Part shown: piece after piece, positions 1 through 64,000 of the stretch
Position numbering within the stretch: position 1 is the first letter of the stretch
Layout of the letters: every line of letters begins with the position of its first letter
Sequence record: PX915677.1
DNA: 64,000 bases
From: a phage
Direction: 5' to 3' (one strand)
Program-made: the position numbers and the translations under genes
The notes under the pieces: generated by a model
The model's database searches: none
Seen by the model: only the letters and a program-made list of their open reading frames with translations
What the model was told of the DNA's origin: nothing

Positions 1-198
1 CCATCAATGCCATCTTTACCATCAATGCCATCTTTACCATCAATGCCATCTTTACCATCAATGCCATCTTTACCATCAATGCCATCTTTACCATCAATGC
101 CATCTTTACCATCAATGCCATCTTTACCATCAATGCCATCTTTACCATCAATGCCATCTTTACCATCAATGCCATCTTTACCATCAATGCCATTAGCG
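1..198. repeat. Perfect 18-bp tandem repeat (ccatcaatgccatcttta), about 11 copies, running off the window start
   Basis: Direct reading of positions 1-198; unit repeats without mismatch; encodes (GIDGKD)n on the minus strand. Confidence 0.95.
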
Positions 199-383
199 CC
201 AGTGTCGCCTTTCTCTCCCTGATCACCTTTTTCACCTTTAAACCAATCTCCGATACCGCAACCATTGGTAGATTGACCTACACCACAACCTCCATTGCCA
301 TTGCCATTGTTTCCACTTTTAGCAATAACAGGCGATGCCATTACGGACAGAGCTAGGATTGAGGATAATACAATTGCTTTCAT
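1..383 (-). CDS. Secreted collagen-like (Gly-X-Y) repeat protein, partial (C-terminal part lies beyond window start)
   Basis: Minus-strand ATG at 383..381 with AGGAA upstream; translation MKAIVLSSILALSVMASPVIAKSGNNGNGNGGCGVGQSTNGCGIGDWFKGEKGDQGEKGDTGANGIDGKDGIDG...; Sec-type signal peptide then uninterrupted Gly-X-Y triplets; absent from ORF track because no stop inside window. Confidence 0.6.
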   Translation of the reverse strand, partial: MKAIVLSSILALSVMASPVIAKSGNNGNGNGGCGVGQSTNGCGIGDWFKGEKGDQGEKGDTGANGIDGKDGIDGKDGIDGKDGIDGKDGIDGKDGIDGKDGIDGKDGIDGKDGIDGKDGIDGKDGID

Positions 384-410
384 TTCATAGATTCCTATAC
401 AGTAGACATA

Positions 411-435
411 AAAAAGCCCCAGCCGTAGCCGGGGC
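411..435 (-). terminator. Candidate intrinsic terminator (5-bp GC stem, then T-run on minus strand)
   Basis: GCCCC(10 nt)GGGGC at 416-435 preceded on plus strand by AAAAA 411-415. Confidence 0.3.
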
Positions 436-600
436 AAACCTGAAAGCAACACATGACCGTTGCTATAAATACACTCGCAAATGCACTTACAGCAACGCAA
501 AAAGCCGCTCAAAGGCGGCTATGCGGAAGCTTCAAATGGGGAGAGGGCACGACGCTACAGAAAGAGCGTCACAGTACTAAAAGAGGGGGCTATATTCCTA

Positions 601-1044
601 CTACTTAACCCTTGCCTCTTTGATGGGGTCAATGTATTTCTCAACGCCCCACTTGTGTTTACTATCTGCGTAGAAAACATCAGGTGCACACTGGCTTGTC
701 TTAGGGAAAGCCTGCGGGTCTTTCGTGCTACCTTTAAACTTCTGTTTACCACGGGTGCGACCATTACAGAAGATTTCTAACTTCTTCTCCTCTTCTGTTT
801 TAGCTCCCCCGCTCTGTAACAAAGAACGTTTATGATCAGCTAACAACAACGCATCAGCCCGATGGACACGATGGCCTACACGCTTTGCAACACTGGAAGG
901 AACATGGGATTCAGCCTCAGCTTTTGCAGCACGACGTTTTAAACTACGCTTACTAATGTGATTAGTTGCCTTCGGTTTCTCTTTCTCCAGTTCAGAGATA
1001 GAAAAACAACGCCCGCCCTTCATGCTGATTTTAGATTTAGCCAC
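601..1044 (-). CDS. Hypothetical basic protein (147 aa)
   Basis: ORF track; GTG start at 1044 with AAGGAA 7 nt upstream; Lys/Arg-rich. Confidence 0.5.
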   Translation of the reverse strand: MAKSKISMKGGRCFSISELEKEKPKATNHISKRSLKRRAAKAEAESHVPSSVAKRVGHRVHRADALLLADHKRSLLQSGGAKTEEEKKLEIFCNGRTRGKQKFKGSTKDPQAFPKTSQCAPDVFYADSKHKWGVEKYIDPIKEARVK

Positions 1045-1113
1045 AATCTTATTCCTTTTAGTGATAAGTTATATCGGGCAAGCCCATCAAGGCGATAGGC
1101 TTGAACAAATAAC

Positions 1114-1323
1114 TTAATCAAGTAAACTAAACGATTTCCAACTACGTAGAAGGATTGTACCGTCATCCATAGTTACACATAATTTTAGTAGTTTCTTATT
1201 GGCACTACTCACCGTTGTAATTCGTCCGGTTGTACATTTACCTTTATTGCTATAAAGATACACTACACGACGGCCTAACAGACGAGAGGGAGCTTTCTTA
1301 AACTCTGAAATATTAGTGATCAT
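1114..1323 (-). CDS. Hypothetical protein (69 aa)
   Basis: ORF track; start overlaps stop of upstream gene (ATGA coupling at 1320-1323). Confidence 0.5.
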   Translation of the reverse strand: MITNISEFKKAPSRLLGRRVVYLYSNKGKCTTGRITTVSSANKKLLKLCVTMDDGTILLRSWKSFSLLD

Positions 1324-1544
1324 GATGCTTGATACCTTTGAATGTGTTCAATACGGGTGGATTGAGCAAATGACGCTTTAACAGCCATTTTCCTAACTTC
1401 TTCTTTACGCTGGTTAGTGTGTACAGTATCCCAATGTTTGTTATCACGTTGGCGCTGTAATATCTTACTACATTTGCGATGGTTTCCCGTGCTGCGATGT
1501 TTCTCACAAATAGGACACTTGCCAAAATTACTACTGAATATCAT
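1320..1544 (-). CDS. Hypothetical Cys-containing small protein (74 aa)
   Basis: ORF track; CPIC motif; ATGA coupling on both sides favours this frame over overlapping 1313..1525. Confidence 0.5.
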   Translation of the reverse strand: MIFSSNFGKCPICEKHRSTGNHRKCSKILQRQRDNKHWDTVHTNQRKEEVRKMAVKASFAQSTRIEHIQRYQAS

Positions 1545-1768
1545 TTTCTCAATCCCAGCTTTCTTAAGATACGGCCTAACGTTGTTTCTTGCGTGATAAT
1601 ATAACTGATCGCTTCACGTTCCAGCGTTTCAATCTTCATTGGCGACGGATACCATTCACCGGTAATAACACATTTACATTCAACGCCATATTTTTTAGAT
1701 AGGCGGTAATGTTGACCGTTGACAAGATTCCGATAAATCGTGGTATGCGTAATTAACATGATCATCAC
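1541..1768 (-). CDS. Hypothetical protein (75 aa)
   Basis: ORF track; translationally coupled to 1320..1544. Confidence 0.5.
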   Translation of the reverse strand: MMIMLITHTTIYRNLVNGQHYRLSKKYGVECKCVITGEWYPSPMKIETLEREAISYIITQETTLGRILRKLGLRK

Positions 1769-1870
1769 CTTTGATTAGATTCTTTGATTAATGCACTGAA
1801 TCAATGCACTGATAAAAGAAAAGGCGCTACCCGTTAAGATAGCGCCTTATGTTTATTCAAATTGTCTTAC

Positions 1871-2779
1871 TTATGCCGCCTGACGTGCCGCCATAATTTC
1901 AGCCGCTTTACGCAATACTTCTTCCTCTTCTGCTTTCGCCGCTTGTTCACTACGGGTAGCAACCGTTGAAGAGATACGACCGCGCAGACTTTCTAACTTC
2001 TCCTGCATAGCTGCAACAGTCTTTTCCATTTCATCAGCGTATGAATCGAGTGATTCTAATTCCTTGCTTGATGCGTTCATCAGATAATCATCCGAGATCG
2101 CTACCGTTGAGGCCGTGACTTTCTTGATGAGTGAGTCGAAAGATTTTTTAACCTTGCCAACTTCTTCACTTAAGGCGATAGTATTATCGCTGGTAGCGCC
2201 ATTGCGCTCATCAGCCAGTAATTTGGCTTCAATACGGATTGCATTCAAGCGTTCAACTAAAGCGTAAATATCCTGATTAAAATCTTCCTTGTTTTTCGCC
2301 GGAATTTGCAGATGTGCCGCCACGTTGTCATTACAACCCTTGTAAAAGTTAGGGTTATCAACTTCAATTTCACGGCCTAAAGCAAAGTTTTCGAAAGCGT
2401 TTGACCAGCGAGCGCGGTTTTGTTCCATTTTGGCCTTAATTTGTGCTTCTTTCGCGTCTTCTTTAGCTTTCGCCTCACCTTCCAGATTAATCCACTTTTT
2501 ACGACCATTTGCCGCATCGGTGTTAAACTTGATAGGAGTTAAGAAAGTAATTGCAGTGGCAATCACATCCATATCACGAAAACGTTCAGTTAACAAGAAG
2601 TCAACCGCCGTCTGCAATACGTCCAGCTTTTTACCGTTACTGCGGAAGTGCTGCAAGTGCCCTAACAGGAAGTTAGAAACATCTTGTTTGATCGCCGCGT
2701 TATTGCTACGAATGTTGTTAGCCAGTGCGTTAAAACCAGATTCTTTTACCAGATTAAAGATTTTAGCCATGATATTCAC
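1871..2779 (-). CDS. Hypothetical protein, coiled-coil rich (about 300 aa)
   Basis: ORF track; long ORF with AAGGTG upstream of the MAKIFNL start; Ala/Glu/Lys-rich C-terminal region. Confidence 0.6.
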   Translation of the reverse strand: MNIMAKIFNLVKESGFNALANNIRSNNAAIKQDVSNFLLGHLQHFRSNGKKLDVLQTAVDFLLTERFRDMDVIATAITFLTPIKFNTDAANGRKKWINLEGEAKAKEDAKEAQIKAKMEQNRARWSNAFENFALGREIEVDNPNFYKGCNDNVAAHLQIPAKNKEDFNQDIYALVERLNAIRIEAKLLADERNGATSDNTIALSEEVGKVKKSFDSLIKKVTASTVAISDDYLMNASSKELESLDSYADEMEKTVAAMQEKLESLRGRISSTVATRSEQAAKAEEEEVLRKAAEIMAARQAA

Positions 2780-2789
2780 CTTTCAATTG

Positions 2790-4272
2790 TAAGGGCGCTA
2801 TTGCCCCGCTCTCTATGAGCTTGTTTAAGTCACTATTAACTTAACTATAACCGCTAACTATTCAGTAGTTATAGGTAAGTGGGGCGGTCTTATCAGGAGT
2901 TAACCTTGCCGCCCCCTTATCCGTGATGTTTCATCTGGTATCTTTAATTAGTCGCTATAAACGAAGCCGACCTGATAGCGATGATCAATCATCACAATAA
3001 GGCTATGCGTCCGACTCTATTTAATTACATTACTGTAACCGTCGGCAATATCGTCTACTTTGTTTTCGCTCCCGCTTATCCTTTTGTATCAGCTCTCTAT
3101 CGCTAGTCATCGCCCACTACGGGATACTATTGCGAAAGAGTCACTAACCGCCTAGTATTCCGGCGTTTTATATCTTTCAGCAGGTTTACTACATAACCCG
3201 ACTATGTACTTTCATCTTGTGATGAATCTCAAGCCGTTCACATCGTAAACGTTCGCATTAAACCTTATTGTTAAATAGCAATTTGCCACTTTTTAACCAC
3301 TCCCCGCCGCCCTCAATTGGGCGTTAATTCTTCGGGATTGCCTACCCTGATTAACTTCTTTCACTGTAGCACCTTGTTAGCGATGGCCGCCGCTACCCTT
3401 AACCGTGGGCGATTAGTTTAAGCCGTTGCGTGTACTCAATGAATCCGTTTATCAATGGTGACGTTTCCAGTAAGGGAATGTAAAACTGTTTACCCTGATA
3501 ATTTAGGGAGTTTTACGCCGTTTTATCTGGTATGCTTTCCGATGGTTATTATCATCAAGCATATTCAACCGATATAGGAGAATGTTTAAATTATTAAAGA
3601 GCGGTAAATCTATCAGTGTGCTTTCTCACACTATGCAACTGTTAGCCGTTGTTACGCTTTTCACTGAAGCGATGATTTGCTTAGTGAGTGCTCATTATGA
3701 ATCATGTTGTTTTCGCTGTCAACCGCTTTTTAGTCTTTTTTCGTCGTTCCCGCTATTGGGAGGATATATCAATCAGCTTTATTTGATTGAAGATTAAGCG
3801 GTGAGGCTTAACTTATGACTCATATTGTTAAAGAGCGTTTAGCCTTTTAAAGTGTCTGCTAATCACTGTCACATTGAAGGCTTACTGATTCATTAACAGG
3901 CCGCCTACACCTGAACTAATCGCTGCACTATGTGCCACCTTTCCCGCGATACGTTGATTTGGGAACTAGTTAGCGATGTTTTGCTAACTTGTGGTTAGTA
4001 TGGACTACTTTAACCACGTTTGCAACTCTTTTTATCATCTTCTTTTAATTCCTTTCCCTTATCTCGCGTGAATCTATGCGAAAGGGCAAGATGATAAGTT
4101 TTTAAAGAGCGGGATTTTTTAAGTCATCGCTGACTATGCTCACTATATATCAGGCTTTTTCCGGTGTCAATACTCTTTTTTGAGAATATTTTCACTTTCT
4201 AGCCTGATTTTTAAAGAGCGGGGGCAAGTTTCCTTGCCTTGTATGTTTTACATCGTACCCGATGAATTGAAG
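2790..4272. other. Large ORF-free region (about 1.5 kb) with four direct copies of TTAAAGAGCG(G)
   Basis: No ORF of 60 aa or more with a credible RBS on either strand; motif copies near 3591, 3823, 4097, 4210; lies downstream (minus orientation) of a TAATGTATA motif at 4273-4281. Confidence 0.6.
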
Positions 4273-4281
4273 TATACATTA
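4273..4281 (-). promoter_or_regulatory. TAATGTATA promoter-like motif, minus orientation
   Basis: Plus strand tatacatta at 4273-4281; same 9-mer found upstream of four other genes in this window. Confidence 0.35.
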
Positions 4282-4456
4282 ACCAATGATGGTTGCAATA
4301 GGGTAAAGCAAATTATTTTAAACTTTTTTATAGTGGGATAGATAAAAGAACGGGCGCGCGTGATACATCATAGGAAACGGCTTGTAAAGCAACAATAAGC
4401 GTCCTAAAACGCATCACAACGAGCTAAAAGGGAGTAAGGCATACAATCACCTCATA

Positions 4457-4482
4457 AAAGAGAAAAGCCTCACTAGGAGGCT
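4457..4482 (-). terminator. Candidate intrinsic terminator after the 6265-4559 operon
   Basis: AGCCTC(actag)GAGGCT hairpin 4466-4482 flanked on plus strand by an A-rich run 4457-4465 (T-rich on minus strand). Confidence 0.4.
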
Positions 4483-4558
4483 TACAGGAAGGATTAGAGA
4501 ATCAGATAAATTATGACCATAGGCATGACTACGGCACAATACAGGAGAAAGATTAAGC

Positions 4559-4933
4559 CTATGGATTTACACATTGACCGTTACCGGATGCCATTTCATT
4601 CATGGACTCATCAAAGAGCGTCAACGATGAGCGCATCAAGTGATCGACCGTAATTTGCTTACCAGTGGTTTCATTTACCAGTTGAATAGTTTTATCATAT
4701 GATTGTACATGTTCAAAATCATTTACATGTAAAATAATAACCTTAGGTGACTTTTTACCAGTTTCATAGTTTTCTACAATATAGGTGCACTGTAAACCGT
4801 CAACCGTAGCAGGGGAGAACGTTGCAGCCTTAACGCTACCCATAGATGACAGCAGGACACCTAACAGGAGAACAACCAGAAAGAAGCCTACAAATACTTT
4901 CACTACGAATTTAATAATACCCATGATAATCAA
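4559..4933 (-). CDS. Membrane-anchored small protein (N-terminal hydrophobic segment)
   Basis: ORF track; N-terminus IIKFVVKVFVGFFLVVLLLGVLLSSMGSVKA is signal/anchor-like. Confidence 0.55.
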   Translation of the reverse strand: MIIMGIIKFVVKVFVGFFLVVLLLGVLLSSMGSVKAATFSPATVDGLQCTYIVENYETGKKSPKVIILHVNDFEHVQSYDKTIQLVNETTGKQITVDHLMRSSLTLFDESMNEMASGNGQCVNP

Positions 4934-5023
4934 CCTTTAGTTAGAGAATGTAAGAATACAGCATATCAGCGACGAATAACGCCACCGTAGCAACGAACAA
5001 GCAACGCCAAAAATAATCATGAA

Positions 5024-5299
5024 TCATTGGTTGCTATCCTCGCCAAAAAATGATACGCTGATTTGTTCCACTTCTTCCAGCGACAGAAGAATCCCGCGTT
5101 GGGCTAAATACTTCCCAATAGTTAGATAATCTTGCACTAAGCAGACAATAGGAAAGCGTATATTTTGTATCTCACCTTTGGAAAGAAAAGACAAATAACC
5201 AACGTCGGTTGATTCATCAAAGGATAGTGTAACGCCACCGTAATTATGCGTGTCAATCAGCGCAATAGTTTCATTCCCCATAACGTTTCCAATCCTCAT
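5024..5299 (-). CDS. Hypothetical protein
   Basis: ORF track; in operon with neighbours, short overlaps. Confidence 0.45.
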   Translation of the reverse strand: MRIGNVMGNETIALIDTHNYGGVTLSFDESTDVGYLSFLSKGEIQNIRFPIVCLVQDYLTIGKYLAQRGILLSLEEVEQISVSFFGEDSNQ

Positions 5300-5501
5300 A
5301 ATGATTAACTAGTGCCTGATAATCGTCAGATGATAACTCACCGCCTAAATAGGCAACGGTTATGCGTGCTTTGTATTCTGACAAATTGCATAGCGCGGGA
5401 GCGGATAACCTGCTTTCGCCATAACATCCTAGCACTTCAACGATACAACCGTTTAAAGATACTGATTTATTAATCACGATACGGTTAGCCATTAATATCA
5501 T
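5271..5501 (-). CDS. Hypothetical protein
   Basis: ORF track; operon context. Confidence 0.45.
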   Translation of the reverse strand: MILMANRIVINKSVSLNGCIVEVLGCYGESRLSAPALCNLSEYKARITVAYLGGELSSDDYQALVNHYEDWKRYGE

Positions 5502-5748
5502 CCTTAATTAGCCCATGATTGAGCAGGTTAGCCAGCGACAAATCACCGTCAATATAGATTGATTTGAAATCTTCACGGGTAATTTCGAAATCAGCAAAGG
5601 CTAGCCAATCTTTAAGAGGCTGATATTCCATCCTGCAAAAAGTGATAACAGGCAAGATTATCTGACCATCAAGTGTATTAAACAGGATAGATTGCCCACC
5701 AACAAAACAAGAAAAGCCGTTTGATAACTTAACTTCTTTGATAGCCAT
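5485..5748 (-). CDS. Hypothetical protein
   Basis: ORF track; operon context. Confidence 0.45.
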   Translation of the reverse strand: MAIKEVKLSNGFSCFVGGQSILFNTLDGQIILPVITFCRMEYQPLKDWLAFADFEITREDFKSIYIDGDLSLANLLNHGLIKDDING

Positions 5749-5773
5749 TTTTACACTCCTGAAAATAGGTTAT

Positions 5774-6265
5774 TTACTTACTAGCCTTAATACAGTTGGC
5801 TAAATTAACGTGAACGGTATAAACAGCGTTATTAGCGTTATTATAAACAGTTGTAGCAATCATCGACTCATTGATCGGGCCATAACTCACTAGATTGGTT
5901 ACAGCTTTAACGTCTCCGTAACGTTGTACAGTGCCAAATGTCACCATATCCGCATCGTTATCGGTACGCTTAAGCACCAAATCATTGTTAGGCTGATTAT
6001 CTAACGTTTTAGATTGAAAGAGAACGCCATCATTAGTAACGTTGCTAAATTTCATCTTTAGCACGATATTATTGCTGTCACTATCCGCACCGTTGCAAAT
6101 CATCCAACCCTTATTGATGGAATTAGAGAAGACACTAGCCGCATCAGTTGCAGGAGCAGGACTAGCGATAGCCTTATCAGAAAGAGATGTGACCAGTGCA
6201 CTAACACCGATCGCGGCAATCAGTGCATAACTTGCCAGATTAACTACCTGCATTGCTTTAGCCAT
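5774..6265 (-). CDS. Secreted protein with Sec-type signal peptide (163 aa)
   Basis: ORF track; AAGGAA RBS; N-terminus MAKAMQVVNLASYALIAAIGVSALVTSLSDKAIA then polar mature region. Confidence 0.6.
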   Translation of the reverse strand: MAKAMQVVNLASYALIAAIGVSALVTSLSDKAIASPAPATDAASVFSNSINKGWMICNGADSDSNNIVLKMKFSNVTNDGVLFQSKTLDNQPNNDLVLKRTDNDADMVTFGTVQRYGDVKAVTNLVSYGPINESMIATTVYNNANNAVYTVHVNLANCIKASK

Positions 6266-6303
6266 TTCGTTATTCCTTAGATAGATTCAATCAACTGTCA
6301 TCA

Positions 6304-6331
6304 ACTATATAATAAAGGAAAAGACTGTCAA
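6304..6331 (-). promoter_or_regulatory. Sigma70-like promoter for the 6265-4559 operon (-35 TTGACA, 16-bp spacer, -10 TATAGT)
   Basis: Minus-strand TTGACA = plus 6326-6331; TATAGT = plus 6304-6309; about 35 nt upstream of start codon at 6265. Confidence 0.4.
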
Positions 6332-6439
6332 CCATCTATTTTCTAACTTTCTTGCATCCTACTGAAAACTAAAGGAATTTAATTTGCTAAACTTTCCATA
6401 CTCAGAGAATCAGCTTACTTCTTATTGTTACTTTATAAC

Positions 6440-6900
6440 ACTACGGGTAACAGACCAACAGACCAGGACAAACGGGGATACAACAACCGCAGGACAGACC
6501 ACGGGGAAACATAGCAAGATAGTGCGGTAATAATATACCACTTAAATAATTGTATAACTCAAACATCAAAGACGTTCGTACTTCGTACTCACAAAGGCAC
6601 GCTGAAAAAGGAAAGTAATAAAAGAATAATAACATACAACCATTATCCACTTAATTAATACATATATCATTATTGCACTCATAATCATTACTATTGAAAC
6701 TATTTACACTCAAACTATGGGGAGCTGTGACCATCATTAATGGCATTATTAGTATGCTAATTAGTTGGCCTGTACAGTGCTAGCCTTTCTCTCACTCTTT
6801 AAAGGGGAACTAAATAAACGGGTAGGTAATGTATTGGGTAGTATACACGGGGAAAGAATAACGGGGAGTAGGCACGGGGAAAGGTGGAACGTTGAAAGGG
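6440..6900. repeat. Short direct repeats in control region: ACGGGGA (5 copies) and CAGACCA (3 copies)
   Basis: Read directly near 6448-6510 and 6845-6885. Confidence 0.4.
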
Positions 6901-7033
6901 AAGGTAAAGGCATTGCCAATAACCCTTTTTTAAATGAGGACTCCCCCTTTTTGAGAAACACGCGGCGAGCGGCTAGCCCCACTCGGTCAAATCAGAATTT
7001 TAAACTCTTATATATAAGGTTGAAAGAGAACTT

Positions 7034-7198
7034 ATGTGGAAAATTAAGTTAATCATTAAGCAATTCAAATGTGATCATGAGTACTATCGGATACGCAAAG
7101 CTTACGGGGATGAAAGAGTTCACACCCTTTATAAGTCCACTTGGAGATGTAGTAAATGTGGTAAGCTTAAACACAGCACATGGATGGACAGGCCTTAA
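7034..7198 (+). CDS. Small zinc-ribbon-like protein (54 aa), below ORF-track size cutoff
   Basis: ATG 7034, stop TAA 7196-7198; MWKIKLIIKQFKCDHEYYRIRKAYGDERVHTLYKSTWRCSKCGKLKHSTWMDRP; C-x-H and C-x2-C pairs. Confidence 0.3.
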   Translation: MWKIKLIIKQFKCDHEYYRIRKAYGDERVHTLYKSTWRCSKCGKLKHSTWMDRP

Positions 7199-7385
7199 CG
7201 TGACATAGCCTTTATGGGGGTGCCTTAATGTGAAGTAGTCATCAAAGATGACGTCCCCTTTATGTCTTAACTTTATCAGAGGGATGTATGACAGAAGATG
7301 AATACGGTAGCTTCTCTGAAGAAGACTACGAAAATGAATACAGGTATTCTCACGGGTGTTAATGTGAGGTGGCCTTTACGGGTAG
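7193..7385 (+). promoter_or_regulatory. Three copies of a ~30-bp element, CCTTAA(C/T)GTGA..T.G followed in copies a and c by GCCTTTA(T/C)GGG
   Basis: Copies at 7193-7220, 7223-7238, 7357-7385; located just upstream of the first plus-strand genes. Confidence 0.35.
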
Positions 7386-7430
7386 GTCTTATGATGTGCC
7401 CTCTATACTCTTATTCAGAGGAGAAGAATT

Positions 7431-7685
7431 ATGAATTTAGTATTAGACTTTTTATCAGAGATGGTGCCTCGGTTTAGAACGGAGACATACGCTTTCGTGG
7501 TCAACAGTGACTCTGAAGAAGGGATGGAAGCTACATGCTTAGGTCGACTTGTTGATTTAGATGATGAAACAGATTTCGATATTACAATTGATGTGAGTAG
7601 CTTAGGTTGGCTCTTCTTCAGAGCATTCCGCACTTACAAAGTAGAAACATACAAAGATTATAGCAAGGGAGAGACAGATGAATAA
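7431..7685 (+). CDS. Hypothetical acidic protein (84 aa)
   Basis: ORF track; AGGAGAAG RBS; Asp/Glu-rich. Confidence 0.55.
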   Translation: MNLVLDFLSEMVPRFRTETYAFVVNSDSEEGMEATCLGRLVDLDDETDFDITIDVSSLGWLFFRAFRTYKVETYKDYSKGETDE

Positions 7686-8310
7686 TTTAATCAAAGCGAT
7701 GGACCTTAACGAGTATAATTCACAGCTGTGTCGCTCTGGTTGTAGCTTACAGCATTTAGAGACTATGGGAAATGTTTCAGGATTGGCTGTACAAGATTTA
7801 TATAGTGGAAGTATTCTTAAACCAACTATTACGGAGAAGAAAGATATGATGAGTTTAGTAGAACAATACCGTGGACTTCAAGTCGGTACTATTGGTGATA
7901 AATATGAGAACTACTACAAAGATCGCTCAAAAGTACTTGAAGAAGTTGCACGGGCTAAGCCTTCTACTCTGGAGGTAGTTGAATATGAATCTACTAAACA
8001 TGATCACCTCCCTGACTACGCTCGTGCAATGATTGAGATGATTGAAGAAGCTGAATATGAAATGCTCCATGATTACATTACCTCCAAAGACGAATGGCAT
8101 CGTGATGTTCGAATCGAAGAAGATGGTACAGAAACTATTACGTGGATTCACAAGAGTGAGTTAGTAGACGACGCACTGCGAGACTACGAAAAATTTTTGG
8201 TCGACGGCTCTATTCTTTTAGAGGAAGAGAAGGGTGCAGAACTTCCGTGGGAAGGTGAGACGATTGCTCTAGGTAAGATGTTTAACCTGTCCGTTGGTGA
8301 TTGTAAGTAA
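7678..8310 (+). CDS. Hypothetical acidic protein (210 aa)
   Basis: ORF track; AAGGGAGAG RBS. Confidence 0.6.
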   Translation: MNNLIKAMDLNEYNSQLCRSGCSLQHLETMGNVSGLAVQDLYSGSILKPTITEKKDMMSLVEQYRGLQVGTIGDKYENYYKDRSKVLEEVARAKPSTLEVVEYESTKHDHLPDYARAMIEMIEEAEYEMLHDYITSKDEWHRDVRIEEDGTETITWIHKSELVDDALRDYEKFLVDGSILLEEEKGAELPWEGETIALGKMFNLSVGDCK

Positions 8311-8315
8311 TATTT

Positions 8316-8336
8316 GCCTCCGTTGGGAGGCTTTTT
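8316..8336 (+). terminator. Intrinsic terminator
   Basis: GCCTCC(gttg)GGAGGC then TTTTT. Confidence 0.6.
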
Positions 8337-8366
8337 GTGTTGTTGATAATGTAGAAGGAGTATAAA

Positions 8367-8837
8367 ATGTTTGGAGAAAACGGAGAACTCACGCCTGCAC
8401 AGGTAGCTGAGATTACAGGAAGATTACCCGGAGTAACGGAAGAACTTGAAGGCCGTGGTATGAACCCAAGCAATGGGAAGTTTCAAAAGGGAAATAAATT
8501 CGGACGACCCAGAGGTAGTAGAGGTAAACTGACACAATTAATGTTGGACCGTGTTGCTGCAAGTCATTTGTCTCCTGATGAAGTGTTAATTCAAATTTAC
8601 GAAGATCCTAATATTCCACCTGATCTTAGATTCAAGGCTGCATCAAAAGTTGCAGATCTGGTATATCCTAAGGCGGCCTCTGTTGAAGTTAAGATTGAGG
8701 AAGAGAATGTAATCAACGAAGAATCATTGAATGCACAAATCAAGGACTTCTTGACTGGAGCACTTGGTATCGACGTTATGCCTCCAGAAGATAACTCTGA
8801 GGACGCTGAAAAGGGGGAGGAAGCGGACGAGAGTTAA
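8367..8837 (+). CDS. Candidate terminase small subunit (156 aa)
   Basis: Position immediately upstream of terminase large subunit; basic central segment, acidic C-terminus; call by position only. Confidence 0.4.
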   Translation: MFGENGELTPAQVAEITGRLPGVTEELEGRGMNPSNGKFQKGNKFGRPRGSRGKLTQLMLDRVAASHLSPDEVLIQIYEDPNIPPDLRFKAASKVADLVYPKAASVEVKIEEENVINEESLNAQIKDFLTGALGIDVMPPEDNSEDAEKGEEADES

Positions 8838-8906
8838 GTAAAGGAAAGAAGGGGAGGTTCTTTGACGAAGGGACTTTCCCTTTTCTATTTTTAAACTGGA
8901 GGAAGT

Positions 8907-10448
8907 ATGTCATTAGATAAACAAATTTATGAAGCTCTAACTGGTAACAATCTTAGTGTAGATGAAAAGAAAGCACTATTGAATATGTTGAAAGAGCGTG
9001 ACCAATGGAGGAAGTATAATAAGATTTTGTCTTTCAAGGCGTATGACTTCCAAAAGAAATTTTATGCAGCAGGATTGAAGCATCGCTTTAGATTCTTGTG
9101 TGCAGCGAACCGTGTTGGTAAATCTTATAGCGAGGCATACGAGTTTGCTTGTCATGTCACAGGTCGCTACCCAACTTGGTGGACAGGATATAAATTTAAA
9201 AGACCTATCTTAGCATGGGCAGTTGGTATTACAGGGGATTCCACAAGGAAAGTATTGCAAAAGGAATTGTTTGGTACACCTATCGGAAAGGATACAAACT
9301 TATTGGGGACAGGTGTCATTCCTCGTGATGCTATCGTCATTGACACGATAGAACGAGATGGTAACAAACTTCAAATCGTACAAATCAAACATCAAAACGA
9401 AAGAGGGGAGTTTGACGGTTTAAGTACATTAGAATTCCGTTCAACCCAACAGGGTGAACACACATTGATGGGTGCAACAGTTGACTACATTTGGTTAGAC
9501 GAAGAAGATCCATACGAGTCTATGGCTATATTCGCACAGTGCGTCACACGTACACTCACAACTAAAGGTCTAGTTACAATTACAGCTACACCAGAGAACG
9601 GTTTAACTGAACTGGTAGATAAATTTATGAAAGGTGAAGGGGATGAGAACACAGGTTCTCTATATTTCCAGAATGCTTCTTGGTGGGATGCTCATGCAGA
9701 CCTAGGTGGACATATCACTGACCAAGATATAAAAGATATGACTGAAGGTATTCCAGCGTGGCAGTTAGAGATGCGTTCGAAAGGTATGCCATTGTTAGGA
9801 AGTGGTTTGATTTATGATGTATCGGATGACACAATTAAATGTGAACCATTCGAAATTCCTGATACGTGGAAACGTGTCTGTGCAATTGATATTGGTATTG
9901 ATCACCCAACTGCTGCTGTTTGGACAGCTTACGACGCAAACACGGATACTATCTATGTTTACGACTCATATAAAGAAGGTGGCTTTACTCCAGTGTATCA
10001 TGCTCCAGCTATTAATGGTCGTGGTCAGTGGATTCCTGTCATCCTGCCGCACGATGCGGACAATATTGAGAAAGGTAGTGGCTCATCTGTTGCTCAATTC
10101 TATAAGAATGCAGGAGTTAACGTACAGAGTGAGACCTTCTACAACAAAATTGGAATGGATGGTAAAAAGAACTTCTTTGTAGAACCGGGAATCACAGATA
10201 TCCGAGAAAGAATGATGAGTGGACGCTTTAAAATCTTTAACACAGCCACTAATGCTAAGCTATTCGAAGAGAAAGCTAGATATCACCGTAAGGTTGGTAA
10301 GATTATTAAAGAACATGATGACTTAATGGATGCAATGCGCTATTCAGCGTGCTCTGTTACACATCGTGGTCGCTCTAAGCATGACGTTAGCTACGGAAGT
10401 GCTTCTCTGTATGAGGCAAACGTAAGCAGATGGAATCAGAGCTACTAA
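8907..10448 (+). CDS. Terminase large subunit (513 aa)
   Basis: P-loop-like NRVGKS, acidic Walker-B-like IWLDEED, C-terminal nuclease-like region (CAIDIGIDHPT); directly precedes portal. Confidence 0.8.
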   Translation: MSLDKQIYEALTGNNLSVDEKKALLNMLKERDQWRKYNKILSFKAYDFQKKFYAAGLKHRFRFLCAANRVGKSYSEAYEFACHVTGRYPTWWTGYKFKRPILAWAVGITGDSTRKVLQKELFGTPIGKDTNLLGTGVIPRDAIVIDTIERDGNKLQIVQIKHQNERGEFDGLSTLEFRSTQQGEHTLMGATVDYIWLDEEDPYESMAIFAQCVTRTLTTKGLVTITATPENGLTELVDKFMKGEGDENTGSLYFQNASWWDAHADLGGHITDQDIKDMTEGIPAWQLEMRSKGMPLLGSGLIYDVSDDTIKCEPFEIPDTWKRVCAIDIGIDHPTAAVWTAYDANTDTIYVYDSYKEGGFTPVYHAPAINGRGQWIPVILPHDADNIEKGSGSSVAQFYKNAGVNVQSETFYNKIGMDGKKNFFVEPGITDIRERMMSGRFKIFNTATNAKLFEEKARYHRKVGKIIKEHDDLMDAMRYSACSVTHRGRSKHDVSYGSASLYEANVSRWNQSY

Positions 10449-10454
10449 AGTAGG

Positions 10455-10479
10455 GGGAGGTTTGTCCTCCCTTCTTTTA
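10455..10479 (+). terminator. Hairpin with T-rich tail after terminase gene
   Basis: GGGAGG(tttgt)CCTCCC then TTCTTTTAT. Confidence 0.5.
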
Positions 10480-10508
10480 TTTAAGCTATCAACCGAGGGA
10501 GAGAATAG

Positions 10509-12752
10509 ATGGCTAAGCAAAAATATAGTGAAGAGGTGTTGGACGAGTTACGTGTTGACCTTCAACGTCGTTTTAATTACGCTCAAGGCTACGTGGACAT
10601 GGCTGTTAAGGGCTATGCTCGTGAAGCTTGGGAATATTTCTATGGTAACTTACCTGCACCAGTAACTGCTGGCAGCTCTAGTTGGGTAGATCGTACTGTT
10701 TGGGAATCTGTTAACGGTACATTGCAAGATATTATTAACGTATTCTGTTCTGGTGATGAAGCAGTTACTTTCGTAGCTGACAACCAACAGGATTCTGACG
10801 CTGCTGATGTAGCAACTAAATTAGTTAACCAAATTCTTCTGCGTGATAATCCGGGATACAATATTATCTCTTCTGCTGCACAAGAATGTCTGGTTACTCG
10901 TAACTCTTTTATCAAGTATTATTGGGATGAGCAAACTTCTACTCAAACTGAAGAGGCTGAAGGTGTACCACCGGAAGCATTGGCTGCATATGTTCAGGGA
11001 TTAGAAGCTGGTGGACTCAAGAATCTGGAAGTCTTCACTGAAGAAAATGAAGACGGTACAGTTGATGTTAAAGTTACTTACGAACAAACTGTTAAACGTG
11101 TGAAAGTTGAATATGTTCCTTCAGAGCAAATCTTTGTTGATGAACATGCTACCTCTTTTGCAGATGCACAATACTTCTGTCATCGTGTACGTCGTTCTAA
11201 AGAAGATCTGGTTGCTATGGGCTTCCCTAAAGATGAGATTGAAGCATTCAACGACTGGACAGATACGATGGATACCACTCAATCTACAGTTGCTTGGTCT
11301 CGTACTGACTGGCGTCAGGATATTGATGCTGATATTGGTACAGATACCGAAGATATCGCTTCTATGGTTTGGGTTTATGAGCACTATATTCGTACTGGTG
11401 TTCTAGATAAGAATAAAGAGTCTAAACTCTATCAGGTTATTCAAGCTGGTGAGCATATCCTTCACACTGAAGAAGTAACTCACATTCCGTTTGTAACCTT
11501 CTGCCCGTATCCGATTCCGGGTTCCTTCTATGGTCAATCGGTCTATGACATTACGAAAGATATTCAAGATTTACGTACCGCGTTAGTTCGTGGTTATATT
11601 GATAACGTCAACAATGCTAACTATGGTCGATACAAAGCTCTTGTTGGTGCATACGACCGTCGCTCTCTGCTTGATAACCGTCCCGGTGGAGTGGTTGAAA
11701 TGGAACGTCAGGACGCTATTGACCTGTTCCCATACCATAACCTACCTCAAGGTATTGATGGCCTCCTAGGCATGTCTGAGGAGCTTAAAGAGACACGTAC
11801 AGGTGTAACCAAACTAGGCATGGGTATCAACCCTGATGTGTTTAAGAATGATAACGCTTATGCAACTGTAGGCTTGATGATGAATGCTGCACAGAACCGC
11901 CTCCGTATGGTATGTCGTAACATTGCTCACAACGGTATGGTTGAATTGATGCGTGGTATTTACAACCTTATCAGAGAAAATGGTGAAGTTCCTATCGAGG
12001 TACAAACCCCTCGTGGTATGATTCAGGTAAATCCGAAACAGTTGCCAGCTCGTCATAATCTTCAAGTTGTTGTAGCTATCTCTCCTAACGAGAAAGCAGA
12101 ACGTGCACAGAAACTGATTAGCTTGAAACAGCTGATTGCAGCAGATGCACAGTTAGCACCTCTCTTTGGTTTGGAGCAAGACCGTTACATGACTGCACAG
12201 ATCTTTGAGTTGATGGGTATTAAAGATACACATAAATACCTTCTGCCTCTGGAACAGTATCAGCCTCCTGAACCTTCTCCGATGGAAATCCTCCAGCTCG
12301 AGATGACTAAAGCTCAGGTTGAGAACGTACAGGCTTCTTCTCAGAAGATGATTGCTGATGCATTCGACCAACGTGAACGTACTACATTCGAACAGCAGAA
12401 AGCTGCGGATGAATTAAGTCTGCGTCAGGAAGAGTTGCAGTTCAAGCAAGAAAATGCAGCAGATGCAATGACTCTGGAAAACCGTAAAGAAGATAACAAT
12501 GCTACTCTGGAACAAGCTAAGCACAAGTTAGCTCTTATGCAACAGCAGGTCCGTCAGTATGAATCTGTACTGAAAGAGTTGCAGATGGTTATGTCTCATC
12601 AGGTAGACCAAGAGAAGATTGTTCAGCAAGCTCGTGTTCAGGACAAAACTTTGGAACTCCAAAAGAAAGAAGCTAATGTAACTAAGAAAGAGCAACAAGC
12701 TTCTCTCAAAGATTCACGGATTCCAGGCAAACGTCTTGGAAGTAAAAAGTAA
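10509..12752 (+). CDS. Portal protein (747 aa)
   Basis: Size, position between terminase and scaffold/capsid, C-terminal coiled-coil Gln/Glu-rich tail. Confidence 0.75.
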   Translation: MAKQKYSEEVLDELRVDLQRRFNYAQGYVDMAVKGYAREAWEYFYGNLPAPVTAGSSSWVDRTVWESVNGTLQDIINVFCSGDEAVTFVADNQQDSDAADVATKLVNQILLRDNPGYNIISSAAQECLVTRNSFIKYYWDEQTSTQTEEAEGVPPEALAAYVQGLEAGGLKNLEVFTEENEDGTVDVKVTYEQTVKRVKVEYVPSEQIFVDEHATSFADAQYFCHRVRRSKEDLVAMGFPKDEIEAFNDWTDTMDTTQSTVAWSRTDWRQDIDADIGTDTEDIASMVWVYEHYIRTGVLDKNKESKLYQVIQAGEHILHTEEVTHIPFVTFCPYPIPGSFYGQSVYDITKDIQDLRTALVRGYIDNVNNANYGRYKALVGAYDRRSLLDNRPGGVVEMERQDAIDLFPYHNLPQGIDGLLGMSEELKETRTGVTKLGMGINPDVFKNDNAYATVGLMMNAAQNRLRMVCRNIAHNGMVELMRGIYNLIRENGEVPIEVQTPRGMIQVNPKQLPARHNLQVVVAISPNEKAERAQKLISLKQLIAADAQLAPLFGLEQDRYMTAQIFELMGIKDTHKYLLPLEQYQPPEPSPMEILQLEMTKAQVENVQASSQKMIADAFDQRERTTFEQQKAADELSLRQEELQFKQENAADAMTLENRKEDNNATLEQAKHKLALMQQQVRQYESVLKELQMVMSHQVDQEKIVQQARVQDKTLELQKKEANVTKKEQQASLKDSRIPGKRLGSKK

Positions 12753-12761
12753 GGACGTCGA

Positions 12762-12998
12762 ATGAACATTAGGCATCAATTCAATAAAGAGCACGCCGCC
12801 GCTTTGGCGGCTCTCAATCTTAACGGCAGTCTTGACGCAGCATTAGAGGCATTGAAAGAAAGACTCATGACAGAGATAGTTCAAACCGAACCTCATGAGA
12901 ATAAGAAACGCGAAGATTGTTATCAAAAGTATAAAATGGTGGGTAGCTTAAAAGAGGTCATAAAAGCTGCTATCAATAGTGCAGGAGATGTTTCATAA
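12762..12998 (+). CDS. Hypothetical small protein (78 aa)
   Basis: ORF track; ATGA coupling to scaffold gene. Confidence 0.5.
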   Translation: MNIRHQFNKEHAAALAALNLNGSLDAALEALKERLMTEIVQTEPHENKKREDCYQKYKMVGSLKEVIKAAINSAGDVS

Positions 12999-14074
12999 TG
13001 CCACAAGATAATTATATTGACCCGAACGATTTTAAATCTTTCCTCCAACTGGATGACCTGAAAGGTTCTTTCAAAGAAGAACTCGGTCGATTAGAATCTG
13101 AACAAGAACCAGAAGTGGACATTGACGATGAGTTCCCGGAAAAAGACGGTGACGATTTCGACTTTGATACCGACCTTCTCGGTGAAAGCGATGAGCTTAA
13201 GTTCGAAGATGAAGATGGTTGGGAAGATCGTGAAGAGGAAGGCGAAGTCGAAGAAGATGAAGATGAATCCTCTGAAGCAGAAGAACAAGAGGAAGAAGAT
13301 TCAAGCGATGCAGAGTATGAAGATGATTCTGCTGACGGTGAAGGTGAAGTCTTTGATGTAGACTACGAAACCGTTATCACCCTTCCTGATGGACGTGAGA
13401 TGACTATTGAAGAACTTTCTAATGGCTATCTTACTGGTGCTGATATGACAGAACGAGAATCAACTCTTCAGCGTCATATGGAAGCATTCGAGGAACGTGT
13501 AGTAGGTTTGAAGGATGTATTAGAACTAGCGTCTTTAGAAGCAGACCGAGTAATTGAAGATTATAACGGTTTTGATTGGGACAAGCTTGCAGTAGAAGAT
13601 CCTCAAGCATATGTTGAAAACAAACGTTTCCTAGAGAAGTACACAGCTCGCCGTCAACAGCTTGAACAGGCTCAGGTCCGTATTAAGCAGGAAGCAGCAG
13701 CTAAAGAGCAGGAAGCTTTCCAAGCCAAGAGTATTGAATGTGTTAATATTCTGAAACGTGAGATTCCAAATTGGGATGAAAACTTATATCAAAACTTAAT
13801 GCAATACGCAATTGACTTAGGTGCTACTGAAGAAGAAGTATTGAAGGAAAACCGTCCGTCTATTTTCCTAGCTCTCCATAAAGCATACCAATTTGATAAA
13901 GGTAAGCAACAGGTGATGGCTAAGATTAAACGTCCCGGTGCTCCACGCAAGGTTGTGAAGTCTGATGCTGCAAAGTCTCGCACTTCCAATAAGCCCGACA
14001 ACGCTAAGGTTGCCAAGGCATTCGCAGAGGGTCGCGTTAGTCACGAAGACGCATTCAAATTCCTCGTAGATTAA
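12998..14074 (+). CDS. Scaffolding protein (358 aa)
   Basis: Very acidic N-terminal region, helical coiled-coil character, located immediately upstream of major capsid gene. Confidence 0.6.
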   Translation: MPQDNYIDPNDFKSFLQLDDLKGSFKEELGRLESEQEPEVDIDDEFPEKDGDDFDFDTDLLGESDELKFEDEDGWEDREEEGEVEEDEDESSEAEEQEEEDSSDAEYEDDSADGEGEVFDVDYETVITLPDGREMTIEELSNGYLTGADMTERESTLQRHMEAFEERVVGLKDVLELASLEADRVIEDYNGFDWDKLAVEDPQAYVENKRFLEKYTARRQQLEQAQVRIKQEAAAKEQEAFQAKSIECVNILKREIPNWDENLYQNLMQYAIDLGATEEEVLKENRPSIFLALHKAYQFDKGKQQVMAKIKRPGAPRKVVKSDAAKSRTSNKPDNAKVAKAFAEGRVSHEDAFKFLVD

Positions 14075-14115
14075 TCGACAAATTAAATTATTAATAGTAT
14101 AGGAGCTAACATAAC

Positions 14116-15174
14116 ATGGCTAATCCAACTTTATTTGTATCGTATGACCAGAATGGTAAAAAACTTTCTTTTGCTAACTGGATTTCTGTTCTGTCCCCTC
14201 AGGATACCCCGTTCGTATCTATGACCGGTAAAGAGTCTATCAACCAGACTATCTTTAGCTGGCAGACCGATGCACTGGCAAGCGTTGACGGTAATAACGC
14301 ACACGTCGAAGGCTCTCGTGCTGAAGACGGCGAAATGAAACCGACTGTTATCAAATCTAACGTTACTCAGATTCTGCGTAAGGTTGTTCGTGTTTCTGAT
14401 ACTGCTAACACCACCGCTAACTACGGTCGTGGTCGTGAACTGATGTATCAGCTGGAGAAGAAAGGTAAAGAGATCAAGCGTGACCTCGAGAAAATCCTTC
14501 TGTCCGGTCAGGCTCGTACCGACGTTCTGGCTGACCAGTACCTGACTAACTCTGCAACTGATCCTGCTGTTGTTGGTCTGAATGACACCCATGCAGCTCG
14601 TAAGACTGGTGCATTCCAGTTCCTGTGTGCTCACGGTGGTCTGGCTGGTGGCGTTGTTGACAAGACCAAGAATGGTCCTGCTGACCCGGATACTGGTGCA
14701 GTAACTGTTAAAGTTGCACAGAATGCTTCTAACCCGACCACTAACATTGGTTTTGATGAAGCTGATATCTTTGATATGACCCTGCAACTGTATACCGCTG
14801 GTTCTGAAGCAGATATCATCATGATTAACCCAGCTCATGCTAAGATCTTCGCTGGTCTGCAAGAAAATACTCAGGGTTCACGTAAGCGTATCTTTGAGAA
14901 CACCAAGCAGTTCATCTACGAAGTTAACAGCATCACTGACCCGCTGGGCCAGAGCTACAAAATCATCGTTAACCGTTGGATGCCTACCGATGCAGTTTAC
15001 TTCTTCCGTAGCGCTGACTGGACTCAGATGGTTCTGCGTGCTCCGAAACGTACTGAACTGGCTAAAGACGGTTCTTACGAGAAGTGGATGATTGAAATGG
15101 AAGTTGGTCTGCGTCACCGCAACCCGTATGCTTCCGGCGTTCTGTTCACTGCTGCGGGAAAGGTGGCGGCGTAA
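14116..15174 (+). CDS. Major capsid protein (352 aa), short isoform
   Basis: Position after portal and scaffold; strong RBS; followed by frameshift site and Ig-like domain ORF. Confidence 0.75.
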   Translation: MANPTLFVSYDQNGKKLSFANWISVLSPQDTPFVSMTGKESINQTIFSWQTDALASVDGNNAHVEGSRAEDGEMKPTVIKSNVTQILRKVVRVSDTANTTANYGRGRELMYQLEKKGKEIKRDLEKILLSGQARTDVLADQYLTNSATDPAVVGLNDTHAARKTGAFQFLCAHGGLAGGVVDKTKNGPADPDTGAVTVKVAQNASNPTTNIGFDEADIFDMTLQLYTAGSEADIIMINPAHAKIFAGLQENTQGSRKRIFENTKQFIYEVNSITDPLGQSYKIIVNRWMPTDAVYFFRSADWTQMVLRAPKRTELAKDGSYEKWMIEMEVGLRHRNPYASGVLFTAAGKVAA

Positions 15175-15698
15175 CAGTAGACAGTGTGACTGTTAGCCCT
15201 GCGTCTTTAGCAAGTCTAGAGACAGGGGCTACTCGGCAGTTCACTGCAAGCGCGGAGAAAAGTGATGGTTCTACCGAAACAACTGGCTTTACTTGGTCAG
15301 TGACAGGAGGTGGTTCTATCACTCAGTCGGGTTTGTATACTGCTCCGAGTGCGTCTCAATCCACTGATGTATCCATTACTGCAACTTTAGAAGGTGTTTC
15401 TGGTACAGCAACCATTTCTGAAATTGTTGCTCCTGCTCCTACTATTGTGAGTCGTGGGCCAATTACAGGTAAAGTAGGTGGTACTACCACTAACTTCAAC
15501 ACCATGTTTACTGTAACTAATTCTATTGCTGATGATTACACACTTGTTGTAACTCCCGCAGAAGCTGGTACAATAAGCGCTAATAATTCGTTAAAATTAG
15601 ATGCTGCTGCAAGTGGCGAAGTTACTGTTCAAGCTAGTTTGACAGCTGACCCGTCCATCAATGCAACATGCACTTTTACTGGTGTAACACCTGCTTAA
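14116..15698 (+). CDS. Major capsid protein long isoform: predicted -1 frameshift at G GGA AAG (15156-15162) fusing an Ig-like (Big_2-type) domain
   Basis: Slippery heptamer in capsid frame 4 codons before stop; -1 frame open 15096-15698 with no ATG; junction ...TAAGK/GGGVTVDSVTVSPASLASLETGATRQFTA. Confidence 0.55.
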
Positions 15699-15705
15699 AA
15701 TTAGA

Positions 15706-15729
15706 CCCTGCCTTCGGGCGGGGTTTTTT
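15706..15729 (+). terminator. Intrinsic terminator
   Basis: CCCTGCC(ttcg)GGCGGGG then TTTTTT. Confidence 0.7.
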
Positions 15730-15757
15730 CGTTTTAAGACCTATACAAGCTAGTGTG

Positions 15758-15766
15758 TAATGTATA
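15758..15766 (+). promoter_or_regulatory. TAATGTATA promoter motif (phage sigma factor-type, by recollection of phiEco32 literature)
   Basis: Exact 9-mer 34 nt upstream of start codon at 15800, just after a terminator. Confidence 0.45.
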
Positions 15767-15799
15767 TTCTTTGTCTACATATAACAAGGAGGACAACCT

Positions 15800-16312
15800 A
15801 TGGCAATGCCAGATTTCAGAGGGGCTTTTACATATAACCCAAATACAGGGCATCTTTTCTGGTCTATGAGTAACGTATTCAATAAACAGAAAGGGAAACG
15901 TGCTGGATGTATTAATAATAAAGGATATCGTGTATTAACCTTCAAGAAGAAATCATACCTAGAGCATAAGGTCATAGCTGAACTCTTTCTTCCTAAAGTA
16001 GAAGGGAAGGATTATGTCAACCATAAGAATGGAATAAAAGACGATAACAGGATTGAGAATCTAGAGTGGTGTACTCAACAAGAAAACTGTACACATGCTT
16101 TTGAAACAGGCCTCTCAACACCTAGGAGTCTTGAGGATAACCCTAATTCCAAACTCACTAAAGAGCAAGTTCTCTTTTGTTTGGAGAACTACAAACCGAG
16201 AGATAGAGAGTTTGGAGCTAGAGCCTTAGCTAGAAAGTTTGGGGTCTCTAAAAGCACAATATCTCTCATTACTAAAGGCGTAAACTGGAAGGAGGTTTAT
16301 TATGATGCCTGA
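15800..16312 (+). CDS. HNH homing endonuclease (170 aa)
   Basis: HNH motif region VNHKNGIKDDNRIENLEWCTQQENCTH; inserted between capsid and downstream virion genes. Confidence 0.7.
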   Translation: MAMPDFRGAFTYNPNTGHLFWSMSNVFNKQKGKRAGCINNKGYRVLTFKKKSYLEHKVIAELFLPKVEGKDYVNHKNGIKDDNRIENLEWCTQQENCTHAFETGLSTPRSLEDNPNSKLTKEQVLFCLENYKPRDREFGARALARKFGVSKSTISLITKGVNWKEVYYDA

Positions 16313-17051
16313 CGTCCAATACCCCATCAATACCTATGGGTGGCTAAAGAAGGCCGTGGCCCTCTGGGCAGATAGGGACGATGACGAATTTGTTAATCAA
16401 ATTCCAAACTTTATTAACTTTGCAGAGAAAGAGATTTATCGTAACTTACGAATCCCTCCTCTGGAAAAAGAAGTGTATTTAGATATCAAAGATGGAGTAG
16501 CTTATATTCCTCCTGATTACTTAGAAGCTCAATGGATGATGAGAGCCAAAGATGGTACAATCTTCCAAGTAACCTCTCCTGAGGAGATTAGCTATCGTAG
16601 ACAGCATGGAACAATTAATCCATCTCACTGGAATAACCAACCTGTTAACTTTGCTCGTTTCGGGAGTCGTTTCATTTTCTACCCTAGTATTGAAGCAGAT
16701 ACTCCTGTTTATCCTGATGATGGAAGCCCTTTAATTCCAGCAGAAAACTCAGTGATTCTTAGCTATTATGCAGACCCACCGGAATTCCACGAAGATACAG
16801 ATACCAGTGCTATTCTTACTATCGCACCAGAACTTCTTCTGTACTTCACCCTACGTCATGCTTGTCTCTTTGTTCAAGATGATAACGGTGTTCAGAAATG
16901 GTCAGCATTAGGAAAAGCTATCCTTGATGAAATGGTAGAGCAGAATAAGAAACAAGAGTACTCAGGTTCACCTATCGCAATTCCGAATAACATGACTCGG
17001 CTTCAGAGCAGCTTGCCTGATATTTATGGTATTCGTACTTCTCGTGTATAA
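16302..17051 (+). CDS. Hypothetical virion protein (249 aa)
   Basis: ORF track; GGAGG RBS; structural module context. Confidence 0.55.
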   Translation: MMPDVQYPINTYGWLKKAVALWADRDDDEFVNQIPNFINFAEKEIYRNLRIPPLEKEVYLDIKDGVAYIPPDYLEAQWMMRAKDGTIFQVTSPEEISYRRQHGTINPSHWNNQPVNFARFGSRFIFYPSIEADTPVYPDDGSPLIPAENSVILSYYADPPEFHEDTDTSAILTIAPELLLYFTLRHACLFVQDDNGVQKWSALGKAILDEMVEQNKKQEYSGSPIAIPNNMTRLQSSLPDIYGIRTSRV

Positions 17052-17060
17052 GGAGATAAT

Positions 17061-19337
17061 ATGATCGTTTATAATAACCAAGCACCTGATGCAGTGAATA
17101 ACGTTGGGCAGTTTGGTGCTACTGAAGGCTCTATCGGAGCTTACAAGCAAGCAGCAGAATATGCAGCTGACTCCAAATATTGGGCACTGCTAGCAGAATC
17201 TAAGTTTGGTACAATTGATGATTTAACCGCTGAAGTAGAACGTCTATATCAACAGGGTGTTCTGATGAAGCAGGATATTGAAGATCTTAAGCAGGATTTT
17301 AAGGATCAAGATGCTCGTTTGATGACTCTGATTGCCCAAACCAACGCAGCAGTATCGGATGCTAATAATGCCGTTGCTCTCATTAACCAAAAACTTATTG
17401 AAGTCCAGAATCAGCTTGATGTTCTGTTAGGAATGTCTGTTGATGTAACAACTCTCCCTCCGGGAACTCCGGCTACTGGCTCTTTTAATCCTAACACTGG
17501 TGTAATCTCTTTAGGTATTCCAGAAGGTGATCCCGGAAAAGATGGTTCTGTTAAGGATTTGGATACAGCACCTACAGGTGTTCCAGAGCTAGGTGATTTA
17601 GGTTTCTATGTTGACAAAGATGACAATACCGTCCACAAAACTACTCTAGATAACATTGCTAACTTAATCCCATCTGTCCGTTCTGTCTCTATTAACGGCG
17701 GTCCAGCTCTTGATGGAGAGGTTGCTCTAACGCTTAACAAAGAGACGGTAGGTTTAGGAAATGTTCTGAACGTTGCTCAGTACAGTCGTCAAGAGATTAA
17801 TGACAAGTTTGATAAAACCACCAAGACATATCAATCTAAAGCAGAAGCTGATGCTGACGCTCAATATCGTCAAGTTGGAGAGAAAGTCTTAGTTTGGGAA
17901 GCTACTAAGTATGAGTTCTACACTGTTGCTGCTAACAAAACATTAACTCCTGTTAAAACTGAAGGTAGAATTCTTACTGTTAATTCCCGTTCTCCAGACT
18001 CCAGTGGTAATATTGACATTACCATTCCAACAGGAAACCCTTCTCTATATCTTGGTGAGATGGTAATGTTCCCTTATGACCCAACAAAGAATATCTCCTA
18101 TCCGGGCGTTCTTCCAGCCGATGGTCGTCTAGTGTCTAAAGAGTCTGCTTCAGATTTAGGCCCATCCCTTGTCAGTGGACAACTTCCTGTTGTTTCTGAA
18201 ACTGAATGGCAAGCAGGGGCTAAACAATACTTCTCTTGGGGTAAATTGGCAGATGGTATTACCGATGCAGATTCTACTAATTTTATCAACATTCGACTTC
18301 CTGATTGGACTGGAGGGGAGGCAATAAGAGCACCAGATTCTGATAAAGACTCTCAGTACAATGGGTCTGTACAGGCTCAGAAACCTTATGTTGTTACTGT
18401 AAATAACCAAGCTCCTGATGAGATTACTGGTAATGTGAACATCTCCAGATCAATTTTAGGTGCTGCCGCTTCTGGTACAAACTCTGATATAACATCCCTC
18501 ACGGGACTCACTACAGCACTGTCTGTCACACAAGGAGGCACTGGAGCTAAAAATGCTGCTAGTGCTCGTTCTAATCTAGGGTTGGGAAGTGTTTCTACTC
18601 TGGATAATGTACCTATTGCTAATGGTGGGACAGGGGCTGGAGATGCTGCTGGTGCAAGGTTCAATATTGGAGCGCTAAGTAACACCCCAGCAAATTCAGG
18701 CGTAGGTGGTACTGGGGATCGTGTCCAACATGCCTCCGGGAACGGCCTGTTTACTTTAGACTTGTTTAACTGCTACTGGTATATGCAGCCAGAGGATACT
18801 AACTTCTGGATTGCCCACGGTGTGTCATATGCAGGGTCTGGTGGCGAAGCCTCACAATACGGTCGCATATCTTACGCAATAAAGATTGCAGACGGAACAA
18901 TAAAATATGTCCATTGTCTTACAAACAAAAACACCACTGTTGATGTAAACGGATTTATCAAAGCGGCATCTCCGGTAGTTCATATTTACTCCGACGGTCG
19001 ATATGAGACGAACGAGGAATCTGAGGGGGTTAATGTCATTCGGCAAGGTGTTGGTGAGTACTTGATTACCGGTTGCCTTGGCTTAAACGCAGATGCAAAA
19101 TGGGGAGGCATTGACGGCGGCTTTGAAATCCCTACTGACCGCAACAAACAACCTAGGGTTTGGCTGGACTATGAGATTAAAGAAGATGGTTCTATTTTAG
19201 TTAAAACCTATCACAGAACCCATCCAACCTCTCCGGTTTTTGCTAGAAATGAGATAGAAGGTTTTTCTGACGGTGATCCTATTGATATCCCGAGTGATGC
19301 TTTTATTTCAGTTCGTGTTGAAATGCCTTCTGAGTAA
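17061..19337 (+). CDS. Tail fibre protein (758 aa) with phage tail-fibre repeats
   Basis: Repeated GGTGA...ARSNLGL-type motifs (TQGGTGAKNAASARSNLGLGS, ANGGTGAGDAAGARFNIGA). Confidence 0.7.
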   Translation: MIVYNNQAPDAVNNVGQFGATEGSIGAYKQAAEYAADSKYWALLAESKFGTIDDLTAEVERLYQQGVLMKQDIEDLKQDFKDQDARLMTLIAQTNAAVSDANNAVALINQKLIEVQNQLDVLLGMSVDVTTLPPGTPATGSFNPNTGVISLGIPEGDPGKDGSVKDLDTAPTGVPELGDLGFYVDKDDNTVHKTTLDNIANLIPSVRSVSINGGPALDGEVALTLNKETVGLGNVLNVAQYSRQEINDKFDKTTKTYQSKAEADADAQYRQVGEKVLVWEATKYEFYTVAANKTLTPVKTEGRILTVNSRSPDSSGNIDITIPTGNPSLYLGEMVMFPYDPTKNISYPGVLPADGRLVSKESASDLGPSLVSGQLPVVSETEWQAGAKQYFSWGKLADGITDADSTNFINIRLPDWTGGEAIRAPDSDKDSQYNGSVQAQKPYVVTVNNQAPDEITGNVNISRSILGAAASGTNSDITSLTGLTTALSVTQGGTGAKNAASARSNLGLGSVSTLDNVPIANGGTGAGDAAGARFNIGALSNTPANSGVGGTGDRVQHASGNGLFTLDLFNCYWYMQPEDTNFWIAHGVSYAGSGGEASQYGRISYAIKIADGTIKYVHCLTNKNTTVDVNGFIKAASPVVHIYSDGRYETNEESEGVNVIRQGVGEYLITGCLGLNADAKWGGIDGGFEIPTDRNKQPRVWLDYEIKEDGSILVKTYHRTHPTSPVFARNEIEGFSDGDPIDIPSDAFISVRVEMPSE

Positions 19338-19346
19338 TTTAACAAT

Positions 19347-19365
19347 GCTCCCTTCGGGGGGCTTT
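19347..19365 (+). terminator. Hairpin with TTCG loop (weak T-tract)
   Basis: GCTCCC(ttcg)GGGGGC then TTTAA. Confidence 0.35.
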
Positions 19366-19377
19366 AAGGAGATTTAA

Positions 19378-21576
19378 ATGTCTAGAGAATTAATGCCCAA
19401 ATCTGGTATAATGATGCCTCATGTGGTTGTAACCAGAGACGCGGCTGTTGTTGGGGTTTCTACTGTAGATGGACAGGCTGGAGCTATTAACCTCACCGGA
19501 AAATATTTACAGAAAACCGACGCAGCTGCTACCTATCAAACTAAAACAGAGGGTGCATCTAAAGATTTTGTGCTGGATTCGATTCAACCTATTATGTCTG
19601 GTGCGCTGTTCCGAGAAGACCCTTGGGTTGTTAATGATACCCCATTCCGTTCTACTGGAGCTAATGGTGTAGAATCAGTTGATATGATGAAAGTTACTAC
19701 TGATAACTCAATCAAGATTGGTAGTTATGCCTCTTCAGTTCAAGGTGTAGAGATTCATTCTGCTGGTCGTCTTCAGGTTGTTGACCAGAATGACTCTGGG
19801 GTAGAAACTAAGTATCCAGTTTATTCTAAACGTTACCGTCCTGAGATTGAGGATTTGCCTTTTGCTGCAATTGGTTCTTATGTTAAAGACTCTAAAGGTC
19901 GTACGGTAGGTGTTACTCGTACAGGGATTAACTCTGATATCAAACAGCTCACACAGAAAGTTACTTTCACTCAACCAGTAACTGTCCCTGATGCAGTTGG
20001 TGATCATGATGCGGTTACTTTGAGACAGCTTCGAAACAGTGGTGGTGGCTCTGGTGGTCCTACGATGAGCGGTATCTCTAACTTTGGTATTGGTGATTTC
20101 CATTTACGTGACAGTCGAGCTTTTATTCCAGCTTTTGAGGTAACGTCAGACGGTCAGCTTCTTAATCGTTCAGAGTACCCAGATCTCTGGGCTTATGCAC
20201 AGCTGTTATCCCCTATCTCAGATTCTGAATGGCTTAGTGATGCCCAAAAACGTGGACAGTACTCTACTGGTGATGGTTCTACTACTTTCCGCGTTCCAGA
20301 CCGCAACGGGGTTCAGGTCGGTTCTATTAGGGAGCTATTTGGTCGCGGTGATGGTGGTACATCATCCAACGATGGTGTTATCTATGATTCTGCTGCACCT
20401 AATATCAAAGGTAAGGTCGCTGGTGTATCAGCCGGGACTTATGCAGGGATATTCGGGACGTCTGTGCAAGATTCATTCTATACGGATAACAGTTTGTATC
20501 CGGCTGGTGGAGGGGACACTATACCTCCGGGGTCCGGTGCAGTTGATGGACGTAATAATACTCTAGTCTTCGACGCAAGCCAGTCCAACCCAGTTTATGG
20601 TCGTTATAGTATCTCTGACAACATTATACCGAGAAACTTTGTGGGGGTTTGGACTATTCGTGCTCATGGTGGATTTGTTGCTGCTAATACTTCTTGGTCT
20701 GTTATTAATAGTGACACCACACGACCTTCCAACGGAACGAAAGTTTCTAGTGGGTCAGTTGTCTCTGAGTATAAAATCGGTTCAGAAGTAGAAGCTTCTA
20801 CTACTCTCAAAACTGATGCCTACATCAACGGAGCTTACTATGGAATCATTGACGTCTACAATAAAACTAAAGGAGTTACCAAGCAGTTAGCTTTCGACGA
20901 TTCTGGTACACTGAATTCTGATAGGTATGTTTCTAGATTTGGCACTTTGATGTCTTGGAGTGAAACAGGAGCTAGGAAAGGAACATTCTCCATGGACAAC
21001 CAAGGGCTAGGGTCTAACTTCTCCTTCAATTCCATACTAAGTGCTTCTCAATCATCTAGTGGGGGATACAAGACCACCACTCATGTTGGCATGATTCACA
21101 ACGACGCCGGAACTTTTGCCGATTCTTGCTGGCACGTTGCAGGTGATGAAGACAACAAATACGGTTGCCGTCTAACACTTCGACCAAACAGGAATGAGAT
21201 TTTATATTATACTTGGCAACCCGGCTCTACTGGAACATACACTCTTGCTCTGAATCCCGTGTCAGATGAAAGATTAAAACATGATATCCAAGATATTTCC
21301 CCTGAGAAAGCTATCAAAGCTATTAAAGGTTTGGATTTCAAATCATTTGTGTATAACAATGATGAGCAAGGAAGAACTCGTCGTGGTATTATTGCACAGC
21401 AAGCAGAAAAGGTAGAACCTCTTTATGTTAAGACTCGTAGGTTCCACGACAATGATGGTGTAGAGCAAGAACAGAAAGAGCTAGACTCAGCTCCTATGCT
21501 CCTTGATACTATGCAGGTTGTTCAAGACCTTCTGAAGCGTATTGAAGTTCTAGAAGCAAAACTAGCAGAGAGGTAA
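19378..21576 (+). CDS. Tail fibre/spike protein (732 aa) with C-terminal intramolecular chaperone (peptidase S74-like) domain
   Basis: C-terminal SDERLKHDIQDI motif matching the SDxRxKxNI signature of self-cleaving chaperone domains, followed by coiled coil. Confidence 0.7.
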   Translation: MSRELMPKSGIMMPHVVVTRDAAVVGVSTVDGQAGAINLTGKYLQKTDAAATYQTKTEGASKDFVLDSIQPIMSGALFREDPWVVNDTPFRSTGANGVESVDMMKVTTDNSIKIGSYASSVQGVEIHSAGRLQVVDQNDSGVETKYPVYSKRYRPEIEDLPFAAIGSYVKDSKGRTVGVTRTGINSDIKQLTQKVTFTQPVTVPDAVGDHDAVTLRQLRNSGGGSGGPTMSGISNFGIGDFHLRDSRAFIPAFEVTSDGQLLNRSEYPDLWAYAQLLSPISDSEWLSDAQKRGQYSTGDGSTTFRVPDRNGVQVGSIRELFGRGDGGTSSNDGVIYDSAAPNIKGKVAGVSAGTYAGIFGTSVQDSFYTDNSLYPAGGGDTIPPGSGAVDGRNNTLVFDASQSNPVYGRYSISDNIIPRNFVGVWTIRAHGGFVAANTSWSVINSDTTRPSNGTKVSSGSVVSEYKIGSEVEASTTLKTDAYINGAYYGIIDVYNKTKGVTKQLAFDDSGTLNSDRYVSRFGTLMSWSETGARKGTFSMDNQGLGSNFSFNSILSASQSSSGGYKTTTHVGMIHNDAGTFADSCWHVAGDEDNKYGCRLTLRPNRNEILYYTWQPGSTGTYTLALNPVSDERLKHDIQDISPEKAIKAIKGLDFKSFVYNNDEQGRTRRGIIAQQAEKVEPLYVKTRRFHDNDGVEQEQKELDSAPMLLDTMQVVQDLLKRIEVLEAKLAER

Positions 21577-21580
21577 TATA

Positions 21581-21598
21581 AGCCCCTTCGGGGGCTTT
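21581..21598 (+). terminator. Hairpin with TTCG loop
   Basis: AGCCCC(ttcg)GGGGCT then TTAG. Confidence 0.4.
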
Positions 21599-21668
21599 AG
21601 TAGTGAGTACCCTTAGTAAGTAATGAAACTAATATATCCCAAGAGGTTAATATATAGGAGACACTCAA

Positions 21669-21887
21669 ATGAAAATGATGAAACAAGCTGCATATGGTTT
21701 AATATGTTTAGGCGCAGGTGTTGTGGTATCCACCGCAGTTCCTGTAGGCGCAGTTCATCCATTAGTAACTGTCCCTGCTCCAGTAGAGAAGCTTAGCTCT
21801 CAATGCAAGCAGAGAACAATTCAAAATAACTTAGTTGTTATTTGCCCTGATGCTGAATCTAACGCTCTGAGAAAGATACTACCTTAA
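21669..21887 (+). CDS. Small protein with one N-terminal hydrophobic segment (72 aa)
   Basis: ORF track; RBS AGGAGA; immediately upstream of lysozyme gene. Confidence 0.45.
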   Translation: MKMMKQAAYGLICLGAGVVVSTAVPVGAVHPLVTVPAPVEKLSSQCKQRTIQNNLVVICPDAESNALRKILP

Positions 21888-21916
21888 TTTAAAGGGACTA
21901 CAAAAGGAGGTTAGAA

Positions 21917-22408
21917 ATGGATAACGTCGCATTGCCACCTGTACAACTAAACTTAAGCCCAGCTGGAATGGAATTCATCATGAAGCATGAGGGTATGAGA
22001 ACAAAGGCTTATAAAGATTCCGCAGGTATCTGGACTATATGTGTAGGGGCTACGCGCGATATGAATGGTTATCCGGTTAGACAAGGATTAACGTATTCTA
22101 TAGAGGATTGTCTAGCTCTGCTAGATAGAGACACACAAGACTCTGTTCGTGCTACTCAGAAGAACATAAAGGTTCCTTTACTGGTTCATGAGTTTGATGC
22201 ACTCACTTCTTTCAACTTCAATGTTGGCAGTGGGGCTTTAAGCACATCTAAGTTAAGGAAGGTAATCAATGGAGATGTTAAGGGGGATGTTTATTCCGAA
22301 TTTCTTCGTTGGGATAAAATAACGGTCAAGGGAGAGAAGCAGAGAAGTCAGGGTCTTCATAATAGAAGAGTTGCAGAAGCTAATCTTTACACCGAAGGTA
22401 AATATTAA
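21917..22408 (+). CDS. Lysozyme, T4/P22 gp19-type (glycoside hydrolase family 24)
   Basis: HEGMRTKAYKDSAGIWTICVGAT matches the E...D...T catalytic region of GH24 lysozymes; no SAR-type N-terminus. Confidence 0.8.
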   Translation: MDNVALPPVQLNLSPAGMEFIMKHEGMRTKAYKDSAGIWTICVGATRDMNGYPVRQGLTYSIEDCLALLDRDTQDSVRATQKNIKVPLLVHEFDALTSFNFNVGSGALSTSKLRKVINGDVKGDVYSEFLRWDKITVKGEKQRSQGLHNRRVAEANLYTEGKY

Positions 22409-22420
22409 TGGAGGTGCCTT

Positions 22421-23224
22421 TTGGCTATCGAAACTAATGCGGTAGTTATTACCGACTTAAACCCACTCTATCCTAGAGACAGGGATTACATCTACGAAGG
22501 GGCGGCTCAAATCCGCCTCATTAAACAAACGTTACAGAACACATTCCCCAATGTTACAGAGCCAGTTGATATAGATTCTGACACCTTTAAGATCATGTCA
22601 GAGAAGCTCAAATTTACTGGTGATGCAATGGATGTTGGTGGTCTTATGATCAAGAACGTTACTCCGGGAACTGGTGACAAGGACGTTGTTACTAAAGGCC
22701 AGATGGAAGCGTTCATGAAGAACTGGATGGAGAATAAAGTATTCCGTATTGGTGCTTACTATATCACTGAAGAAGACATTAACCCCGGTGATTCTATCTC
22801 CTTAGGGTTTGGTTCTTGGGCTAAAGTGACTGGTGTCATTATGGGTACTGGTGTAGTAAACCCTGATGGTTCTGTCCCTAATGCTCAGAGAGTTGAGTTC
22901 CAAGCAGGTGGTACTGGTGGTCGTGTCTTCAATACCATTCGAACAGAGAACGTACCTTTGATGACAGTTAATGGCTCCAGCTTCTCTCTGTCCAGTAATA
23001 CTCATAGTCACAATATGGTGTTTGGTCGTGGAGATGCTAGTGGTCATAACAGCTCGCCAAACTGGTATAGTCCGGGTGGTGGATATAGTCAGAGAACTGA
23101 TAATGACACACATACTCATACAATCTCTGGTAGTGTAAGTCTTGGTCGTGATGATATTTCTCGTCAACCTATTAACACTTTGCCACCATTCAGAGCAGCT
23201 CACATTTGGAGACGTATTAGCTAA
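22421..23224 (+). CDS. Tail fibre tip-like protein with His-x-His repeats (267 aa)
   Basis: TTG start with GGAGGTG upstream; C-terminal SNTHSHNMV, THTHTISG motifs. Confidence 0.5.
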   Translation: MAIETNAVVITDLNPLYPRDRDYIYEGAAQIRLIKQTLQNTFPNVTEPVDIDSDTFKIMSEKLKFTGDAMDVGGLMIKNVTPGTGDKDVVTKGQMEAFMKNWMENKVFRIGAYYITEEDINPGDSISLGFGSWAKVTGVIMGTGVVNPDGSVPNAQRVEFQAGGTGGRVFNTIRTENVPLMTVNGSSFSLSSNTHSHNMVFGRGDASGHNSSPNWYSPGGGYSQRTDNDTHTHTISGSVSLGRDDISRQPINTLPPFRAAHIWRRIS

Positions 23225-23233
23225 GGAGGAATT

Positions 23234-26200
23234 ATGGCGCTGTATCCAATAAAGTCACTAGGTGCTGTAGGCGTTATCGCTGACCAAGCTCCGACAGACT
23301 TAGCTCCTAATGCTTTCACTAATGCTATAAATGCTCGATTTGTTGAGCAGAGAGTATTTAAGACGGGGGGCAATGCCCCTCTTTCTTATGTAGATGAAGA
23401 TAAGGATTTAACCCCTCTGTCTTTCGTTTCTATGCCTTTCGATTATTATAGCGCAGGTAATAGCTTTCTTGTTGTAGGTACTAATAAGAAGTTATATAAA
23501 CTGACAGATGAAAGCTTGACTGATATTAGCCGTAAGGTTGCTACAGTCACTAAGAAGGCTTCTGCCTCAATTAAGATTTATCCAGTTGTTTCTCAGATCG
23601 TTCCTAAAGAATCAACTATCTCAATGAACTTCAATCAGACCAAGAATCTAGAGGTTTCTCTTCTCCCTGCTGATGCTAACAATACCGATCTTATTTGGGA
23701 GGTTAGTAACTCATCCTATGGAAGTATTACGGTAGACCCTAGTGACTCTAAACTTGCTACTCTAACATCTTTTGAGAAAGAGGGTAATCTTGTAGTAACT
23801 ATCTCTACTGCCAATGAATCCGTAGTGGCTCAGATTGCTGTTAATATCATCGATGGTGATTCAGGCATCTTCTTGAGTCAAGATACTGTTACAATTCGTA
23901 AAGGAGGGACTACTACTCTCACGGCTGTTACTGGTAAAACTCCTGTAACTTGGTCCAGCAATAATGCTTCTATTGTATCCGTAACCCCTAACGCCAACTC
24001 TTTAACTGCTGTCATCACAGCGAACGGAGAAGGTAATGTAACAATCACTGCTGATAACGGGACTAAGACTGCTTCTTGTGAGATTGTTTCTATCCCTCAG
24101 ATTGATAGTATCTCTTTAAGCCAGTCAGATGTTACTGTGAGTAGAGGTTCTCAGTATATCTTAACTGCTACCCTTTCTCCTGCTAACGCCCCTAATCAAA
24201 ATATTACTTGGACCTCTTCTAACCCAAATATTGCAACAGTATCAGGGACTAGCACACAAGGGACGATCAACGCTCTGCTTGCTGGTTTTACTGAGATTAC
24301 AGCTACCACTGAAGAAGGTAACAGAGTTGCTGTCTGTACTGTACGTGTGGATTTAGCTGGAAGGACAATGAGAACAAGTGCTATGGCATTTGCCGCTCCT
24401 GTGTCAGAGTCAGTAGAAACTCAAGAGGAAGAAGTAGTAACTCCTCCTGAAAGTGAAGAGACGGTTTATTTTGCTGAGCCTACATCCGGTATTGATACGT
24501 CAGGGATGTATGAAGGTAACAACTTCTATGACTACTCTAACGTGAATGATATTGAAGGTTTTGCAAGAGCTTCTTTACTGGCAACCCCTTTGTCATCTGT
24601 AACCTTAGATATTGTCAGCGCTTCTCTTGATGTTGGTGAAGAGATTGTCATTACAGCCACAGCTTCTCCAGAAGGTGAGTACTCTTATCAGTGGTCTGTT
24701 GATAAAACTGGTTATGTTTCTACAACTTCAGTTACTGGTAAATCTATCAAACTGGTTGCTCTTCGTAAAGGAGAGATTAACGTAACATGTACTGTCAGTC
24801 AGATGACTCAGAAAGATTACGATGCTTTTGATGACTATCCTTGGTATCACGCTGTTATCTCTAACTGTGCAGTTGCTACAACTCACTATGAAACTCCTCA
24901 GGTAAAAGAATTCGAATCAGAATACTTTGTAGATCTTCCGGGATGGGGTGAGCAAACAGTTGTTGATAATGACGGAAACCCTTCAGTCAAGAAGTTTAAC
25001 TGGAAATGTGAGAGAGTAAGATCTTTTAACAACCGTCTTTTTGCTCTGAATATGAGAGAGGCTAATGCTTCTGGTGTTACCACTAACTACCCGCTTCGTC
25101 TTCGTTGGTCTAACTTTGCCAATGAGAACAAGGCTCCTACACTGTGGGATGACTTTGCCTATGATCGAGTTGTGTCTTCGGACTTAGCTTCTAACATCGT
25201 AGGGCAGACTCAGGCTCTAGAGAATGGGTATGCTGGTTACATTGACTTAGCAGATTCTAATGGTAGCTTGATTGATATCCTACCTCTTAAGGATTACTTG
25301 TTCGTTTATACAGAGTTTGAAACGTATATTGGTTCTCCGACTAATAACACGTACCAACCTCTAATGTTCAAGAAGCTCTTTAACGACTCTGGTATCCTTG
25401 CTCCCGAGTGTGTGGTTGAAGTAGAAGGTAGTCACTTCGTAGTTACTCAGAACGATGTAATCTTACACAACGGTGCAACTAAGAAGTCAATTGCATCTAA
25501 CCGTGTCAAGAACATGCTGATTAACGAGGTGTGTCTGGTTAATCCTTTAGCAACTCGAGTACACTTGCATCAGGATAAGAAAGAAGTTTGGGTTCTCTAT
25601 GTAGGACCGGGGGAGCCAAAAGAAAGCTTCGCTTGTACTAAAGCTGCTGTATGGAATTACGAGTTTGATACTTGGTCTTTCCGTACTATCCCATATGCTC
25701 AGTGTATTGGTCTGGTTGATCCTCCTGTTTTAGAAAGAGGTCCAATCTGGTCTGACTTCCAAGAAATCACTTGGGATGACCCATCTATTAAAGAACTCGT
25801 TTGGAGAAAGGATGCAACAAACTTTAGACAGAGGGTTACGATAGTAGGTTCATTCTTGAAGGGATTCTATCAGGTGGATGTAGGCGCTCTTGATTATTTC
25901 TATGACAGGCTAAATGATGTTGTTATAGAGAAGCCTCTGGAAATGAGGTTGGAGAGGACTGGTATAGATTTTGATAATGTGACGAATGAGTGGAATCAGA
26001 AGCATATTAATAGATTCCGACCTCAGACAACTGGTTCAGGTACTTACATATTTGAAGCTGGTGGTAGTCAATTCTCAAATGAATATGGACACCCACACAC
26101 ATCTAAGACATATACGATCGGTGTTGACAGGCATGTCTCGGTGAGACTGAACCATCCATACCTTTTCTATAATGTTATAGATAATGATGTTAACAGTAAT

Positions 26201-26251
26201 GCTGCTATCAATGGTTTAACGATAGAGTTTGCTGTTGGCGGGCGGAGATAA
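23234..26251 (+). CDS. Large virion/tail protein with multiple bacterial Ig-like (Big_2-type) domains (1005 aa)
   Basis: Several segments of the form VTxSxxxxTLxxGxTxxLTATxxPANA. Confidence 0.65.
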   Translation: MALYPIKSLGAVGVIADQAPTDLAPNAFTNAINARFVEQRVFKTGGNAPLSYVDEDKDLTPLSFVSMPFDYYSAGNSFLVVGTNKKLYKLTDESLTDISRKVATVTKKASASIKIYPVVSQIVPKESTISMNFNQTKNLEVSLLPADANNTDLIWEVSNSSYGSITVDPSDSKLATLTSFEKEGNLVVTISTANESVVAQIAVNIIDGDSGIFLSQDTVTIRKGGTTTLTAVTGKTPVTWSSNNASIVSVTPNANSLTAVITANGEGNVTITADNGTKTASCEIVSIPQIDSISLSQSDVTVSRGSQYILTATLSPANAPNQNITWTSSNPNIATVSGTSTQGTINALLAGFTEITATTEEGNRVAVCTVRVDLAGRTMRTSAMAFAAPVSESVETQEEEVVTPPESEETVYFAEPTSGIDTSGMYEGNNFYDYSNVNDIEGFARASLLATPLSSVTLDIVSASLDVGEEIVITATASPEGEYSYQWSVDKTGYVSTTSVTGKSIKLVALRKGEINVTCTVSQMTQKDYDAFDDYPWYHAVISNCAVATTHYETPQVKEFESEYFVDLPGWGEQTVVDNDGNPSVKKFNWKCERVRSFNNRLFALNMREANASGVTTNYPLRLRWSNFANENKAPTLWDDFAYDRVVSSDLASNIVGQTQALENGYAGYIDLADSNGSLIDILPLKDYLFVYTEFETYIGSPTNNTYQPLMFKKLFNDSGILAPECVVEVEGSHFVVTQNDVILHNGATKKSIASNRVKNMLINEVCLVNPLATRVHLHQDKKEVWVLYVGPGEPKESFACTKAAVWNYEFDTWSFRTIPYAQCIGLVDPPVLERGPIWSDFQEITWDDPSIKELVWRKDATNFRQRVTIVGSFLKGFYQVDVGALDYFYDRLNDVVIEKPLEMRLERTGIDFDNVTNEWNQKHINRFRPQTTGSGTYIFEAGGSQFSNEYGHPHTSKTYTIGVDRHVSVRLNHPYLFYNVIDNDVNSNAAINGLTIEFAVGGRR

Positions 26252-26257
26252 CAACAA

Positions 26258-26277
26258 GGGGCTTCGTGCCCCTTTTA
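26258..26277 (+). terminator. Intrinsic terminator
   Basis: GGGGC(ttcgt)GCCCC then TTTTATTG. Confidence 0.55.
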
Positions 26278-26294
26278 TTGTTTTGGAGGAACTT

Positions 26295-27263
26295 ATGGGT
26301 GCAGGTGGTTTTCGTAAGAACACTGGTCGCAACAACACCACACTCCCGTACAACGTTGGGTTTCTCAATAATGTACAGGACACAGAAACATATAACGTAG
26401 CCGTATATGATGAGCTACAAAAAGTCAGTACAGCTACTAACCAAATGTTCCAAGCTATTGATGAGATTCACGATGAGATTGATGTTCGTATCAAAGCTCT
26501 CCATGCGATGAACTTACAATTTGATGAGCTTGAGAATAGAATTACTACAGAGATAGAGACAGCTATTGCCGATATCCAAACACAGATGGGGAATCTCTCC
26601 ACTGAAGATATTTGGGATAATTCTGTTCAACCTCCTGTGAAATTAGAAAGCACTGTATCTGGTTTTAAAACAAGTATTGAAGGTAACACAACCAAGATTC
26701 AAACGGTAGAAGGTATTGTCAACGATCAAGGTCAAGAGATTGCTTTTGTTCAGACAGAGATTCAAAATATTAATGGAAGCCTATCTCAGTATATGAAGCT
26801 CTCTGAGTATGAAGCTACGTGGGGTGTTAACTCTACAGTCAACGGAAGATATGCTGGGGTCAAGTTAACTAACAACGGAACAAACAGCCAATTCCAAGTA
26901 ACAGCTAACAAATTTATTGTTGGTGATGGCAACTCTGGTAATACTCCCTTCGTGTTTGAAGGTGGGCGAGCTAGGATGGAATTCGCTGATATAAAGAACG
27001 TCAATATCACAACAGCTCAGATTGCTAACGCTAGAATCCAATGGGCACAGATTGATAACGTATCCATCTCCAACGCCCAGATTCAGAACTTATCAGCGGA
27101 TAAAATCACTGCTGGTTCTATGTGGGGTTCTAACTGGAGACTAACTGTTGGTGGTGACTTTGTTATGGGTGGTACAGGTGGGGCGCAGTTGTGGATGAAT
27201 GGTAACAGAATCGACTTCTACGATGGAAGTGGTGCTCTGAGAATTAGAATAGGGAGTTGGTAA
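26295..27263 (+). CDS. Tail fibre-like protein (about 322 aa; start moved to ATG 26295 with GGAGGAA RBS)
   Basis: ORF-track start 26229 overlaps upstream gene and terminator hairpin; internal ATG has strong RBS. Confidence 0.55.
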   Translation: MGAGGFRKNTGRNNTTLPYNVGFLNNVQDTETYNVAVYDELQKVSTATNQMFQAIDEIHDEIDVRIKALHAMNLQFDELENRITTEIETAIADIQTQMGNLSTEDIWDNSVQPPVKLESTVSGFKTSIEGNTTKIQTVEGIVNDQGQEIAFVQTEIQNINGSLSQYMKLSEYEATWGVNSTVNGRYAGVKLTNNGTNSQFQVTANKFIVGDGNSGNTPFVFEGGRARMEFADIKNVNITTAQIANARIQWAQIDNVSISNAQIQNLSADKITAGSMWGSNWRLTVGGDFVMGGTGGAQLWMNGNRIDFYDGSGALRIRIGSW

Positions 27264-27264
27264 T

Positions 27265-28284
27265 ATGGCATATGGAATATGGTGTCAACCTGTAGGTCCG
27301 GGGCCAGCTGCCCCTGCCCCTCTTTTTATTGACAGTAATCTAACATTTCCACAATACCTAGGGGCATACAGCATATCCCCTTCGTGGAGTGCTAGAAACG
27401 CTTCATTTAATGTCGGCTCTTTTGATGGTCAAGGAGAGTTATTAATTGTCCCAACTAGTAGACTTATTCAAGACTATTACGTAGGGACGGATTTAATGCC
27501 TAGTTTTAGCTATGTAACAGGTATAGGGACTTCTGGACAAACAGTAAATATTAACATAGAGCCTGCTGGAGCTAGCGGTAATAACAATAGAAGCTTCCCA
27601 ATGTCTTTCCAAGCATATAAACTATGGCCTAGAGGTAATAGAAGTTATGGAATAACTTTCTCCAACTCAGCAGATTTCTTCTCTATCTCTGATAGTGGGG
27701 TTGTTGGTCAATGTGTTTGGGCGTACAGAGGGGCTGTAGGAGATGGTTTTACTGTTCCTAATGCTGGTCCTAACGCTCTTGTGTTTGCTAATTGGAATCA
27801 GGGTGGGGTGTGTGCTTCTTACAATGCAAGCAATGGTCAAATGATCATAACCCACAACAGATCAAACCAGTCCGGAAGTAACAGGGGTGCAGTAATAAAT
27901 GATATGAGGATCGCTGTTTTTGCCAGTGGAGTGGGTGTGCCAGAACATAATGGGGGTTTGAATATTTATTCTCCCGGAACTACTGCTTGCGTATTCTCTA
28001 CTTACAGGACTCCTTTTGCTATTAGCAGGTTCTTCCCATCTAGTGGGGGTGATACAGGTCTAGGTATTCCTATGATGTGTATGAACGTTACCAATGGAGC
28101 TATAACAGCGCAAGGGGGTGGGTGGATGTGGGTTCATGAAAGATCCCATACAATGAGTGGTACATCGGTAGGAACAGGATTTGGACCACTTGTGGCTAAC
28201 TGGACTGATCAATACCCAATCAATGTTAACATAAACCTAGGATTCAATTACCCAATGTTGGAAGGTTCTTTAATTTATGCATAA
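27265..28284 (+). CDS. Hypothetical tail protein (339 aa)
   Basis: ORF track; structural module. Confidence 0.55.
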   Translation: MAYGIWCQPVGPGPAAPAPLFIDSNLTFPQYLGAYSISPSWSARNASFNVGSFDGQGELLIVPTSRLIQDYYVGTDLMPSFSYVTGIGTSGQTVNINIEPAGASGNNNRSFPMSFQAYKLWPRGNRSYGITFSNSADFFSISDSGVVGQCVWAYRGAVGDGFTVPNAGPNALVFANWNQGGVCASYNASNGQMIITHNRSNQSGSNRGAVINDMRIAVFASGVGVPEHNGGLNIYSPGTTACVFSTYRTPFAISRFFPSSGGDTGLGIPMMCMNVTNGAITAQGGGWMWVHERSHTMSGTSVGTGFGPLVANWTDQYPINVNINLGFNYPMLEGSLIYA

Positions 28285-28293
28285 GGAGATATT

Positions 28294-29076
28294 ATGGCAA
28301 TCAGAATGGGTATCGAAGAACTAGACCCAATGGTTCAACAGGCTTCAAAGAAGTATGGGATTCCTGCTGCTTTAATTCATGCTGTCATCCAAAGAGAGTC
28401 CAGTGGTCGTCCTACAGTGGCCTCTGGAACTGGTCCTGTAGGTTTAATGCAGATCAGTAAAGGGTTGGCTAAAGATTACGGTTACAAACTAGAAGATAGA
28501 CTTGACCCAGCAAAGAATATTGATATGGGCGCTCGTTACATAAGAGATAACTTAAAAGCTTTTAATGGTGATGTTAAGAAAGCAATGGTTGGTTATTCAG
28601 AAGGTATCGGTGGAGCTAAGCAAATGTTCGCTGGTAAAAAGGGGTTTACTCCACAAGCTCTTGACTCCATGAACAATAAACACTTTCTTCCTTTCTATGG
28701 TGATGCAGCCTCTCAGATTGCTAACCCTGTTGGAGCTTTGCAAGCTGTTCAACCAGTCAATCAGTTTAGTCCTGACTTGTTAGATAGAGAGAAGGCCGCA
28801 CAAGCTCCAACTCAGGCAGAGATTGCTGCTTCTAAGACAGGTGCTTTAGGTGGAAATCCAGTAGAGTTTTACTCTGATGAAGTGCAGGAAGGCGAAAATC
28901 AGAAACCTCAACAGAACTTTGGTAATGCAGTATTAGGGGTAGCTGCTATGCTTGCTGGTAAACCTCCCACTTCTCAAACAGTTCAGAGGGCAAGTGCACC
29001 ACATGCAGCAGGTTCTCAGTACAGTCCACAAACACAAGCAGTGCTCAGACGTCTGGCTAGCATTGGTGTAAAGTAA
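28294..29076 (+). CDS. Virion-associated lytic transglycosylase (SLT domain)
   Basis: QRESSGRPTVASGTGPVGLMQI matches SLT catalytic region (ES...GLMQ). Confidence 0.75.
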   Translation: MAIRMGIEELDPMVQQASKKYGIPAALIHAVIQRESSGRPTVASGTGPVGLMQISKGLAKDYGYKLEDRLDPAKNIDMGARYIRDNLKAFNGDVKKAMVGYSEGIGGAKQMFAGKKGFTPQALDSMNNKHFLPFYGDAASQIANPVGALQAVQPVNQFSPDLLDREKAAQAPTQAEIAASKTGALGGNPVEFYSDEVQEGENQKPQQNFGNAVLGVAAMLAGKPPTSQTVQRASAPHAAGSQYSPQTQAVLRRLASIGVK

Positions 29077-29095
29077 TAATCTTTAAGGAGGACTT

Positions 29096-30148
29096 ATGTC
29101 TTTATTTGGAAAATCAGCTTCTAGCAAAACCACAGTGGCCCCTTCCTCTCAGGTTGATGCCCTGCTGAAGCAGATTGTTGCTAATGCTCAGAATATGCAG
29201 AACAACGATCCGGGATTCATCTCCCAACAACTGGCTGGGTTTAATGGCAACCAACAGGGTGCTCTGAACAACTTAGCAGCTTCTACTACTCAGAAGAAAC
29301 TAGCTGATATGTATACACCACGTACACAGCAAGGGTTGGACCAATTAAACTCTCTTGCACAGCAGTATCAGAATATTGTCAATGGTGGTGGTCTAACTGC
29401 TGATGGTGTTAATAACTTCAGTAAAGGACTAAACAGCTCAGCTCTTGCTCAAGCGACTAGTAAGGCAGCTTCCAATGTATCTCTCGGAAATGGTTCTGAT
29501 TCAGGTTCTCTCCGTAGAGCTGCTGCTCAAGGTGCTGCTCTGAACAGTGCTAATACAAACTTAGCTCGTACTATCAGTGGCAAGAATATGGGAATCAGTG
29601 CTCTTCAACAAGACCAAAACTTCCAGAGGGGGTTACTTGGTGCTCAGTCAGGATTGGCTGGACAGAATCTCAATCTTGGTGCTCAAGGTGTTCAGGCAAC
29701 TCAACAAGCTATCCAGAATCAACTCATGGCTGGTAATCTACAACAGCAACAAGCCCAAGCTCAAGCTGATATTAATTGGCAGAACGCTATTGGCTCTCAA
29801 CAGTATGGGTGGAATCAGCTTAACAACCAACTTAATGTATTAAATAGTGTAAGCCCAATGGCTGGGTACACGATTAAGAATGCTGCTCCGGGGGTTAATA
29901 CTGGACAACAGCTCCTAGGTGCTGGTATCACTGGATTAGGTATTGCAGGTCGTATGGGTGCTTTCTCTCCTAATCAACAGACTCAGAATGCTTGGAGTTC
30001 CTATAACAACTCAGGTGGGCAATCTGGAATGGCTGGTCCTATGATTGGTGGTTCTAATCTTTCTCAACAGAAAGGTCAGTCTAACTGGTTATCCACAGCA
30101 GGTAGTAATATCTTAGGTGGTGTCTTAGGGGCATTTGGAGCAAACTAA
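29096..30148 (+). CDS. Gln/Asn/Gly-rich low-complexity internal virion protein (350 aa)
   Basis: ORF track; Gly-rich hydrophobic C-terminus; paralogous to next gene. Confidence 0.55.
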   Translation: MSLFGKSASSKTTVAPSSQVDALLKQIVANAQNMQNNDPGFISQQLAGFNGNQQGALNNLAASTTQKKLADMYTPRTQQGLDQLNSLAQQYQNIVNGGGLTADGVNNFSKGLNSSALAQATSKAASNVSLGNGSDSGSLRRAAAQGAALNSANTNLARTISGKNMGISALQQDQNFQRGLLGAQSGLAGQNLNLGAQGVQATQQAIQNQLMAGNLQQQQAQAQADINWQNAIGSQQYGWNQLNNQLNVLNSVSPMAGYTIKNAAPGVNTGQQLLGAGITGLGIAGRMGAFSPNQQTQNAWSSYNNSGGQSGMAGPMIGGSNLSQQKGQSNWLSTAGSNILGGVLGAFGAN

Positions 30149-30160
30149 AGGAGATTTGAT

Positions 30161-31129
30161 ATGGGACTTTTCGGAGGCGGGGGTAGTAAAACTACTTCCC
30201 AAATGATTCGCCCTGAATACATTCAACAGTATATTGACCAGCTTAACCAACAGATTGGTAATACTAGTTCAGGGGATTATGTTTATCGTGACAGTGTAGG
30301 GTTTAATAACAATCAGACAGAGGCACTTAACAACCTAGCACAATCTGGCGCTCTAGGTACTCTCTCACAGCAGTATATGGATGCAGCAGGTCAAGGCTTG
30401 GGTTATCTAGATAATGCCTATAAAGGTTATCAGAGCCTCTCTGGACAAGGTGGGATTACTGGAGAGCAGATTGGTGCTCTCGCTGGTCAACTGTATGATG
30501 ATGACGCTGTGCAAGCAGCCATTACAGCTAATAATGAACAGGTTCAACAGAACTTGGCACGTAATGCTCTTCCTCAGTTGGCTCAACAGTTTGCCGGTCA
30601 ACAAGGTTCAGGTGCTCGTATGGCTAAGTCTTTTGCCCAAGGTGATGCTCTGAATCAGATGCAAGGGCAAGCAACAGATATTACCAATAGTGCATATAAC
30701 TCGGCTATCAGCCAAGCTGAAAGCATCCTCTCTGGTAATAGACAGAATCAGGCAGCTGCTCTCTCTGGTCTTTCTAATATTGGTTCTAACCTTTCTAACC
30801 TAGGTCAGCAGGGTGCTAATTTGTCTCAACAGCAAATAATGAATCAATGGAATGCAGGGTTGCAGCAACAACAGCAACAACAGAATGAATATGATAATGC
30901 CTACCAGAATGCTCAGAACGCAGCTAATTGGGGATGGCAAGATATCAATAACCAACTCGGTGCAGCAGGTGTACTTAACGGTGCTCTCGGACAAACTACA
31001 ACTACTAAAACATCTGGTGGCAAAGGTGGTTTCCTTGGTGGAGCTATGAGTGGTGCAGCAGCTGGCTCTTCCTTTGGACCTTGGGGTGCATTAGCTGGGG
31101 GTGTAATCGGTGGGTTGGCTAGTACTTAA
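30161..31129 (+). CDS. Gln/Asn/Gly-rich low-complexity internal virion protein, paralogue (322 aa)
   Basis: Shared N-terminal motif (FNxNQxxALNNLAxS) and glycine-zipper-like C-terminus with 29096..30148. Confidence 0.55.
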   Translation: MGLFGGGGSKTTSQMIRPEYIQQYIDQLNQQIGNTSSGDYVYRDSVGFNNNQTEALNNLAQSGALGTLSQQYMDAAGQGLGYLDNAYKGYQSLSGQGGITGEQIGALAGQLYDDDAVQAAITANNEQVQQNLARNALPQLAQQFAGQQGSGARMAKSFAQGDALNQMQGQATDITNSAYNSAISQAESILSGNRQNQAAALSGLSNIGSNLSNLGQQGANLSQQQIMNQWNAGLQQQQQQQNEYDNAYQNAQNAANWGWQDINNQLGAAGVLNGALGQTTTTKTSGGKGGFLGGAMSGAAAGSSFGPWGALAGGVIGGLAST

Positions 31130-31142
31130 TTAGGAGATAAAT

Positions 31143-32792
31143 ATGCAACAGACAACTTACGCTCAGGTCAGAAGTCGTGACCCGAGAAATACTTTCTATG
31201 GTGTTAATCCGGGAGCGGCTTCGGCCTCTCCTTATATGGCTAGACCAACTCAGACAGCAGATATTTCTATGTATCAACGTCCTGCTATACCTGCTGGGCT
31301 TTCCTCTCTTGTAGGTCAAACTTCAGTAGATTATCAGAATATGTTGAATCCTGTTCAGAGTAATGGTCTTCCTTCTGATATCCCAAATGATGTACAACCT
31401 CAAGCACAACAGGCTGTAACTCTTCCTGAGTTTGAGAATCAAGAAACCATGCAAACTGCTGGACTTTCCCCTTCTTCTATTCCTCCAGAATCAGAACCTC
31501 TTCCGGTAACACCTCCTACTAAACCGTTAGAAGCTGGTCCTATGGAGTTTACTCCTTCTCAGGTGGAACAGGCACAAGGTGTGATTAATACTCTTGCTCA
31601 AGGACAAGACGCTGGTGATGGAATGACTGCTGCTACTCGTGCTAAAGATCAGGAACGTGTTAACAACGATATCTTGCAAGTTGCGAAAGCTAAAGACCCT
31701 TCGGAAGCTTGGAACAAACTACAGAAAGAACCATTCTATCAGAACTCTAGTTTCTACACAGGTTTGATGGGTGTAGGTCTTTCCATTATGTCAGGTAAGT
31801 CTCCTATTGAAGCTTTCCAGATTGGTCAGGGAATGGCTAATCAAGATGAGACTAAGAAGCAACTGGAAGCTAACCGTGATGCTCTGATTGAACAAGGCTT
31901 CTCTCAAGACTCGATCGCAGCTGCTATTGCTAACGGAGATCCATCTCTACTGAAGATGAGAGCTGTAGACCCTGCTCAGAAAGAAGCGCTGTATGCTGCT
32001 CGTGAAGAACGACAAAATGCTGAATGGGATAGACGTCAACAGATTCAAGAGCAAACTATGCGTGAGCGTGCTGATGAAACTCGTCGTGCCGCTGAAGAAA
32101 GGGCTAACATGAACTTTGAACGTCAGAAAGAGTTGATTGGTTATCGTGATAAGGTTAAGGCTGAACGTGCTGAACAAGCTGCTCAGAGTTTTAACTTTAA
32201 CCCGAAAGAAGTTCGTCTTGCTCAGAATACAGCTGAAGGTACGGTTGCTAAGCAGTGGGCAGAGAAAGGTGGCCTGTTTAACCAGTCTAACAAAGACTTG
32301 GATTTGGCTGATAAGGCTGTTAAGGATAAAGACTATCAGACAGCTCGTTCTGCTTACATGCAGGCTATCATGAACTCCGCAAGGGCTGAAATCGGTGCTA
32401 CTCGTTCTCTTACCGAAGAAGACTTGGGGCACTTTGCAGAAGACCCATCAATCTTCGTTCGTGTTGGCAACAAGTTTGCACTGAAATCTGGATGGCGTCC
32501 TACTGATTCTGCTCTTGCTTATGCTCGTAAGCAAGCTAACGTTGGTCACACCTCTGCAATGAAAGGTGTTGCTGATGCTAAGAGAGCTACGATTGAAGCT
32601 TACATCGGTTCTGGTATGGATAAGAAGAGAGCTACTGCATTGGTTAACCGTGCAATCCCTTCTGGTGGTTTCTATGACCCTCTAGGTGTTTTCTCTGAAC
32701 AAGCAGAAGAAGCAGTTGGTGGTGCAGCAACCAATCCTAAGCTTAATGGTGCTTTATCAGCTGTCGAAGACACTAGCTGGTTTACTCAATAA
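31143..32792 (+). CDS. Hypothetical internal virion protein (549 aa)
   Basis: ORF track; strong RBS. Confidence 0.55.
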   Translation: MQQTTYAQVRSRDPRNTFYGVNPGAASASPYMARPTQTADISMYQRPAIPAGLSSLVGQTSVDYQNMLNPVQSNGLPSDIPNDVQPQAQQAVTLPEFENQETMQTAGLSPSSIPPESEPLPVTPPTKPLEAGPMEFTPSQVEQAQGVINTLAQGQDAGDGMTAATRAKDQERVNNDILQVAKAKDPSEAWNKLQKEPFYQNSSFYTGLMGVGLSIMSGKSPIEAFQIGQGMANQDETKKQLEANRDALIEQGFSQDSIAAAIANGDPSLLKMRAVDPAQKEALYAAREERQNAEWDRRQQIQEQTMRERADETRRAAEERANMNFERQKELIGYRDKVKAERAEQAAQSFNFNPKEVRLAQNTAEGTVAKQWAEKGGLFNQSNKDLDLADKAVKDKDYQTARSAYMQAIMNSARAEIGATRSLTEEDLGHFAEDPSIFVRVGNKFALKSGWRPTDSALAYARKQANVGHTSAMKGVADAKRATIEAYIGSGMDKKRATALVNRAIPSGGFYDPLGVFSEQAEEAVGGAATNPKLNGALSAVEDTSWFTQ

Positions 32793-32812
32793 GACCTAAG
32801 TCCTGCCTTCTA

Positions 32813-32821
32813 TAATGTATA
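32813..32821 (+). promoter_or_regulatory. TAATGTATA promoter motif
   Basis: Exact 9-mer 39 nt upstream of ATG 32860. Confidence 0.45.
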
Positions 32822-32859
32822 TAGGGGGTAGGACATTTTTATTTATAAAAGGAGACGTT

Positions 32860-35800
32860 ATGGCTAACATTAAACCGTGGGAAGAAGCTTCCAAAGCTCC
32901 TGCGTATCTGAATGCCTCTCCGGAGCAACAAGCTCAAATGAGAGAACAATATAAGGCAGCAGGTGGCTCTATTCCTGAGGAACAACCAGTAGCACAACCA
33001 CAACAAGAAGAACGTGGTGCTATAGGTGAGTTTGCTCAAGGTGTGTCAAATGCTCTTCAATCTGGTGGTGCAAATATTGCAGCTAGTGCTGCTAAAGGTA
33101 TTGGTGGTTTAGTTGAGATTGGTGAGAATCTAGCTGGAGCACAAACTAGTTATGGTAAGCGTATCCAAGAGAACTCTCAGAACCTTCTGAAAGAACGTAT
33201 GGATAAGATTGAGGATGGGATTGGTAAAACTGTCGGTCAGTATGCTGGCGTTGCTGGTGATATCGGTTTGACAGTTGCTAACCCATTGGCTGCTGCTGCT
33301 ATCATCGCAGGTCGTGAGACAGGTCGTGCATATGCAGACCAAACCCCTGAAGAGGGAGAGGATAAGTCTATTCTAGATGCAGCCTTAGTTGGTGGTGCTA
33401 ACTATGCAGCTCAGAGAATCCTTCCGGGTGCTGTTGGTACAGCTGAGTCCACACTTGGACGTATTGGTCAGAACGTTGCTAGTAACGCAGTGGCTGGTGC
33501 TAAAGGTGGTGCTCTTGTGGGTGCTGCTGAAGTTCAGAACAAGTATGGCGACGACAACGATCTAGCTAAGACATTGGAAGGTGTTATCGAAGAAGGGGCT
33601 ATGGGTGCTGCATTTGGTGGCGCAGTTGGTGGGGTTCATGGTTTGATTAGCCGTCCAGATTCTGCTGTCTTCAAGAACACTCCAGAGTATGCGAAGACTG
33701 ATATTGCTGCTGATGATGAACTGATTCGTAGTGCTAAGAATATTGATGAACTGAAAGAAGCTTATTCTAAAGCTGAAACTGCTAATGCTGCTTCTGCTCT
33801 GAACCTTCTGGATGAGAATGGATTCCGTATTACAGATGCTGTTGCTGTAGACTCCCCTGCTGCTCAGCGTATTCTTAATACTGACCAAGCTCGTGCTGAG
33901 AAAGCTGCTTCCGTTCAGAAAGAACATTCCAACATTCCGGGCCTCAACCCTTTAGCTTCTCCTGCTAAGACTCGTGGTAAAGCATTCGCTGACAACGAGC
34001 ACAACCAGAAGCAGGCTGTTGCTATGAAGGATGCAATGGCTGATTACACCAAAGACAATACGAAAGCTCTTACAGATGTTCTAGATAACCTAGACCGTGA
34101 ATTAACTTCTCTCCGAGCTTCTGGTGATTTTACTGGTAGTCCGATTGATATTAAGAACCGTACACAAGCCGACCGTGATTTCATTGATGCTTACAAGACT
34201 TTCTACAATGAAGCAAATCGATTCAAAGCTCGTGATGGTGAAGACTTTAATAACTTTGTAGAGAAAGCTGCTGAACTACAGAAGATGGCTGATAATGTTT
34301 CTCCAGAGATGAAGAAAGCTATCGGTGGGTTGAAGAAACTGAAAGGTATGCCTGAAGGTTTTAATCCTATCCAAGATGCTTACACTCTGAACAATACAGC
34401 TAAGTTCATGAGCAATCAAGACCGTGGTTGGACTTCCCTGACTGATGATGGATTCCGTGAGGCTTCTTCACCTAGTCTGGTAATGAACACTCTCGGTGCT
34501 GCTAAGTATGCTCTGAATCGCTTCTCTTCTCAGCGTGCTCGCTCTCAACGTGTTAAGCAACAAGAATCTAACAGTGAAGCTATCCGCTCTCTAGCTCGCG
34601 GTGATTTGGAAGTTGCTCGTGCTAAGTCTACTGCTGATGAAGCTCGTGCTAAAATGGAAGAAGAACCAGTTGTTGATGACATTAAATTTAAGACGCAAAA
34701 TGACGTGGAAACCGAACCGGTTCGGGAGTCTTCTTCTAGTACTGTGACGGAAGAAAATCTTCCTTCTTCTGCTCCTCAAGAAGCCCCTCTTACAGCTCGT
34801 GATTTAGTTGCGCAAAGACGTGCTATCCGTCAGGCTGAACAGCGTCGCGCTGAAGAAGAGGCATTGGCTGCTCAAGAAGCTCCGGTCGAACAAGCTCCAC
34901 AGGCTGAACCTCTCCCTGCTCGTAACCCTTTAGAGGAACGTCGTGCAATGGAACAGCAACGTGCTCAAGAAGAGGCCGCACAGGCTCCAGAACCAACCGT
35001 AGAGGAACCAACAGTCAAAGCTGAGCCATTACCTGCCCGTGCTCCTAAAGCTCCTAAGGAAGCTGTACAGGACGTTAAACCGGCAAGTGGTGTAGAACGT
35101 TTAGCTGCTATGTCTAGTGCTGCTCGTCAGGCTACTAAAGATCGTGCAGAACGTTTTGCTCGTTCTCTGTACTCTAAGGCTGCTAAAGCTAAAGCTACTG
35201 CTGAAAACTTCTTGGCCTATAAAGGTGATCCTAAGGAACTGATGCGTCGTATTCGTCAGGAAGATAATGCTATCAACACTGAACGTCATGAAGAAATGGC
35301 TCGTAACCAGCTGGCCTCTCAGCAAGGTATTGCTACTGCTAAGAACAACACTGTACGAACTAATTTTGCTGAATGGGTTAAAGAACGTGGTCTGCCAGAA
35401 GACATTGCTACTAAGGCATTACGTGCTGAAGAGAAAGGTTTAGGTGGGAACGTAACTAACTTGGATAGTCTGAAACGTCGTGCTGAAAGGTTGTATCAGA
35501 AGCAGCGTGAGGATGAGTTTGATAGGCTGTACCAACAGGCTCTAGAAGAGAACAAAGCTTTCGATAATAAGAATGCTCCTAAACTGGTTGACCAGAAGAA
35601 AGAGCTTCAGTCTGAGATTGATGCTTTGATTGATTCAGAACCTTTACGTCCTGCTCAGAAAGATGCTATGCGTAAGCTGATGAATGACTTTGTAGATGGG
35701 AAGTTTAAATCTTCAGAGAAGGCTGGTAGGGAAGAGGCTTTGGAAGTTGGTCAGATGAAGGATATTTGGGATGGGTTTATTAACACCTATAACAGAGAAG

Positions 35801-37281
35801 TGAATGCCTTCAACAAAGCTAACAAGAACTCTCAGTACGAAGCTGCTGCTAAGCATTTACAGGCTCGTGAAGAACGTCTTGCTACACTCAGGAAAAAGGC
35901 TCAGGCTCGTTCGGATGCTAAAGCTGCTGTTGAGAATGAACGTAAAACTCTAGAGGCTATTGCAGCTCAGAAGAGTGAGATTGAGAAGATGATGGAAGGT
36001 TTACCTAAACCTGTTCGTGAGGCTCAGGAATCTCGTACATTGAAACAGTTGGCTGCTCACCACGATAAGAACTCTCCAGTTCCTCCAGAGAAGTTCCGTA
36101 GTTACATTGAACGTATCCATAACGCCGAGTCAGACTACCTTGATCGTCAGCGTCGTTTAACTGATGCAGAGGAAGATGCTCGTCAGGCTAAGTGGAACAA
36201 GATGTATGAGCAAGCGGAAGAGATGAACCGTAAGTTTGATGTGGACAAGAGAGTTAAGCGCAGTGAAGAGCTTAAAGCGGCCCAAGAGCGTGAGAATGAC
36301 CTTATGGCAGTACAACGTCAACGTGATGACATTCATCGCCGCCTGATGCGTACTATGGAAGATAAGGGCATATCTAGAGAGGATGCTGAAGCATTTGCTG
36401 GTTCCTATATGGATAACCGTTATGCACTTCTTGAGAAGCCTATGACTCCTACTGAACATCAGAATGCTCGTTCTCGTATCGAAGCTGATGTTGAGAAGTT
36501 TGCTAAGAAGTACGAATCAATGACTCCTATCGAGAAAGAGATTGTTAAGGTTACTGGAGATACTGAAGGTAAGCTTGATAACTTGGATGCGGATACTAGG
36601 AAGGCTATTGAGGAGGCTCAGAAGGTTGACTCTGATATTAAGAAACTGCAAGAGGAAGAGTTGGAGATGGAGAAGATTCGTTCTGCTCTGCCTGATGATG
36701 AAAGATCTCAAGCAAATTCTGATATCTTGGAAAGCATTAAACAACAGGAAGAGGTCTTTGCTGATAAAGTAGAGAAAGCTTTCTTGAGTGGGAAGAGCTT
36801 GGATGAGTTGGCTAGTGTGGCTGAAGTTTTAGACAGGGTTCATGGTGCAGATAAGGCTGGTAACAACCGTCGCTTTGTACGTGCATTGCAGACTGCTGCT
36901 AAAAACAAGAAGAAGTATGGTGATAATCCAGTAGCTTGGTTTAGTGCTGATGATTACTCTGCCATTGCTAAACTTGGTGCTTCTTCCGCAGGTGGTAACA
37001 AATCCAGAGCACTGGAGAAGATCTTTGGTTCTACAGCTGAACAGGCTAAGAGTAAGTTGCTTGGTAGGGATGATGTAGCGAAGATGAGACGTGTGATTGA
37101 AGAGAACCCTGATATCAAGATTCCTTCTTACAAGACAACAAATCGTACTGAGTACTTGCAGTTCTTGGAGAAGTTTAATGACGAAGGGAAGCCTAAGATT
37201 AAACGTGGCTCATTGTCAGAGAAGCTTGAACGCAGTAAGCGTCAATCGAGACTCCGTGTAAGAGTTCGACCTAAGGAGTGA
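32860..37281 (+). CDS. Very large coiled-coil-rich virion protein (about 1470 aa), likely internal/ejection protein
   Basis: Start moved to ATG 32860 (AAAGGAGA RBS); internal AEPLPAR repeats; long Ala/Glu/Lys/Arg-rich helical regions. Confidence 0.6.
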   Translation: MANIKPWEEASKAPAYLNASPEQQAQMREQYKAAGGSIPEEQPVAQPQQEERGAIGEFAQGVSNALQSGGANIAASAAKGIGGLVEIGENLAGAQTSYGKRIQENSQNLLKERMDKIEDGIGKTVGQYAGVAGDIGLTVANPLAAAAIIAGRETGRAYADQTPEEGEDKSILDAALVGGANYAAQRILPGAVGTAESTLGRIGQNVASNAVAGAKGGALVGAAEVQNKYGDDNDLAKTLEGVIEEGAMGAAFGGAVGGVHGLISRPDSAVFKNTPEYAKTDIAADDELIRSAKNIDELKEAYSKAETANAASALNLLDENGFRITDAVAVDSPAAQRILNTDQARAEKAASVQKEHSNIPGLNPLASPAKTRGKAFADNEHNQKQAVAMKDAMADYTKDNTKALTDVLDNLDRELTSLRASGDFTGSPIDIKNRTQADRDFIDAYKTFYNEANRFKARDGEDFNNFVEKAAELQKMADNVSPEMKKAIGGLKKLKGMPEGFNPIQDAYTLNNTAKFMSNQDRGWTSLTDDGFREASSPSLVMNTLGAAKYALNRFSSQRARSQRVKQQESNSEAIRSLARGDLEVARAKSTADEARAKMEEEPVVDDIKFKTQNDVETEPVRESSSSTVTEENLPSSAPQEAPLTARDLVAQRRAIRQAEQRRAEEEALAAQEAPVEQAPQAEPLPARNPLEERRAMEQQRAQEEAAQAPEPTVEEPTVKAEPLPARAPKAPKEAVQDVKPASGVERLAAMSSAARQATKDRAERFARSLYSKAAKAKATAENFLAYKGDPKELMRRIRQEDNAINTERHEEMARNQLASQQGIATAKNNTVRTNFAEWVKERGLPEDIATKALRAEEKGLGGNVTNLDSLKRRAERLYQKQREDEFDRLYQQALEENKAFDNKNAPKLVDQKKELQSEIDALIDSEPLRPAQKDAMRKLMNDFVDGKFKSSEKAGREEALEVGQMKDIWDGFINTYNREVNAFNKANKNSQYEAAAKHLQAREERLATLRKKAQARSDAKAAVENERKTLEAIAAQKSEIEKMMEGLPKPVREAQESRTLKQLAAHHDKNSPVPPEKFRSYIERIHNAESDYLDRQRRLTDAEEDARQAKWNKMYEQAEEMNRKFDVDKRVKRSEELKAAQERENDLMAVQRQRDDIHRRLMRTMEDKGISREDAEAFAGSYMDNRYALLEKPMTPTEHQNARSRIEADVEKFAKKYESMTPIEKEIVKVTGDTEGKLDNLDADTRKAIEEAQKVDSDIKKLQEEELEMEKIRSALPDDERSQANSDILESIKQQEEVFADKVEKAFLSGKSLDELASVAEVLDRVHGADKAGNNRRFVRALQTAAKNKKKYGDNPVAWFSADDYSAIAKLGASSAGGNKSRALEKIFGSTAEQAKSKLLGRDDVAKMRRVIEENPDIKIPSYKTTNRTEYLQFLEKFNDEGKPKIKRGSLSEKLERSKRQSRLRVRVRPKE

Positions 37282-37285
37282 TAAA

Positions 37286-37326
37286 AGAAAAGCCCTCAAG
37301 GAGAAATCCAAGAGGGCTTTATTTGT
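37286..37326. terminator. Bidirectional terminator at convergence of plus and minus modules
   Basis: AAAGCCCTC(14 nt)GAGGGCTTT flanked by A-run on left and T-run on right. Confidence 0.6.
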
Positions 37327-37373
37327 TTCTAAGTTTTAAAAACCATCAAATTCGTCATACATCCCAATTCTCT

Positions 37374-37466
37374 TCAGAAGTCTGGATGTTCATCTTCAAA
37401 GCATCCTGAGATGCCTCCATAGAACCAATCCGATTTACTTCCAAGGATAACAACTTCTTCATTCAT
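37374..37466 (-). CDS. Small ORF (30 aa) with strong RBS
   Basis: AGGAGG 5 nt upstream of ATG 37466; MNEEVVILGSKSDWFYGGISGCFEDEHPDF. Confidence 0.3.
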   Translation of the reverse strand: MNEEVVILGSKSDWFYGGISGCFEDEHPDF

Positions 37467-37474
37467 ATACCCTC

Positions 37475-37636
37475 CTAGATTGTGTTTATAAAATTAGTAA
37501 GTTTCTCTTCACTTTCATCAAAAGCTTTTCCAGCTGCTTCCATCTCCCAAGTATCGGCATTATCAATAAAGCTCTGAGCTTCTAGTAGGTCATGGATTAA
37601 GTCGAAGAGCTTGTTTTTATCTGCTTGTGTGATCAT
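37475..37636 (-). CDS. Small ORF (53 aa)
   Basis: AGGAA upstream of ATG 37636; acidic helical peptide. Confidence 0.3.
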   Translation of the reverse strand: MITQADKNKLFDLIHDLLEAQSFIDNADTWEMEAAGKAFDESEEKLTNFINTI

Positions 37637-37644
37637 GTCAGTTC

Positions 37645-37872
37645 CTAGATTAAATCGTAATACTGAATAATGTCAGAGAGTTTGAACTCTCGAATCTCAT
37701 CTTTCTCTACATCTATCGCTGTCATAATCCAACAAGGTTTGCCACCGTTATGAAAACGGGAGCTAGCAACGGAGGTTCGGAGTGGAATAACGGACCGGTC
37801 AGCAACCTCGCCTCTCCAATTGCGATAGCGAAAGCGAAGCACTTGTTGCGTAGATTTTTGATCATCACTCAT
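37645..37872 (-). CDS. Hypothetical small protein (75 aa; start moved to internal Met)
   Basis: ORF track 37645..38007 trimmed to MSDDQK start to remove long overlap with HNH gene. Confidence 0.4.
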   Translation of the reverse strand: MSDDQKSTQQVLRFRYRNWRGEVADRSVIPLRTSVASSRFHNGGKPCWIMTAIDVEKDEIREFKLSDIIQYYDLI

Positions 37873-38266
37873 TTCCTTTTTTGAATTGTTTTCTTGCATC
37901 ATTCTCTTCTTTTGTTTTAATCTTATGACAAGGGTCTTTACACAGAACTTGAAATCCCTCTTTCTCACACAGAGCACGAGAGATGATTTCATCCCAAGTT
38001 GCTTCATGATCTAAGGGAACTATAGGTTCTATGTGGTCAATAGCCATATCCTTTACAGGGTGGTCAGAACCACACATGGCACACTTAAAGTGCATTGCCA
38101 ATCTACCTGTCTTTGGATTAATCTTCTGCTCTGTCTTGGCGTCTGCTAGTGCATCGAACATGGGCTTCCACTTTCTAGTCAGAGAACGAATCCCTGACTT
38201 GATGAAAGAGTTATAACGAGCTTCAGTCCACATTCCACTACAGCGTATCTTCTCAGACTTCGCCAT
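37865..38266 (-). CDS. HNH endonuclease (133 aa)
   Basis: HFKCAMCG...AIDHIEPI zinc-finger HNH pattern. Confidence 0.65.
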   Translation of the reverse strand: MAKSEKIRCSGMWTEARYNSFIKSGIRSLTRKWKPMFDALADAKTEQKINPKTGRLAMHFKCAMCGSDHPVKDMAIDHIEPIVPLDHEATWDEIISRALCEKEGFQVLCKDPCHKIKTKEENDARKQFKKGNE

Positions 38267-38432
38267 AATCAGCTTCTTCCCAAACTCGTTTGTTTACACG
38301 ATGACTTACTTTGCCCTCACGAGGAATACGACCAGTCCGCTGATCAAACAGTTGGTGCTTAATCTTTTGGTCTTTACGAGATTCACGATTAGAGGAGTTT
38401 TCATCATATGAACGATAATCAAATTTACCCAT
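38256..38432 (-). CDS. Small basic ORF (58 aa)
   Basis: AAGGA RBS; stop overlaps HNH start. Confidence 0.3.
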
Positions 38433-38442
38433 TATAATATCC

Positions 38443-38955
38443 TTATTTTATCCAGTCTCTTTCTATATAGGAGGTTGTGAGCTTACGTCTCTCTGCTTCA
38501 GTGGAGAAGATGACTACTACACTTCCTTTAGTGTTACCACTAACACTTTGCTGTGTATCTGCTCTTGTGAAACTCACACGACCACCTGTTATGAAAACAA
38601 TCTCATCAGCATGGTTTATACACTTAGTAAACCACTTAACAGAAGTATCAGCTGGTAGCAATAAAACTGTACCAACTTTAAGTTTCTTGTTTTTGATTGC
38701 CAAGTCAACCCAAGGAGTTATGTCTGAATATGGAGGATTACACCAAGTGTAAGTGTTTCTGAACTCAGAGAAATCATAGGTTAGAGAATCCATTTCCTCT
38801 GTTATATATTTTTCTAGTAGATGATTCTTGTCACTAGATGCTATATCACAGGAGAATTCAAACCTTGTGTTAAAGAAATCAAACAGCCATTTAGGGGTTT
38901 GCCATAAATCTCTAATGTCTTCTGGGGTATTACTAGATCTATAATCTGTTACCAT
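38443..38955 (-). CDS. DNA N6-adenine methyltransferase, phage Dam type
   Basis: WQTPxxLF N-terminal motif, catalytic NPPY (WCNPPYSDI), conserved LLLPADTSVKWF block. Confidence 0.8.
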   Translation of the reverse strand: MVTDYRSSNTPEDIRDLWQTPKWLFDFFNTRFEFSCDIASSDKNHLLEKYITEEMDSLTYDFSEFRNTYTWCNPPYSDITPWVDLAIKNKKLKVGTVLLLPADTSVKWFTKCINHADEIVFITGGRVSFTRADTQQSVSGNTKGSVVVIFSTEAERRKLTTSYIERDWIK

Positions 38956-39791
38956 TCTCTATCCAACCATGTCCAATCAAATAAATCTTCCGGAGTTTGA
39001 CCAACAAAGAGCAGCCGAGCATTCTCAAGCATCTTCTCTTCATCTTCAGTATCGAACTTCTTATAATATTCCATTCGTACTATATGATACATGGTCCACT
39101 TATCTGTAACATCAGCTAGTAATTTAGCTGCTGCCTTCTTCCCTATACCTTGACGTCGAAGCTGAAGCTTACCACCCCACATAACCTCTTTACGTTCCCC
39201 ACATCCGGGGATATTATCCGTACCGTCTCCAATCAACATTTGATAGAAGAAGTTTTGCCATGAGATTAAATCAGATACGTAGTGAGGGGGAACCTCTTTC
39301 TGCCTTTCTCCACAAGCCCAGCGATAATGCCATCCGGGAGTTATCAACAAATCCTTGTCTCTAGTACAGATGATAGTATTCTTATCCCTACGTTGTCTTT
39401 CAGCTAGTGCATCATCAGCTTCTCTCCCAAAGACCTCAATGTATTCGTACTTGGCTTTAATGTAATCACCAACGTTTTGCCAGTGAAAAGGTCTTTCTCC
39501 GGGAGGTCTGTTTGCCTTGTAATCTTGCTGCTTAGCAACATCAAAACGGAAGTTACCACCTTCGCTGAAGTAGAACACAACCTTACTGCAACCTGAGCGA
39601 GCAATGATTGTATCTATCTTGTACTGAAGTCGTTCAATCATGAAATTGTAATCAACTGGAACACGTCCTGTGTCAAGAAAGGGATGCTCCTGAGTAAGAG
39701 CACCCACTTCATATCGAAGAACGTCAGCATCCACTATAGCAACTTCAGGGAGCTTAACTTCTTCCATAAATATCATCCTGAGCTTGAGCAA
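38949..39791 (-). CDS. 5-prime to 3-prime exonuclease / flap endonuclease
   Basis: IVDADVLRY, EADDALA, TRDKDL, GDGTDNIPG acidic clusters typical of FEN/Pol I 5-prime nuclease domain. Confidence 0.8.
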   Translation of the reverse strand: MLKLRMIFMEEVKLPEVAIVDADVLRYEVGALTQEHPFLDTGRVPVDYNFMIERLQYKIDTIIARSGCSKVVFYFSEGGNFRFDVAKQQDYKANRPPGERPFHWQNVGDYIKAKYEYIEVFGREADDALAERQRRDKNTIICTRDKDLLITPGWHYRWACGERQKEVPPHYVSDLISWQNFFYQMLIGDGTDNIPGCGERKEVMWGGKLQLRRQGIGKKAAAKLLADVTDKWTMYHIVRMEYYKKFDTEDEEKMLENARLLFVGQTPEDLFDWTWLDREW

Positions 39792-40643
39792 TAATCCAAT
39801 CTAGATCTGAGACTGCTGATTCGATGGTTGAGTCATTAAACAGTAGATATGTTTTTCTCTGTTCGCCTTCAATATATGAACGAGAGTCTCCATCAAAAGA
39901 GCAACCATCTCTAAGAACTTGGACAACTTGGACATGGAAATTCTTTTCTAGTTCTCGTACCTCTGCATCAAAACCTCCGTCAGTAAACACGACAATATCA
40001 TCCTGACCTAGCCCTTCTTGTTTGATACTTTTTACAGCAAGATTCCCCATATGATTGTTGCCAAACATAGGTTTTAAGAAGTCTTCACTTGTAGAAATCA
40101 TCAAATCTCTTACAGACTTCCCTCCCCATTCTGGTCTAGGTTTTTCTTTCCATTCACGATCTTCATAGCGTGCTAGAAAATTTTCTAGAGGTATTCCTAG
40201 TGCAGCAGCAGCTACTCTGTACATTGGCTCCTTGAAGGATTTGGTTGAATATCCGTGGTGGTATGAATGGGCATTGACCCAAGCATTGGCTATCGTATCT
40301 TTACCACAACCCGGAGGCCCATTAAGAATTACTACTAAAGGCTTATAGTGGGAATCTCCCACCATATTGGTCAGTGTTGGATTGCCTTGAGATTCCATTT
40401 CTAATTGCTCCGTGTGGTCATGTGAGTAATCTACTGGAGAAGTTTTGTTACCAGTAACTTTAGGTAAAATCGCTCTAGTTGTTTCTACGTACCTACCGCC
40501 ATCAACATTGATTTGAAACTCTACAAGTTCATTCTGTAATTCATACCCTGATAAGTTGGATAGCTCCTCCAACTCATCTCTGACGAAATTTAAATGTTTG
40601 ATTTTAATTGCAAGAGCTTTCTTTAAAGCTTTTACCTCTTCAT

Positions 40644-40653
<10 letters not shown>
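39754..40653 (-). CDS. P-loop kinase, dNMP-kinase-like, with N-terminal coiled-coil extension
   Basis: Walker A GPPGCGKDT; specificity not assignable from sequence alone. Confidence 0.55.
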
Positions 40654-42139
<1,486 letters not shown>

Positions 42140-42140
<1 letters not shown>

Positions 42141-42406
42141 TATTCTATTCCACGCTCTTTAAGAGCTTCTAACAATCCGTTGTGATTAGCAGCACATTCT
42201 GTGTACTGGTCCTGATACCACTCCAACGTAGTGGCTAGTGCTTTTCCTTGAGCACTCTCTAAAAGAGGTAGGTCAACCCTACATTCAGCTTTTAGGTTTG
42301 TTGGTAAGGGCATTGATTGCCTGCTGTTGTCGCTCGTTGAACAAGCTGATAAACTAAAAGCTAGCAAAATCCCCGTACAACTCAATAGCTTTTTCTTTAT
42401 ATGCAC
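42140..42406 (-). CDS. Lipoprotein (lipobox LSAC), candidate outer-membrane spanin subunit
   Basis: GTG start at 42406 with GGAAGGAG RBS; signal MHIKKKLLSCTGILLAFSLSAC; N-terminal coding overlaps 3-prime end of HNH gene. Confidence 0.5.
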
Positions 42407-42812
42407 ACCTAGCTCCTTCCAGTGTATCATGAAAACCAAGCCAAATAACCTTATCCTCGAATCCTATTCGAGCAGTCCATTTGTTAACATCCTTCCTATA
42501 CCCGACACCTTTTATGCCTGTTATAGAATTCTTCTGAGCAGATGTATTCATCTGATTCTGCGCATTGGTTGCTTTTCTTAGGTTAGTCCAAGAGTTGTTA
42601 GATTTAATCTGATCTTTGTGGTCAATATCAGTATCAGGGATTTCCCCTGTTTTTAAATACCAAGCCACTCTGTGCGCTTTATGCGCTTTTCCATTAAATC
42701 TAATAATAATGTATCCAGCATCTATCAAACAACCGGCTTCTTTTCCAGCAAACCTAGAGTTCCATTGATTGCTCTTCTTTTCAGAGCTTCTCCATGTTAG
42801 CTTTCCTGACAC
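42354..42812 (-). CDS. HNH homing endonuclease with AP2-type DNA-binding domain
   Basis: HNH region DIDHKDQIKSNNSWTNLRKATNAQN; AP2-like C-terminus (GVGYRKDVNKWTARIGF...LGFHDTLEGARCAY). Confidence 0.7.
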   Translation of the reverse strand: MSGKLTWRSSEKKSNQWNSRFAGKEAGCLIDAGYIIIRFNGKAHKAHRVAWYLKTGEIPDTDIDHKDQIKSNNSWTNLRKATNAQNQMNTSAQKNSITGIKGVGYRKDVNKWTARIGFEDKVIWLGFHDTLEGARCAYKEKAIELYGDFASF

Positions 42813-42835
42813 TTCATCATAGGATAAAAACTCTT

Positions 42836-43180
42836 CTATTCCTTCGATTTTAAAACCCTCTCAGCTTCTTTCTGTCTCTGGTTAAATAGAGAGACATACT
42901 CATCACTAGCGCAGACATTATAAAAAACTGGTTTAGTTTTCTCATAATGCATCTCTTTATAAATGGTTTCCGTGTTCTTCTTCCAGTTAGATAAACCGGT
43001 AAGAACCCTCTGAGCAACTTCATCAGCTGCTCTATTTCTTTCAATCTCTAACTCTTGTTGATGTTTCTCTTTGTCCAGATTACTGCTGTCTGTTTGATAT
43101 TCGTTAAACTTCATACCACCAAAGAATACAAGAGCTGAGAAAACGATAAACCCTAAGTTATCACTTAATGTGTTTTGCAT
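42836..43180 (-). CDS. N-terminal TM plus periplasmic coiled-coil protein, candidate inner-membrane spanin subunit
   Basis: Start moved to ATG 43180 (GGAGA RBS; track start lies inside terminator hairpin); TM segment GFIVFSALVFFGG. Confidence 0.45.
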   Translation of the reverse strand: MQNTLSDNLGFIVFSALVFFGGMKFNEYQTDSSNLDKEKHQQELEIERNRAADEVAQRVLTGLSNWKKNTETIYKEMHYEKTKPVFYNVCASDEYVSLFNQRQKEAERVLKSKE

Positions 43181-43193
43181 GTTGTCTCCAACG

Positions 43194-43215
43194 AAAAAAG
43201 CCACCCGGAGGTGGC
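43194..43215 (-). terminator. Intrinsic terminator after SSB-like gene
   Basis: GCCACC(cgga)GGTGGC hairpin followed on minus strand by TTTTTT. Confidence 0.6.
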
Positions 43216-43237
43216 TAAGCTATAACAAGGAGAGTTA

Positions 43238-43984
43238 TTAGAATGGGCTATCGTTGTCGTCTTCGTAAGTAGAAGCAGGCTCTTTATCAATCGTAGGGAT
43301 TGAAGGAGTAGCTTCTTTCTGCTCTGTTTCAGAAGCACGAGTAATTTCACGACCAGCCAGAGGCATGTTCTTAGCGTCATTAGCTTGAGTAAGCAGGTTG
43401 CGCTGGAACGGGAACATCAGTTGATAGGATGCTACGTTCTCATCGGTTTCCGCATACGGTTCGAAGAATACCAGAGGACTACGAGCTTCACCAACTGCTG
43501 CACGATATTTGGTTGGGATTGGAGAAATGGTCTTGATGGAGTTTTTAACTTCACCAGCTTTGTTAGTGTAAGAGTTAACCAGAATGTTAACAGGCTGACC
43601 TAACAGAACATCCTTGAACCAAGACAGATCACCTTTCAGTGCTTGAATGCTTGGGTCAATCATCTTGCAAAGATCAAGAATACCAGAGTTCTTAGCTCGT
43701 GGGTTTACATCATAGCTCTTGAACTGGCAAGCCGGACGTGGTTCTAATGCCTTACCATCGGAATCTTTACCAGTAGCATCAACACCAATCAGCTCGAAAG
43801 CCAAATCCATACGGAAAGCCGGATTCTTAGGAGTTACTGCTTTGGTCTTCGGGTCAATCCAAGGGTCACGATTGTGAACACCCAAACCTACTACACGAAC
43901 GATACGAGCTTCGTATTCACCATCAGGGATTACATCGTAGTTGGATTTACGAGAAGAAGTTGCGATAGTTGGAATCATAGACAT
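43238..43984 (-). CDS. Candidate single-stranded DNA-binding protein (T7 gp2.5-like), 248 aa
   Basis: Acidic C-terminal tail ending in Phe (YEDDNDSPF); dedicated promoter motif and terminator; adjacent to replication genes. Confidence 0.5.
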   Translation of the reverse strand: MSMIPTIATSSRKSNYDVIPDGEYEARIVRVVGLGVHNRDPWIDPKTKAVTPKNPAFRMDLAFELIGVDATGKDSDGKALEPRPACQFKSYDVNPRAKNSGILDLCKMIDPSIQALKGDLSWFKDVLLGQPVNILVNSYTNKAGEVKNSIKTISPIPTKYRAAVGEARSPLVFFEPYAETDENVASYQLMFPFQRNLLTQANDAKNMPLAGREITRASETEQKEATPSIPTIDKEPASTYEDDNDSPF

Positions 43985-44043
43985 ATTTTAATTTCCTTAT
44001 TTAATTTGAAAGATTGTTGCTCTCTTTGAGCGGTTATGTATAG

Positions 44044-44052
44044 TATACATTA
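44044..44052 (-). promoter_or_regulatory. TAATGTATA promoter motif, minus orientation, within a near-palindrome
   Basis: Plus strand TTATGTATAGTATACATTA at 44034-44052; 60 nt upstream of start at 43984. Confidence 0.45.
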
Positions 44053-44115
44053 CGCTTATACCGATAAGAGTACTATATAATATAAGTATCTTTGGTAGTA
44101 GATATAACACACTAA

Positions 44116-44124
44116 TAATGTATA
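44116..44124 (+). promoter_or_regulatory. TAATGTATA motif, plus orientation, pointing into an ORF-free 280-bp region
   Basis: Exact 9-mer; no plus-strand ORF downstream. Confidence 0.3.
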
Positions 44125-44400
44125 TATTGTATAGCTGATAAAGTTATTGCAGGCTTGTATATTGGGCAATTCACAGAATCCCTTGCAAGTACCGAAGGGC
44201 AGGAGCCACCTGCGAGATAAAAATAGAGAATTAAGGAATCCTTGATTTAGGTTGTAGGGACTCCTAGGGACTTTGATTCTCTATTTAAAAGAATATTAAT
44301 TACTTATTACCTAAATAATTAACTAACTTACTTAAACCAAATTCAAGAATAATAGATAAAAAGATTATTCCTAAGAAAGCTAAAAAGTAAAGGATATAAG

Positions 44401-44649
44401 TTACCATTCAAGTAAACCTTTAAAGTTAGATTGTTCTACTATCCTCTGATAACGAAGATTAGAGTCAGCTTGTTTCTTTAACATCTCATTATATTTATCT
44501 CTGATAGAGTCTTTATATACTACAGGTTCTTTAAATAACGAGATCTTGTTCTTTTCTTCTTTCATCGAAAACCTTCCTAATCTCTTGCAGAGAAACAGCT
44601 TTATAATTAATTTGCTCCATTGATGTACAGAAATATCTCCAATCATCAA
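44401..44649 (-). CDS. Hypothetical small protein (true start likely internal)
   Basis: ORF track; overlaps 3-prime end of upstream gene. Confidence 0.4.
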   Translation of the reverse strand: MMIGDISVHQWSKLIIKLFLCKRLGRFSMKEEKNKISLFKEPVVYKDSIRDKYNEMLKKQADSNLRYQRIVEQSNFKGLLEW

Positions 44650-45034
44650 TTACATGATTATGGGTATGAGCATAAATATTAAACCTTCCTCTCATTTCAT
44701 CAGCGTGGATAGGAATATGAGTTACCCAAAACTCTTTATATTTATAATCACCAGAGATTCTACGGAAGACTTTCATCATATCAGGGAGAAGTTCTAACCT
44801 GTCATGGTTTCCTAAGACTAGATGCTTCTCTCCTTTTACTTCAGCGATGATATCAAGGGCATACTTTTCAAACACCCAATCACCGGTAAAGAAGATTTTA
44901 TCTCGCTTAGTTACATGATCAAATGCAGCTAGGATTGCTTTGTCATGTTCTTCGATGGTTTTAAATTGCTTACGAAAACTACAGATGTTGCGATGACCTA
45001 AGTGACCATCTCCTGCAAAATAAACTTCAGCCAT
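44531..45034 (-). CDS. Calcineurin-like metallophosphoesterase
   Basis: GDGHLGH, GDWV, GNHD motifs in order. Confidence 0.7.
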   Translation of the reverse strand: MAEVYFAGDGHLGHRNICSFRKQFKTIEEHDKAILAAFDHVTKRDKIFFTGDWVFEKYALDIIAEVKGEKHLVLGNHDRLELLPDMMKVFRRISGDYKYKEFWVTHIPIHADEMRGRFNIYAHTHNHVIDDWRYFCTSMEQINYKAVSLQEIRKVFDERRKEQDLVI

Positions 45035-45043
45035 AAAGACCTC

Positions 45044-45259
45044 TTAGATAGTGCACCCATCGCAAGTTAAATCACCTAGAAGGGATAGAGAAAGTAATCT
45101 GGATTGCTCATCACTATATAATTGATCAATCTCTTCTTTAAGTTTTGCCAACTCTATGAAATTGATAAGTTGACCATGTTCAAGACAGTCTGTTTTTAGT
45201 ATAAATAAAACTTCAGCGTCTGTTGAATCTTCACTTGAATATTTATCAATGTATTCCAT
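45044..45259 (-). CDS. Hypothetical small acidic protein
   Basis: ORF track. Confidence 0.45.
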   Translation of the reverse strand: MEYIDKYSSEDSTDAEVLFILKTDCLEHGQLINFIELAKLKEEIDQLYSDEQSRLLSLSLLGDLTCDGCTI

Positions 45260-45261
45260 TT

Positions 45262-45483
45262 TTATGCCACATCTCCTTGTTTGTTGTTAATAACATCCAG
45301 TGCTGTATAAGCTTTACCTGTTCCTAAGTATTCCAAAACTGGAGGACTCTTCTTTTCTTCAGCGACTACATAAGGTGTGATCTTCCCTTTCAGTACAGCC
45401 TGAGATGCTTTAGCACTGTCTTCAGAGGTATGAATAGTGGTAAGCTCTTTCTTTCCAATCTTATAAGTGTGAATCCAAATCAT
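45262..45483 (-). CDS. Hypothetical small protein
   Basis: ORF track. Confidence 0.45.
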   Translation of the reverse strand: MIWIHTYKIGKKELTTIHTSEDSAKASQAVLKGKITPYVVAEEKKSPPVLEYLGTGKAYTALDVINNKQGDVA

Positions 45484-45647
45484 ACTTCTTCCTTATATTC
45501 CCAATTTCTTTCATAATACCCAGAGTTGTAGTTTAGGGCGCACTTCTCGGCCTCTTCTATATCATCAGTGTTTAGAATATTCACCCATCCTCCGGCTTCA
45601 TCAAAACCTTCTTCTTCCTCATTAATCCATACACTATATTTCTTCAT
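45480..45647 (-). CDS. Hypothetical small acidic protein (start moved to MKKYSVW)
   Basis: ATGA coupling with upstream small membrane-protein ORF. Confidence 0.4.
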   Translation of the reverse strand: MKKYSVWINEEEEGFDEAGGWVNILNTDDIEEAEKCALNYNSGYYERNWEYKEEV

Positions 45648-45820
45648 CGAGAAGTTCTTCCCCAATCTTTTACATAGCATCGACCGTTAACCCACTTTGT
45701 CTCTGACTTAAATTCCTGAGACAATCTCACCTCACAGTCTTCTCTACTGGCATCTCCTCCGATATCAATCAGATACAGGAATAGAGCTATACCTAAAGCC
45801 CAAAGAATTATCTTCTTCAT
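45644..45820 (-). CDS. Small membrane protein (58 aa), below ORF-track cutoff
   Basis: ATGA coupling at both ends; MKKIILWALGIALFLYLIDIGG hydrophobic N-terminus. Confidence 0.4.
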   Translation of the reverse strand: MKKIILWALGIALFLYLIDIGGDASREDCEVRLSQEFKSETKWVNGRCYVKDWGRTSR

Positions 45821-46209
45821 CGAATCACCAAAGGCTCTTCAGAGTACACAGGAGCGGCTATTTCTACAGGAGGTGCTGCCCTAAGGTCATTAAGTCTTAC
45901 GCCCTTCAGCATGCCGTCTAGGTGGTCCTTTTTGGGGATTCCAACAGGGAAGTCGTCAATCCAGATATCGACGAAGAAACCTAGCTGTCGACAGACCTCA
46001 TCCTTCTGCACACCATTACAAAAGATAATAGGAATCTGCAAACACTCTGCATCAATCTTAATGTCGTGGTTATCGTACCCATTAGGCTCTGCAAAGCGAT
46101 AAGTTACAAAGCGTACATCGTAGCCCTTTTCTTGCATTAATGCCACCACAGAGCGCCACAGCTTTTTATCTGAGGTGTAAGTGTCATCGTAATCTAAACC
46201 AATATTCAT
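45817..46209 (-). CDS. HAD-like phosphatase/nucleotidase (start moved to ATG 46209)
   Basis: DxDxT motif (GLDYDDT) near N-terminus; AAAGGA RBS. Confidence 0.5.
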   Translation of the reverse strand: MNIGLDYDDTYTSDKKLWRSVVALMQEKGYDVRFVTYRFAEPNGYDNHDIKIDAECLQIPIIFCNGVQKDEVCRQLGFFVDIWIDDFPVGIPKKDHLDGMLKGVRLNDLRAAPPVEIAAPVYSEEPLVIR

Positions 46210-46224
46210 GTCAAATCCTTTAGA

Positions 46225-46249
46225 CAAGAAAAGCCGCCCGAAGGCAGCT
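46225..46249 (-). terminator. Hairpin with TTCG loop and T-rich tail (minus strand)
   Basis: AGCTGCC(ttcg)GGCGGCT on minus strand with one G-U pair, then TTTTCTT. Confidence 0.4.
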
Positions 46250-46255
46250 TCTTAT

Positions 46256-46432
46256 TTAACTGTTCACTTTAGCTTCAAGTGTTTCGTTTTCAATACTCAA
46301 GTCAATCACTACACCAGTAAGCTCAACGACTGCTTGGCGAAGGGCATCTTTACCCATAGAGTGTACTTGAGATAAGAAGAAAGCTTTACCTTCTTCAGTG
46401 GATAGGGTTTCTTTTAATTCAGAAGCAGTCAT
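46256..46432 (-). CDS. Small ORF (58 aa)
   Basis: AAGGAA RBS; MTASELKETLSTEEGKAFFLSQVHSMGKDALRQAVVELTGVVIDLSIENETLEAKVNS. Confidence 0.35.
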   Translation of the reverse strand: MTASELKETLSTEEGKAFFLSQVHSMGKDALRQAVVELTGVVIDLSIENETLEAKVNS

Positions 46433-46441
46433 TGATATTCC

Positions 46442-46636
46442 TTATGTTATGTTATAAATTCGCATGATTGTACCACCATTGGCTTCAATAGCAGCAACCA
46501 TTTGGTTTCGTTCTTCATCCGTGTAAACTAACACACTTCTAAACTCGCCTGTTGCATCAGTATAAAGGATGTTATATTTTGGAGGCGGTTTACGGTAAAT
46601 ACCTTCCATCACTCTTTCTCCTCTCGTTCTTTCCAC
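46442..46636 (-). CDS. Hypothetical small protein
   Basis: ORF track; likely true start at internal MEGIYRK. Confidence 0.45.
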   Translation of the reverse strand: MERTRGERVMEGIYRKPPPKYNILYTDATGEFRSVLVYTDEERNQMVAAIEANGGTIMRIYNIT

Positions 46637-46792
46637 AGTTCGGCTAGCTCTAGATAGAACTCAGCCTCATCAAGACGACCTTGTTCATTACAGATGGCGC
46701 TCTGACGATAACACCAATCCGATGGCATCTCTTCCACTTCAATCTCCTTGTTACGAACCAATCAATAAGAATAGTTCATTCGTCTTATTTAT

Positions 46793-46987
46793 TCACTCTA
46801 CCAATGCAGGTACTTCTATCCTTTTAACTGTGAATGTCTTGTTTGGAAACTTTCGAACTAGCTCTGCTGCTTTGGTTATTGCTAAGTTCTCTGTCTCAAA
46901 GATACACAGTTGACCATTTAATGCTACGAGAGTGGAGCCACCACTGAAGACGGCCCAAGATTCATAATAACCACGAACACTCATCAC
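46793..46987 (-). CDS. Hypothetical small protein
   Basis: ORF track; ATGA coupling. Confidence 0.45.
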   Translation of the reverse strand: MMSVRGYYESWAVFSGGSTLVALNGQLCIFETENLAITKAAELVRKFPNKTFTVKRIEVPALVE

Positions 46988-47352
46988 TCAACCTCAATAT
47001 TATATAGAGTTTTCAGTGTATCTTTAATCCAAGCACGTCGTTTTGGATTCTTATGATGTGCCCCGTTTTCCCTATCTCTAAAATATTGATCACATCCGAA
47101 TGGGTATGTTGGGTCAAAAAACTTTTCTTGATTAAACATATTCTTCATGTCGTCAATATCTAAATGCTTTGTGAAATAGTAATACCTCTTATAACAGCGA
47201 AAGTTGAAGCATAATCCTTGATCTTCACTAAACCATTTTGGATAAATTCCAGTCTTAGCTATTTCATAATATTGGAGGAGGAAATCCTCCATCCCCCTCT
47301 CTTTAGCTAAACATCTCAATGTTCTGTAGATGATATTGGTTTCTTTCATCAC
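46984..47352 (-). CDS. Hypothetical protein (122 aa)
   Basis: ORF track. Confidence 0.5.
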   Translation of the reverse strand: MMKETNIIYRTLRCLAKERGMEDFLLQYYEIAKTGIYPKWFSEDQGLCFNFRCYKRYYYFTKHLDIDDMKNMFNQEKFFDPTYPFGCDQYFRDRENGAHHKNPKRRAWIKDTLKTLYNIEVE

Positions 47353-47357
47353 TCACC

Positions 47358-49202
47358 TTAGTGTGTATGCATCCAGTTAAGTCCAATCTGACAATCAGAT
47401 GCCAGAGGACATTCCATATTCAGATACTCGCCAGCTTTCTTAACACAAAGCTCGGTGTGCTCTTTGAGTTTCTGTACATCATTACGGTTTACTGAGAATT
47501 GACCTTCATCGTGCATATCAATTACCTTAGCACAACGAACCTTATCTTTCTCAATCCACTTGTTAAGGAACATCATAGCATATTTCATAACAACAGCACC
47601 AGCACATTGCAGGAGTGTGTTAAGGGCTTTATGAACCATAACCTTACCAGTGGCATCCCGTCTCATTGTAATCTTACGACCATCAACTCCAATCAAGTAT
47701 CCTTGAGCAGCTTTCTCTGTCATACGATCAATGAGGATTGCAATACATGGGTTCTCTGCTAAGAAACGTGCTCGCATCACTGAACCTTCGTCAGCCCCAC
47801 CACCTACAATTGAACCAAGCTTAGCATCACCAGCACCATAGTTGAATGCGTAGATAAACGTCTTAGCGTTGTCACGAGTAGGAAGACCAGCAAGTTTCTG
47901 GTTGTGGGAGTGGATATCACCTTCAAGGAGAATATCACGATACATAATAGCAGAAGCTAAACCACGTTCTGCCAGAGCTTTCTTAGCTGGGTTGTTCTCT
48001 TCAATTGCCTCAGCAAGCATATCCCTACACTCTTTAATGAGGTAGTGAGCGAGCATACGAAGTTCAAGTCCAGAACCATCATACCCTAAGAATACTTCTT
48101 TACCAGCGGGTATGTAATATTTGTAAGCACCTATAGGTTTATCTTTCTTCCCCGGCTTACCTTTCTCGTAAATTACGTTAGTACCTTTTCGTATATAACA
48201 ACCATCAGGAACAACGTTAGTAATAACGAAAGGACGAGAGTGATCACTGTCTGAGTTATAGTCAGACTCAAACAAACTGCGACACTCGTGACCAAACAGA
48301 CCACGGGAGGGAATATTAACCACGATACGATGTTTGAATCGAAAAGTCGGCGTAGCGCAGCTGTTAGCTTCTGCCGAAAGTTTACCATCTTCGCGTTCCT
48401 TTGCTATGAGTCCACTGATAAGACCTAGCCTGTGAGCCGCTACAACGCGTCTCTTAAGCAAACTTCCGACACTCCCTAGCTCACCCCCTAACCCTTCTTC
48501 AAGAGTCTCCTCGAGGTTTGTAGGAGCTGTAGGCCACTTGTTTGATGTGGCTAGTGCTTTCTTAATCTCATCAAACGTTACAGGATTACGGCGATTAGGG
48601 TTCAACCCCAAACCAAATACGTAAGCCTTCATGTAATTCTTAGTCTTAAACCTGAAATGCTTTTCTAAGAACTTCTTAATATCAGCGTCAACCATCTCGG
48701 CTGTCTGCTTCTGCTTAGCATTGCCTCGCATCCAAGCAGTATACCATGCTTGGTATGTTCCATACTTTCTCATATCTTTCTTAATTTCGAAAGTATTCCA
48801 AGGCTTCTTAGATACGTTAAACTCTGGAGGAAGGAAGCCCTCATCCATAAGAGCTTCTTTAACTCGTGCATCTTTAGATGGGTCAAAGTCTACATATTCG
48901 ACACAGGTGAAAGCTCCACCAATATCTTCTCTCTTCAGCCCAACCCTATCACAATAGGCTTGAGGCCACTTCTGTAAAGCTCCAGACTTCTTAAACGGCT
49001 TCATATAAGTAGAGCCATCTAATCTCATCTTAGGTAAGAGAGGAATCAACTCTCTGTCAATATTAACAATAATCTCTTTAAGGAGGTGAACATACCACCG
49101 AGCATTTCTTCGGTTGAAACTCACTCCGTGCTTTGCTTGCTTAGAGATTATATCAGCGACAGTCATCTCTGTCAAAAATGGAAGAGCGTCCGGGTTGCTC
49201 AC
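47358..49202 (-). CDS. DNA polymerase, family A, polymerase domain only (614 aa)
   Basis: Motif A region LGYDGSGLELRMLAHY, motif B RDNAKTFIYAFNYGAG, motif C VIDMHDEGQF; no exonuclease motifs in this ORF. Confidence 0.85.
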   Translation of the reverse strand: MSNPDALPFLTEMTVADIISKQAKHGVSFNRRNARWYVHLLKEIIVNIDRELIPLLPKMRLDGSTYMKPFKKSGALQKWPQAYCDRVGLKREDIGGAFTCVEYVDFDPSKDARVKEALMDEGFLPPEFNVSKKPWNTFEIKKDMRKYGTYQAWYTAWMRGNAKQKQTAEMVDADIKKFLEKHFRFKTKNYMKAYVFGLGLNPNRRNPVTFDEIKKALATSNKWPTAPTNLEETLEEGLGGELGSVGSLLKRRVVAAHRLGLISGLIAKEREDGKLSAEANSCATPTFRFKHRIVVNIPSRGLFGHECRSLFESDYNSDSDHSRPFVITNVVPDGCYIRKGTNVIYEKGKPGKKDKPIGAYKYYIPAGKEVFLGYDGSGLELRMLAHYLIKECRDMLAEAIEENNPAKKALAERGLASAIMYRDILLEGDIHSHNQKLAGLPTRDNAKTFIYAFNYGAGDAKLGSIVGGGADEGSVMRARFLAENPCIAILIDRMTEKAAQGYLIGVDGRKITMRRDATGKVMVHKALNTLLQCAGAVVMKYAMMFLNKWIEKDKVRCAKVIDMHDEGQFSVNRNDVQKLKEHTELCVKKAGEYLNMECPLASDCQIGLNWMHTH

Positions 49203-49218
49203 TTTATACTCCTTTAAA

Positions 49219-49641
49219 TTATTGGTAAAGTAAATCTGTAAATGCTTGATTATCTTCTACTACATTCAGCATAGTTGCTTCATCACTATAAGCCCTAACC
49301 GTCCCATTGACAACTGTCCAAGGAGGGGGCGGAGGGGGTGTATGTGTAGCTCTGGCTTCACGAGGTTGTTCTCGTACCAGATGAGCCACTACTCTCTGAT
49401 TAGCAACCTCTTCCCTTTCTCGAATAGCTCTTTGAATGTAAGCCAGCTTCATACCCCAAGCTTCTTCAAACTCCTGAGGGTGCTTATCACTGATAACCAC
49501 ATACTGACGTTCAGGAATACCAGAGCGAATCTCTGATAATAATTCATGAAACAAATCCAGTTCATGCTCAGTGAGATTCATTTCAATATCATCCCACTTT
49601 AGAACTAGGAAACGGTTTTGGTGTCTAGCTGGTAATGGCAT
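49219..49641 (-). CDS. Hypothetical protein with poly-Pro linker
   Basis: ORF track. Confidence 0.5.
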   Translation of the reverse strand: MPLPARHQNRFLVLKWDDIEMNLTEHELDLFHELLSEIRSGIPERQYVVISDKHPQEFEEAWGMKLAYIQRAIREREEVANQRVVAHLVREQPREARATHTPPPPPPWTVVNGTVRAYSDEATMLNVVEDNQAFTDLLYQ

Positions 49642-49644
49642 AAC

Positions 49645-49929
49645 TCAACCTCTTGGGAATGGCATCAAAAATTCCACAGCAGATTTAATTTCATTATTGA
49701 TTCTTGAATCACGATAAGAGATAAACTTACCTTTACTATCACGTAACATTACATGGGTTCTGGCTGTTTTGTGAGGGAGCAATGTGATACTAGTTGGAAT
49801 GGCATCAATCCCTACAGCGTATTTGTCAATAGTCTTACTTTCAGCCAACAGATAAGACCAAGTACGCGGTTTCTGCTCCGGGCGGTTAGGGTATGTGTCC
49901 CGAATCTGAACCATAGCTAATTTATTCAT
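49645..49929 (-). CDS. Small protein, paralogue pair member A
   Basis: Shares KTARTxVxLRxxxGKFISY...AVExLxPFP with 49931..50185. Confidence 0.55.
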   Translation of the reverse strand: MNKLAMVQIRDTYPNRPEQKPRTWSYLLAESKTIDKYAVGIDAIPTSITLLPHKTARTHVMLRDSKGKFISYRDSRINNEIKSAVEFLMPFPRG

Positions 49930-49930
49930 A

Positions 49931-50185
49931 TTAAACTCCTTTAGGGAATGGGATGAGATTTTCTACTGCAACACGGAAAGATTTTTCTACGTTCTTATTC
50001 TTATAAGAAATGAATTTACCATCAGCACCACGAAGGATTACATTAGTGCGAGCTGTTTTTGGGTTAATCCCAATCATCCGTTCGATGATCTTGTTTGATT
50101 TGTTGTGGTGGTTAGTGAAAGTCCACTTAACAATCTTGCCATCTCTGGTTACATCAAAAATATTTACGATTTTTACAATAGACAT
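49931..50185 (-). CDS. Small protein, paralogue pair member B
   Basis: See 49645..49929. Confidence 0.55.
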   Translation of the reverse strand: MSIVKIVNIFDVTRDGKIVKWTFTNHHNKSNKIIERMIGINPKTARTNVILRGADGKFISYKNKNVEKSFRVAVENLIPFPKGV

Positions 50186-50220
50186 ATTTATTACCTAAGA
50201 AGTTTATTTTGGTTTATATA

Positions 50221-50248
50221 AAAGAAAAGGCCACCCATTTGGGTAGCC
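50221..50248 (-). terminator. Intrinsic terminator (minus strand)
   Basis: GGCTACCC(aaat)GGGTGGCC with one G-U pair, then TTTTCTTT on minus strand. Confidence 0.5.
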
Positions 50249-50253
50249 TCATA

Positions 50254-50571
50254 TTACGATGAGCTTAAAGCTCCTTTGCGTGCTCCAGCTGCTTTTCCAG
50301 CTCGATCACCACTTTTGCCGCCGTTTGAACGGTTTGAGCTGACTGATTCAACACGTAAGTTGCTTGACGCATTAGAGCCTCCAGACTTGACAGCTCGTTT
50401 GTGTCCAACGTCTTTACCTCTGACAGCAGCTTTTCCATCGCGCTTTTCAACGATGCGACGTGCACGGTGGCGCTGAGCATCTCCGCTCTTGCTCCCAACG
50501 CCTGTTTCACCACGGGCAATTGCGGTACGTCTTTCTTGTGCATAATCTCTCTTTCCTACATGATCTGCCAT
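50254..50571 (-). CDS. Highly basic Gly/Ser/Arg/Lys-rich low-complexity protein (105 aa)
   Basis: AAGGAG RBS 7 nt upstream; own promoter motif and terminator; resembles KGG-repeat stress proteins (weak, by eye). Confidence 0.6.
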   Translation of the reverse strand: MADHVGKRDYAQERRTAIARGETGVGSKSGDAQRHRARRIVEKRDGKAAVRGKDVGHKRAVKSGGSNASSNLRVESVSSNRSNGGKSGDRAGKAAGARKGALSSS

Positions 50572-50607
50572 TTAAAACTCCTTAATATATCAGTGTACAC
50601 TAAGGAG

Positions 50608-50616
50608 TATACATTA
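50608..50616 (-). promoter_or_regulatory. TAATGTATA promoter motif, minus orientation
   Basis: Plus strand tatacatta; 37 nt upstream of start at 50571. Confidence 0.45.
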
Positions 50617-50627
50617 TAAGTTACTGT

Positions 50628-51365
50628 TTAAGCTTTCTTTTCCATTGCTTTAACAATCGCCTTACAGAAACCAGAACGAACAATATCATCTGATTCACCA
50701 TCTACAATCTCAGCAAACTCATACAGATCGTGTTCATCAATAAAGTTAGTAGCCCAAGTTAGACCACTCTCGCGACCACGCATATCATGCTGGTTTGTAT
50801 CACCCATACAGAACAATTGAGAGGTTTCTCCCAATCGAGTCATGATGGAGAAGGCTTCATCCTTAGTTGTGTTCTGGAACTCATCAACAATAACAATAGC
50901 ATCATTGAAAGAACGACCACGGAGATATTCCAGAGGTACAAACTCAATGTTACCATTTCCGATTTGGCATTCATAGAATCCCTTACCATATCGCTGAGTA
51001 ATAACATCAATGATAGGCATCAGGTAAGGCTCAAACTTCTCACGCATTCCTCCCGGAAGTAACCCAAGAGAGTTTCCCATGCCAACCGAAGGGCGACTCA
51101 GAATGATCTTCTGAATCTTACCACTCTTCAGTGCATCGATAACCGTGGAAGTGATTACAAAGGTCTTACCACAGCCCGCAGGAGCGTCTGTGAACACAAC
51201 TTGTTTAGTCTTAATAGCATTGAGTAGCTCAGACTGAAACTGGTTCTGAGGGACTACAGGCTTTGCTAAAACCACCTCTTCATACTCTCGCTTACCTTTA
51301 CGAGTAACAAGTGCTTCCCGACGAAGGTCTTTCCGTGATTCTTTCCGTGATTGACGACGACTCAT
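50628..51365 (-). CDS. phoH: PhoH-like ATPase
   Basis: Walker A APAGCGKTF, Walker B IVIVDEFQN, size and pattern typical of phage PhoH. Confidence 0.7.
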   Translation of the reverse strand: MSRRQSRKESRKDLRREALVTRKGKREYEEVVLAKPVVPQNQFQSELLNAIKTKQVVFTDAPAGCGKTFVITSTVIDALKSGKIQKIILSRPSVGMGNSLGLLPGGMREKFEPYLMPIIDVITQRYGKGFYECQIGNGNIEFVPLEYLRGRSFNDAIVIVDEFQNTTKDEAFSIMTRLGETSQLFCMGDTNQHDMRGRESGLTWATNFIDEHDLYEFAEIVDGESDDIVRSGFCKAIVKAMEKKA

Positions 51366-51547
51366 TTACGCTCTCCAATTTCTTCGTAATGACACTCAGT
51401 AGTTAAGCAGTCTTTACAGATTGCTGTATAAACCCTGACGTTAGTAAATCGTTTGTTCTTCCCTTTGGTTGGAGAGCCTTTGGCAAGCTCTCTGATAACC
51501 TTGTTACTTAAGTGAAGGTTTGTTCCTTCACATTTAGAGCACTTCAT
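51362..51547 (-). CDS. Small zinc-ribbon protein
   Basis: CSKCEG ... CKDC pairs. Confidence 0.5.
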   Translation of the reverse strand: MKCSKCEGTNLHLSNKVIRELAKGSPTKGKNKRFTNVRVYTAICKDCLTTECHYEEIGERK

Positions 51548-51863
51548 GGTTCATATCTTTATGAATCCTGTAAACAGCTGTCGCCATACAAGCAACAGCC
51601 TCGTTGTGTGGGAGGTGCATCCCTGTAGAACCATCCCAATCTTTGAACTCATTGTCAAAGACTCCGGTAGGCTCTGGATATAGAGCTTGCAGCTCCACTA
51701 GATCATTAGCAACTTGTTGCCATTTATCATCAGACCAGATAGGGTCATCCAACCAGTAATACAAATAGGAATGGATGATCAATTGCCTTCTATGCCGATT
51801 TATTACTTCAGCGGGACTTATCTCACTTCCATTTGAAGTCCTAAATGTATTACTGTCAATCAT
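51534..51863 (-). CDS. Hypothetical protein with segment resembling NAD-dependent ligase domain Ia
   Basis: HSYLYYWLDDPIWSDDKWQQVANDLVEL compared by eye with LigA N-terminus [28 protein letters not shown]. Confidence 0.45.
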   Translation of the reverse strand: MIDSNTFRTSNGSEISPAEVINRHRRQLIIHSYLYYWLDDPIWSDDKWQQVANDLVELQALYPEPTGVFDNEFKDWDGSTGMHLPHNEAVACMATAVYRIHKDMNHEVL

Positions 51864-52114
51864 TTTACAACCTTAAATTTGAATGTTGTTGGGTGGTAAT
51901 AGTGCAATCTATTGATAGTGTGCTTTGTTTCAAGGTATATCCTGCAAGAGTGGCACATGACATGGGTCAGACCAGTTACAGGGTTAGGTTTGAAGTTGGC
52001 GACAGGCTTCTCTTTCTTACAGAAGCTACAGACTTTCTTTTCCATCTTTTCTCCAGTGGTCAACGAATTGCTGAAACACTTTATGGTCGAATGTGAAACC
52101 GCGAGCAATCCCAC
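51860..52114 (-). CDS. Small zinc-finger protein (true start probably internal)
   Basis: CSFC...CHSC pairs; ORF-track start overlaps neighbouring gene. Confidence 0.45.
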   Translation of the reverse strand: MGLLAVSHSTIKCFSNSLTTGEKMEKKVCSFCKKEKPVANFKPNPVTGLTHVMCHSCRIYLETKHTINRLHYYHPTTFKFKVVK

Positions 52115-52259
52115 ATTCTACGAAAGTAGAAGGCATATAGTCTACATCATCTTTAGATGTATGACCATAAACTTGAATAAGCTTTTTAATCTTATCCTTC
52201 TCTCTTCGAGGAAGCATCCTAAATGCCTCCTGAATATCTGTAATATGTTTGATTTTCAT
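52026..52259 (-). CDS. Hypothetical small protein
   Basis: ORF track; AGGAA RBS. Confidence 0.5.
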   Translation of the reverse strand: MKIKHITDIQEAFRMLPRREKDKIKKLIQVYGHTSKDDVDYMPSTFVECGIARGFTFDHKVFQQFVDHWRKDGKESL

Positions 52260-52271
52260 CAGAAATTCCTG

Positions 52272-52406
52272 CTAATCCTCTGGATTATGAGAACAGCAAT
52301 ACTCACATACCCCGCAACATGGACAAATTTCTACACTTGGGTCATATGCATCATCCACTGTCATTCCGCACTTGGTACAGAACACGTCGTCATCTTCTTC
52401 CAACAT
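52272..52406 (-). CDS. Cys-rich mini-protein (44 aa), below ORF-track cutoff
   Basis: TAATG stop-start coupling with upstream gene; MLEEDDDVFCTKCGMTVDDAYDPSVEICPCCGVCEYCCSHNPED. Confidence 0.4.
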   Translation of the reverse strand: MLEEDDDVFCTKCGMTVDDAYDPSVEICPCCGVCEYCCSHNPED

Positions 52407-52654
52407 TAATTCTCCAAACAAGAATCATTCATCAGTAGCTCCAAACTATCAAGTGTGTAGTAATAACCAAAGAATGGGGCTGTTGACTTGGAAACCTTTT
52501 TATCAAAAAGAGATTGAGAAAGATTTATTTCTACTCCAGCATCTTCAAGCTGTTGTTTTGTAGGGTAGTCAGTGAAAGAGCAAAGTACTTCTCTGTCCTC
52601 CCCTCTGTCCGTTTCTTCGACACGACTCAGAATCCAAATACTTTTACTAGCCAT
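52406..52654 (-). CDS. Hypothetical small protein (start moved to MASKSIW)
   Basis: GGAGAG RBS; sits 2 nt after ThyX stop. Confidence 0.45.
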   Translation of the reverse strand: MASKSIWILSRVEETDRGEDREVLCSFTDYPTKQQLEDAGVEINLSQSLFDKKVSKSTAPFFGYYYTLDSLELLMNDSCLEN

Positions 52655-52656
52655 TT

Positions 52657-53313
52657 TTAACTCTCCACAGTTTTCTTCAGAGCTGCCCATGAGATTGGGT
52701 AGAGTTTAGCCATCTCTTCATCCAGAGATTTAGCAAACACTCGAACTTCATATTGAGCGTGAGATGAGAGTCGCTGACGACACAACTCAAACCAGCCATA
52801 CAAAGAACCAGTCCACACCCACTCAGTGATCATCCCCTGAGGAAGAACAAATCGAGCTTGCTCTGGTGCAATAAATTCAATCAACTTGTCATATGCTGCT
52901 AGAGAAGCTTCATATGCATCGTTAATCAGCATTAATGCTTCAGCTCGCTCTCCGTTGATGAGTTGAATCCCTGAACCTGCATGGAGGTCCGAAGGTCTCG
53001 CAAAAATCTCTTTAGGGATGAAGACTTCAACTGCTCCATCTTTATACCGCCGGGACATTTCGTTCCACGAGAATCCAACCTGATGCTTCTGTAGTTGACG
53101 AGCGATTGCAATTGGAGCCTTACAACGAAAGGACACTTGTGGGTGACGGAACGGAGTGCAGTGTTTCTCTCTAGCCAAGAAGTTAATCAGCCTAGTATCA
53201 CGATCATTCAAATCACCCTCTCGTACAACACCAAAAGAAACTCTTGCAGCATTAACAACAGTTTTATCACTGCCCATAGCTTCAATCAATGTTGCTTGCA
53301 ATTGTTCATTCAT
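52657..53313 (-). CDS. thyX: ThyX-like (flavin-dependent thymidylate synthase family) protein with altered signature motif
   Basis: VNAARVSFG, TPFRHPQVSF, KAPIAIARQL, SHAQYEV blocks align with ThyX; signature position reads KHQ-x8-S where ThyX has RHR-x7-S. Confidence 0.65.
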   Translation of the reverse strand: MNEQLQATLIEAMGSDKTVVNAARVSFGVVREGDLNDRDTRLINFLAREKHCTPFRHPQVSFRCKAPIAIARQLQKHQVGFSWNEMSRRYKDGAVEVFIPKEIFARPSDLHAGSGIQLINGERAEALMLINDAYEASLAAYDKLIEFIAPEQARFVLPQGMITEWVWTGSLYGWFELCRQRLSSHAQYEVRVFAKSLDEEMAKLYPISWAALKKTVES

Positions 53314-53785
53314 ACTTCAACTTCTCCTTGTTATAAGCAATCTCTGCTTCCTCTGGAGTATGGAAAGTTCCTAAATGCTTAGTCTTTCCGTTAACTCCGA
53401 TTATAGCTCTGAATTTTGTACCACTAGCCGTCTCTCTGATGTAAACACCCATTGGAAGTTTTCCAGCTTTTCCGGCTCTATTGTATTGTTTTCTGTTATG
53501 ACAGTTTGTAGATGGGTCAACATCTCTTAGGTTTTTAAGAGAGTCATCCAGTTTAATCTGGTTGATGTGATCAATCTCAAACTCAGGCATCTTTCCATAA
53601 GAGAAAAACCAAGCTAATCGACATGCTCTGTAAGATTTCCCTTCATAATAGATGTACCTGTAACCTAATGTTGAGACACACCCAGCAATGTTCCCTGATA
53701 CTCTCCTACCTTTGGTATTCTTCCACCTAAAGATTCCAGTATCAGGGTCATATGCTAAGTCTTCTTTTATCTTATCAGTTAACAC
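53306..53785 (-). CDS. HNH homing endonuclease with AP2-type domain
   Basis: FEIDHINQIKLDDSLKNLRDVDPSTNCHN plus AP2-like C-terminus. Confidence 0.7.
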   Translation of the reverse strand: MLTDKIKEDLAYDPDTGIFRWKNTKGRRVSGNIAGCVSTLGYRYIYYEGKSYRACRLAWFFSYGKMPEFEIDHINQIKLDDSLKNLRDVDPSTNCHNRKQYNRAGKAGKLPMGVYIRETASGTKFRAIIGVNGKTKHLGTFHTPEEAEIAYNKEKLKYE

Positions 53786-54050
53786 CTAAAGCTGTATCCA
53801 AAAATGCTTTCAGGTTTGCTTCAGTCTGCATACCAGAGAGGCTGTAATGTGTTCCACTGTTACGGTCAGGTACAACAAAAGCAGGGATGCTTCGTACACC
53901 ATACTTAACAGCTTGTTCACGACCATCACCTTCAAGGATGTTAATCTCTTCCACTTCTACATCAAACTCCTTAACAACCTTCTCAAAGGTAGGAGCCATT
54001 GCTTTACATGGAGCACACTGATCACTATAAAACTTAATTACTTTAGGCAT
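53775..54050 (-). CDS. Thioredoxin-fold protein (CxxC = CAPC)
   Basis: KFYSDQCAPCKAMAP near N-terminus, about 90 aa. Confidence 0.65.
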   Translation of the reverse strand: MPKVIKFYSDQCAPCKAMAPTFEKVVKEFDVEVEEINILEGDGREQAVKYGVRSIPAFVVPDRNSGTHYSLSGMQTEANLKAFLDTALGVN

Positions 54051-54058
54051 GTAAATCC

Positions 54059-54238
54059 TTATGCAGTCAGGAGGTGAAGCAGGAATGGGATAACAACAGC
54101 TACGATAACCATGATAGTTGATGCTGTTTGAATCTCACCTTTCTTATCAGGAGTTTCTTCAATAAGCTTACCAGAAGCCCAATAAATACCACCACCAATA
54201 AAGATAGCCCAAATACCCCATACGATTGCTGATAACAT
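54059..54238 (-). CDS. Small two-TM membrane protein (59 aa), below ORF-track cutoff
   Basis: AAGGA RBS; MLSAIVWGIWAIFIGGGIYWASGKLIEETPDKKGEIQTASTIMVIVAVVIPFLLHLLTA. Confidence 0.35.
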   Translation of the reverse strand: MLSAIVWGIWAIFIGGGIYWASGKLIEETPDKKGEIQTASTIMVIVAVVIPFLLHLLTA

Positions 54239-54298
54239 ATATCTATATCCTTATAAATAAGTTCGCCCCACCTCGGGTTAGGAGACAGGGCGGAGGTT

Positions 54299-54862
54299 TT
54301 AGTAAGACACGTCACCACTTGAATGGGACATGTTGCTCTTGACGAAGTAGCAATACTTGCCAAGACCTTCATTAATTTCTTGAAGCATACTCTGATCGAC
54401 AGGGTAAGTGGCTAAATCGCCATCAAACTCATCCATCTTCTCAATAATACACATCAAGGTCATGCACATATCAGAGAGCATACCGTCCATGTCTAGATCA
54501 GCATTACCCTCTGAGAACCAAGCGTGGGATAGGTAGTTAGCTGCTGTAGCATCCACTTTAACACAGTGGTATCGCATACGTTCAGCAATACGATCTCCTA
54601 CTTGTCGTGCGTAATCTTCCAGCTCATCAAACATACCATGAACACCCTGAAATCCTGCACCAGAAACGTTCCAGTGGTAGTTCTTAGCTTTGATATGCAA
54701 GAGTTCCATGTTAGCTTGTAAGCAGCTCAGGATGTGTTCTAGGCTGTTTGCACTAATCATGCCTTGCATTGTTTCAAGGCGAGAGATTGAAAGCTCAGAC
54801 CGGTCTAACATACTATAACTGTCACGACCAATCTCAGGTAAATCAAAGACATTCTTATGCAT
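54299..54862 (-). CDS. Dps/ferritin-like protein (start moved to Met with GGAGAA RBS)
   Basis: NYHWNVSGAGFQGVHGMFDE matches Dps ferroxidase-site region (E. coli Dps AHWNMRGANFIAVHEMLDG, from memory). Confidence 0.55.
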   Translation of the reverse strand: MHKNVFDLPEIGRDSYSMLDRSELSISRLETMQGMISANSLEHILSCLQANMELLHIKAKNYHWNVSGAGFQGVHGMFDELEDYARQVGDRIAERMRYHCVKVDATAANYLSHAWFSEGNADLDMDGMLSDMCMTLMCIIEKMDEFDGDLATYPVDQSMLQEINEGLGKYCYFVKSNMSHSSGDVSY

Positions 54863-55184
54863 TTGGGTTTTCTCCATCAAGTTCAACTGAGTTAGCAACA
54901 TTACGTGCAATATTATCCATTACCTGCTGGGTAATTACGATGCAGTTCTGTGGGTCTACTGACTTAGAACGCCCCATTTCAGGGTCATACACCTTAACTC
55001 GCTTAGCAGTTGAACCTGTGACCTGAAGAACCTTCAACAGATATCCCTGATTACCAATAGACCAAGCAACAACATCACGATTCTTGATAAAGCGACCAAG
55101 CATATCACGATGATAAAACTGTTGCATCACCTTGGATTTTGTAATCTCTTCAGTGGGCGGGGCCACTTTACTCAAATCTAACAT
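54855..55184 (-). CDS. Hypothetical protein (109 aa)
   Basis: ORF track; AAATGTATA variant motif about 45 nt upstream. Confidence 0.5.
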   Translation of the reverse strand: MLDLSKVAPPTEEITKSKVMQQFYHRDMLGRFIKNRDVVAWSIGNQGYLLKVLQVTGSTAKRVKVYDPEMGRSKSVDPQNCIVITQQVMDNIARNVANSVELDGENPNA

Positions 55185-55256
55185 AACTCTCTCCTGTAAA
55201 ATACAAATTCTTATTGTACTCTATATACATTTGAGAGTTATCATATCTACTACCAA

Positions 55257-55466
55257 TCAGTAGTAAATTACTTTAGACATAAAAGAACCAGTGTTAGGGT
55301 CTTCATACCAGCGATGTATGTCAGCGCTTTTTACTATTGTGCCCAGAGTCTTCAACTGTTTCTTAGCAATACGAGCCTCTTTGCGAGTGTCAAACAATTT
55401 GATGTTATCTTTTCTCATGTGTTGCTCAAGATTCCAAACAACATGAATAGCCCACATCTTTTTCAT
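55257..55466 (-). CDS. Small protein, member 3 of tandem triplicated family
   Basis: Shared TRxxARxxKK core and C-terminal SKV(I/Y)Y. Confidence 0.55.
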   Translation of the reverse strand: MKKMWAIHVVWNLEQHMRKDNIKLFDTRKEARIAKKQLKTLGTIVKSADIHRWYEDPNTGSFMSKVIYY

Positions 55467-55675
55467 TAGTAATGTACCTTTCCGCTAATATAAACACGAC
55501 CAGAGGAATACTCTCTGGCCTTATGAATACTGATGCTCTTGATCATATCCATATTAAACATAGATTTTTTAAAATCTCGAGCTTGTTGGCGAGTGGGTAG
55601 TGCAGTCATAGTCATGCCACCTGATGCCCACTTAATCTTTGCTAACCAAAATTGTCTCATGGTGATTGGTCTCAT
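55466..55675 (-). CDS. Small protein, member 2 of tandem triplicated family
   Basis: Shared core, C-terminal GKVHY. Confidence 0.55.
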   Translation of the reverse strand: MRPITMRQFWLAKIKWASGGMTMTALPTRQQARDFKKSMFNMDMIKSISIHKAREYSSGRVYISGKVHY

Positions 55676-55872
55676 TAATAATAAACCTTACTGTTAACAC
55701 AAAAAGCACCTTCACTATTCACGATAGCTTTTCCTAGTGTAACCTTATTAAGTCTAAAAGTAGATTTGTATTGATTTTTGACCCTACGTGCGTGCTCTCG
55801 AGTCTTAACAAAATCTACAGCTACTAACTCTCCAGTCGTGTTGTCATGTACACGAACAATCCACTTTTTCAT
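55675..55872 (-). CDS. Small protein, member 1 of tandem triplicated family
   Basis: Shared core, C-terminal SKVYY; translationally coupled to dcd. Confidence 0.55.
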   Translation of the reverse strand: MKKWIVRVHDNTTGELVAVDFVKTREHARRVKNQYKSTFRLNKVTLGKAIVNSEGAFCVNSKVYY

Positions 55873-56406
55873 TTACACACCTTTAGATGCAACCACACCT
55901 TCAGAGTTATTATAACGACCCTTCACTGCGTAGGAATGTTCCCCTGCATGAGAGTGCTCAAACATAACCATTTGACCAACACGCATACCAGCACGAACTC
56001 GTAAGCTGTGGTGCTTGGTTACGTTATGGAATTCAAATGTCAGCTTACTGCTATTAAATCCTGCATCTGCCCAACCGGCGTGAAGGTGGTTCAAACCACA
56101 ACGAGCCATAGACGAACGCAAAACAAACAGGCTTGAGATGTTATCTGGAAGGTTAAACTCCTCCATAGAGTGAGCCAAGAAGAACTGACCCGGAGTGATA
56201 ACCAAACCCTCTTCAGGAATCTTTACTTCCTTCCACTGAAGATTCTCTTTCGCATCAATATCAACGATGCCATCAGCCTGTTCTTCAACAAGGATAGTAT
56301 CACCAATACGGATATCCACACTAGCAGCGTTAACATATTTATGCTCCGCATCCAGATAACCATTGTCAATTACATCGTGCAGTTCAATACTTCCTAGTAA
56401 ACCCAT
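55873..56406 (-). CDS. dcd: dCTP deaminase family protein
   Basis: NAASVDIRIG and GWADAGFNSSKLTFEFHN match Dcd-family motifs. Confidence 0.75.
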   Translation of the reverse strand: MGLLGSIELHDVIDNGYLDAEHKYVNAASVDIRIGDTILVEEQADGIVDIDAKENLQWKEVKIPEEGLVITPGQFFLAHSMEEFNLPDNISSLFVLRSSMARCGLNHLHAGWADAGFNSSKLTFEFHNVTKHHSLRVRAGMRVGQMVMFEHSHAGEHSYAVKGRYNNSEGVVASKGV

Positions 56407-56415
56407 TCTTATTCC

Positions 56416-57729
56416 TTAGTTATTTTCGTCTATTTCAAAAGAGATTCCACGACCCGCTTCATCGGCAAACCGAACTGTACGGGTTTGAGGCTGCAACACT
56501 TCAGGGTTGTTGGCAACAAATTGATCAGCGAGACTATCTCCCAAATCCTGTTCCATATCTTCATCAGTCCACACAGCCCTAACAGGTGCGTTGATATCAC
56601 CAACAGCGAAACCCTGACCAGAGAACTGACGTGCGCTAACAGTTAAGCCGTTTGGTCGACCACGAGAGGGTCTAGCCATCCATCGCTCCATAGAATCACT
56701 TGTAATACCAAGAGCTTCTTCAAAAGATGTTCTACGAGTAGGGCTTTCTCTTCGTGACTCTTGTGCTCGACGCATTGCAGGGGCTACAAACACCCCTTCA
56801 ATTGCATTGTGTCGGTTAGGTTCCTCTTCTCGACCAAGCAGATCACCACCCGTGTTAGTCGTTAAATTTGTCAACCCCTCAGACCAATACGCATGAATCT
56901 GACCAGAACCGTGAAGACTAGACATAATCTGAATCTCTTCATAAGGGATTCCAAAGAATCGACTCATGTCTCGGTTAACACAATATAGAGCACTTGTTGT
57001 ATCTTCAATAAGAGAAACCTGACCTAATCCATTGACTAGATGACTAACTGGCTGAGGTGTGGGAAGATATCGAGTTTGGGCCATGTATTGATGCGCAACT
57101 GCTGGAGAGGAAAATCTCAACACTTGTGAGTTAGGCCACTTCTTGTGAACATACCTGATTTCACGACTAGAAACAACCACTGGACAAGGGGAAGTCATAG
57201 CCAAATATCCGTGAGAAGTCATGAATAAGTTGTCAAGAGTCATCGCACCACGGCACATCATAGGAAAATTATCCAATACCTCTTCAATAGAAGTAGGATA
57301 ATTAAACATGAATTGGATACGAACCCCATTCCACTGAAACTCAATAATATCAGTGAATGTTAATTGAGAACCCCCAGCATAGGATTCGTTTGTAGCTTCA
57401 GCAAGAAGTGATGCATATTCAATATCTTGTGACTCTAGCCATTCCTTCACATTACTTTCAATCTCCCGTCCAAGCTCTTGCCAACGATCAGTTGGGATGA
57501 AAGTGTTTTGAGTTCTTGGTGTTTGTCCTCTGACAATAAAGATATCAATGTCATGTGGAGCTATGTTATTAAGGACAGCATCACGAACAGCCCCACCAGT
57601 AATGATGGGACAGATACCATCTGGAATCAAGTTGTTGTTAATCAACTGTTCAATGAAGTGACGACCAACAGTGATATCAGGTTGTTGAGCAACCTTATCT
57701 TCAATTTGGTTAATCGGGATAACAATCAT
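56416..57729 (-). CDS. Pol-beta superfamily nucleotidyltransferase with CCA-enzyme/poly(A)-polymerase-like head motif
   Basis: ITGGAVRDAVLNNIAPHDIDIF (GGxVRD ... DxD); remainder lacks recognisable CCA-enzyme neck/body motifs; Arg-rich C-terminal region; start moved to ATG 57729. Confidence 0.6.
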   Translation of the reverse strand: MIVIPINQIEDKVAQQPDITVGRHFIEQLINNNLIPDGICPIITGGAVRDAVLNNIAPHDIDIFIVRGQTPRTQNTFIPTDRWQELGREIESNVKEWLESQDIEYASLLAEATNESYAGGSQLTFTDIIEFQWNGVRIQFMFNYPTSIEEVLDNFPMMCRGAMTLDNLFMTSHGYLAMTSPCPVVVSSREIRYVHKKWPNSQVLRFSSPAVAHQYMAQTRYLPTPQPVSHLVNGLGQVSLIEDTTSALYCVNRDMSRFFGIPYEEIQIMSSLHGSGQIHAYWSEGLTNLTTNTGGDLLGREEEPNRHNAIEGVFVAPAMRRAQESRRESPTRRTSFEEALGITSDSMERWMARPSRGRPNGLTVSARQFSGQGFAVGDINAPVRAVWTDEDMEQDLGDSLADQFVANNPEVLQPQTRTVRFADEAGRGISFEIDENN

Positions 57730-57730
57730 T

Positions 57731-58288
57731 TTACATTTTCCAATATAATGAAGGTGGGTCGTAAGGGTCAAATCCCGTGAGTTCACACAAGAAAAGATAA
57801 ACCTTAACAGTCAAGTTAACGTCCTGTTCACAATAAGTAAACATATCTTCAGTGAAAGCATCCCATGCTTCCTCTTGCTCACCGTAGTCACCTTTAAGTT
57901 CCTCTAAGAACTCACCCCATTGCTTCAAGCCGTGACCTCTTGGGCCACGTCTAGGGTCGCCTTTCGGATACTCAGGACTGTCGCCAATACGGTCAGGTTT
58001 AAGATATCGACTAAGACATAAAGTGTCAAAGACGTTAAAATTATATTTAATCAAAGAGGGATACATCTTCTTCAGAGCAGGTAAGTCGAAGTCAATAATA
58101 TTATGACCCACTAGTACATCTGCTTCTGTCAGTTTACGAATCCCGTCTTCAATTTGGTGAGGCCGATAGCCCCACCTTTCACCAGTTTCAACATCGAAGA
58201 TATAAATACACCATACTTTAGTTATGTCATCGTACAGTGCATTACTCTCGATATCGAATGCAAACACTTTCTTCTTTTTCTTTACCAC
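57731..58288 (-). CDS. Stand-alone DEDD (DnaQ-like) 3-prime to 5-prime exonuclease
   Basis: Exo I FAFDIESN, Exo [12 protein letters not shown], Exo III YCEQDV. Confidence 0.8.
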
Positions 58289-60072
58289 GGTGAAGCTCCA
58301 TCTGCTTGGTTGACGAGAGAAGCTGCATCCTCTCCGTTAGTTAAAACGAATGGATTATCTTCATCAACTTCAAAGTCTTCCCTTTCTACAAGTCTACCGG
58401 TTTCGCTGATATACTTAGTATAACAGACACCTGTCTGACCGTAGTTACGTTCTTTCAGTAATCGAATGACTGAGAGGTTCTTAGCTAAGCCGTCAGCTTG
58501 CTTATCACGCTCAAAGCCAATGATACACTGACACCAACGCATAAGAGAACGAGAGCCAGTGAACTGTACTTCACGTACCTGTCCACCTTCTTCATGAGGA
58601 GCACCACCTGCCGGAGCATTAAGGTGAGATAACACGAAAGCGGTAAAGTCTAATTCTTTACACATACCAGCAAGCTCGGAAGCAATCTTACTGATTTCAG
58701 TGTTAATCTCTGAAGGTGTTAAATGAGATACCAGAGCGGTAATGTTATCAAGGATGATGAACTTACACTGGTTTTCAACTACCCAGAAACGGATACACTG
58801 TTTAATGTCTTCCCATTCATTCTGTCCGAAGTTGTCATACAAGAAGAATTTGTCTGCATAACGAAGTGCTTCATTACGCAAATCTTCCTCGTCATATTCA
58901 ACATCAGGTCGGTGGAAAGGAATTGATGCTGACTTACCAGCAATGTTCTTAACAGACATGCCTACCTTCTCTTCCAAGAAGAAGCCACCTCCATTAAAAC
59001 CATGCTCTAAGCACAGATGAGCAACCAGCTCGTGAGCAATGAGTGTTTTACCACTCCCTACTCCACCACCAATTGCTACCACCTCTCCCCATCGAATACC
59101 GAAGGTCATCTCATTCAGAGTCTTCCACGGATACGGGATACCCCACTCCGCTTTCTTCAGAGCATCATCAAGACAATCAAAGATTGTTACAGCACCAGCA
59201 GGAGATTCCCGCTTTGCTGAATACTTGAGAATGTTGAATAACTCTTGACCACGACCAGACAGAAGCATGTCATTCGCATCCTTAATCTCTTTCTCCACAC
59301 CGTTGTATGGGAAGGTTCCTTTAGGAATACGAGCAAACTTGACATGAGGGAATAAAGAACGACCTTTTGTTAAAGCTATCTCACCTGCATCATCGTTGTC
59401 CATGCAGAGCACAACCTCCTCAAAACCATTTACGAAGTCTCGGTTACGAGACAACACAGAAGAGATTGAACCTGCACCGAACGGTAAAGAAACACATGCT
59501 GGTTTAATGTTTGTTGCATTTGTAAAAGCTGTAAGGACATGGAAACCTGACATACAGGATAGCGGGTCTTCAAAAATGAAGAGCTTCTTGTTGTACACAT
59601 CTCCACGTTGAGCTTGTGCCATACCAAACAAATCTGCTTCTTTCACACTGCCGACGTAATAGAACTTCTTACTATCTAGCAGCTTAACCTCGTACCCGAC
59701 AATGTTTCCATCACGTTCACGAGGAAAGAAGTAACTGTCTGGTGTCTGACCATCAGTTTGACTCAGACCAATGCGACACTCAAACCGCTCTGATACAGCT
59801 TTAGGGATTAAACGGCGAGTGAGTTCACCCTGAGGAAGCTCTAAGCAATCATCTAAGACTTCTCTCAACTCTTCAGGGGATAACTCTTTCTTCTCGTTTG
59901 GAGTAGGTGTAGTGCCCTTTTCGAACACTTCGTAATTCCCACAACGGTTACAACTTCCCCACTCCTCACCAGTCTCTTCGTTACGGAAGAGAATCATGTG
60001 GTTGTGGGTTTTATCACGACCATGAGAGATACATTCCTTACAACCTGTGTCTCCCAAAATGATCTTTGACAT
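58282..60072 (-). CDS. Primase-helicase (T7 gp4-like)
   Basis: N-terminal Cys4 zinc finger, TOPRIM-like acidic motifs (EDPLS, DNDDAGE), DnaB-type Walker [10 protein letters not shown] and Walker B IILDNI. Confidence 0.85.
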
Positions 60073-60098
60073 GCTCTTCCTCCTTGGAATCCTTGAGC

Positions 60099-60302
60099 TT
60101 AGTAGAACGAACGAATTTCATCCCACACTTGTTCCTGTTCTTTCCTATAAAAAGAAAGTTGGGTCTTGAACATCTCCACTGATGATTCAAAGTTTTTGGT
60201 TTGTGCAGCTTCAACGAAACGTTCATGTCGGTTGATTTTGCACCGTAGCATTAAATACTTGGCTTCAAGTCTCCGAAGAGCCTGCCTTTTCTCAAGATTC
60301 AC
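60099..60302 (-). CDS. Hypothetical small protein
   Basis: ORF track. Confidence 0.45.
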   Translation of the reverse strand: MNLEKRQALRRLEAKYLMLRCKINRHERFVEAAQTKNFESSVEMFKTQLSFYRKEQEQVWDEIRSFY

Positions 60303-60711
60303 TTTTCAGATACTCTGACCAGTCGCCAGATTCAACCAGAACATCTTGTTCTTCGTCGATGTGATAAATCCAAGCGATAACAGTTTCACCTGAGTCCATC
60401 TTAACAGCAATCTGAGTACGCTGATAGAAGCTGTCTTCAGGGCTACGTTTGTTGTAACCTTCCAGACGGTCATACGGACCTTCCAGACCTGCTTTGTCAG
60501 TAGCAAACACTTCTACACGAACAGGCTTATTGTTATTGCTGTGTGCGAGAGAGATGCTCGGGAAGTAGGAACCACCATAACGGAACAGATCAAAGTTGTC
60601 TTCAGTCCAACCTTCACCAATCGACTTAGCACCAGCTCGGTCATTAACTAAATAGTTAGCTTGACCACGACGAAGAGAACCATAAGTTGCTACGTAAATT
60701 ACTTCTGACAT
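60292..60711 (-). CDS. Gamma-glutamyl cyclotransferase-like (AIG2/GGCT fold) protein
   Basis: N-terminal VATYGSLRRGQANY matching the YGSL motif of GGCT/AIG2 family; 139 aa. Confidence 0.6.
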   Translation of the reverse strand: MSEVIYVATYGSLRRGQANYLVNDRAGAKSIGEGWTEDNFDLFRYGGSYFPSISLAHSNNNKPVRVEVFATDKAGLEGPYDRLEGYNKRSPEDSFYQRTQIAVKMDSGETVIAWIYHIDEEQDVLVESGDWSEYLKSES

Positions 60712-60712
60712 T

Positions 60713-60922
60713 TTAAATACCTTTCCAGTCTTTCATGATGTTTTCAATGTAAGCACACTGCTGATCAGTGGCTCCTGTTACAAACACTTCTAACCCCAAC
60801 TGCTCACAGAAGGGATTAAGAATCAATATTCTGGTTTGCCCATACGAGTGATGCTCTCGGTAGATAACACACCCAGCATCCCATACAGAATCAATGGCTT
60901 TACTCAATCTTTCATGTTTCAT
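60713..60922 (-). CDS. Hypothetical small protein
   Basis: ORF track. Confidence 0.45.
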   Translation of the reverse strand: MKHERLSKAIDSVWDAGCVIYREHHSYGQTRILILNPFCEQLGLEVFVTGATDQQCAYIENIMKDWKGI

Positions 60923-60975
60923 AAAACCTCCAGCTTATCCGAACTAGCCTCCTCTTTCGAAGAGGCTAAAGCAGA

Positions 60976-61161
60976 TTACTCTGTAATAAAGATTTTGATT
61001 ACACCACAGATTGCTGCACTCTCAAATACTGCAACAGCTTCACTCCCCTGAAAGAAGGCCACTTTGCCGTCAGAGAAGTTAAACATGTCAGCATCTAGGT
61101 CCATAGCTCGCATATCACCAGCGTCGTTAGTATCTTTAAACAGAACTTTATACTTATTCAC
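60976..61161 (-). CDS. Hypothetical small acidic protein
   Basis: ORF track. Confidence 0.4.
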   Translation of the reverse strand: MNKYKVLFKDTNDAGDMRAMDLDADMFNFSDGKVAFFQGSEAVAVFESAAICGVIKIFITE

Positions 61162-61406
61162 AGATAGGTCACTCCTTTGTCTTGTTGTGCTTCAGAGATG
61201 ATACGTTCTACACATTCCATAGAATACTTATCACCACGTTTCAGGAAAGTTACAATTGCAGAGAATTGATTACCAATCATTCGCTGATTAGTAATACCCC
61301 ACTCCTCACACAACTTACGCAACTCTTTACGAGAGCCTACAATCAGAGGCTCTTTTTGTTCCATCATTCCATTTTGTACTAGATCTTCCAATGAAAACAT
61401 ATCCAT
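61158..61406 (-). CDS. Hypothetical small protein
   Basis: ORF track; ATGA coupling. Confidence 0.45.
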   Translation of the reverse strand: MDMFSLEDLVQNGMMEQKEPLIVGSRKELRKLCEEWGITNQRMIGNQFSAIVTFLKRGDKYSMECVERIISEAQQDKGVTYL

Positions 61407-61412
61407 ATATCC

Positions 61413-62615
61413 TTAGTAGTTTACAACAGTGCCATCGTTCAGGGTAAGGCTATTAATCTGCAACACACGACCAAGCTGACGATCACTAATTGGTGCGTTC
61501 CATCCAGAGCGGTAGAAGTTACGACCACAGAAGAACAAGATCACATTACTTGCTACAGTCGAACCGTTTTCAGGATGCTTGATGTTAGCGATATAATAAC
61601 CACGACGCAGATTACGACGGGTTACTGGGTTGATCTCTAACCCTTGCTCTTCAACTTGCATTGTTTCAGGAACAGGTTCCGAAGATTCTTCAGCAACTGG
61701 CTCGGAGCTTTCCCCTGATAGTGCGTAATCCTCATCACCTGCTGGTGAAAATGTTTCTTCTACTTCTTCCACAGGAAGTTCGTATGCAACACGATAGTCA
61801 GGCTCAACACCAGAGAAGCTCTTAACAAACTCAACGATGTTGTGAGTGTAAGTTTCCAGAGTTGTTCCAGTCAGTCCCGGAGCTGTGTTAACTTCCAGAA
61901 CCCAAGCGTTAGTATTTTTACTAATCAGGTCAACAGCACCAAAGTTCAAACCCAGAGCAGATACAGCTTTGTGAGCTTGAATCAGAACTTGATCAGGAGG
62001 CGCGTCAGTGAAGGCGTTAGAATAAACCCAACCAGTATGATGGTTACGAATATCTTCACGATAGGTTGACAGATCGCGGTAACCGTTACGACGAATCTTC
62101 TTCTGAACGTAAGTGATAACACCTTCGAACACATGAACACGCCATTCACGACGTGGGCCTTGGATGCCTTTGGTGTACAGAGGAGCATCCGCAACACCTT
62201 CTCGCGCAAGACGAACAGTAATACCTTCTCCAGAGTGACCAGTTAAGGTTCCACGTTCATAAACAATTTCATTCCGGTTCCAGTTCTGAGCTACTTCACG
62301 ATCGACGGTGTATTCAACAGTTTTGACTTCAGCTAAACGCAGTGCGTTAAATGCTGCAACTTTGTTAGCCGCTCGGTTCAAGGCAACCACAGAGTTCAAC
62401 ACAGTTGCGCCACCGAAGAAAGCATCATTGTATCGACGGTTTCCGTAGTTGACAACAATATCACCAACACGAGAACGGTAACGAGAACCCTCTGATACCA
62501 GAGACATTACGTTAGCATTTAAGCGAAGTTCCTGAATCTTAGTGTTAATTGCAGAAGTAAGTTCACGAACTGAATCAGAAGGGCCATAAGGAAGAACACG
62601 GATACGAGTAGTCAT
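61413..62615 (-). CDS. ATP-grasp family ligase with acidic linker and extra C-terminal domain (400 aa)
   Basis: GAVDLISKNTNAWVLEVNTAPGL matches ATP-grasp C-terminal signature; substrate unknown. Confidence 0.6.
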   Translation of the reverse strand: MTTRIRVLPYGPSDSVRELTSAINTKIQELRLNANVMSLVSEGSRYRSRVGDIVVNYGNRRYNDAFFGGATVLNSVVALNRAANKVAAFNALRLAEVKTVEYTVDREVAQNWNRNEIVYERGTLTGHSGEGITVRLAREGVADAPLYTKGIQGPRREWRVHVFEGVITYVQKKIRRNGYRDLSTYREDIRNHHTGWVYSNAFTDAPPDQVLIQAHKAVSALGLNFGAVDLISKNTNAWVLEVNTAPGLTGTTLETYTHNIVEFVKSFSGVEPDYRVAYELPVEEVEETFSPAGDEDYALSGESSEPVAEESSEPVPETMQVEEQGLEINPVTRRNLRRGYYIANIKHPENGSTVASNVILFFCGRNFYRSGWNAPISDRQLGRVLQINSLTLNDGTVVNY

Positions 62616-62617
62616 TG

Positions 62618-62842
62618 TTAGATACCTTTAAGTTTAAGAATTTCGTTACGAGTTTTTTGAATCTGAGCTTCAATTTCGAAGTAGTCATTGAACGCATCGT
62701 TCTCTACTTCATCGGATGGTGCATCAATCAGACCGAAAGCGAACGGATACAGCTTTCGCTGCTCCGTTACTAATTCGATATGAACTCCTATGTAATACTG
62801 TAGGAGAGTAATCTTCGGTTTCTTAGGAACCAGATTTGACAT
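62618..62842 (-). CDS. Hypothetical small protein
   Basis: ORF track. Confidence 0.45.
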   Translation of the reverse strand: MSNLVPKKPKITLLQYYIGVHIELVTEQRKLYPFAFGLIDAPSDEVENDAFNDYFEIEAQIQKTRNEILKLKGI

Positions 62843-63056
62843 GAGGTTCTACCTTAATGCCTTTGATTTTTACATAATCAGCAAGCACGTTGTTGATCAC
62901 TGTTGGGAAAGGAACCTCAACCTGTGTTTCAAGTACTTGACCAATACCAGCTTGCATCCACTTTTGGATTGCACGAAGGTTATCACATCCTGTGCTCGTC
63001 ATCGGGATACGTCGAGTAGTTACAACGTTATCCAGCATCATCTTACGAATTTCCAT
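62823..63056 (-). CDS. Hypothetical small protein
   Basis: ORF track. Confidence 0.45.
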   Translation of the reverse strand: MEIRKMMLDNVVTTRRIPMTSTGCDNLRAIQKWMQAGIGQVLETQVEVPFPTVINNVLADYVKIKGIKVEPHVKSGS

Positions 63057-63058
63057 AC

Positions 63059-63952
63059 TTAACCTCTATTCAATGAACATTTAGGAGAATTACAATAAAC
63101 TTGATTCATAGAACCAAGCGTACAACTTTCAGCATCGCGCCACGGAATCTGCTTAAAACACTCTGAGCAGTATCCGAGGGTTGACCACATGGCTTTGGTG
63201 AAGTCAGTGCTTCGGTTTCCGTCGAAGCTGACAACAGTTTTTCGGAGAGCTGTTCGTGATTCAGGAAACACACCTGCTTTCTCAGCAGGTTCCTCCTTTT
63301 TTGGCTTAGTTGAGATTGCAAAAATACTGTTGCTACGTTTCTCAACATAAGCATCAACAACATCCTCCAGAGTGATGCCTGTCTGTTTCGCTGATGAAGG
63401 TAATATAGTCATACGACCAATCATTTCTTCAGTTACACGTAAAGCAAACTCGGGACGACGGGCGTTTGTTGTATCTGTTGCTTTAATCCATACATAACCA
63501 TCTTTGATCGTAGCATTAGATACTTTCTTCTTTACTTCTACAGCGCAGACTTTACAGATATCTTCACCACGAAGACGACTAAGTTCATCATCGAACTCAT
63601 TCTCTGTTTTAACTTCACCACAGATTTCACAAACACCAATAGGAGTTTCCTCCTCTTCTTCCTCTTTAGGTTTAGTCAAACCTTCCAGACATTCAGGATG
63701 CCAATAGCACTGATATGCGAAGACTGCTTTAGGTGCATCCTTCCAATCAATGTGTTTGTCACAACCACCACAATCACCATGAGAGTGTGCTTCCCAGAAT
63801 TTACGAGTGATAGTAACGCCGTTCTTGTTGACGAAACTATCATTCATATCAAAAGGGATATCATCATCGAAGTCAGCAGTAGTTGACTCAGGCTCCTTTT
63901 TCTCCAGAGATGGGTCAACAAAACGACCTGCTGTGATCACTAAGCGAACCAT
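63059..63952 (-). CDS. Cys-rich protein with multiple CxxC pairs (297 aa)
   Basis: ORF track; several zinc-finger-like Cys pairs. Confidence 0.55.
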   Translation of the reverse strand: MVRLVITAGRFVDPSLEKKEPESTTADFDDDIPFDMNDSFVNKNGVTITRKFWEAHSHGDCGGCDKHIDWKDAPKAVFAYQCYWHPECLEGLTKPKEEEEEETPIGVCEICGEVKTENEFDDELSRLRGEDICKVCAVEVKKKVSNATIKDGYVWIKATDTTNARRPEFALRVTEEMIGRMTILPSSAKQTGITLEDVVDAYVEKRSNSIFAISTKPKKEEPAEKAGVFPESRTALRKTVVSFDGNRSTDFTKAMWSTLGYCSECFKQIPWRDAESCTLGSMNQVYCNSPKCSLNRG

Positions 63953-64000
63953 AGCATTAACTTCGGAGATGCAGGATACTGTCCCACGGTAAACAATTTT

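Follow-up and report, generated by a model that had tools for sequence, protein, structure and literature searches.

The major capsid protein (MCP) gene of this phiEco32/SU10-like E. coli phage very probably gives rise to two isoforms, the longer of which would be produced by a −1 programmed ribosomal frameshift at the slippery heptamer G_GGA_AAG and would carry two Ig-like domains. The first-pass annotation of this DNA had predicted a −1 programmed frameshift fusing the MCP to an Ig-like extension, and this prediction is supported by both comparative and internal evidence, with the same heptamer being recoded in relatives. A frameshift at the capsid gene is not new, as descriptions and annotations of it exist for the genus Kuravirus. 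For the existence of a product of ~55 kDa we rely on publications about relatives, and our analysis establishes the anatomy of the site, its conservation, the missing start, the Ig-like fold of the extension, and the selection acting on it. The window referred to below is the whole analyzed stretch of 64,000 nt, and all features described lie on its + strand.

The MCP gene (positions 14116–15174) was identified from the list of open reading frames together with Pfam and PDB matches and encodes a protein of 352 aa and 38.7 kDa with an HK97 fold. A Shine-Dalgarno sequence, AGGAG, is read at 14101–14105 with the ATG 10 nt downstream. The protein belongs to the SU10_MCP family (PF17236), with an E-value of 9e-77 and a score of 258.8 bits that lies well above the gathering threshold of 24.1, and it is ~99% identical to the major head protein of SU10 (PDB ID 7Z45, E 9e-236). 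Reading of the sequence and a script agree that the open reading frame extends from the ATG at 14116 for 352 aa to the TAA at 15172–15174, which is the end that had been reported. The slippery heptamer G_GGA_AAG is located at 15156–15162, close to this stop codon. The zero frame here reads GCT GCG GGA AAG GTG GCG GCG TAA, which places the heptamer in the X_XXY_YYZ phase and the AAG codon four codons before the TAA, both as originally claimed. The zero-frame tail of the short isoform (15163–15174) consists of Val-Ala-Ala followed by TAA. Among the Kuravirus relatives the zero-frame stop is found 10, 13, or 16 nt past the heptamer, and the tail varies in sequence as well as in length (VAA, AAA, AGA, AVAA, VAAA, or LDPQQ).

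Several properties set the heptamer apart from its surroundings. It is the sole in-frame X_XXY_YYZ heptamer in the MCP gene, its GGA is unique among the Gly codons of the gene (1/26), and the codon GCG accounts for only 3 of the 36 Ala codons, all of them at the slip site or in the −1 frame overlap. With the gene's own codon usage the probability of the codon series GCG-GGA-AAG is ~0.0015. The count of GGGAAAG within the window is not above chance (10 copies versus 7.5 expected), and the copy at 15156 is the window's only one in the slippery phase of a long open reading frame with a long −1 frame behind it. The significance of the site thus lies in the combination of phase, −1 open reading frame, codon rarity, and conservation, not in the bare motif count. 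Across 18 distinct Kuravirus sequences with variable flanks, the heptamer never changes and always keeps its phase, and it is also present in the Proteus phage Privateer (MCP identity 57%), where the stop codon follows directly. With its variable flanks and the codons, rare in this gene, from which it is built, the heptamer shows a conservation that exceeds the demands of coding alone.

According to the proposed mechanism, a few of the ribosomes translating the MCP mRNA would slip back by one nucleotide at 15156–15162, with the P-site tRNA-Gly re-pairing from GGA to GGG and the A-site tRNA-Lys from AAG to AAA. The slipped ribosomes would bypass the TAA at 15172 and read the −1 frame to the TAA at 15696. 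Two isoforms with residues 1–349 in common would result, a major form of 352 aa (38.7 kDa) and a minor form of 527 aa (55.9 kDa), the latter comprising the MCP, a GGG linker, and two tandem Ig-like domains of Big_2-type fold. The long form would be expected to enter the prolate head by co-assembly, at low copy number and with its Ig-like domains facing outside, and these domains probably let the virion adhere weakly to surfaces rich in carbohydrate.

A script confirmed that the −1 frame stays open between 15096 and 15698, ending with the TAA at 15696–15698. The extension proper (15162–15698) contains 178 codons and the TAA and would be read only after the slip, giving the fused product of 527 aa and 55.9 kDa. 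The sequence across the junction of the zero and −1 frames is ...TAAGKGGGVTVDSV..., and the −1 frame after the slip reads GKGGGVTVDSVTVSPASLASLETGATRQFTA..., so that the junction peptide had been predicted correctly. The first three codons of the extension, GGT GGC GGC (15162–15170), encode the Gly-rich linker GGG, for which the relatives carry the G/S variants GGS, GSGG, GGGG, GGSG, and VGSA. Codon optimization drops at the shift, with Fop falling from 0.77 to 0.59 and GC3 from 0.46 to 0.26, the pattern anticipated where few ribosomes translate. The dN/dS of the extension is ~0.22–0.25 when compared with divergent relatives, which, with the fold described below, marks it as a genuine folded protein subject to purifying selection.

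The AlphaFold2 model of the extension is of high confidence (pLDDT 96.6) and shows an all-beta structure with two beta-sandwiches. The extension, for which a single Ig-like domain had been annotated, thus holds two in tandem, Ig-like domain 1 at 15171–15431 (extension residues ~4–90) and Ig-like domain 2 at 15432–15695 (residues ~91–178), with domain 1 assigned from AlphaFold2 and Foldseek as Big_2-like by fold and domain 2 from AlphaFold2 and structural matches. The best PDB match found by Foldseek is a tandem Big_2 segment of LigA (PDB ID 8GYR, E 1.4e-10, 26% identity), and Big_2-CBM56 (PDB ID 7R3T) is also among the structural matches. The BFVD matches include BIG2 domain-containing proteins and T7-like minor capsid proteins, the top match being the frameshifted "Major capsid protein" of phage Paul, which is 894 aa long. 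At the sequence level, Pfam gives no match to the extension at the default threshold. A relaxed scan aligns Big_2 (PF02368) with extension residues 6–83 at 16.7 bits (E 0.007) against a cutoff of 22.8 bits, and membership of the Pfam family by sequence was rejected on this score. The earlier label "Big_2-like" thus holds for the fold, as indicated by the AlphaFold2 model and the match to 8GYR, and fails for family membership by sequence; we retain the description Ig-like, with a Big_2-type fold. PHROG 13745, "Ig domain containing protein," matches the extension with an E-value of 2e-75.

The Ig-like reading frame could instead be a separate gene, with initiation at GTG 15186 (15186–15188) yielding a free protein of ~17 kDa that decorates the capsid non-covalently in the manner of Hoc or epsilon15 gp10. 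Most GenBank records let a distinct "Ig domain protein" begin at this GTG and call a reading frame of 170 aa from it, the SU10 structure paper considers gp10 a possible separate minor capsid protein, and the extension has a weak match to the PHROG "Hoc-like head decoration" (E 6.5e-4). However, no Shine-Dalgarno sequence is present within 3–13 nt of GTG 15186, and none was found before any other start codon of the −1 frame, nor is there a start codon at the beginning of the domain. The remaining potential starts are the GTG or TTG codons at 15300, 15333, 15447, and 15639 and an internal ATG at 15504, which contradicts the earlier statement that the frame has no ATG. The GTG is moreover lost in many relatives, being replaced by ATA or GTA in L005, L006, KBNP1711, L021, YF01, Paul, and others. 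In these phages the first start codon lies 35–48 codons in, inside Ig domain 1, and its use would shorten this domain by ~33 residues. The −1 peptide between the heptamer and the GTG (GGGVTVDS here) is still conserved as a G/S linker followed by VTVDSVTV. In the predicted structure the first beta-strand of domain 1 spans extension residues 6–12, whereas the GTG codon corresponds to residue 9, so that the strand begins before the codon, which counts against GTG 15186 as a start. For SU10 a species of ~55 kDa has also been reported, and for Privateer a larger capsid band. In Privateer the heptamer marks the exact opening of the −1 frame, and a start codon is not reached until 62 codons further on. 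The absence of an independent start together with the conserved upstream peptide favors a −1 frameshift over a separate gene, and initiation at GTG 15186, which had been put forward as the alternative source of the Ig-like domain, is disfavored as the main start by the missing Shine-Dalgarno sequence and by the ATA or GTA codons of relatives that keep the upstream peptide. We consider a separate gene improbable, and low-level initiation at this codon may be an additional source of free Ig protein in this phage. The tryptic peptide GGGVTVDSVTVSPASLASLETGATR includes eight residues encoded upstream of GTG 15186 and therefore cannot come from independent initiation.

It could also be argued that the heptamer and the −1 frame are a decaying or non-functional remnant, the extension not being made in meaningful amounts and having no role. 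The SU10 record lends some weight to this, since the extension is lost there by a 1-nt insertion while SU10 is viable and its capsid appears uniform by cryo-EM. All other Kuravirus sequences examined, however, keep the heptamer and an open −1 reading frame of 178–547 codons, and the low dN/dS, the confidently predicted fold, and the construction of the heptamer from codons that are otherwise avoided in the MCP gene make a remnant very improbable. A change of frame at the RNA level, by slippage of RNA polymerase on GGGAAAG, would be expected to give the same protein as a ribosomal frameshift. Transcriptional slippage is known to require long homopolymer runs, of ~7–9 or more A or T, whereas the longest runs here are only G3 and A3, and the motif obeys the X_XXY_YYZ rule of ribosomal slippage and does so in the right phase; this explanation is extremely improbable.

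The ribosomal frameshift at G_GGA_AAG is consistent with the position of the intrinsic terminator that closes the capsid transcription unit (15703–15736). As had been noted, a strong terminator follows the −1 reading frame, with a terminator-like stem at 15703–15726 of 10 pairs, a UUCG loop, and a T-run reaching to ~15736. The terminator is placed after the extension and not after the MCP stop codon, which counts for a fusion of the two, and the SU10 and Paul records likewise annotate a terminator.

Two conserved RNA hairpins downstream of the heptamer were identified from the RNAalifold consensus and pair counts. Hairpin H1 (15174–15193), with an ACAGU/ACUGU stem, begins 11 nt past the heptamer and is invariant in all relatives, and it is uninformative for covariation for this reason. 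Hairpin H2 (15194–15231) begins 31 nt past the heptamer and covaries at two pairs, with 15206:15220 occurring as U:A, G:C, and A:U and 15207:15219 as U:G and G:C. The former pair is never broken, 99.7% of the cells of H2 are paired, and the observed covariation score was reached in none of 500 shuffles, in a test comprising 18 distinct but closely related sequences from a handful of lineages, with just 14 loci contributed by the metagenome scan. The spacings of 11 and 31 nt exceed the classical 5–9 nt for stimulatory hairpins, a distance at which no stimulatory RNA structure is present here, which counts against the frameshift, and H2 is too distant from the heptamer for the classical stimulation mechanism. 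In λ G/GT a stimulator is not known to be obligatory for G_GGA_AAG. No Shine-Dalgarno-like sequence was seen by eye in the ~16 nt upstream of the heptamer. A hairpin directly after the heptamer (15163–15202) was discarded because it folds no better than shuffled sequence (z = −0.94). The SU10 paper of 2014 proposed a hairpin whose loop contains the slip site, CUGCUGC/GGGAAAG/GNGGCGG (PMC4281155). This hairpin does fold (z = −2.4), but LAMP and the KBNP1711-type sequences disrupt its pairing, with no compensatory changes, and 88% of its cells are paired compared with 90% in shuffles. We rejected it as a stimulator, given the lack of covariation support and a 5′ arm that would sit inside the ribosome during the slip. 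That the conserved element formed by H1 and H2 tunes the ratio of short to long capsid protein from the unusually long distances of 11 and 31 nt, and so replaces the hairpin of the SU10 paper, is conceivable but rather doubtful.

The region is 97–99% identical at the DNA level to phiEco32, ES17, DE5, and FS2B. The same gene and heptamer, at the same position and followed by a G/S linker and a VTVDSVTVSP... Ig-like extension as here, are found in phiEco32 (gp11/gp12), SU10 (gp9/gp10), Paul, and YF01. For SU10, the 2014 paper describes a slip at GGGAAAG "as in phiEco32," with forms of 38.5 and 55.4 kDa (PMC4281155), and the phiEco32 frameshift is stated through citing papers and in the RefSeq note on Paul. 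The YF01 paper also states a capsid frameshift (PMC9965538). A joined CDS is present in the YF01 and Paul records, the latter with the RefSeq note "Frameshift at GGGAAAG," whereas the closest records, those of FS2B, DE5, and ES17, annotate two separate genes or features. In cryo-EM of SU10 neither additional capsid density nor a long band was observed, and the 1-nt insertion in the SU10 record, which brings in a TAG 11 codons past the slip, accounts for this. As SU10 demonstrates, the phage can do without the extension under laboratory conditions. The extension has 178 aa in this phage and in phiEco32, ~540 aa in Paul and YF01, and is truncated in the SU10 record, its length across the Kuravirus sequences being anywhere between 178 and 547 aa while the heptamer ahead of it stays identical. 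L021 has an MCP identical in protein sequence to that of this phage and a very different extension. The extension is a hot spot of module exchange, which may matter for adaptation to host range or environment.

For annotation, the capsid locus would best be represented as one gene with two products, of 352 and 527 aa, joined at 15162. With the long isoform, the heads of phages under therapy development, such as ES17, would bear tandem Ig-like domains. In the ES17 paper the binding of mucus and glycans is credited to the tail fiber alone, with no Ig-like fold involved. The capsid extension is a candidate contributor to mucosal adherence, and a natural low-copy fusion site may be relevant to phage-display engineering.

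Comparable arrangements are known from other phages. The heptamer of λ G/GT, G_GGA_AAG, is identical to the one described here. By analogy with that system the efficiency of frameshifting would be a few percent, the slippage in λ G/GT being ~3.5% as cited in PMC9965538. Both systems share a strategy of two products at a fixed ratio from a structural gene, although in λ these are tail assembly chaperone genes and the extension is not Ig-like. The slippery sequence of T7 and T3 differs from G_GGA_AAG. In T7 and T3 gene 10A/10B, as here, a podophage MCP undergoes a −1 frameshift near the end of its gene and the minor, C-terminally extended form co-assembles, but the MCP is of a different family; slippage there is ~10% as cited in PMC9965538. 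Privateer (Privateervirus) also has GGGAAAG at the 3′ end of the homologous MCP gene and an Ig-like −1 extension, in this case composed of I-set and Big_2 domains, and its record contains a joined CDS. The long capsid protein of Privateer was observed as one of two bands by SDS-PAGE and detected by MS (PMC7881722). In contrast to the phage studied here, its heptamer abuts the stop codon, its extension is not homologous in sequence, and a hairpin begins ~6 nt downstream of the heptamer. Ig-like domains on the head, with a proposed weak adhesion to carbohydrate or mucin, are also a feature of T4 Hoc and other Ig-like decoration proteins (the BAM model), but Hoc attaches as a polypeptide of its own to capsids that are already assembled, whereas the domains here are predicted to be a covalent part of the capsid subunit. 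Salmonella phage 7-11 and Aeromonas phage APT65 have a short and a long, C-terminally extended MCP of the same family as this one, and these arise by gene duplication and in-frame fusion without recoding. The existence of such long MCP paralogues indicates that fusion of an extension is tolerated in this MCP family. In 7-11 the C-terminal extension is Big_2; homology to the present extension was rejected, as the E-value of 0.099 is not significant, and the two are analogous and not demonstrably homologous. In more distant relatives, namely LAh_8-like Aeromonas phages and soil contigs, the same fusion appears to arise at a non-canonical heptamer, G_GUA_AAG.

Over positions 14116–15729 the window is 99.2% identical to the Escherichia phages FS2B and vB_EcoP_DE5, 98.6% to ES17 and 97.1% to phiEco32, and Pfam assigns the genes flanking this region to its SU10 portal, SU10 MCP and SU10 adaptor families. 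This near-identity and the family matches indicate, on sequence grounds, that the phage is a phiEco32/SU10-like prolate podophage of E. coli belonging to the genus Kuravirus. The major capsid protein (MCP) ORF (14116–15174; 352 aa, predicted 38.66 kDa) has an AGGAG Shine-Dalgarno (SD) motif, read from the sequence, 10 nt before its ATG and ends in GCT GCG GGA AAG GTG GCG GCG TAA, so that the heptamer G_GGA_AAG at 15156–15162 stands in X_XXY_YYZ phase. The -1 frame overlaps the MCP 3' end and is open from 15096 to a TAA at 15696–15698, and a terminator, made up of a UUCG-looped hairpin of 10 pairs plus a T-run, occupies 15703–15736; all of these features lie on the plus strand. After the slip the -1 frame reads GKGGGVTVDSVTVSPASLASLETGATRQFTA..., and the long product joined at the heptamer would comprise 527 aa (predicted 55.88 kDa). 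In the window the capsid-locus terminator is located 3' of this extension; in LUZ24, and behind the short MCP of 7-11, it directly follows the MCP stop. Re-reading of the sequence bears out the ORF, the in-phase heptamer, the open frame and the terminator described in the first-pass annotation, except that the -1 frame, said to lack an ATG, contains one at 15504, plus several GTG/TTG codons, none with an SD. The proposed -1 frameshift fusing the MCP to an Ig-like extension is supported by conservation, codon choice, start-codon loss and fold, and very probably operates in this phage; such a fusion is already known for the genus Kuravirus.

The bare occurrence of GGGAAAG is not above chance (10 copies in the window versus 7.5 expected). 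Of these copies, that at 15156 alone is in slippery phase within a long ORF and followed by a long -1 ORF, and the MCP contains no other in-frame X_XXY_YYZ. Its codons are unusual for the gene: the 26 Gly codons of the MCP comprise 20 GGT, 5 GGC and a single GGA, that of the heptamer, and GCG accounts for 3 of 36 Ala codons, all three in the heptamer or the -1 frame overlap. Under the MCP's own codon usage, the probability of A-G-K being spelled GCG-GGA-AAG is ~0.0015. The shift would proceed by tandem slippage, tRNA-Gly pairing with GGG in place of GGA and tRNA-Lys with AAA in place of AAG. The lambda G/GT site is the same heptamer. Slippage at lambda G/GT is ~3.5%, as cited in PMC9965538.

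For comparison, MCP-anchored loci were taken from IMG/VR, metagenomes and GenBank phages, with the heptamer being no selection criterion, and extra Kuravirus records were added by similarity across the slip region. GGGAAAG is in phase in 18/18 distinct Kuravirus sequences. The zero-frame tail 3' of it varies (VAA, AAA, AGA, AVAA, VAAA, LDPQQ), the stop falling 10, 13 or 16 nt past the heptamer, and the -1 frame in every case specifies a G/S linker and then VTVD(S/T)(V/I)TVSP.... Past the identical heptamer the -1 ORF runs for 178–547 codons of tandem Ig-like repeats; the variation shows in a comparison of L021, L022, L023, L034, YF01 (L037) and Paul (L038) with window 15162–15698. The MCP protein of L021 is identical to that of the window (dN 0, dS 0.06), whereas its extension has diverged (dN 0.37, dS 1.5), implying recombination at or near the slip site; the extension is a swappable module behind an identical heptamer. 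Proteus phage Privateer, with 57% MCP identity, also has GGGAAAG, but abutting its stop codon directly, and its -1 ORF of 169 codons encodes I-set and Big_2 domains.

Most records instead begin a separate Ig-like gene at GTG 15186. This codon has no SD and is ATA or GTA in L005, L006, KBNP1711, L021, YF01, Paul and others, where the first start codon lies 35–48 codons past the heptamer. The gene-caller proteins there start with 'MSDGST...' and miss the first strands of Ig domain 1, the N-terminal domain of the extension, even though these relatives conserve the -1 frame peptide encoded upstream. Privateer's -1 frame becomes open right at its heptamer, and the first start codon comes 62 codons downstream. 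These observations argue against a separate gene and favor the frameshift. GenBank/RefSeq annotation of the Kuravirus capsid locus is inconsistent: some records have two genes, the second from GTG, SU10_010, pEC-N1203 and HC-25922 have a shortened Ig ORF called from an internal ATG, and in YW01 no gene is called at all. Among the capsid-locus records examined, a joined CDS is present only in Paul, YF01 and Privateer.

The extension is a real protein. AlphaFold2 with a 21-sequence alignment predicts two all-beta domains (pLDDT 96.6), where a single Ig-like domain had been annotated. Its description as Big_2-like holds at the level of structure, the best PDB match being the tandem Big_2 segment of Leptospira LigA (E 1.4e-10), but not by the Pfam Big_2 threshold (16.7 bits versus 22.8). 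Tandem Ig, S-layer and adhesin domains make up the other PDB matches; among viral structures, phage Paul's frameshifted 'Major capsid protein' (894 aa) scores best, and the long MCP of 7-11 and T7-like minor capsid proteins match as well. The extension also hits PHROG 13745, named 'Ig domain containing protein' (2e-75). Relative to divergent relatives, dN/dS is 0.22–0.25 for the extension and ~0.10 for the MCP. Across the shift Fop falls from 0.77 to 0.59 and GC3 from 0.46 to 0.26, a drop in codon optimization consistent with translation by just a few percent of ribosomes, if, as we infer, optimization follows ribosome flux.

The hairpin proposed in 2014 (PMC4281155), whose loop holds the slip site, is not conserved and shows no compensatory changes, and was rejected as a stimulator. 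RNAalifold instead gives two adjacent plus-strand hairpins downstream of the heptamer, H1 (15174–15193) and H2 (15194–15231), both within the coding sequence of Ig domain 1. H1 is invariant among the relatives and therefore uninformative for covariation. H2 is paired at 99.7% across 18 distinct sequences, with U:A (8), G:C (6) and A:U (4) at pair 15206:15220, and either G:C or U:G at pair 15207:15219; these sites fall at the third, synonymous position of a Ser codon and at position 2 of a variable E/Q/L/P codon. Its covariation score was reached in 0/500 shuffles, which is suggestive only, as the test involves two covarying pairs, few lineages and a structure derived from the tested sequences themselves. 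The spacers of 11 nt (H1) and 31 nt (H2) exceed the classical 5–9 nt, and the distance from the heptamer to H2 is too great for classical stimulation. Given these spacers and the limits of the covariation test, the heptamer alone is treated as sufficient for the slip.

Frameshifting in this group has been described before. The 2014 SU10 paper (PMC4281155) places the slip at GGGAAAG, 'as in phiEco32', and gives capsid forms of 38.5 and 55.4 kDa. The YF01 paper reports the slip in YF01 'and other group phages', and a premature -1 stop in SU10 (PMC9965538); Privateer shows two capsid bands with MS support (PMC7881722); and the RefSeq note for Paul reads 'Frameshift at GGGAAAG; Frameshift in PhiEco32 major capsid protein product as well (PMID 18294652)'. 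Unlike all other Kuraviruses, SU10 (KM044272, locus 2568–2582) carries a 1-nt insertion, GACACTGTCTACTG versus GACAGTGTGACTG, which brings a TAG 11 codons past the slip and would thereby account for its uniform cryo-EM capsid (2022). This TAG is at odds with the 55.4 kDa long form given for SU10 in 2014, and the insertion arose either by mutation of the stock or through an error in sequencing. ES17 (NC_070984, 2241–2783) has an intact heptamer and a 178-aa Ig-like extension. A study of mucin and heparan-sulfate binding by ES17 credited the tail fibre, with no Hoc or Ig-like fold involved (PMC7885116), apparently leaving the capsid extension out of account.

Two phages with duplicated MCP genes serve as natural controls. 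In Salmonella phage 7-11 (L017, 2482–5258) one MCP gene is short and a second encodes 585 aa, including an in-frame Big_2 extension that has no significant sequence similarity to that of the window, and Aeromonas phage APT65 (L018, 1569–5763) has several MCP paralogues, at least one of them short and one joined in frame to an extension via a VVGGG linker. With these duplications, the short-plus-long MCP pair is a recurrent solution in the family, reached via recoding or duplication. In six soil metagenome/IMG-VR contigs (L009–L011, L030, L031, L033) and Aeromonas phage LAh_8 (L012), around locus positions 4361–4930 and with 57–66% MCP identity, the MCP ends in ...CTG AAG GTA AAG GCG TAA, where the canonical heptamer was not found and G_GTA_AAG sits in its place. 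An overlapping -1 ORF of 109–190 codons follows, with Ig-like domains that in the soil contigs are classical Big_2-like repeats, no ATG or SD ahead of the domain, and then a terminator, which suggests that G_GTA_AAG may be a non-canonical -1 site using an A_AAG slip.

A 170-aa HNH_3 (homing-endonuclease-like) ORF (15800–16312, plus strand) separates the capsid terminator from the adaptor gene in the window; its 3' end overlaps the adaptor ATG at 16302. The ORF is missing from SU10, ShigP1, YW01, LAMP, ES17 and DE5, in which the adaptor starts ~100 nt past the terminator. Of 86 matching records, just 11 span the whole ORF, at 91–94% identity compared with 97–99% in the flanks, and it looks like a mobile insertion.

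Follow-up and report, generated by a model that had tools for sequence, protein, structure and literature searches.

The closest solved relative of the nuclease described here is I-HmuI (PDB 1U3E), a nicking homing endonuclease of the HNH_3 family from Bacillus phage SPO1, the gene of which resides in a group I intron within a DNA polymerase gene. Here, we analysed HNH1, which is encoded at positions 15800–16312 on the plus strand of a 64,000-nt stretch of phage DNA (sequence record PX915677.1, hereafter ‘the window’). HNH1 is similar in size to I-HmuI (170 aa compared to 174 aa) and has the same three-part architecture; its gene, however, is free-standing and intronless. Intronless homing is also known from T4-like phages with their Mob (HNH) and Seg (GIY-YIG) enzymes, each of which is, like HNH1, a single-gene selfish cassette with patchy occurrence among relatives. 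The free-standing endonuclease genes of these phages have no dedicated translation signals and, like HNH1, overlap their neighbours at start or stop codons (mobE with nrdA; segF by 11 bp), and flanking markers are co-converted (PMC2988022). Most T4 elements occupy intergenic positions, several are transcribed from middle or late promoters of their own, and cleavage by the free-standing enzymes frequently takes place hundreds of bp from the gene encoding them, whereas HNH1 lies inside the open reading frame (ORF) of its host gene, depends on the promoter, ribosome-binding site and start codon of that gene and brings along a replacement start.

Free-standing HNH genes inside a coding region and without splicing, as in the case of HNH1, are exemplified by mobE in nrdA of Aeromonas phage Aeh1 and by mobA in the T4 topoisomerase gene (PMC2988022). 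In those hosts the protein is split into two polypeptides that reassemble, whereas HNH1 and a second gene of the window, HNH3, sit near gene ends and supply recoded codons that leave the host protein whole. Lactococcal skunaviruses carry several I-HmuI-like HNH genes per genome, as observed here, the number and position of which vary among close relatives and which cluster by insertion site (PMC12724721). These elements reside in another host phage group than the window. A different role is played by HNH proteins of the HK97 gp74 type, which are conserved, are encoded next to the terminase gene and are needed for packaging. HNH1 shares with them an HNH motif encoded in the late or structural region, but is dispensable, located away from the terminase gene and a member of another HNH subfamily. 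A free-standing homing endonuclease is a known kind of element; only the gene-end replacement architecture is unusual.

The HNH1 cassette and the signals of the adaptor gene

The window belongs to a Kuravirus-like (phiEco32-like) E. coli podophage. Its late genes comprise the major capsid protein (14116–15174), an Ig-like protein (the decoration gene, 15186–15698), HNH1, the SU10-type head-to-tail adaptor (16302–17051, plus strand, 249 aa; phrog_2941, E = 1.7e-77; PF24175 SU10_adaptor in its orthologues) and the tail fibre (17061–19337). The original prediction had placed HNH1 between capsid and tail genes, directly behind a terminator and a TAATGTATA motif, and we found precisely this arrangement on the plus strand: an intrinsic terminator follows the decoration gene at 15703–15736 (10-bp stem with 6 GC pairs at 15703–15726, then a T run) and TAATGTATA occupies 15758–15766. 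The latter exactly matches the gp36 promoter consensus tAATGTAtA, which is present six times in phiEco32 and from which transcription starts 6–8 bp downstream (PMC8948821; consensus also in PMC12276001). The window likewise contains six copies, compared to 0.65 expected, a number reached in none of 100 shuffled sequences. For the promoter upstream of phiEco32 gene 13, the adaptor gene, the open-access text gives the consensus and the count of six, and we found no experimental mapping in it.

The motif had been regarded as a promoter belonging to HNH1 itself, a view that was not supported by comparison with relatives. Four HNH1-negative phages (phiEco32, Bas90, FS2B and Ec3-ASingh) contain the terminator, TAATGTATA, the Shine-Dalgarno sequence and the first 15 bases of coding sequence in identical form, and in such phages these elements precede the adaptor gene itself, the start region of which includes ATGGCAATGCCAGATGTTCAATACC in Bas90 and phiEco32. 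In SU7, an HNH1-negative phage of another genus, these elements recur with a small number of base differences, and the adaptor starts with MAMPDV. Since promoter and start are common to HNH1-negative relatives, we conclude from these comparisons that HNH1 has taken over the resident late promoter and the start codon of the adaptor gene. The captured start spans 15786–15814 on the plus strand (Shine-Dalgarno AAGGAGG at 15786–15792, a 7-nt spacer and ATGGCAATGCCAGAT, encoding MAMPD) and agrees at every base with the adaptor gene start of phiEco32, Bas90, Ec3-ASingh and FS2B. Its codons now provide the N-terminus of HNH1, while TAATGTATA now also lies upstream of HNH1.

Defined against HNH1-negative genomes, the mobile cassette comprises 499 bp (15815–16313, plus strand) inserted 15 bases into the adaptor gene, with a boundary that is ambiguous within an imperfect 9-bp repeat (ATGCCAGAT / ATGCCTGAC). 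Its GC content is 38.3%, compared to 42.0% for the window. Scans for sigma-70 promoters and terminators yielded no internal promoter or terminator in the cassette, and no further TAATGTATA was found within 15800–16312. The cassette ends with a replacement adaptor start at 16289–16313 on the plus strand, consisting of a Shine-Dalgarno sequence AAGGAGG (16289–16295) that falls within the HNH1 codons for W-K-E-V, a 6-nt spacer and the recoded ATGATGCCTGAC (MMPD). The adaptor start thereby overlaps the end of HNH1 by 11 nt (HNH1 stop codon at 16310–16312), and the adaptor is one residue shorter at its N-terminus than the 250-aa form of HNH1-negative phages. This layout is kept in all HNH1-positive alleles, including those of Bas86 (70% identity) and of metagenome contig L028; in contig L025, a full five-codon copy (MSMPE) is retained. 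The MAMPDV start of SU7 and the complete five-codon duplicate of L025 both point to capture of an ancestral adaptor start by HNH1.

Family, distribution and proposed movement of HNH1

The HNH1 protein consists of an N-terminal beta domain, an HNH core (N74 H75 ... N87 ... N96) and a C-terminal helix-turn-helix. It matches the Pfam family HNH_3 (PF13392; 44.6 bits at a cut-off of 24.8, E = 1.1e-11) and phrog_59 (E = 2e-38), and by sequence also I-HmuI (E = 4.4e-05), at an identity of only about 22%. An AlphaFold2 model (pLDDT 88.7) likewise returned 1U3E as the sole significant PDB fold match in Foldseek, covering 169 columns with E = 2.8e-06 and a probability of 1.00, at a TM-score of only 0.46. 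The model reproduces the elongated three-domain architecture of I-HmuI with its beta DNA-binding domain, HNH core and helix-turn-helix, and its core, of the beta-beta-alpha-metal type, keeps both the conserved Asn residues and the His corresponding to the general base. Across 50 homologues, H75, N87 and N96, which correspond to catalytic residues of I-HmuI in the alignment, do not vary. Where I-HmuI has the metal ligand Asp74, HNH1 has an Asn that is equally invariant in these 50 family members, so that an Asn at this position is probably tolerated by the HNH1 family. By family and fold, HNH1 is thus an I-HmuI-like HNH_3 homing endonuclease with presumed enzymatic activity and a presumed target site.

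In some phages, HNH nucleases next to terminase or structural genes can assist packaging, and the original prediction had considered such a role. HNH1 would then act with the terminase like HK97 gp74 and be needed for virions, in keeping with its location in the late structural operon behind a late promoter. Such a function is very improbable, as about 88% of close relatives, phiEco32 itself among them, do without HNH1 and are viable isolates. The gene also lies about 5 kb away from a putative gene for the terminase large subunit (ORF 8907–10448, named from its position beside the portal gene) instead of adjoining it. Family and fold of HNH1 are those of the homing endonuclease I-HmuI, and the gene is a discrete 499-bp insertion within the start of another gene. 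The packaging role was thus not borne out for HNH1.

About 99 related phage records carry the neighbouring genes, and the HNH1 cassette accompanies them in 12, always with an identical junction. The identical junction recurs in metagenome contigs, the alleles of which share 71–97% amino acid identity, and even in alleles with a nucleotide identity of only 70%; every copy, those of the metagenome contigs included, lies directly upstream of an SU10_adaptor gene. A set of 125 matches in Klebsiella phages was considered as evidence of cross-genus sharing and rejected, as the match is a trivial one of 41 bp. The flanks of the cassette in the window are 99–100% identical to those of the HNH1-negative phages FS2B, Ec3-ASingh and Bas90. 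Compared to TH06, the flanks are again 99–100% identical, yet dS within HNH1 amounts to 0.36, and the allele of the window is a recombinant of two allele lineages. Downstream of the cassette, 141 bp (16314–16454, plus strand) form a candidate co-conversion tract, with 5 mismatches to the nearest HNH1-negative relatives and only a single mismatch across the 1046 bp that follow (Fisher p = 1.2e-4); this count comprises five SNPs only. All five alleles of the window in this tract recur in HNH1-carrying genomes, while contig L020, a close HNH1-positive relative, lacks the tract. The patchiness as such could also stem from repeated precise loss via the imperfect 9-bp repeats and not from repeated gain.

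The ORF is intact in all alleles analysed, with 170 aa in each of the 8 translated from database phages and 168–177 aa in those from metagenomes. Pairwise dN/dS ratios between alleles range from 0.12 to 0.17, and by this measure HNH1 is under purifying selection. Such strong selection, in an old and stable arrangement, would also fit a protein that no longer homes and is kept as a DNA-binding regulator (e.g. repressing itself or modulating adaptor expression) or for marker exclusion, the degradation of co-infecting relatives with no copying of its own gene. Further points in this direction are the C-terminal helix-turn-helix, the change from Asp to Asn at the metal-ligand position, the marker-exclusion activity of I-HmuI-like HNH endonucleases in skunaviruses (PMC12724721) and the double function of T4 intron endonucleases as autorepressors (PMC2988022). 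However, the Asn and the remainder of the HNH motif are invariant in the 50 homologues, which looks like a family trait rather than decay, and the patchiness, the deep divergence of alleles beside near-identical flanks and the flanking tract fit continuing horizontal movement. Homing and exclusion can, moreover, coexist. We therefore regard a loss of homing as unlikely, although less so than a packaging role.

Our preferred reading, which we hold with good confidence, is that HNH1 is the gene of a free-standing I-HmuI-like HNH homing endonuclease on a promoterless 499-bp cassette located 15 bases into the adaptor gene. Presumably late in infection, host RNA polymerase together with the phage sigma factor gp36 would start transcription at the adaptor promoter TAATGTATA. 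The original ribosome-binding site of the adaptor gene and its first five codons would now serve to start HNH1, and the adaptor would be translated from the second ribosome-binding site and the recoded start in the last codons of the cassette. In a mixed infection, HNH1 may nick or cut the DNA of a cassette-free relative near the intact adaptor start, and repair templated by the cassette-bearing genome would then copy the cassette along with a short flank. Its own genome would be protected, with the site interrupted by the insertion and the duplicate codons altered by recoding, which might confer self-immunity.

For annotation, this means that TAATGTATA at 15758–15766 is best assigned to the adaptor gene as its late promoter and that HNH1 should be named a homing endonuclease, not a packaging factor. 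From a biological perspective, the locus offers a compact and testable case of a selfish nuclease residing within an essential late gene at little apparent cost: signals are borrowed and a recoded copy is returned. Culture collections offer close natural pairs, one phage with the cassette (e.g. Bas86 or TH06) and one free of it (e.g. Bas90 or phiEco32), such that homing, marker exclusion and effects on adaptor dosage are directly measurable.

The other HNH genes of the window

Besides HNH1, the window contains three HNH genes, namely HNH2 (37865–38266), HNH3 (42354–42812) and HNH4 (53306–53785). The expectation of four or five such genes was thus confirmed for four, at the predicted coordinates and all of the HNH family, while a fifth was not found within the window by a regular expression for the HNH_3 motif, by phmmer with the four HNH proteins against all ORFs of at least 45 aa or by a comparison of the whole window with phage Bas90, a set of searches with a blind spot for a very divergent nuclease family common to the window and Bas90. 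In the latter comparison, the only window-specific blocks of about 500 bp were HNH1, HNH3, HNH4 and a methyltransferase; divergent stretches within tail genes (20715–21258 and 27336–28282) were set aside. HNH1 is encoded on the plus strand and the other three genes on the minus strand, a point on which the original prediction was silent. Like HNH1, HNH3 and HNH4 match Pfam HNH_3 (E = 8.4e-16 and 6.7e-07, respectively), and none of the four proteins has a match in NCBIfam. Checking presence and absence in related phages, as had been suggested, showed that HNH1, HNH3 and HNH4 are each patchy (about 9–15 of the roughly 99 related records) and confined to one fixed site apiece, which upholds the alternative of selfish homing elements. 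Their combinations assort independently among phages, with differing pairs observed; no phage in the database carries all three in one genome.

The HNH3 cassette (42350–42894, minus strand, 545 bp), an indel in comparison to both Bas90 and SU10, lies inside the overlapping pair of i-spanin and o-spanin genes. Its ORF encodes, in addition to HNH_3, an AP2-like domain with a sub-threshold Pfam match. HNH3 occurs in nine of the roughly 99 records, four of them full-length at 94.5–98.5% identity and five diverged at about 70%. Both spanin genes receive new ends. The i-spanin gene (42836–43180, minus strand) obtains its last 14 codons (SLFNQRQKEAERVLKSKE, then the stop codon) from the 5′ end of the cassette, as a recoded replacement for the SLFNERQQQAINALTNKPKS and stop of HNH3-negative phages. 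The o-spanin gene (42140–42406, minus strand) is restarted by a Shine-Dalgarno sequence AAGGAG (42418–42413) and a GTG at 42406, and its new lipoprotein signal peptide HIKKKLLSCTGILLAFSLSAC is encoded by the final HNH3 codons in a second reading frame. The HNH3 copies of SU7 and Bas86, at about 70% identity, still encode MLTKKKQKSCLVIFLASSLMAC in the o-spanin frame, and the SU7 record has an O-spanin annotated at that second-frame position.

We also considered that the insertions might be self-splicing group I introns with an endonuclease ORF, in which case splicing would restore the adaptor gene and, for HNH3, the spanin genes. I-HmuI, as the closest solved relative, is indeed intron-encoded in phage SPO1, the record of MLP3 carries the note ‘Phage intron’, and that of Bas86 joins a two-piece Rz-like spanin coding sequence across the HNH gene. 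We give this explanation hardly any credence, however: the HNH1 ORF occupies the whole 499-bp insert and leaves no room for a ribozyme core, and the interrupted genes possess complete and conserved replacement ends with their own ribosome-binding site and start codon or their own stop codon, such that splicing is not needed. In Rfam searches, no group I or II intron reached the gathering threshold anywhere in the window, and the regions 15650–16450 and 42200–43050 gave none even at E ≤ 1. Weak Rfam matches to sRNAs and snoRNAs in the searched regions fell on the terminator and on coding sequence and were dismissed as chance.

HNH4 (minus strand, 159 aa, HNH_3) is situated between a thioredoxin-like gene (53775–54050) and thyX (52657–53313). 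It starts with a GTG, in an 11-nt overlap with the stop codon upstream; at its other end, the final codons contain the Shine-Dalgarno sequence AAGGAG of thyX, the ATG of which overlaps the HNH4 stop codon. Matches to HNH4 were obtained in 15 records, 13 of which cover at least 80% of the query, while two are short matches in an unrelated Salmonella phage. We assign HNH3 and HNH4 to the same type of element as HNH1.

We tentatively propose that the cassettes of about 500 bp in Gordonclarkvirinae, here three HNH genes and a Dam-like methyltransferase, may form a distinct organisational class: promoterless, placed inside coding sequence at gene ends and equipped with recoded replacement ends, the recoding of which might double as self-immunity. 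This is a possibility that we take seriously, albeit with clearly less confidence than the homing function of HNH1. If true, even an overlapping gene pair would be accessible to an endonuclease, with no need for splicing or for a host protein in two pieces; the case of HNH3 and the spanins widens gene-end replacement to two overlapping genes at once. Annotators should be aware that the starts of adaptor and o-spanin sit inside endonuclease ORFs and that, in at least one public record, the spanin coding sequence is instead given as a join spanning the HNH gene, as if the latter were an intron. For phage engineering, the junctions represent naturally tolerated sites and signals for payloads of about 500 bp in Kuravirus genomes.

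HNH2 (minus strand, 133 aa) differs from the other three. It is a zinc-finger-type HNH protein with CxxC...DH...CxxxCH motifs and matches phrog_3106 (E = 5.5e-40); Pfam gave no HNH match and a PDB sequence search nothing meaningful. Universal conservation of all HNH genes at identical positions, named in the original prediction as an argument against mobility, was not observed for HNH1, HNH3 and HNH4. Among related records, 99 of 99 carry HNH2, which is thus a conserved core gene that is not mobile on this timescale. It lies at the end of a leftward operon, away from the terminase gene, and its GC content of 41.5% equals the genome average.

HNH genes of the window and their distribution

Window positions 14000-18000 matched 126 phage records in our database comparison, led by Escherichia phages of the phiEco32 group (Gordonclarkvirinae: Kuravirus and Suseptimavirus) with 93-99% identity. 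Four or five HNH genes had been predicted from the sequence. Four are present at the predicted coordinates, 15800-16312 (HNH1, plus strand), 37865-38266 (HNH2), 42354-42812 (HNH3) and 53306-53785 (HNH4), the latter three on the minus strand, while a phmmer search of the window with the HNH proteins yielded no fifth family member. HNH1, HNH3 and HNH4 match Pfam HNH_3 (E = 1.1e-11, 8.4e-16 and 6.7e-07, respectively), HNH3 with an AP2-like C-terminus, and phmmer identified them as distant paralogues, to which HNH2 is unrelated. Searches of Pfam (including its HNH models), NCBIfam and PDB sequences with HNH2 were all without a match; it belongs to the PHROG HNH family phrog_3106 (5.5e-40) and shows the pattern of the zinc-finger HNH type.

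Presence or absence of each gene was compared across approximately 99 E. coli/Shigella records with the neighbouring genome. Universal conservation, proposed in the original prediction as an argument against mobility, applies to HNH2 (99/99 related records, average GC content), while the distribution of the others is patchy: HNH1 was found in 12 records, HNH3 in 9, and HNH4 matched 15, 13 of them with a query coverage of at least 80% and the other two as short hits to an unrelated Salmonella phage. HNH2 is thus a conserved core nuclease of the zinc-finger HNH type and non-mobile on this timescale. It lies at the end of a leftward operon and is labelled 'terminase small subunit' in some records. 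In a whole-window BLAST against phage Bas90, blocks of about 500 bp specific to the window were limited to HNH1, HNH3, HNH4 and a methyltransferase gene, divergent tail-gene stretches aside.

Entry of HNH1 at the start of the adaptor gene

HNH1 is located in the virion module, preceded by genes for a scaffold protein (12998-14074), the major capsid protein (14116-15174) and an Ig-like protein (15186-15698), and followed by genes for a 249-aa protein (16302-17051) and a tail fibre (17061-19337). The 249-aa protein is a head-to-tail adaptor, since its orthologues carry Pfam PF24175 (SU10_adaptor). As predicted, a terminator precedes HNH1; our scan placed it at 15703-15726, followed by a T run. 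The motif TAATGTATA occurs six times in the window (0.65 expected) and corresponds to the consensus tAATGTAtA published for promoters recognised by gp36, a sigma factor of the phage; phiEco32 is reported to have six of them, and its transcripts to begin 6-8 bp downstream of the element (PMC8948821; PMC12276001).

We aligned the window with HNH1-positive genomes (IME267, 1-6af, XT18, TH06, MLP3, PAS59, Bas86) and HNH1-negative ones (phiEco32, Bas90, Ec3-ASingh, FS2B). The difference between the two groups is a 499-bp block, 15815-16313. Terminator, TAATGTATA, Shine-Dalgarno sequence AAGGAGG (15786-15792) and ATGGCAATGCCAGAT are the same in the HNH1-negative phages, in which this stretch begins the adaptor gene (MAMPDVQYP...), indicating that the cassette entered after adaptor codon 5 and that the N-terminus of HNH1 is consequently the adaptor's MAMPD. 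The promoter, predicted to be HNH1's own, is thus the one that starts the adaptor in relatives without HNH1. Phage SU7, which belongs to another genus and lacks HNH1, likewise has a MAMPDV start behind the same promoter.

At the 3' end of the cassette, a second AAGGAGG (16289-16295) lies within the HNH1 codons W-K-E-V and is followed after six bases by ATGATGCCTGAC, which restarts the adaptor as MMPDVQYP with an 11-nt overlap with the HNH1 stop. The duplicate of the adaptor codons is recoded, with CCTGAC downstream in place of CCAGAT upstream, and a metagenome allele on contig L025 has kept the full five-codon duplicate as MSMPE, which supports the view that the cassette brings a copy of the adaptor start that it displaces. 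A reading of the insert as an intron is not supported.

Another of the six TAATGTATA elements, at 32813-32821, includes the ATG (32815) chosen by the ORF finder as start of a 1488-aa ORF; should gp36 indeed use this element as a promoter, translation must begin at a codon further downstream.

HNH1 protein and its proposed mode of spread

The HNH1 cassette occurs in 12 phage records representing 11 distinct phages. A protein search delineated a tight family of 12 clusters with 71-97% identity, the next matches reaching at most 53%, and in each contig examined HNH1 immediately precedes the adaptor gene and starts with MAM(P/Q)D. The flanks of HNH1 in the window are 99-100% identical to the HNH1-negative FS2B, Ec3-ASingh and Bas90, while the HNH1 allele itself shares at most 93% identity with that of any database phage. 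Compared to TH06, 1 in 1000 bases differs in the capsid region, and dS within HNH1 is 0.36. The allele is a recombinant with a TH06/IME267-like 5' part and a 1-6af-like 3' part. Directly downstream, 5 of 141 sites (16314-16454) differ from the nearest HNH1-negative relatives, compared to a single one among the 1046 sites that follow (Fisher p = 1.2e-4), and all five window alleles also occur in HNH1-carrying genomes; the stretch looks like a short co-conversion tract, albeit on the basis of few sites. GC content of the cassette is 38.3% (window 42.0%).

By sequence, the closest relative of known structure is I-HmuI (PDB 1U3E, E = 4.4e-05), the homing endonuclease of Bacillus phage SPO1, with the HNH core VNHKNG...NRIENLEW...EN of HNH1 aligned to VDHKDG...NLSTNLRW...IN. 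AlphaFold2, supplied with 50 homologues, gave a confident model (mean pLDDT 88.7), and 1U3E was its sole significant PDB fold match, covering its full length (169 columns, E = 2.8e-06). HNH1 therefore has the three-domain architecture of I-HmuI including the C-terminal helix-turn-helix. The equivalents of I-HmuI H75, N87 and N96 are invariant in the 50 homologues, as is an Asn at the position of Asp74. All eight translated database-phage alleles are intact at 170 aa, the metagenome alleles at 168-177 aa, and dN/dS is 0.12-0.17: the protein is under selection.

The best-supported reading of HNH1 is a free-standing homing endonuclease, in agreement with the selfish element considered in the original prediction. 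The comparisons above establish its family, its junctions, the takeover of the adaptor promoter, its distribution and the selection acting on it. Regarding its activity, target site and immunity, we infer that HNH1 would be expressed late from the adaptor promoter and, in mixed infections, would attack the intact adaptor start of relatives without the cassette, which recombinational repair would then copy into the attacked genome; insertion and recoding of the duplicated codons would protect its own. The assistance in packaging that had also been suggested is not supported, as the gene is absent from most relatives, does not adjoin the terminase gene and belongs to the wrong HNH subfamily. HNH1 may have shifted to regulation or to pure marker exclusion, either of which is compatible with homing; marker exclusion is known from related I-HmuI-like enzymes of Skunavirus phages (PMC12724721).

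Free-standing HNH and GIY-YIG endonucleases are well described in T4-like phages, including their start/stop overlaps with neighbours and insertions into coding regions (PMC2988022), homing endonuclease insertions in Gordonclarkvirinae have been mentioned in passing (PMC11990801), and the gene is already named an HNH or homing endonuclease in several GenBank records. HNH1 thus belongs to a known kind of element.

The Ig-like decoration gene contains a short mosaic patch (15401-15600), located 200-400 bp ahead of the HNH1 site. Its identity is 98.5-100% to FS2B and an SRA contig, and 82-84% to Bas90, Ec3-ASingh and TH06, which are 99-100% identical on either side. Selection on the decoration protein, or recombination tied to the endonuclease, may account for it.

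HNH3 in the spanin gene pair and further cassettes

HNH3 is the most striking of the four genes. HNH3-negative phages have the o-spanin gene (MRKLNQFFIMSALVMSMSAC|STSDN...) nested, in a different frame, within the end of the i-spanin gene. The HNH3 cassette (545 bp, 42350-42894) is inserted inside this overlap and rebuilds both genes (42140-43180, minus strand): its 5' end supplies a heavily recoded i-spanin tail (SLFNQRQKEAERVLKSKE*), and at its 3' end the last HNH3 codons, read in a second frame, provide a ribosome-binding site (AAGGAG), a GTG start and a new lipoprotein signal peptide (HIKKKLLSCTGILLAFSLSAC) that continues into the original mature o-spanin. A signal peptide in that frame (MLTKKKQKSCLVIFLASSLMAC) has persisted in the SU7 and Bas86 copies, despite a DNA identity of only about 70%. 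An O-spanin is annotated at this locus in the SU7 record, and in the Bas86 record the spanin is a joined feature spanning the HNH gene, as though it were spliced; our search for an intron at the locus detected none.

Our literature search found no description of a cassette within an ORF that replaces the displaced gene end by a recoded copy, nor of this arrangement for two overlapping genes by dual coding. Free-standing endonuclease ORFs of fungal mitochondria, fused to host gene ends with duplicated C-termini, provide a partial parallel. Given an ordinary and already annotated type of element, the added value lies in the clean takeover of promoter and start codon and in the spanin repair architecture.

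The start of HNH3 (42812-42860 region, minus strand) is GTG in the window and ATG at the same codon in EK010. The in-frame codons upstream (EEFLSYDE) are conserved at protein level in distant copies and no canonical start precedes them, so the N-terminus given here is tentative. In SU10, 1-6af, FH3 and CHD5UKE1, an insertion of about 424 bp immediately precedes i-spanin (SU10 sequence L013, 1695-2108, corresponding to window position ~43240); it is absent from the window, and the records of SU10 and CHD5UKE1 annotate it as HNH endonuclease. The same 1-kb lysis region thus has a second HNH insertion site.

HNH4 is flanked by thyX and a thioredoxin-like gene. It starts with a GTG that overlaps the stop codon of the upstream gene, and its last codons provide AAGGAG for thyX. 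The phage N6-adenine methyltransferase cassette (503 bp, 38448-38950, minus strand; TIGR01712, E = 1.8e-38) fits into its operon as seamlessly as the HNH cassettes. It was found in three related records only (EK5, DE5, EcM-vB1) and has the lowest GC content among the cassettes (36.8%). Its ATG arises within the final exonuclease codons (GAATGGTAA), which changes the end of the exonuclease from KSW to REW.

A 41-bp stretch at 37336-37376 shares 95% identity with about 125 Klebsiella jumbo-phage records, which inflates hit counts for the surrounding region; the match is too short for more than a shared short motif.

What the first reader, a model, noticed from the sequence alone, without database searches (positions are those of the whole stretch)
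29096..31129. Paralogous Gln/Asn-rich low-complexity virion proteins with glycine-zipper C-termini
Seen: two adjacent genes encode 350- and 322-aa proteins dominated by Q, N, G, A, S, sharing an N-terminal motif and ending in Gly-rich hydrophobic segments (for example GGKGGFLGGAMSGAAAGSSFGPWGALAGGVIGGLAST). They follow the transglycosylase and precede large internal proteins, so a role in the ejection channel is plausible.
Basis: partly seen in the sequence, partly recalled or inferred. Interest (0 to 1): 0.4.

Follow-up and report, generated by a model that had tools for sequence, protein, structure and literature searches.

The report
Duplicated phage DNA-ejection proteins (Kuravirus gp21/gp22)
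These two neighbouring genes are near-identical copies of the gp21 and gp22 proteins of the coliphages SU10 and phiEco32, which are already known to be carried in the phage head and expelled at infection; they most likely build the part of the DNA-delivery channel that enters the bacterial outer membrane.

Summary
ORFs 29096-30148 (A, 350 aa) and 30161-31129 (B, 322 aa) are real paralogues. About 62% of their residues are Q, N, G, A or S, against a window median of 31%. Charged residues make up 7-9%, and there is no Cys or His.

The window is a Kuravirus (phiEco32/SU10-like podophage). A and B are 97-99.7% identical to SU10 gp21/gp22 and phiEco32 gp23/gp24. Published mass spectrometry places these proteins in the virion and shows that they are lost from genome-release intermediates.

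What I add:
- Both belong to a wide family, PHROG 4287, with 729 cluster representatives.
- Related phages (GAP52, 7-11-like, Privateer) carry a single copy that continues into a self-cleaving Peptidase_S74-like domain. B ends exactly where that cleavage would fall.
- Only B has a true i/i+4 glycine zipper.
- B's tail matches, in an order-specific way, the C-terminal hairpin of P22 gp7, which in situ cryo-EM places in the outer membrane.
- LUZ24 gp53, inferred to be the ortholog of Pa223 gp56 (a predicted outer-membrane channel), is a remote homologue.
- The two paralogues keep opposite net charge: the A family averages +4.7 and the B family -6.8.

The membrane target and any A-B hetero-oligomer are inferred, not shown.

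The parts
29096..30148 (+). Paralogue A (350 aa). Ortholog of SU10 gp21 and phiEco32 gp23. Basic (net charge +8, no Glu), Q/N-rich, predicted all-alpha.
   Evidence: ORF and SD site. phrog_4287 E 3.5e-117. 99.7% identity to phiEco32 and 96.9% to SU10. AF2 monomer model is all-helical but low confidence, pLDDT 41.5. Charge.
30161..31129 (+). Paralogue B (322 aa). Ortholog of SU10 gp22 and phiEco32 gp24, annotated 'putative DNA injection protein'. Acidic (net charge -8). Closer than A to the single-copy homologues of related phages.
   Evidence: ORF and SD site. phrog_4287 E 9.5e-109. 99.7% identity to SU10 gp22. The B-family HMM hits GAP52 at E 1e-33, against 6e-26 for the A-family HMM. AF2 pLDDT 37.7, all-helical.
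31016..31126 (+). B residues 286-322: glycine-zipper helix, a Gly-Pro-Trp-Gly turn, then a second zipper helix. This is the proposed outer-membrane hairpin and the most conserved stretch of the B family.
   Evidence: Gly i/i+4 periodicity, p = 0.001. Near-invariant Gly columns. hhalign against the P22 gp7 tail (residues 193-228) scores 44-47, probability 85-93%; 40 column-permuted tails scored at most 23.5 and the reversed alignment 24.6.
29909..29965 (+). A residues 272-290 (QLLGAGITGLGIAGRMGAF): conserved Gly-rich hydrophobic segment. It falls opposite B's zipper in the full-length alignment but is not i+4 periodic.
   Evidence: Conservation. Kyte-Doolittle maximum 1.16. No periodicity. Taken alone, its similarity to the B or gp7 tails is not above permuted controls.
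30086..30145 (+). A residues 331-350 (WLSTAGSNILGGVLGAFGAN): second short Gly-rich hydrophobic end segment, after a Q/N/G-rich linker of about 40 aa that B lacks.
28294..29076 (+). Upstream cassette member: SLT lytic transglycosylase (SU10 gp20 ortholog by position), the peptidoglycan-cutting ejection protein.
   Evidence: PF01464 E 1.2e-23, phrog_12507 E 3e-176. Role stated in PMC9509320.
31143..32792 (+). Downstream cassette member: 549-aa internal protein (SU10 gp23 ortholog by position). Candidate periplasmic-tunnel subunit by size and position only.
   Evidence: phrog_12130. In virion and ejected in SU10. No detectable similarity to LUZ24 gp51 or to any PDB chain.
32815..37281 (+). Downstream cassette member: large internal protein (SU10 gp24 ortholog, 1473 aa). 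The real start is probably the ATG at 32860.
   Evidence: phrog_14629 aligns from residue 16. No SD before 32815. A stem-loop at 32800-32834 covers that ATG. SU10 lists 1473 residues.

Best explanation
A and B are the two small internal 'ejection' (pilot) proteins of a Kuravirus.

Shown for 97-99.7% identical orthologs in SU10: they are made from the late structural operon, packaged inside the head, and expelled when the tail opens, together with the SLT transglycosylase and the two large internal proteins.

Inferred:
- They leave through the narrow portal-tail channel largely unfolded. This fits proteins that are Cys- and His-free, poor in charge, rich in Q/N/S/G/A, and helical only in context.
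- Outside the head they re-assemble into an alpha-helical oligomeric tube that prolongs the SU10-type nozzle to and through the outer membrane.
- B keeps the ancestral C-terminal anchor: two short glycine-zipper helices joined by a G-P-W-G turn. This is the counterpart of the V-shaped two-helix C-terminus of P22 gp7, which sits in the outer membrane in situ.
- A is a lineage-specific duplicate with a remodelled C-terminus and the opposite net charge. It probably co-assembles with B or stacks on it, rather than acting alone.
- The SLT protein then cuts the peptidoglycan, and the 549-aa and roughly 1470-aa proteins complete the path to the cytoplasm.
For: Identity with SU10 gp21/gp22 and phiEco32 gp23/gp24. 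Virion MS and loss on genome release in SU10, and MS-verified virion status of the Privateer homologue.

Both proteins are in phrog_4287 'DNA ejection protein'.

The five-gene order SLT, A, B, ~500 aa, ~1100-1500 aa is conserved even at 44% identity, next to SU10-type capsid and portal genes. Fused metagenomic relatives join this module to a cell-wall hydrolase, next to SU10-type adaptor genes.

Remote homology to LUZ24 gp53: hhalign probability 95%, E 3e-8; hit to phrog_4287 at E 2e-10; HMM E 3e-4. The Pa223 counterpart, gp56, is MS-verified in virions and predicted to be the outer-membrane channel.

B's tail matches the P22 gp7 tail in an order-specific way. In situ cryo-EM places that gp7 region as two membrane-embedded helices per subunit.

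The natural C-termini of B, P0138, P0151 and LUZ24 gp53 coincide with the predicted S74 self-cleavage point of the single-copy homologues. A Gly-zipper C-terminal end is therefore the conserved mature form.

Opposite net charge is conserved across 26 A-family and 25 B-family members.
Against: No experiment localises gp21 or gp22 after ejection. In SU10 they were not resolved in any map.

Hydrophobicity of the Gly segments is modest: the best 19-residue Kyte-Doolittle mean is 0.94-1.16, below the usual 1.6 threshold for transmembrane helices.

No Pfam glycine-zipper family and not PF25688 (P22 gp7) reaches threshold. HMMER does not detect gp7 similarity above shuffled controls, so full-length homology to gp7 is unproven and the tail match could be convergent.

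T7 gp14 shows no similarity.

AF2 monomer models are unreliable (pLDDT 38-42), and I could not model oligomers.

A lacks the zipper periodicity.
Confidence: 0.6

Rival explanations
1. They are ejected proteins, but they act at the cytoplasmic membrane or as part of the periplasmic tunnel. For example, the Gly-rich ends could anchor the channel in the inner membrane, while another protein or the tail needle breaches the outer membrane.
For: Glycine-zipper helices insert into many kinds of membrane (my own background knowledge of these motifs, not checked here). SU10 already has a 28-nm nozzle and a needle that reach the outer membrane. The roles of the 549-aa and 1488-aa proteins are unassigned, and they show no similarity to the LUZ24 counterparts.
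Against: The genes precede the larger internal proteins, which is where the gp14/gp7-type genes sit in other podophages. B's tail matches the gp7 region that is embedded in the outer membrane. The Bruynoghevirus homologue is predicted to be the outer-membrane component.
Confidence: 0.2
2. They are internal head 'cargo' without a channel role. Their low-complexity Q/N-rich chains would act as a plug, a DNA-end chaperone or a space filler that is simply flushed out ahead of the DNA.
For: They are invisible in the SU10 head reconstruction. They are low-complexity, with low-confidence structure predictions. No enzymatic or known domain was found.
Against: There are strongly conserved, position-specific motifs at both ends and in the body across 729 cluster representatives. 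B's terminal hairpin is the most conserved part. Relatives are fused to a cell-wall hydrolase in tail-proximal gene clusters. The characterised analogues P22 gp7 and DEV gp73 are channel formers.
Confidence: 0.12
3. They are trimeric fibre-like external tail components. The reason to consider this is that homologues carry the Peptidase_S74 intramolecular-chaperone domain typical of tail fibres and spikes.
For: S74-like tails in the GAP52, SeKF_80, P0175 and P0164 homologues. PDB top hits for the tail profile are the GA-1 neck appendage, MYRF and a long-tail-fibre chaperone domain. Some PHROG tail-fibre families hit the S74 part.
Against: All external tail components of SU10 are assigned to other gene products in the cryo-EM maps, and gp21 and gp22 disappear on genome release. 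The window proteins lack the S74 domain entirely. The body is predicted helical, not beta-helical.
Confidence: 0.03

Closest known systems
SU10 gp21/gp22 and phiEco32 gp23/gp24 (Kuravirus ejection proteins; PHROG 4287)
   Same: Orthologs: 96.9-99.7% identical, the same lengths (350 and 322 aa), and the same position between the SLT protein and the large internal proteins.
   Different: Nothing of substance. The published work names them ejection proteins but does not describe their paralogy, charge asymmetry or C-terminal motif, and assigns them no position in the channel.
Single-copy homologues of Grimontviridae (Cronobacter GAP52 gp022, 7-11-like SeKF_80, Proteus Privateer gp018)
   Same: Same family (A3 HMM E 1e-44 and 1e-38; phrog_4287). 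Same N-terminal motif, helical body and Gly-rich segment. Privateer gp018 is MS-verified in virions.
   Different: One gene, not two. About 410 aa, because a Peptidase_S74-like self-cleaving tail of about 85 aa follows the Gly segment. The window proteins stop where that cleavage would occur.
Bruynoghevirus LUZ24 gp53, inferred ortholog of Pa223 gp56 (PHROG 7477; predicted outer-membrane channel of the ejectosome)
   Same: About 313 aa, a virion protein, first gene of the ejection cassette, and the same plan: a KTT-type N-terminal motif, a helical Q/N-rich body, then TTSSGGGGGGG followed by a Gly-zipper end. Remote homology: hhalign 95%, phrog_4287 E 2e-10.
   Different: Pairwise BLASTP is not significant. 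Single copy. The neighbouring large proteins are not detectably related. Its outer-membrane role is itself only predicted, from MemBrain and AlphaFold3. The equivalence of LUZ24 gp53 and Pa223 gp56 is inferred from genus, length and gene order, not checked by alignment.
P22 gp7 (Pfam PF25688, 'DNA transfer protein')
   Same: Head-packaged E protein, Q/N/G/A/S-rich, with a Gly-Lys-rich N-terminus. Its C-terminus GSSTPWGAAIGGGIGLLGSLF compares with B's GSSFGPWGALAGGVIGGLAST, and the match is order-specific. In situ, gp7 forms a dodecameric extracellular channel of paired inner and outer conformers, with a two-helix C-terminal hairpin in the outer membrane.
   Different: 229 aa against 322 and 350 aa. 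PF25688 does not hit A or B. HMMER sees nothing above shuffled controls. Only two short colinear hhalign segments align. Membership is therefore not established. P22 uses one protein in two conformations, where the Kuravirus has two genes.
T7 gp14 and DEV/N4 gp73 (outer-membrane pore of the DNA ejectosome)
   Same: Proposed role, and position as the small first gene of the ejection cassette.
   Different: No sequence similarity to T7 gp14 (hhalign probability 0.07%). These proteins are about 150-200 aa and have no Gly-zipper end. DEV gp73 was not compared directly; a profile search of the PDB with the family alignment found no relative.

Membership tests
PHROG 4287 / Kuravirus gp21-gp22 ejection proteins | Full-length match to the family profile | tested here: met
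   E 3.5e-117 for A (residues 1-350) and 9.5e-109 for B (residues 1-310). 97-99.7% identity to the SU10 and phiEco32 proteins.
PHROG 4287 / Kuravirus gp21-gp22 ejection proteins | Location in the late structural operon, between the SLT internal protein and the large internal proteins | tested here: met
   Gene order in the window is identical to SU10, phiEco32 and Bas91. The same order is found in a 44%-identical element.
PHROG 4287 / Kuravirus gp21-gp22 ejection proteins | Present in virions and released with the genome | not testable with these tools
   Shown by MS for the SU10 orthologs (PMC4281155; PMC9509320).
P22 gp7 family (Pfam PF25688) | Match to the family HMM | tested here: not met
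   No PF25688 hit at E <= 0.1 for A or B. It was also not among the 25 of 30 families displayed at E <= 1 for 33 family members, so a weak sub-threshold hit there is not excluded. A gp7-family HMM against 248 family members does no better than against shuffled sequences.
P22 gp7 family (Pfam PF25688) | C-terminal two-helix Gly-rich hairpin with a (S/T)-P-W-G turn | tested here: met
   For B only. hhalign scores 44-47 (probability 85-93%) against at most 23.5 for 40 permuted tails and 24.6 reversed. Tail against tail scores 28.3 against at most 17.5. A's segments do not exceed the controls.
P22 gp7 family (Pfam PF25688) | Dodecameric extracellular and outer-membrane channel after ejection | not testable with these tools
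   Needs in situ cryo-EM or cryo-ET. Monomer AF2 models are unreliable.
T7 gp14-like outer-membrane pore proteins | Sequence similarity to gp14 | tested here: not met
   hhalign probability 0.07%.
T7 gp14-like outer-membrane pore proteins | Small membrane protein encoded directly upstream of the tunnel (gp15-like) and large (gp16-like) genes | tested here: inconclusive
   Order and sizes fit (350 and 322, then 549, then about 1473 aa). However, the downstream proteins have no detectable relatives of known role.
T7 gp14-like outer-membrane pore proteins | Predicted transmembrane helices | tested here: inconclusive
   The best 19-residue Kyte-Doolittle mean is 0.94 (B) and 1.16 (A), below 1.6. 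No dedicated transmembrane predictor was available.
Bruynoghevirus gp53/gp56 (PHROG 7477) | Detectable homology and a shared domain plan | tested here: met
   hhalign 95%, E 3e-8. LUZ24 gp53 hits phrog_4287 at E 2e-10, and the intermediate members P0138 and P0151 hit both PHROGs. Colinear alignment. Pairwise BLASTP is not significant.
Pfam glycine-zipper families (PF13441, PF05433, PF13488) | HMM match above the gathering score | tested here: not met
   Only sub-threshold hits in 2-3 of 33 members: best E 0.068 for PF13441 and 0.033 for PF05433; PF13488 was not among the families listed.
Pfam glycine-zipper families (PF13441, PF05433, PF13488) | GxxxG(xxxG)n periodicity | tested here: met
   B only: a chain of six Gly plus a chain of three, p = 0.001. 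Not met for A, p = 0.73-0.88.
Peptidase_S74 (self-cleaving intramolecular chaperone) carriers | S-D-x-x-x-K ... GV(L/M)AQ ... PEAV domain after the body | tested here: not met
   Absent from A and B, which end before it. Present in relatives: P0175 at 37.9 bits, P0164 at 33.1, GAP52 at 22.1 (cut-off 22), SeKF_80 at 20.5. The tail profile's best three PDB hits are S74-type domains, but with weak E values of 0.016-0.15.

The most novel reading that the evidence does not exclude
The duplication has hard-wired into two genes what P22 achieves with two conformers of one protein (gp7-inner and gp7-outer).

On this reading the acidic B, with the ancestral zipper hairpin, and the basic A, with a remodelled C-terminus, alternate in a hetero-oligomeric ring, for example 6+6. 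This ring would form the extension of the SU10 nozzle and the outer-membrane pore. The opposite charges would drive ordered co-assembly of two otherwise sticky Q/N-rich chains only after they leave the head.

The S74 domain of single-copy relatives would be the older way of controlling oligomerisation, lost after the duplication.
Probability: 0.2. Interest if true: 0.5.

Novelty: already known. Interest (0 to 1): 0.25.

Why it matters
Ejection proteins are the least understood parts of short-tailed phages. Kuraviruses are used in phage-therapy collections and have an unusual extending nozzle.

The practical value here is annotation. These 'hypothetical' or 'DNA, RNA and nucleotide metabolism' genes can be labelled as gp7/gp14-type ejection proteins.

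The analysis also links three groups that the literature treats separately: the Kuravirus/Grimontviridae proteins, Bruynoghevirus gp56, and, at least through the membrane hairpin, P22 gp7. It gives concrete, cheap experiments: truncating B's tail, charge swaps between A and B, and co-expression.

It does not overturn anything. The role as virion ejection proteins was already published.

Tried and rejected
1. Structure route. AF2 monomer models of both proteins, built with family alignments, came out at pLDDT 37.7 and 41.5. That is too poor for fold searches, so I ran none.

2. PDB by sequence and by profile: no relatives.

3. Pfam: no family for A or B. Glycine-zipper families reach only sub-threshold scores.

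4. Equivalence of the downstream 549-aa and 1488-aa proteins with LUZ24 gp51 and gp50: no similarity, so the cassette parallel rests on order and size only.

5. Full-length homology to P22 gp7: HMMER finds nothing above shuffled controls, and hhalign gives only two short segments. I therefore claim similarity of the tail motif, not family membership.

6. A 'split hairpin' in A, with residues 272-290 and 331-349 as the two arms of the B/gp7 hairpin separated by a loop: taken alone, neither segment scores above permuted controls. Dropped.

7. T7 gp14 similarity: none.

8. DNA-level repeats as the source of the low complexity: none of note.

9. Alternative genes on the other strand or in other frames: only 61-88 aa ORFs with no support.
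Full report
**1. What is there**

The window is a Kuravirus (phiEco32/SU10-like, Gordonclarkvirinae) coliphage. Region 28000-33000 is 94-99% identical to MN03, Bas91, phiEco32-type and SU10-type genomes.

ORF A (29096-30148, 350 aa) and ORF B (30161-31129, 322 aa) lie on the + strand, 12 nt apart, each behind a Shine-Dalgarno site. Upstream is an SLT lytic transglycosylase (28294-29076; PF01464, E 1e-23). Downstream are 549-aa and 1488-aa proteins.

A and B are the most compositionally extreme of the 39 ORFs of at least 150 aa in the window:
- Q+N+G+A+S is 62.6% and 61.8%, against a median of 30.7%.
- Q+N is 26% and 25%, against 9.4%.
- D+E+K+R is 6.9% and 8.7%, against 24.8%.
- Neither has Cys or His.

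There is no DNA-repeat basis for this bias.

**2. Paralogy**

Three tests agree:
- BLASTP with composition correction: 31% identity over 275 aa, E 1e-12.
- Family profiles, 25 and 26 sequences drawn from two database searches: hhalign probability 99.9%, E 1e-32, over 286 colinear columns.
- Reciprocal hmmsearch: E 9e-32 and 5e-24.

The shared parts are an N-terminal M-[GS]-L-F-G-G...K-T-T...P motif, a long helical body, and a W-x-x-[IL]-N-N-x-L-N block followed by a Gly-rich hydrophobic segment. B ends there. A continues with a Q/N/G-rich linker of about 40 aa and a second short Gly-rich segment.

**3. The 'glycine zipper'**

In B, Gly sits at 286, 290, 294, 298, 302 and 306, then Pro307, then Gly at 309, 313 and 317. 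That gives 9 Gly-Gly i/i+4 pairs, p = 0.001 against shuffles of the same 39 residues. A's Gly segments have no such periodicity (p = 0.88 and 0.73).

Hydrophobicity is moderate: the best 19-residue Kyte-Doolittle mean is 0.94 for B and 1.16 for A. Pfam glycine-zipper families are hit only below threshold.

**4. Identity with known proteins**

A is 99.7% identical to phiEco32 gp23 and 96.9% to SU10 gp21. B is 98.8% identical to phiEco32 gp24 ('putative DNA injection protein') and 99.7% to SU10 gp22.

For SU10, shotgun MS of a concentrated (PEG-precipitated, not CsCl-purified) phage preparation detected gp20-24, with 53% coverage for gp21 and 49% for gp22 (PMC4281155). The SU10 cryo-EM study lists gp21 (350 residues) and gp22 (322 residues) as 'in virion: yes, MS: yes' (Supplementary Table 1). 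[quoted passage not shown] They were not resolved in any map, and no individual role was given beyond gp20's transglycosylase activity (PMC9509320).

**5. The wider family**

Both proteins fall in PHROG 4287 'DNA ejection protein'. An exhaustive profile search found 729 cluster representatives at E <= 1e-3, and 111 at E <= 1e-10.

Three kinds of relative are informative.

(a) Grimontviridae, the other prolate podophages (Cronobacter GAP52, the 7-11-like Salmonella phage SeKF_80, Proteus Privateer), have one copy of about 410 aa. Privateer's copy is annotated as MS-verified in virions.
- After the Gly segment, these proteins continue into a tail of about 85 aa with the S-D-x-x-x-K ... GVLAQ ... 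PEAV signature of Peptidase_S74, the self-cleaving intramolecular chaperone.
- Pfam scores are at or below the 22-bit cut-off for the phage proteins: GAP52 22.1 bits, SeKF_80 20.5, and no hit for Privateer.
- Scores are clear for two metagenomic relatives: P0175 at 37.9 bits and P0164 at 33.1.
- A profile of these tails finds the GA-1 neck-appendage chaperone domain as its best PDB match (3GUD, a chain that begins at S-D), followed by MYRF and a long-tail-fibre chaperone domain. The E values are weak, 0.016-0.15.
- In the alignment, the natural C-termini of B, of the distant members P0138 and P0151, and of LUZ24 gp53 all fall immediately before that S-D.
- I infer that the mature protein ends with the Gly-zipper throughout the family, and that Kuraviruses dispense with the cleavable domain.

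(b) Long metagenomic proteins of 700-1600 aa carry the module at their N-terminus. P0175 consists of the module, S74, a Hydrolase_2 cell-wall hydrolase and a long tail. It sits in a contig with two SU10-type adaptor genes. This ties the module functionally to envelope penetration.

(c) LUZ24 gp53 (313 aa, a 'phage particle protein') has the same plan and is a remote homologue: hhalign 95%, E 3e-8; it hits phrog_4287 at E 2e-10; intermediate sequences hit both PHROGs.
- The protein is at least 95% conserved across the P. aeruginosa phages listed in the Bruynoghevirus search.
- By length, genus and gene order it corresponds to Pa223 gp56. That equivalence is an inference; I did not align the two.
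- Pa223 gp56 is MS-verified in virions and predicted, by MemBrain and AlphaFold3 nonamer modelling, to be the outer-membrane channel of the ejectosome (bioRxiv 10.1101/2025.06.11.659172).

**6. Link to P22 gp7**

P22 gp7 (229 aa) has the same make-up and ends GSSTPWGAAIGGGIGLLGSLF, against B's GSSFGPWGALAGGVIGGLAST.

Evidence for a specific match:
- Profile-profile comparison aligns family residues 290-322 with gp7 193-228 (probability 85%; 93% for the tail alone).
- The real scores are 44-47. Forty column-permuted tails scored at most 23.5, and the reversed alignment 24.6.
- Tail against tail scores 28.3, against at most 17.5 for permuted controls.
- A second, weaker colinear segment aligns B 56-110 with gp7 49-98 (probability 61%).

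Evidence against full homology:
- PF25688 does not hit A or B.
- HMMER sees nothing above shuffled controls.

I therefore claim an order-specific shared C-terminal motif, not family membership.

The functional relevance comes from a 2026 in situ cryo-EM preprint. It reports that gp7 forms a dodecameric extracellular channel of paired inner and outer conformers, and that its V-shaped two-helix C-terminus is embedded in the outer membrane, with residues I191 to F229 listed as membrane-embedded (10.64898/2026.09.03.749273).

T7 gp14 shows no similarity to the family.

**7. Differences between the paralogues**

- B is closer than A to the single-copy homologues (HMM E 1e-33 against 6e-26), and it keeps the zipper and gp7-like tail. 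A's C-terminal segments do not exceed permuted controls.
- Net charge is opposite and conserved. The A family (26 sequences, down to about 40% identity) averages +4.7, with a range of -1 to +11. The B family (25 sequences) averages -6.8, with a range of -10 to -2.
- The charge difference lies in the N-terminal half.
- The pair, with its flanking cassette, also occurs at 44% identity in an element on a 389-kb E. coli contig.

This pattern argues for subfunctionalisation and is compatible with co-assembly, but it does not prove it.

**8. Mechanism**

Shown for orthologs: packaged in the head, and released on genome ejection.

Inferred:
- The proteins pass through the tail channel and assemble into a helical oligomeric conduit at the end of the nozzle.
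- B's hairpin inserts into the outer membrane.
- A pairs with or stacks on B.
- The SLT protein and the two large proteins complete the route.

My confidence is about 0.95 that these are ejection proteins, about 0.6 for the outer-membrane channel role as a whole, and about 0.2 for an obligate A/B hetero-oligomer.

**9. Verdict**

The new elements are the family links (Grimontviridae S74-tailed forms, Bruynoghevirus gp53/gp56, the P22 gp7 tail), the finding that only B carries a true zipper, and the conserved charge asymmetry. These are hypotheses for experiment rather than discoveries.

Noticed in passing
window 32800-32834 (+) and 32815-32860: A 15-bp stem-loop followed by a T-run lies between the 549-aa gene and the large internal-protein gene. 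It covers the first ATG of the 1488-aa ORF, which has no Shine-Dalgarno site. Profile and SU10 alignments start at residue 16, so the real start is probably the ATG at 32860 (1473 aa), and there may be an attenuator or terminator between the two genes.
   Followed up: partly
L007 (E. coli assembly GCA_023211535.1, 389-kb contig), locus 945-15875: The contig carries an SU10-type capsid gene, terminase and SU10-type portal, then SLT, an A-like 334-aa protein, a B-like 322-aa protein, and 498-aa and 1113-aa proteins, at about 44% identity to the window proteins. This would be a Kuravirus-like structural and ejection module apparently inside a chromosomal contig, either a possible temperate relative or an assembly artefact.
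   Followed up: no
L010 9834-13295 (P0175), and P0164: Metagenomic polyprotein-like relatives combine the ejection module, Peptidase_S74 and a Hydrolase_2 cell-wall hydrolase with a long C-terminal region, next to two SU10_adaptor genes. This suggests that some podophages make their ejection proteins as a self-cleaving fusion.
   Followed up: partly
L005 8974-10206 (GAP52), L006 8986-10224 (SeKF_80), L009 6980-8209 (Privateer): The single-copy homologues of Grimontviridae end in an S74-like self-cleaving chaperone domain, a domain otherwise known from tail fibres and spikes and from MYRF. Its presence on an internal ejection protein appears not to have been remarked on.
   Followed up: partly
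window 29096-31129, and alignments A1 and A2: Net charge is conserved and opposite between the paralogues: A is basic (and the window copy has no Glu at all), B is acidic. The difference is concentrated in the N-terminal half.
   Followed up: partly
window 26229-27263: The mechanical ORF list starts this tail-fibre gene at a TTG (344 aa). Orthologs in SU10, phiEco32 and Bas91 are 322 aa, and the PHROG alignment starts at residue 23, so the real start is probably the ATG at 26295.
   Followed up: no
window 37865-38266 (-): An ORF of 133 aa lies on the opposite strand immediately after the late operon. The syntenic Bas91 gene is annotated as an HNH endonuclease.
   Followed up: no
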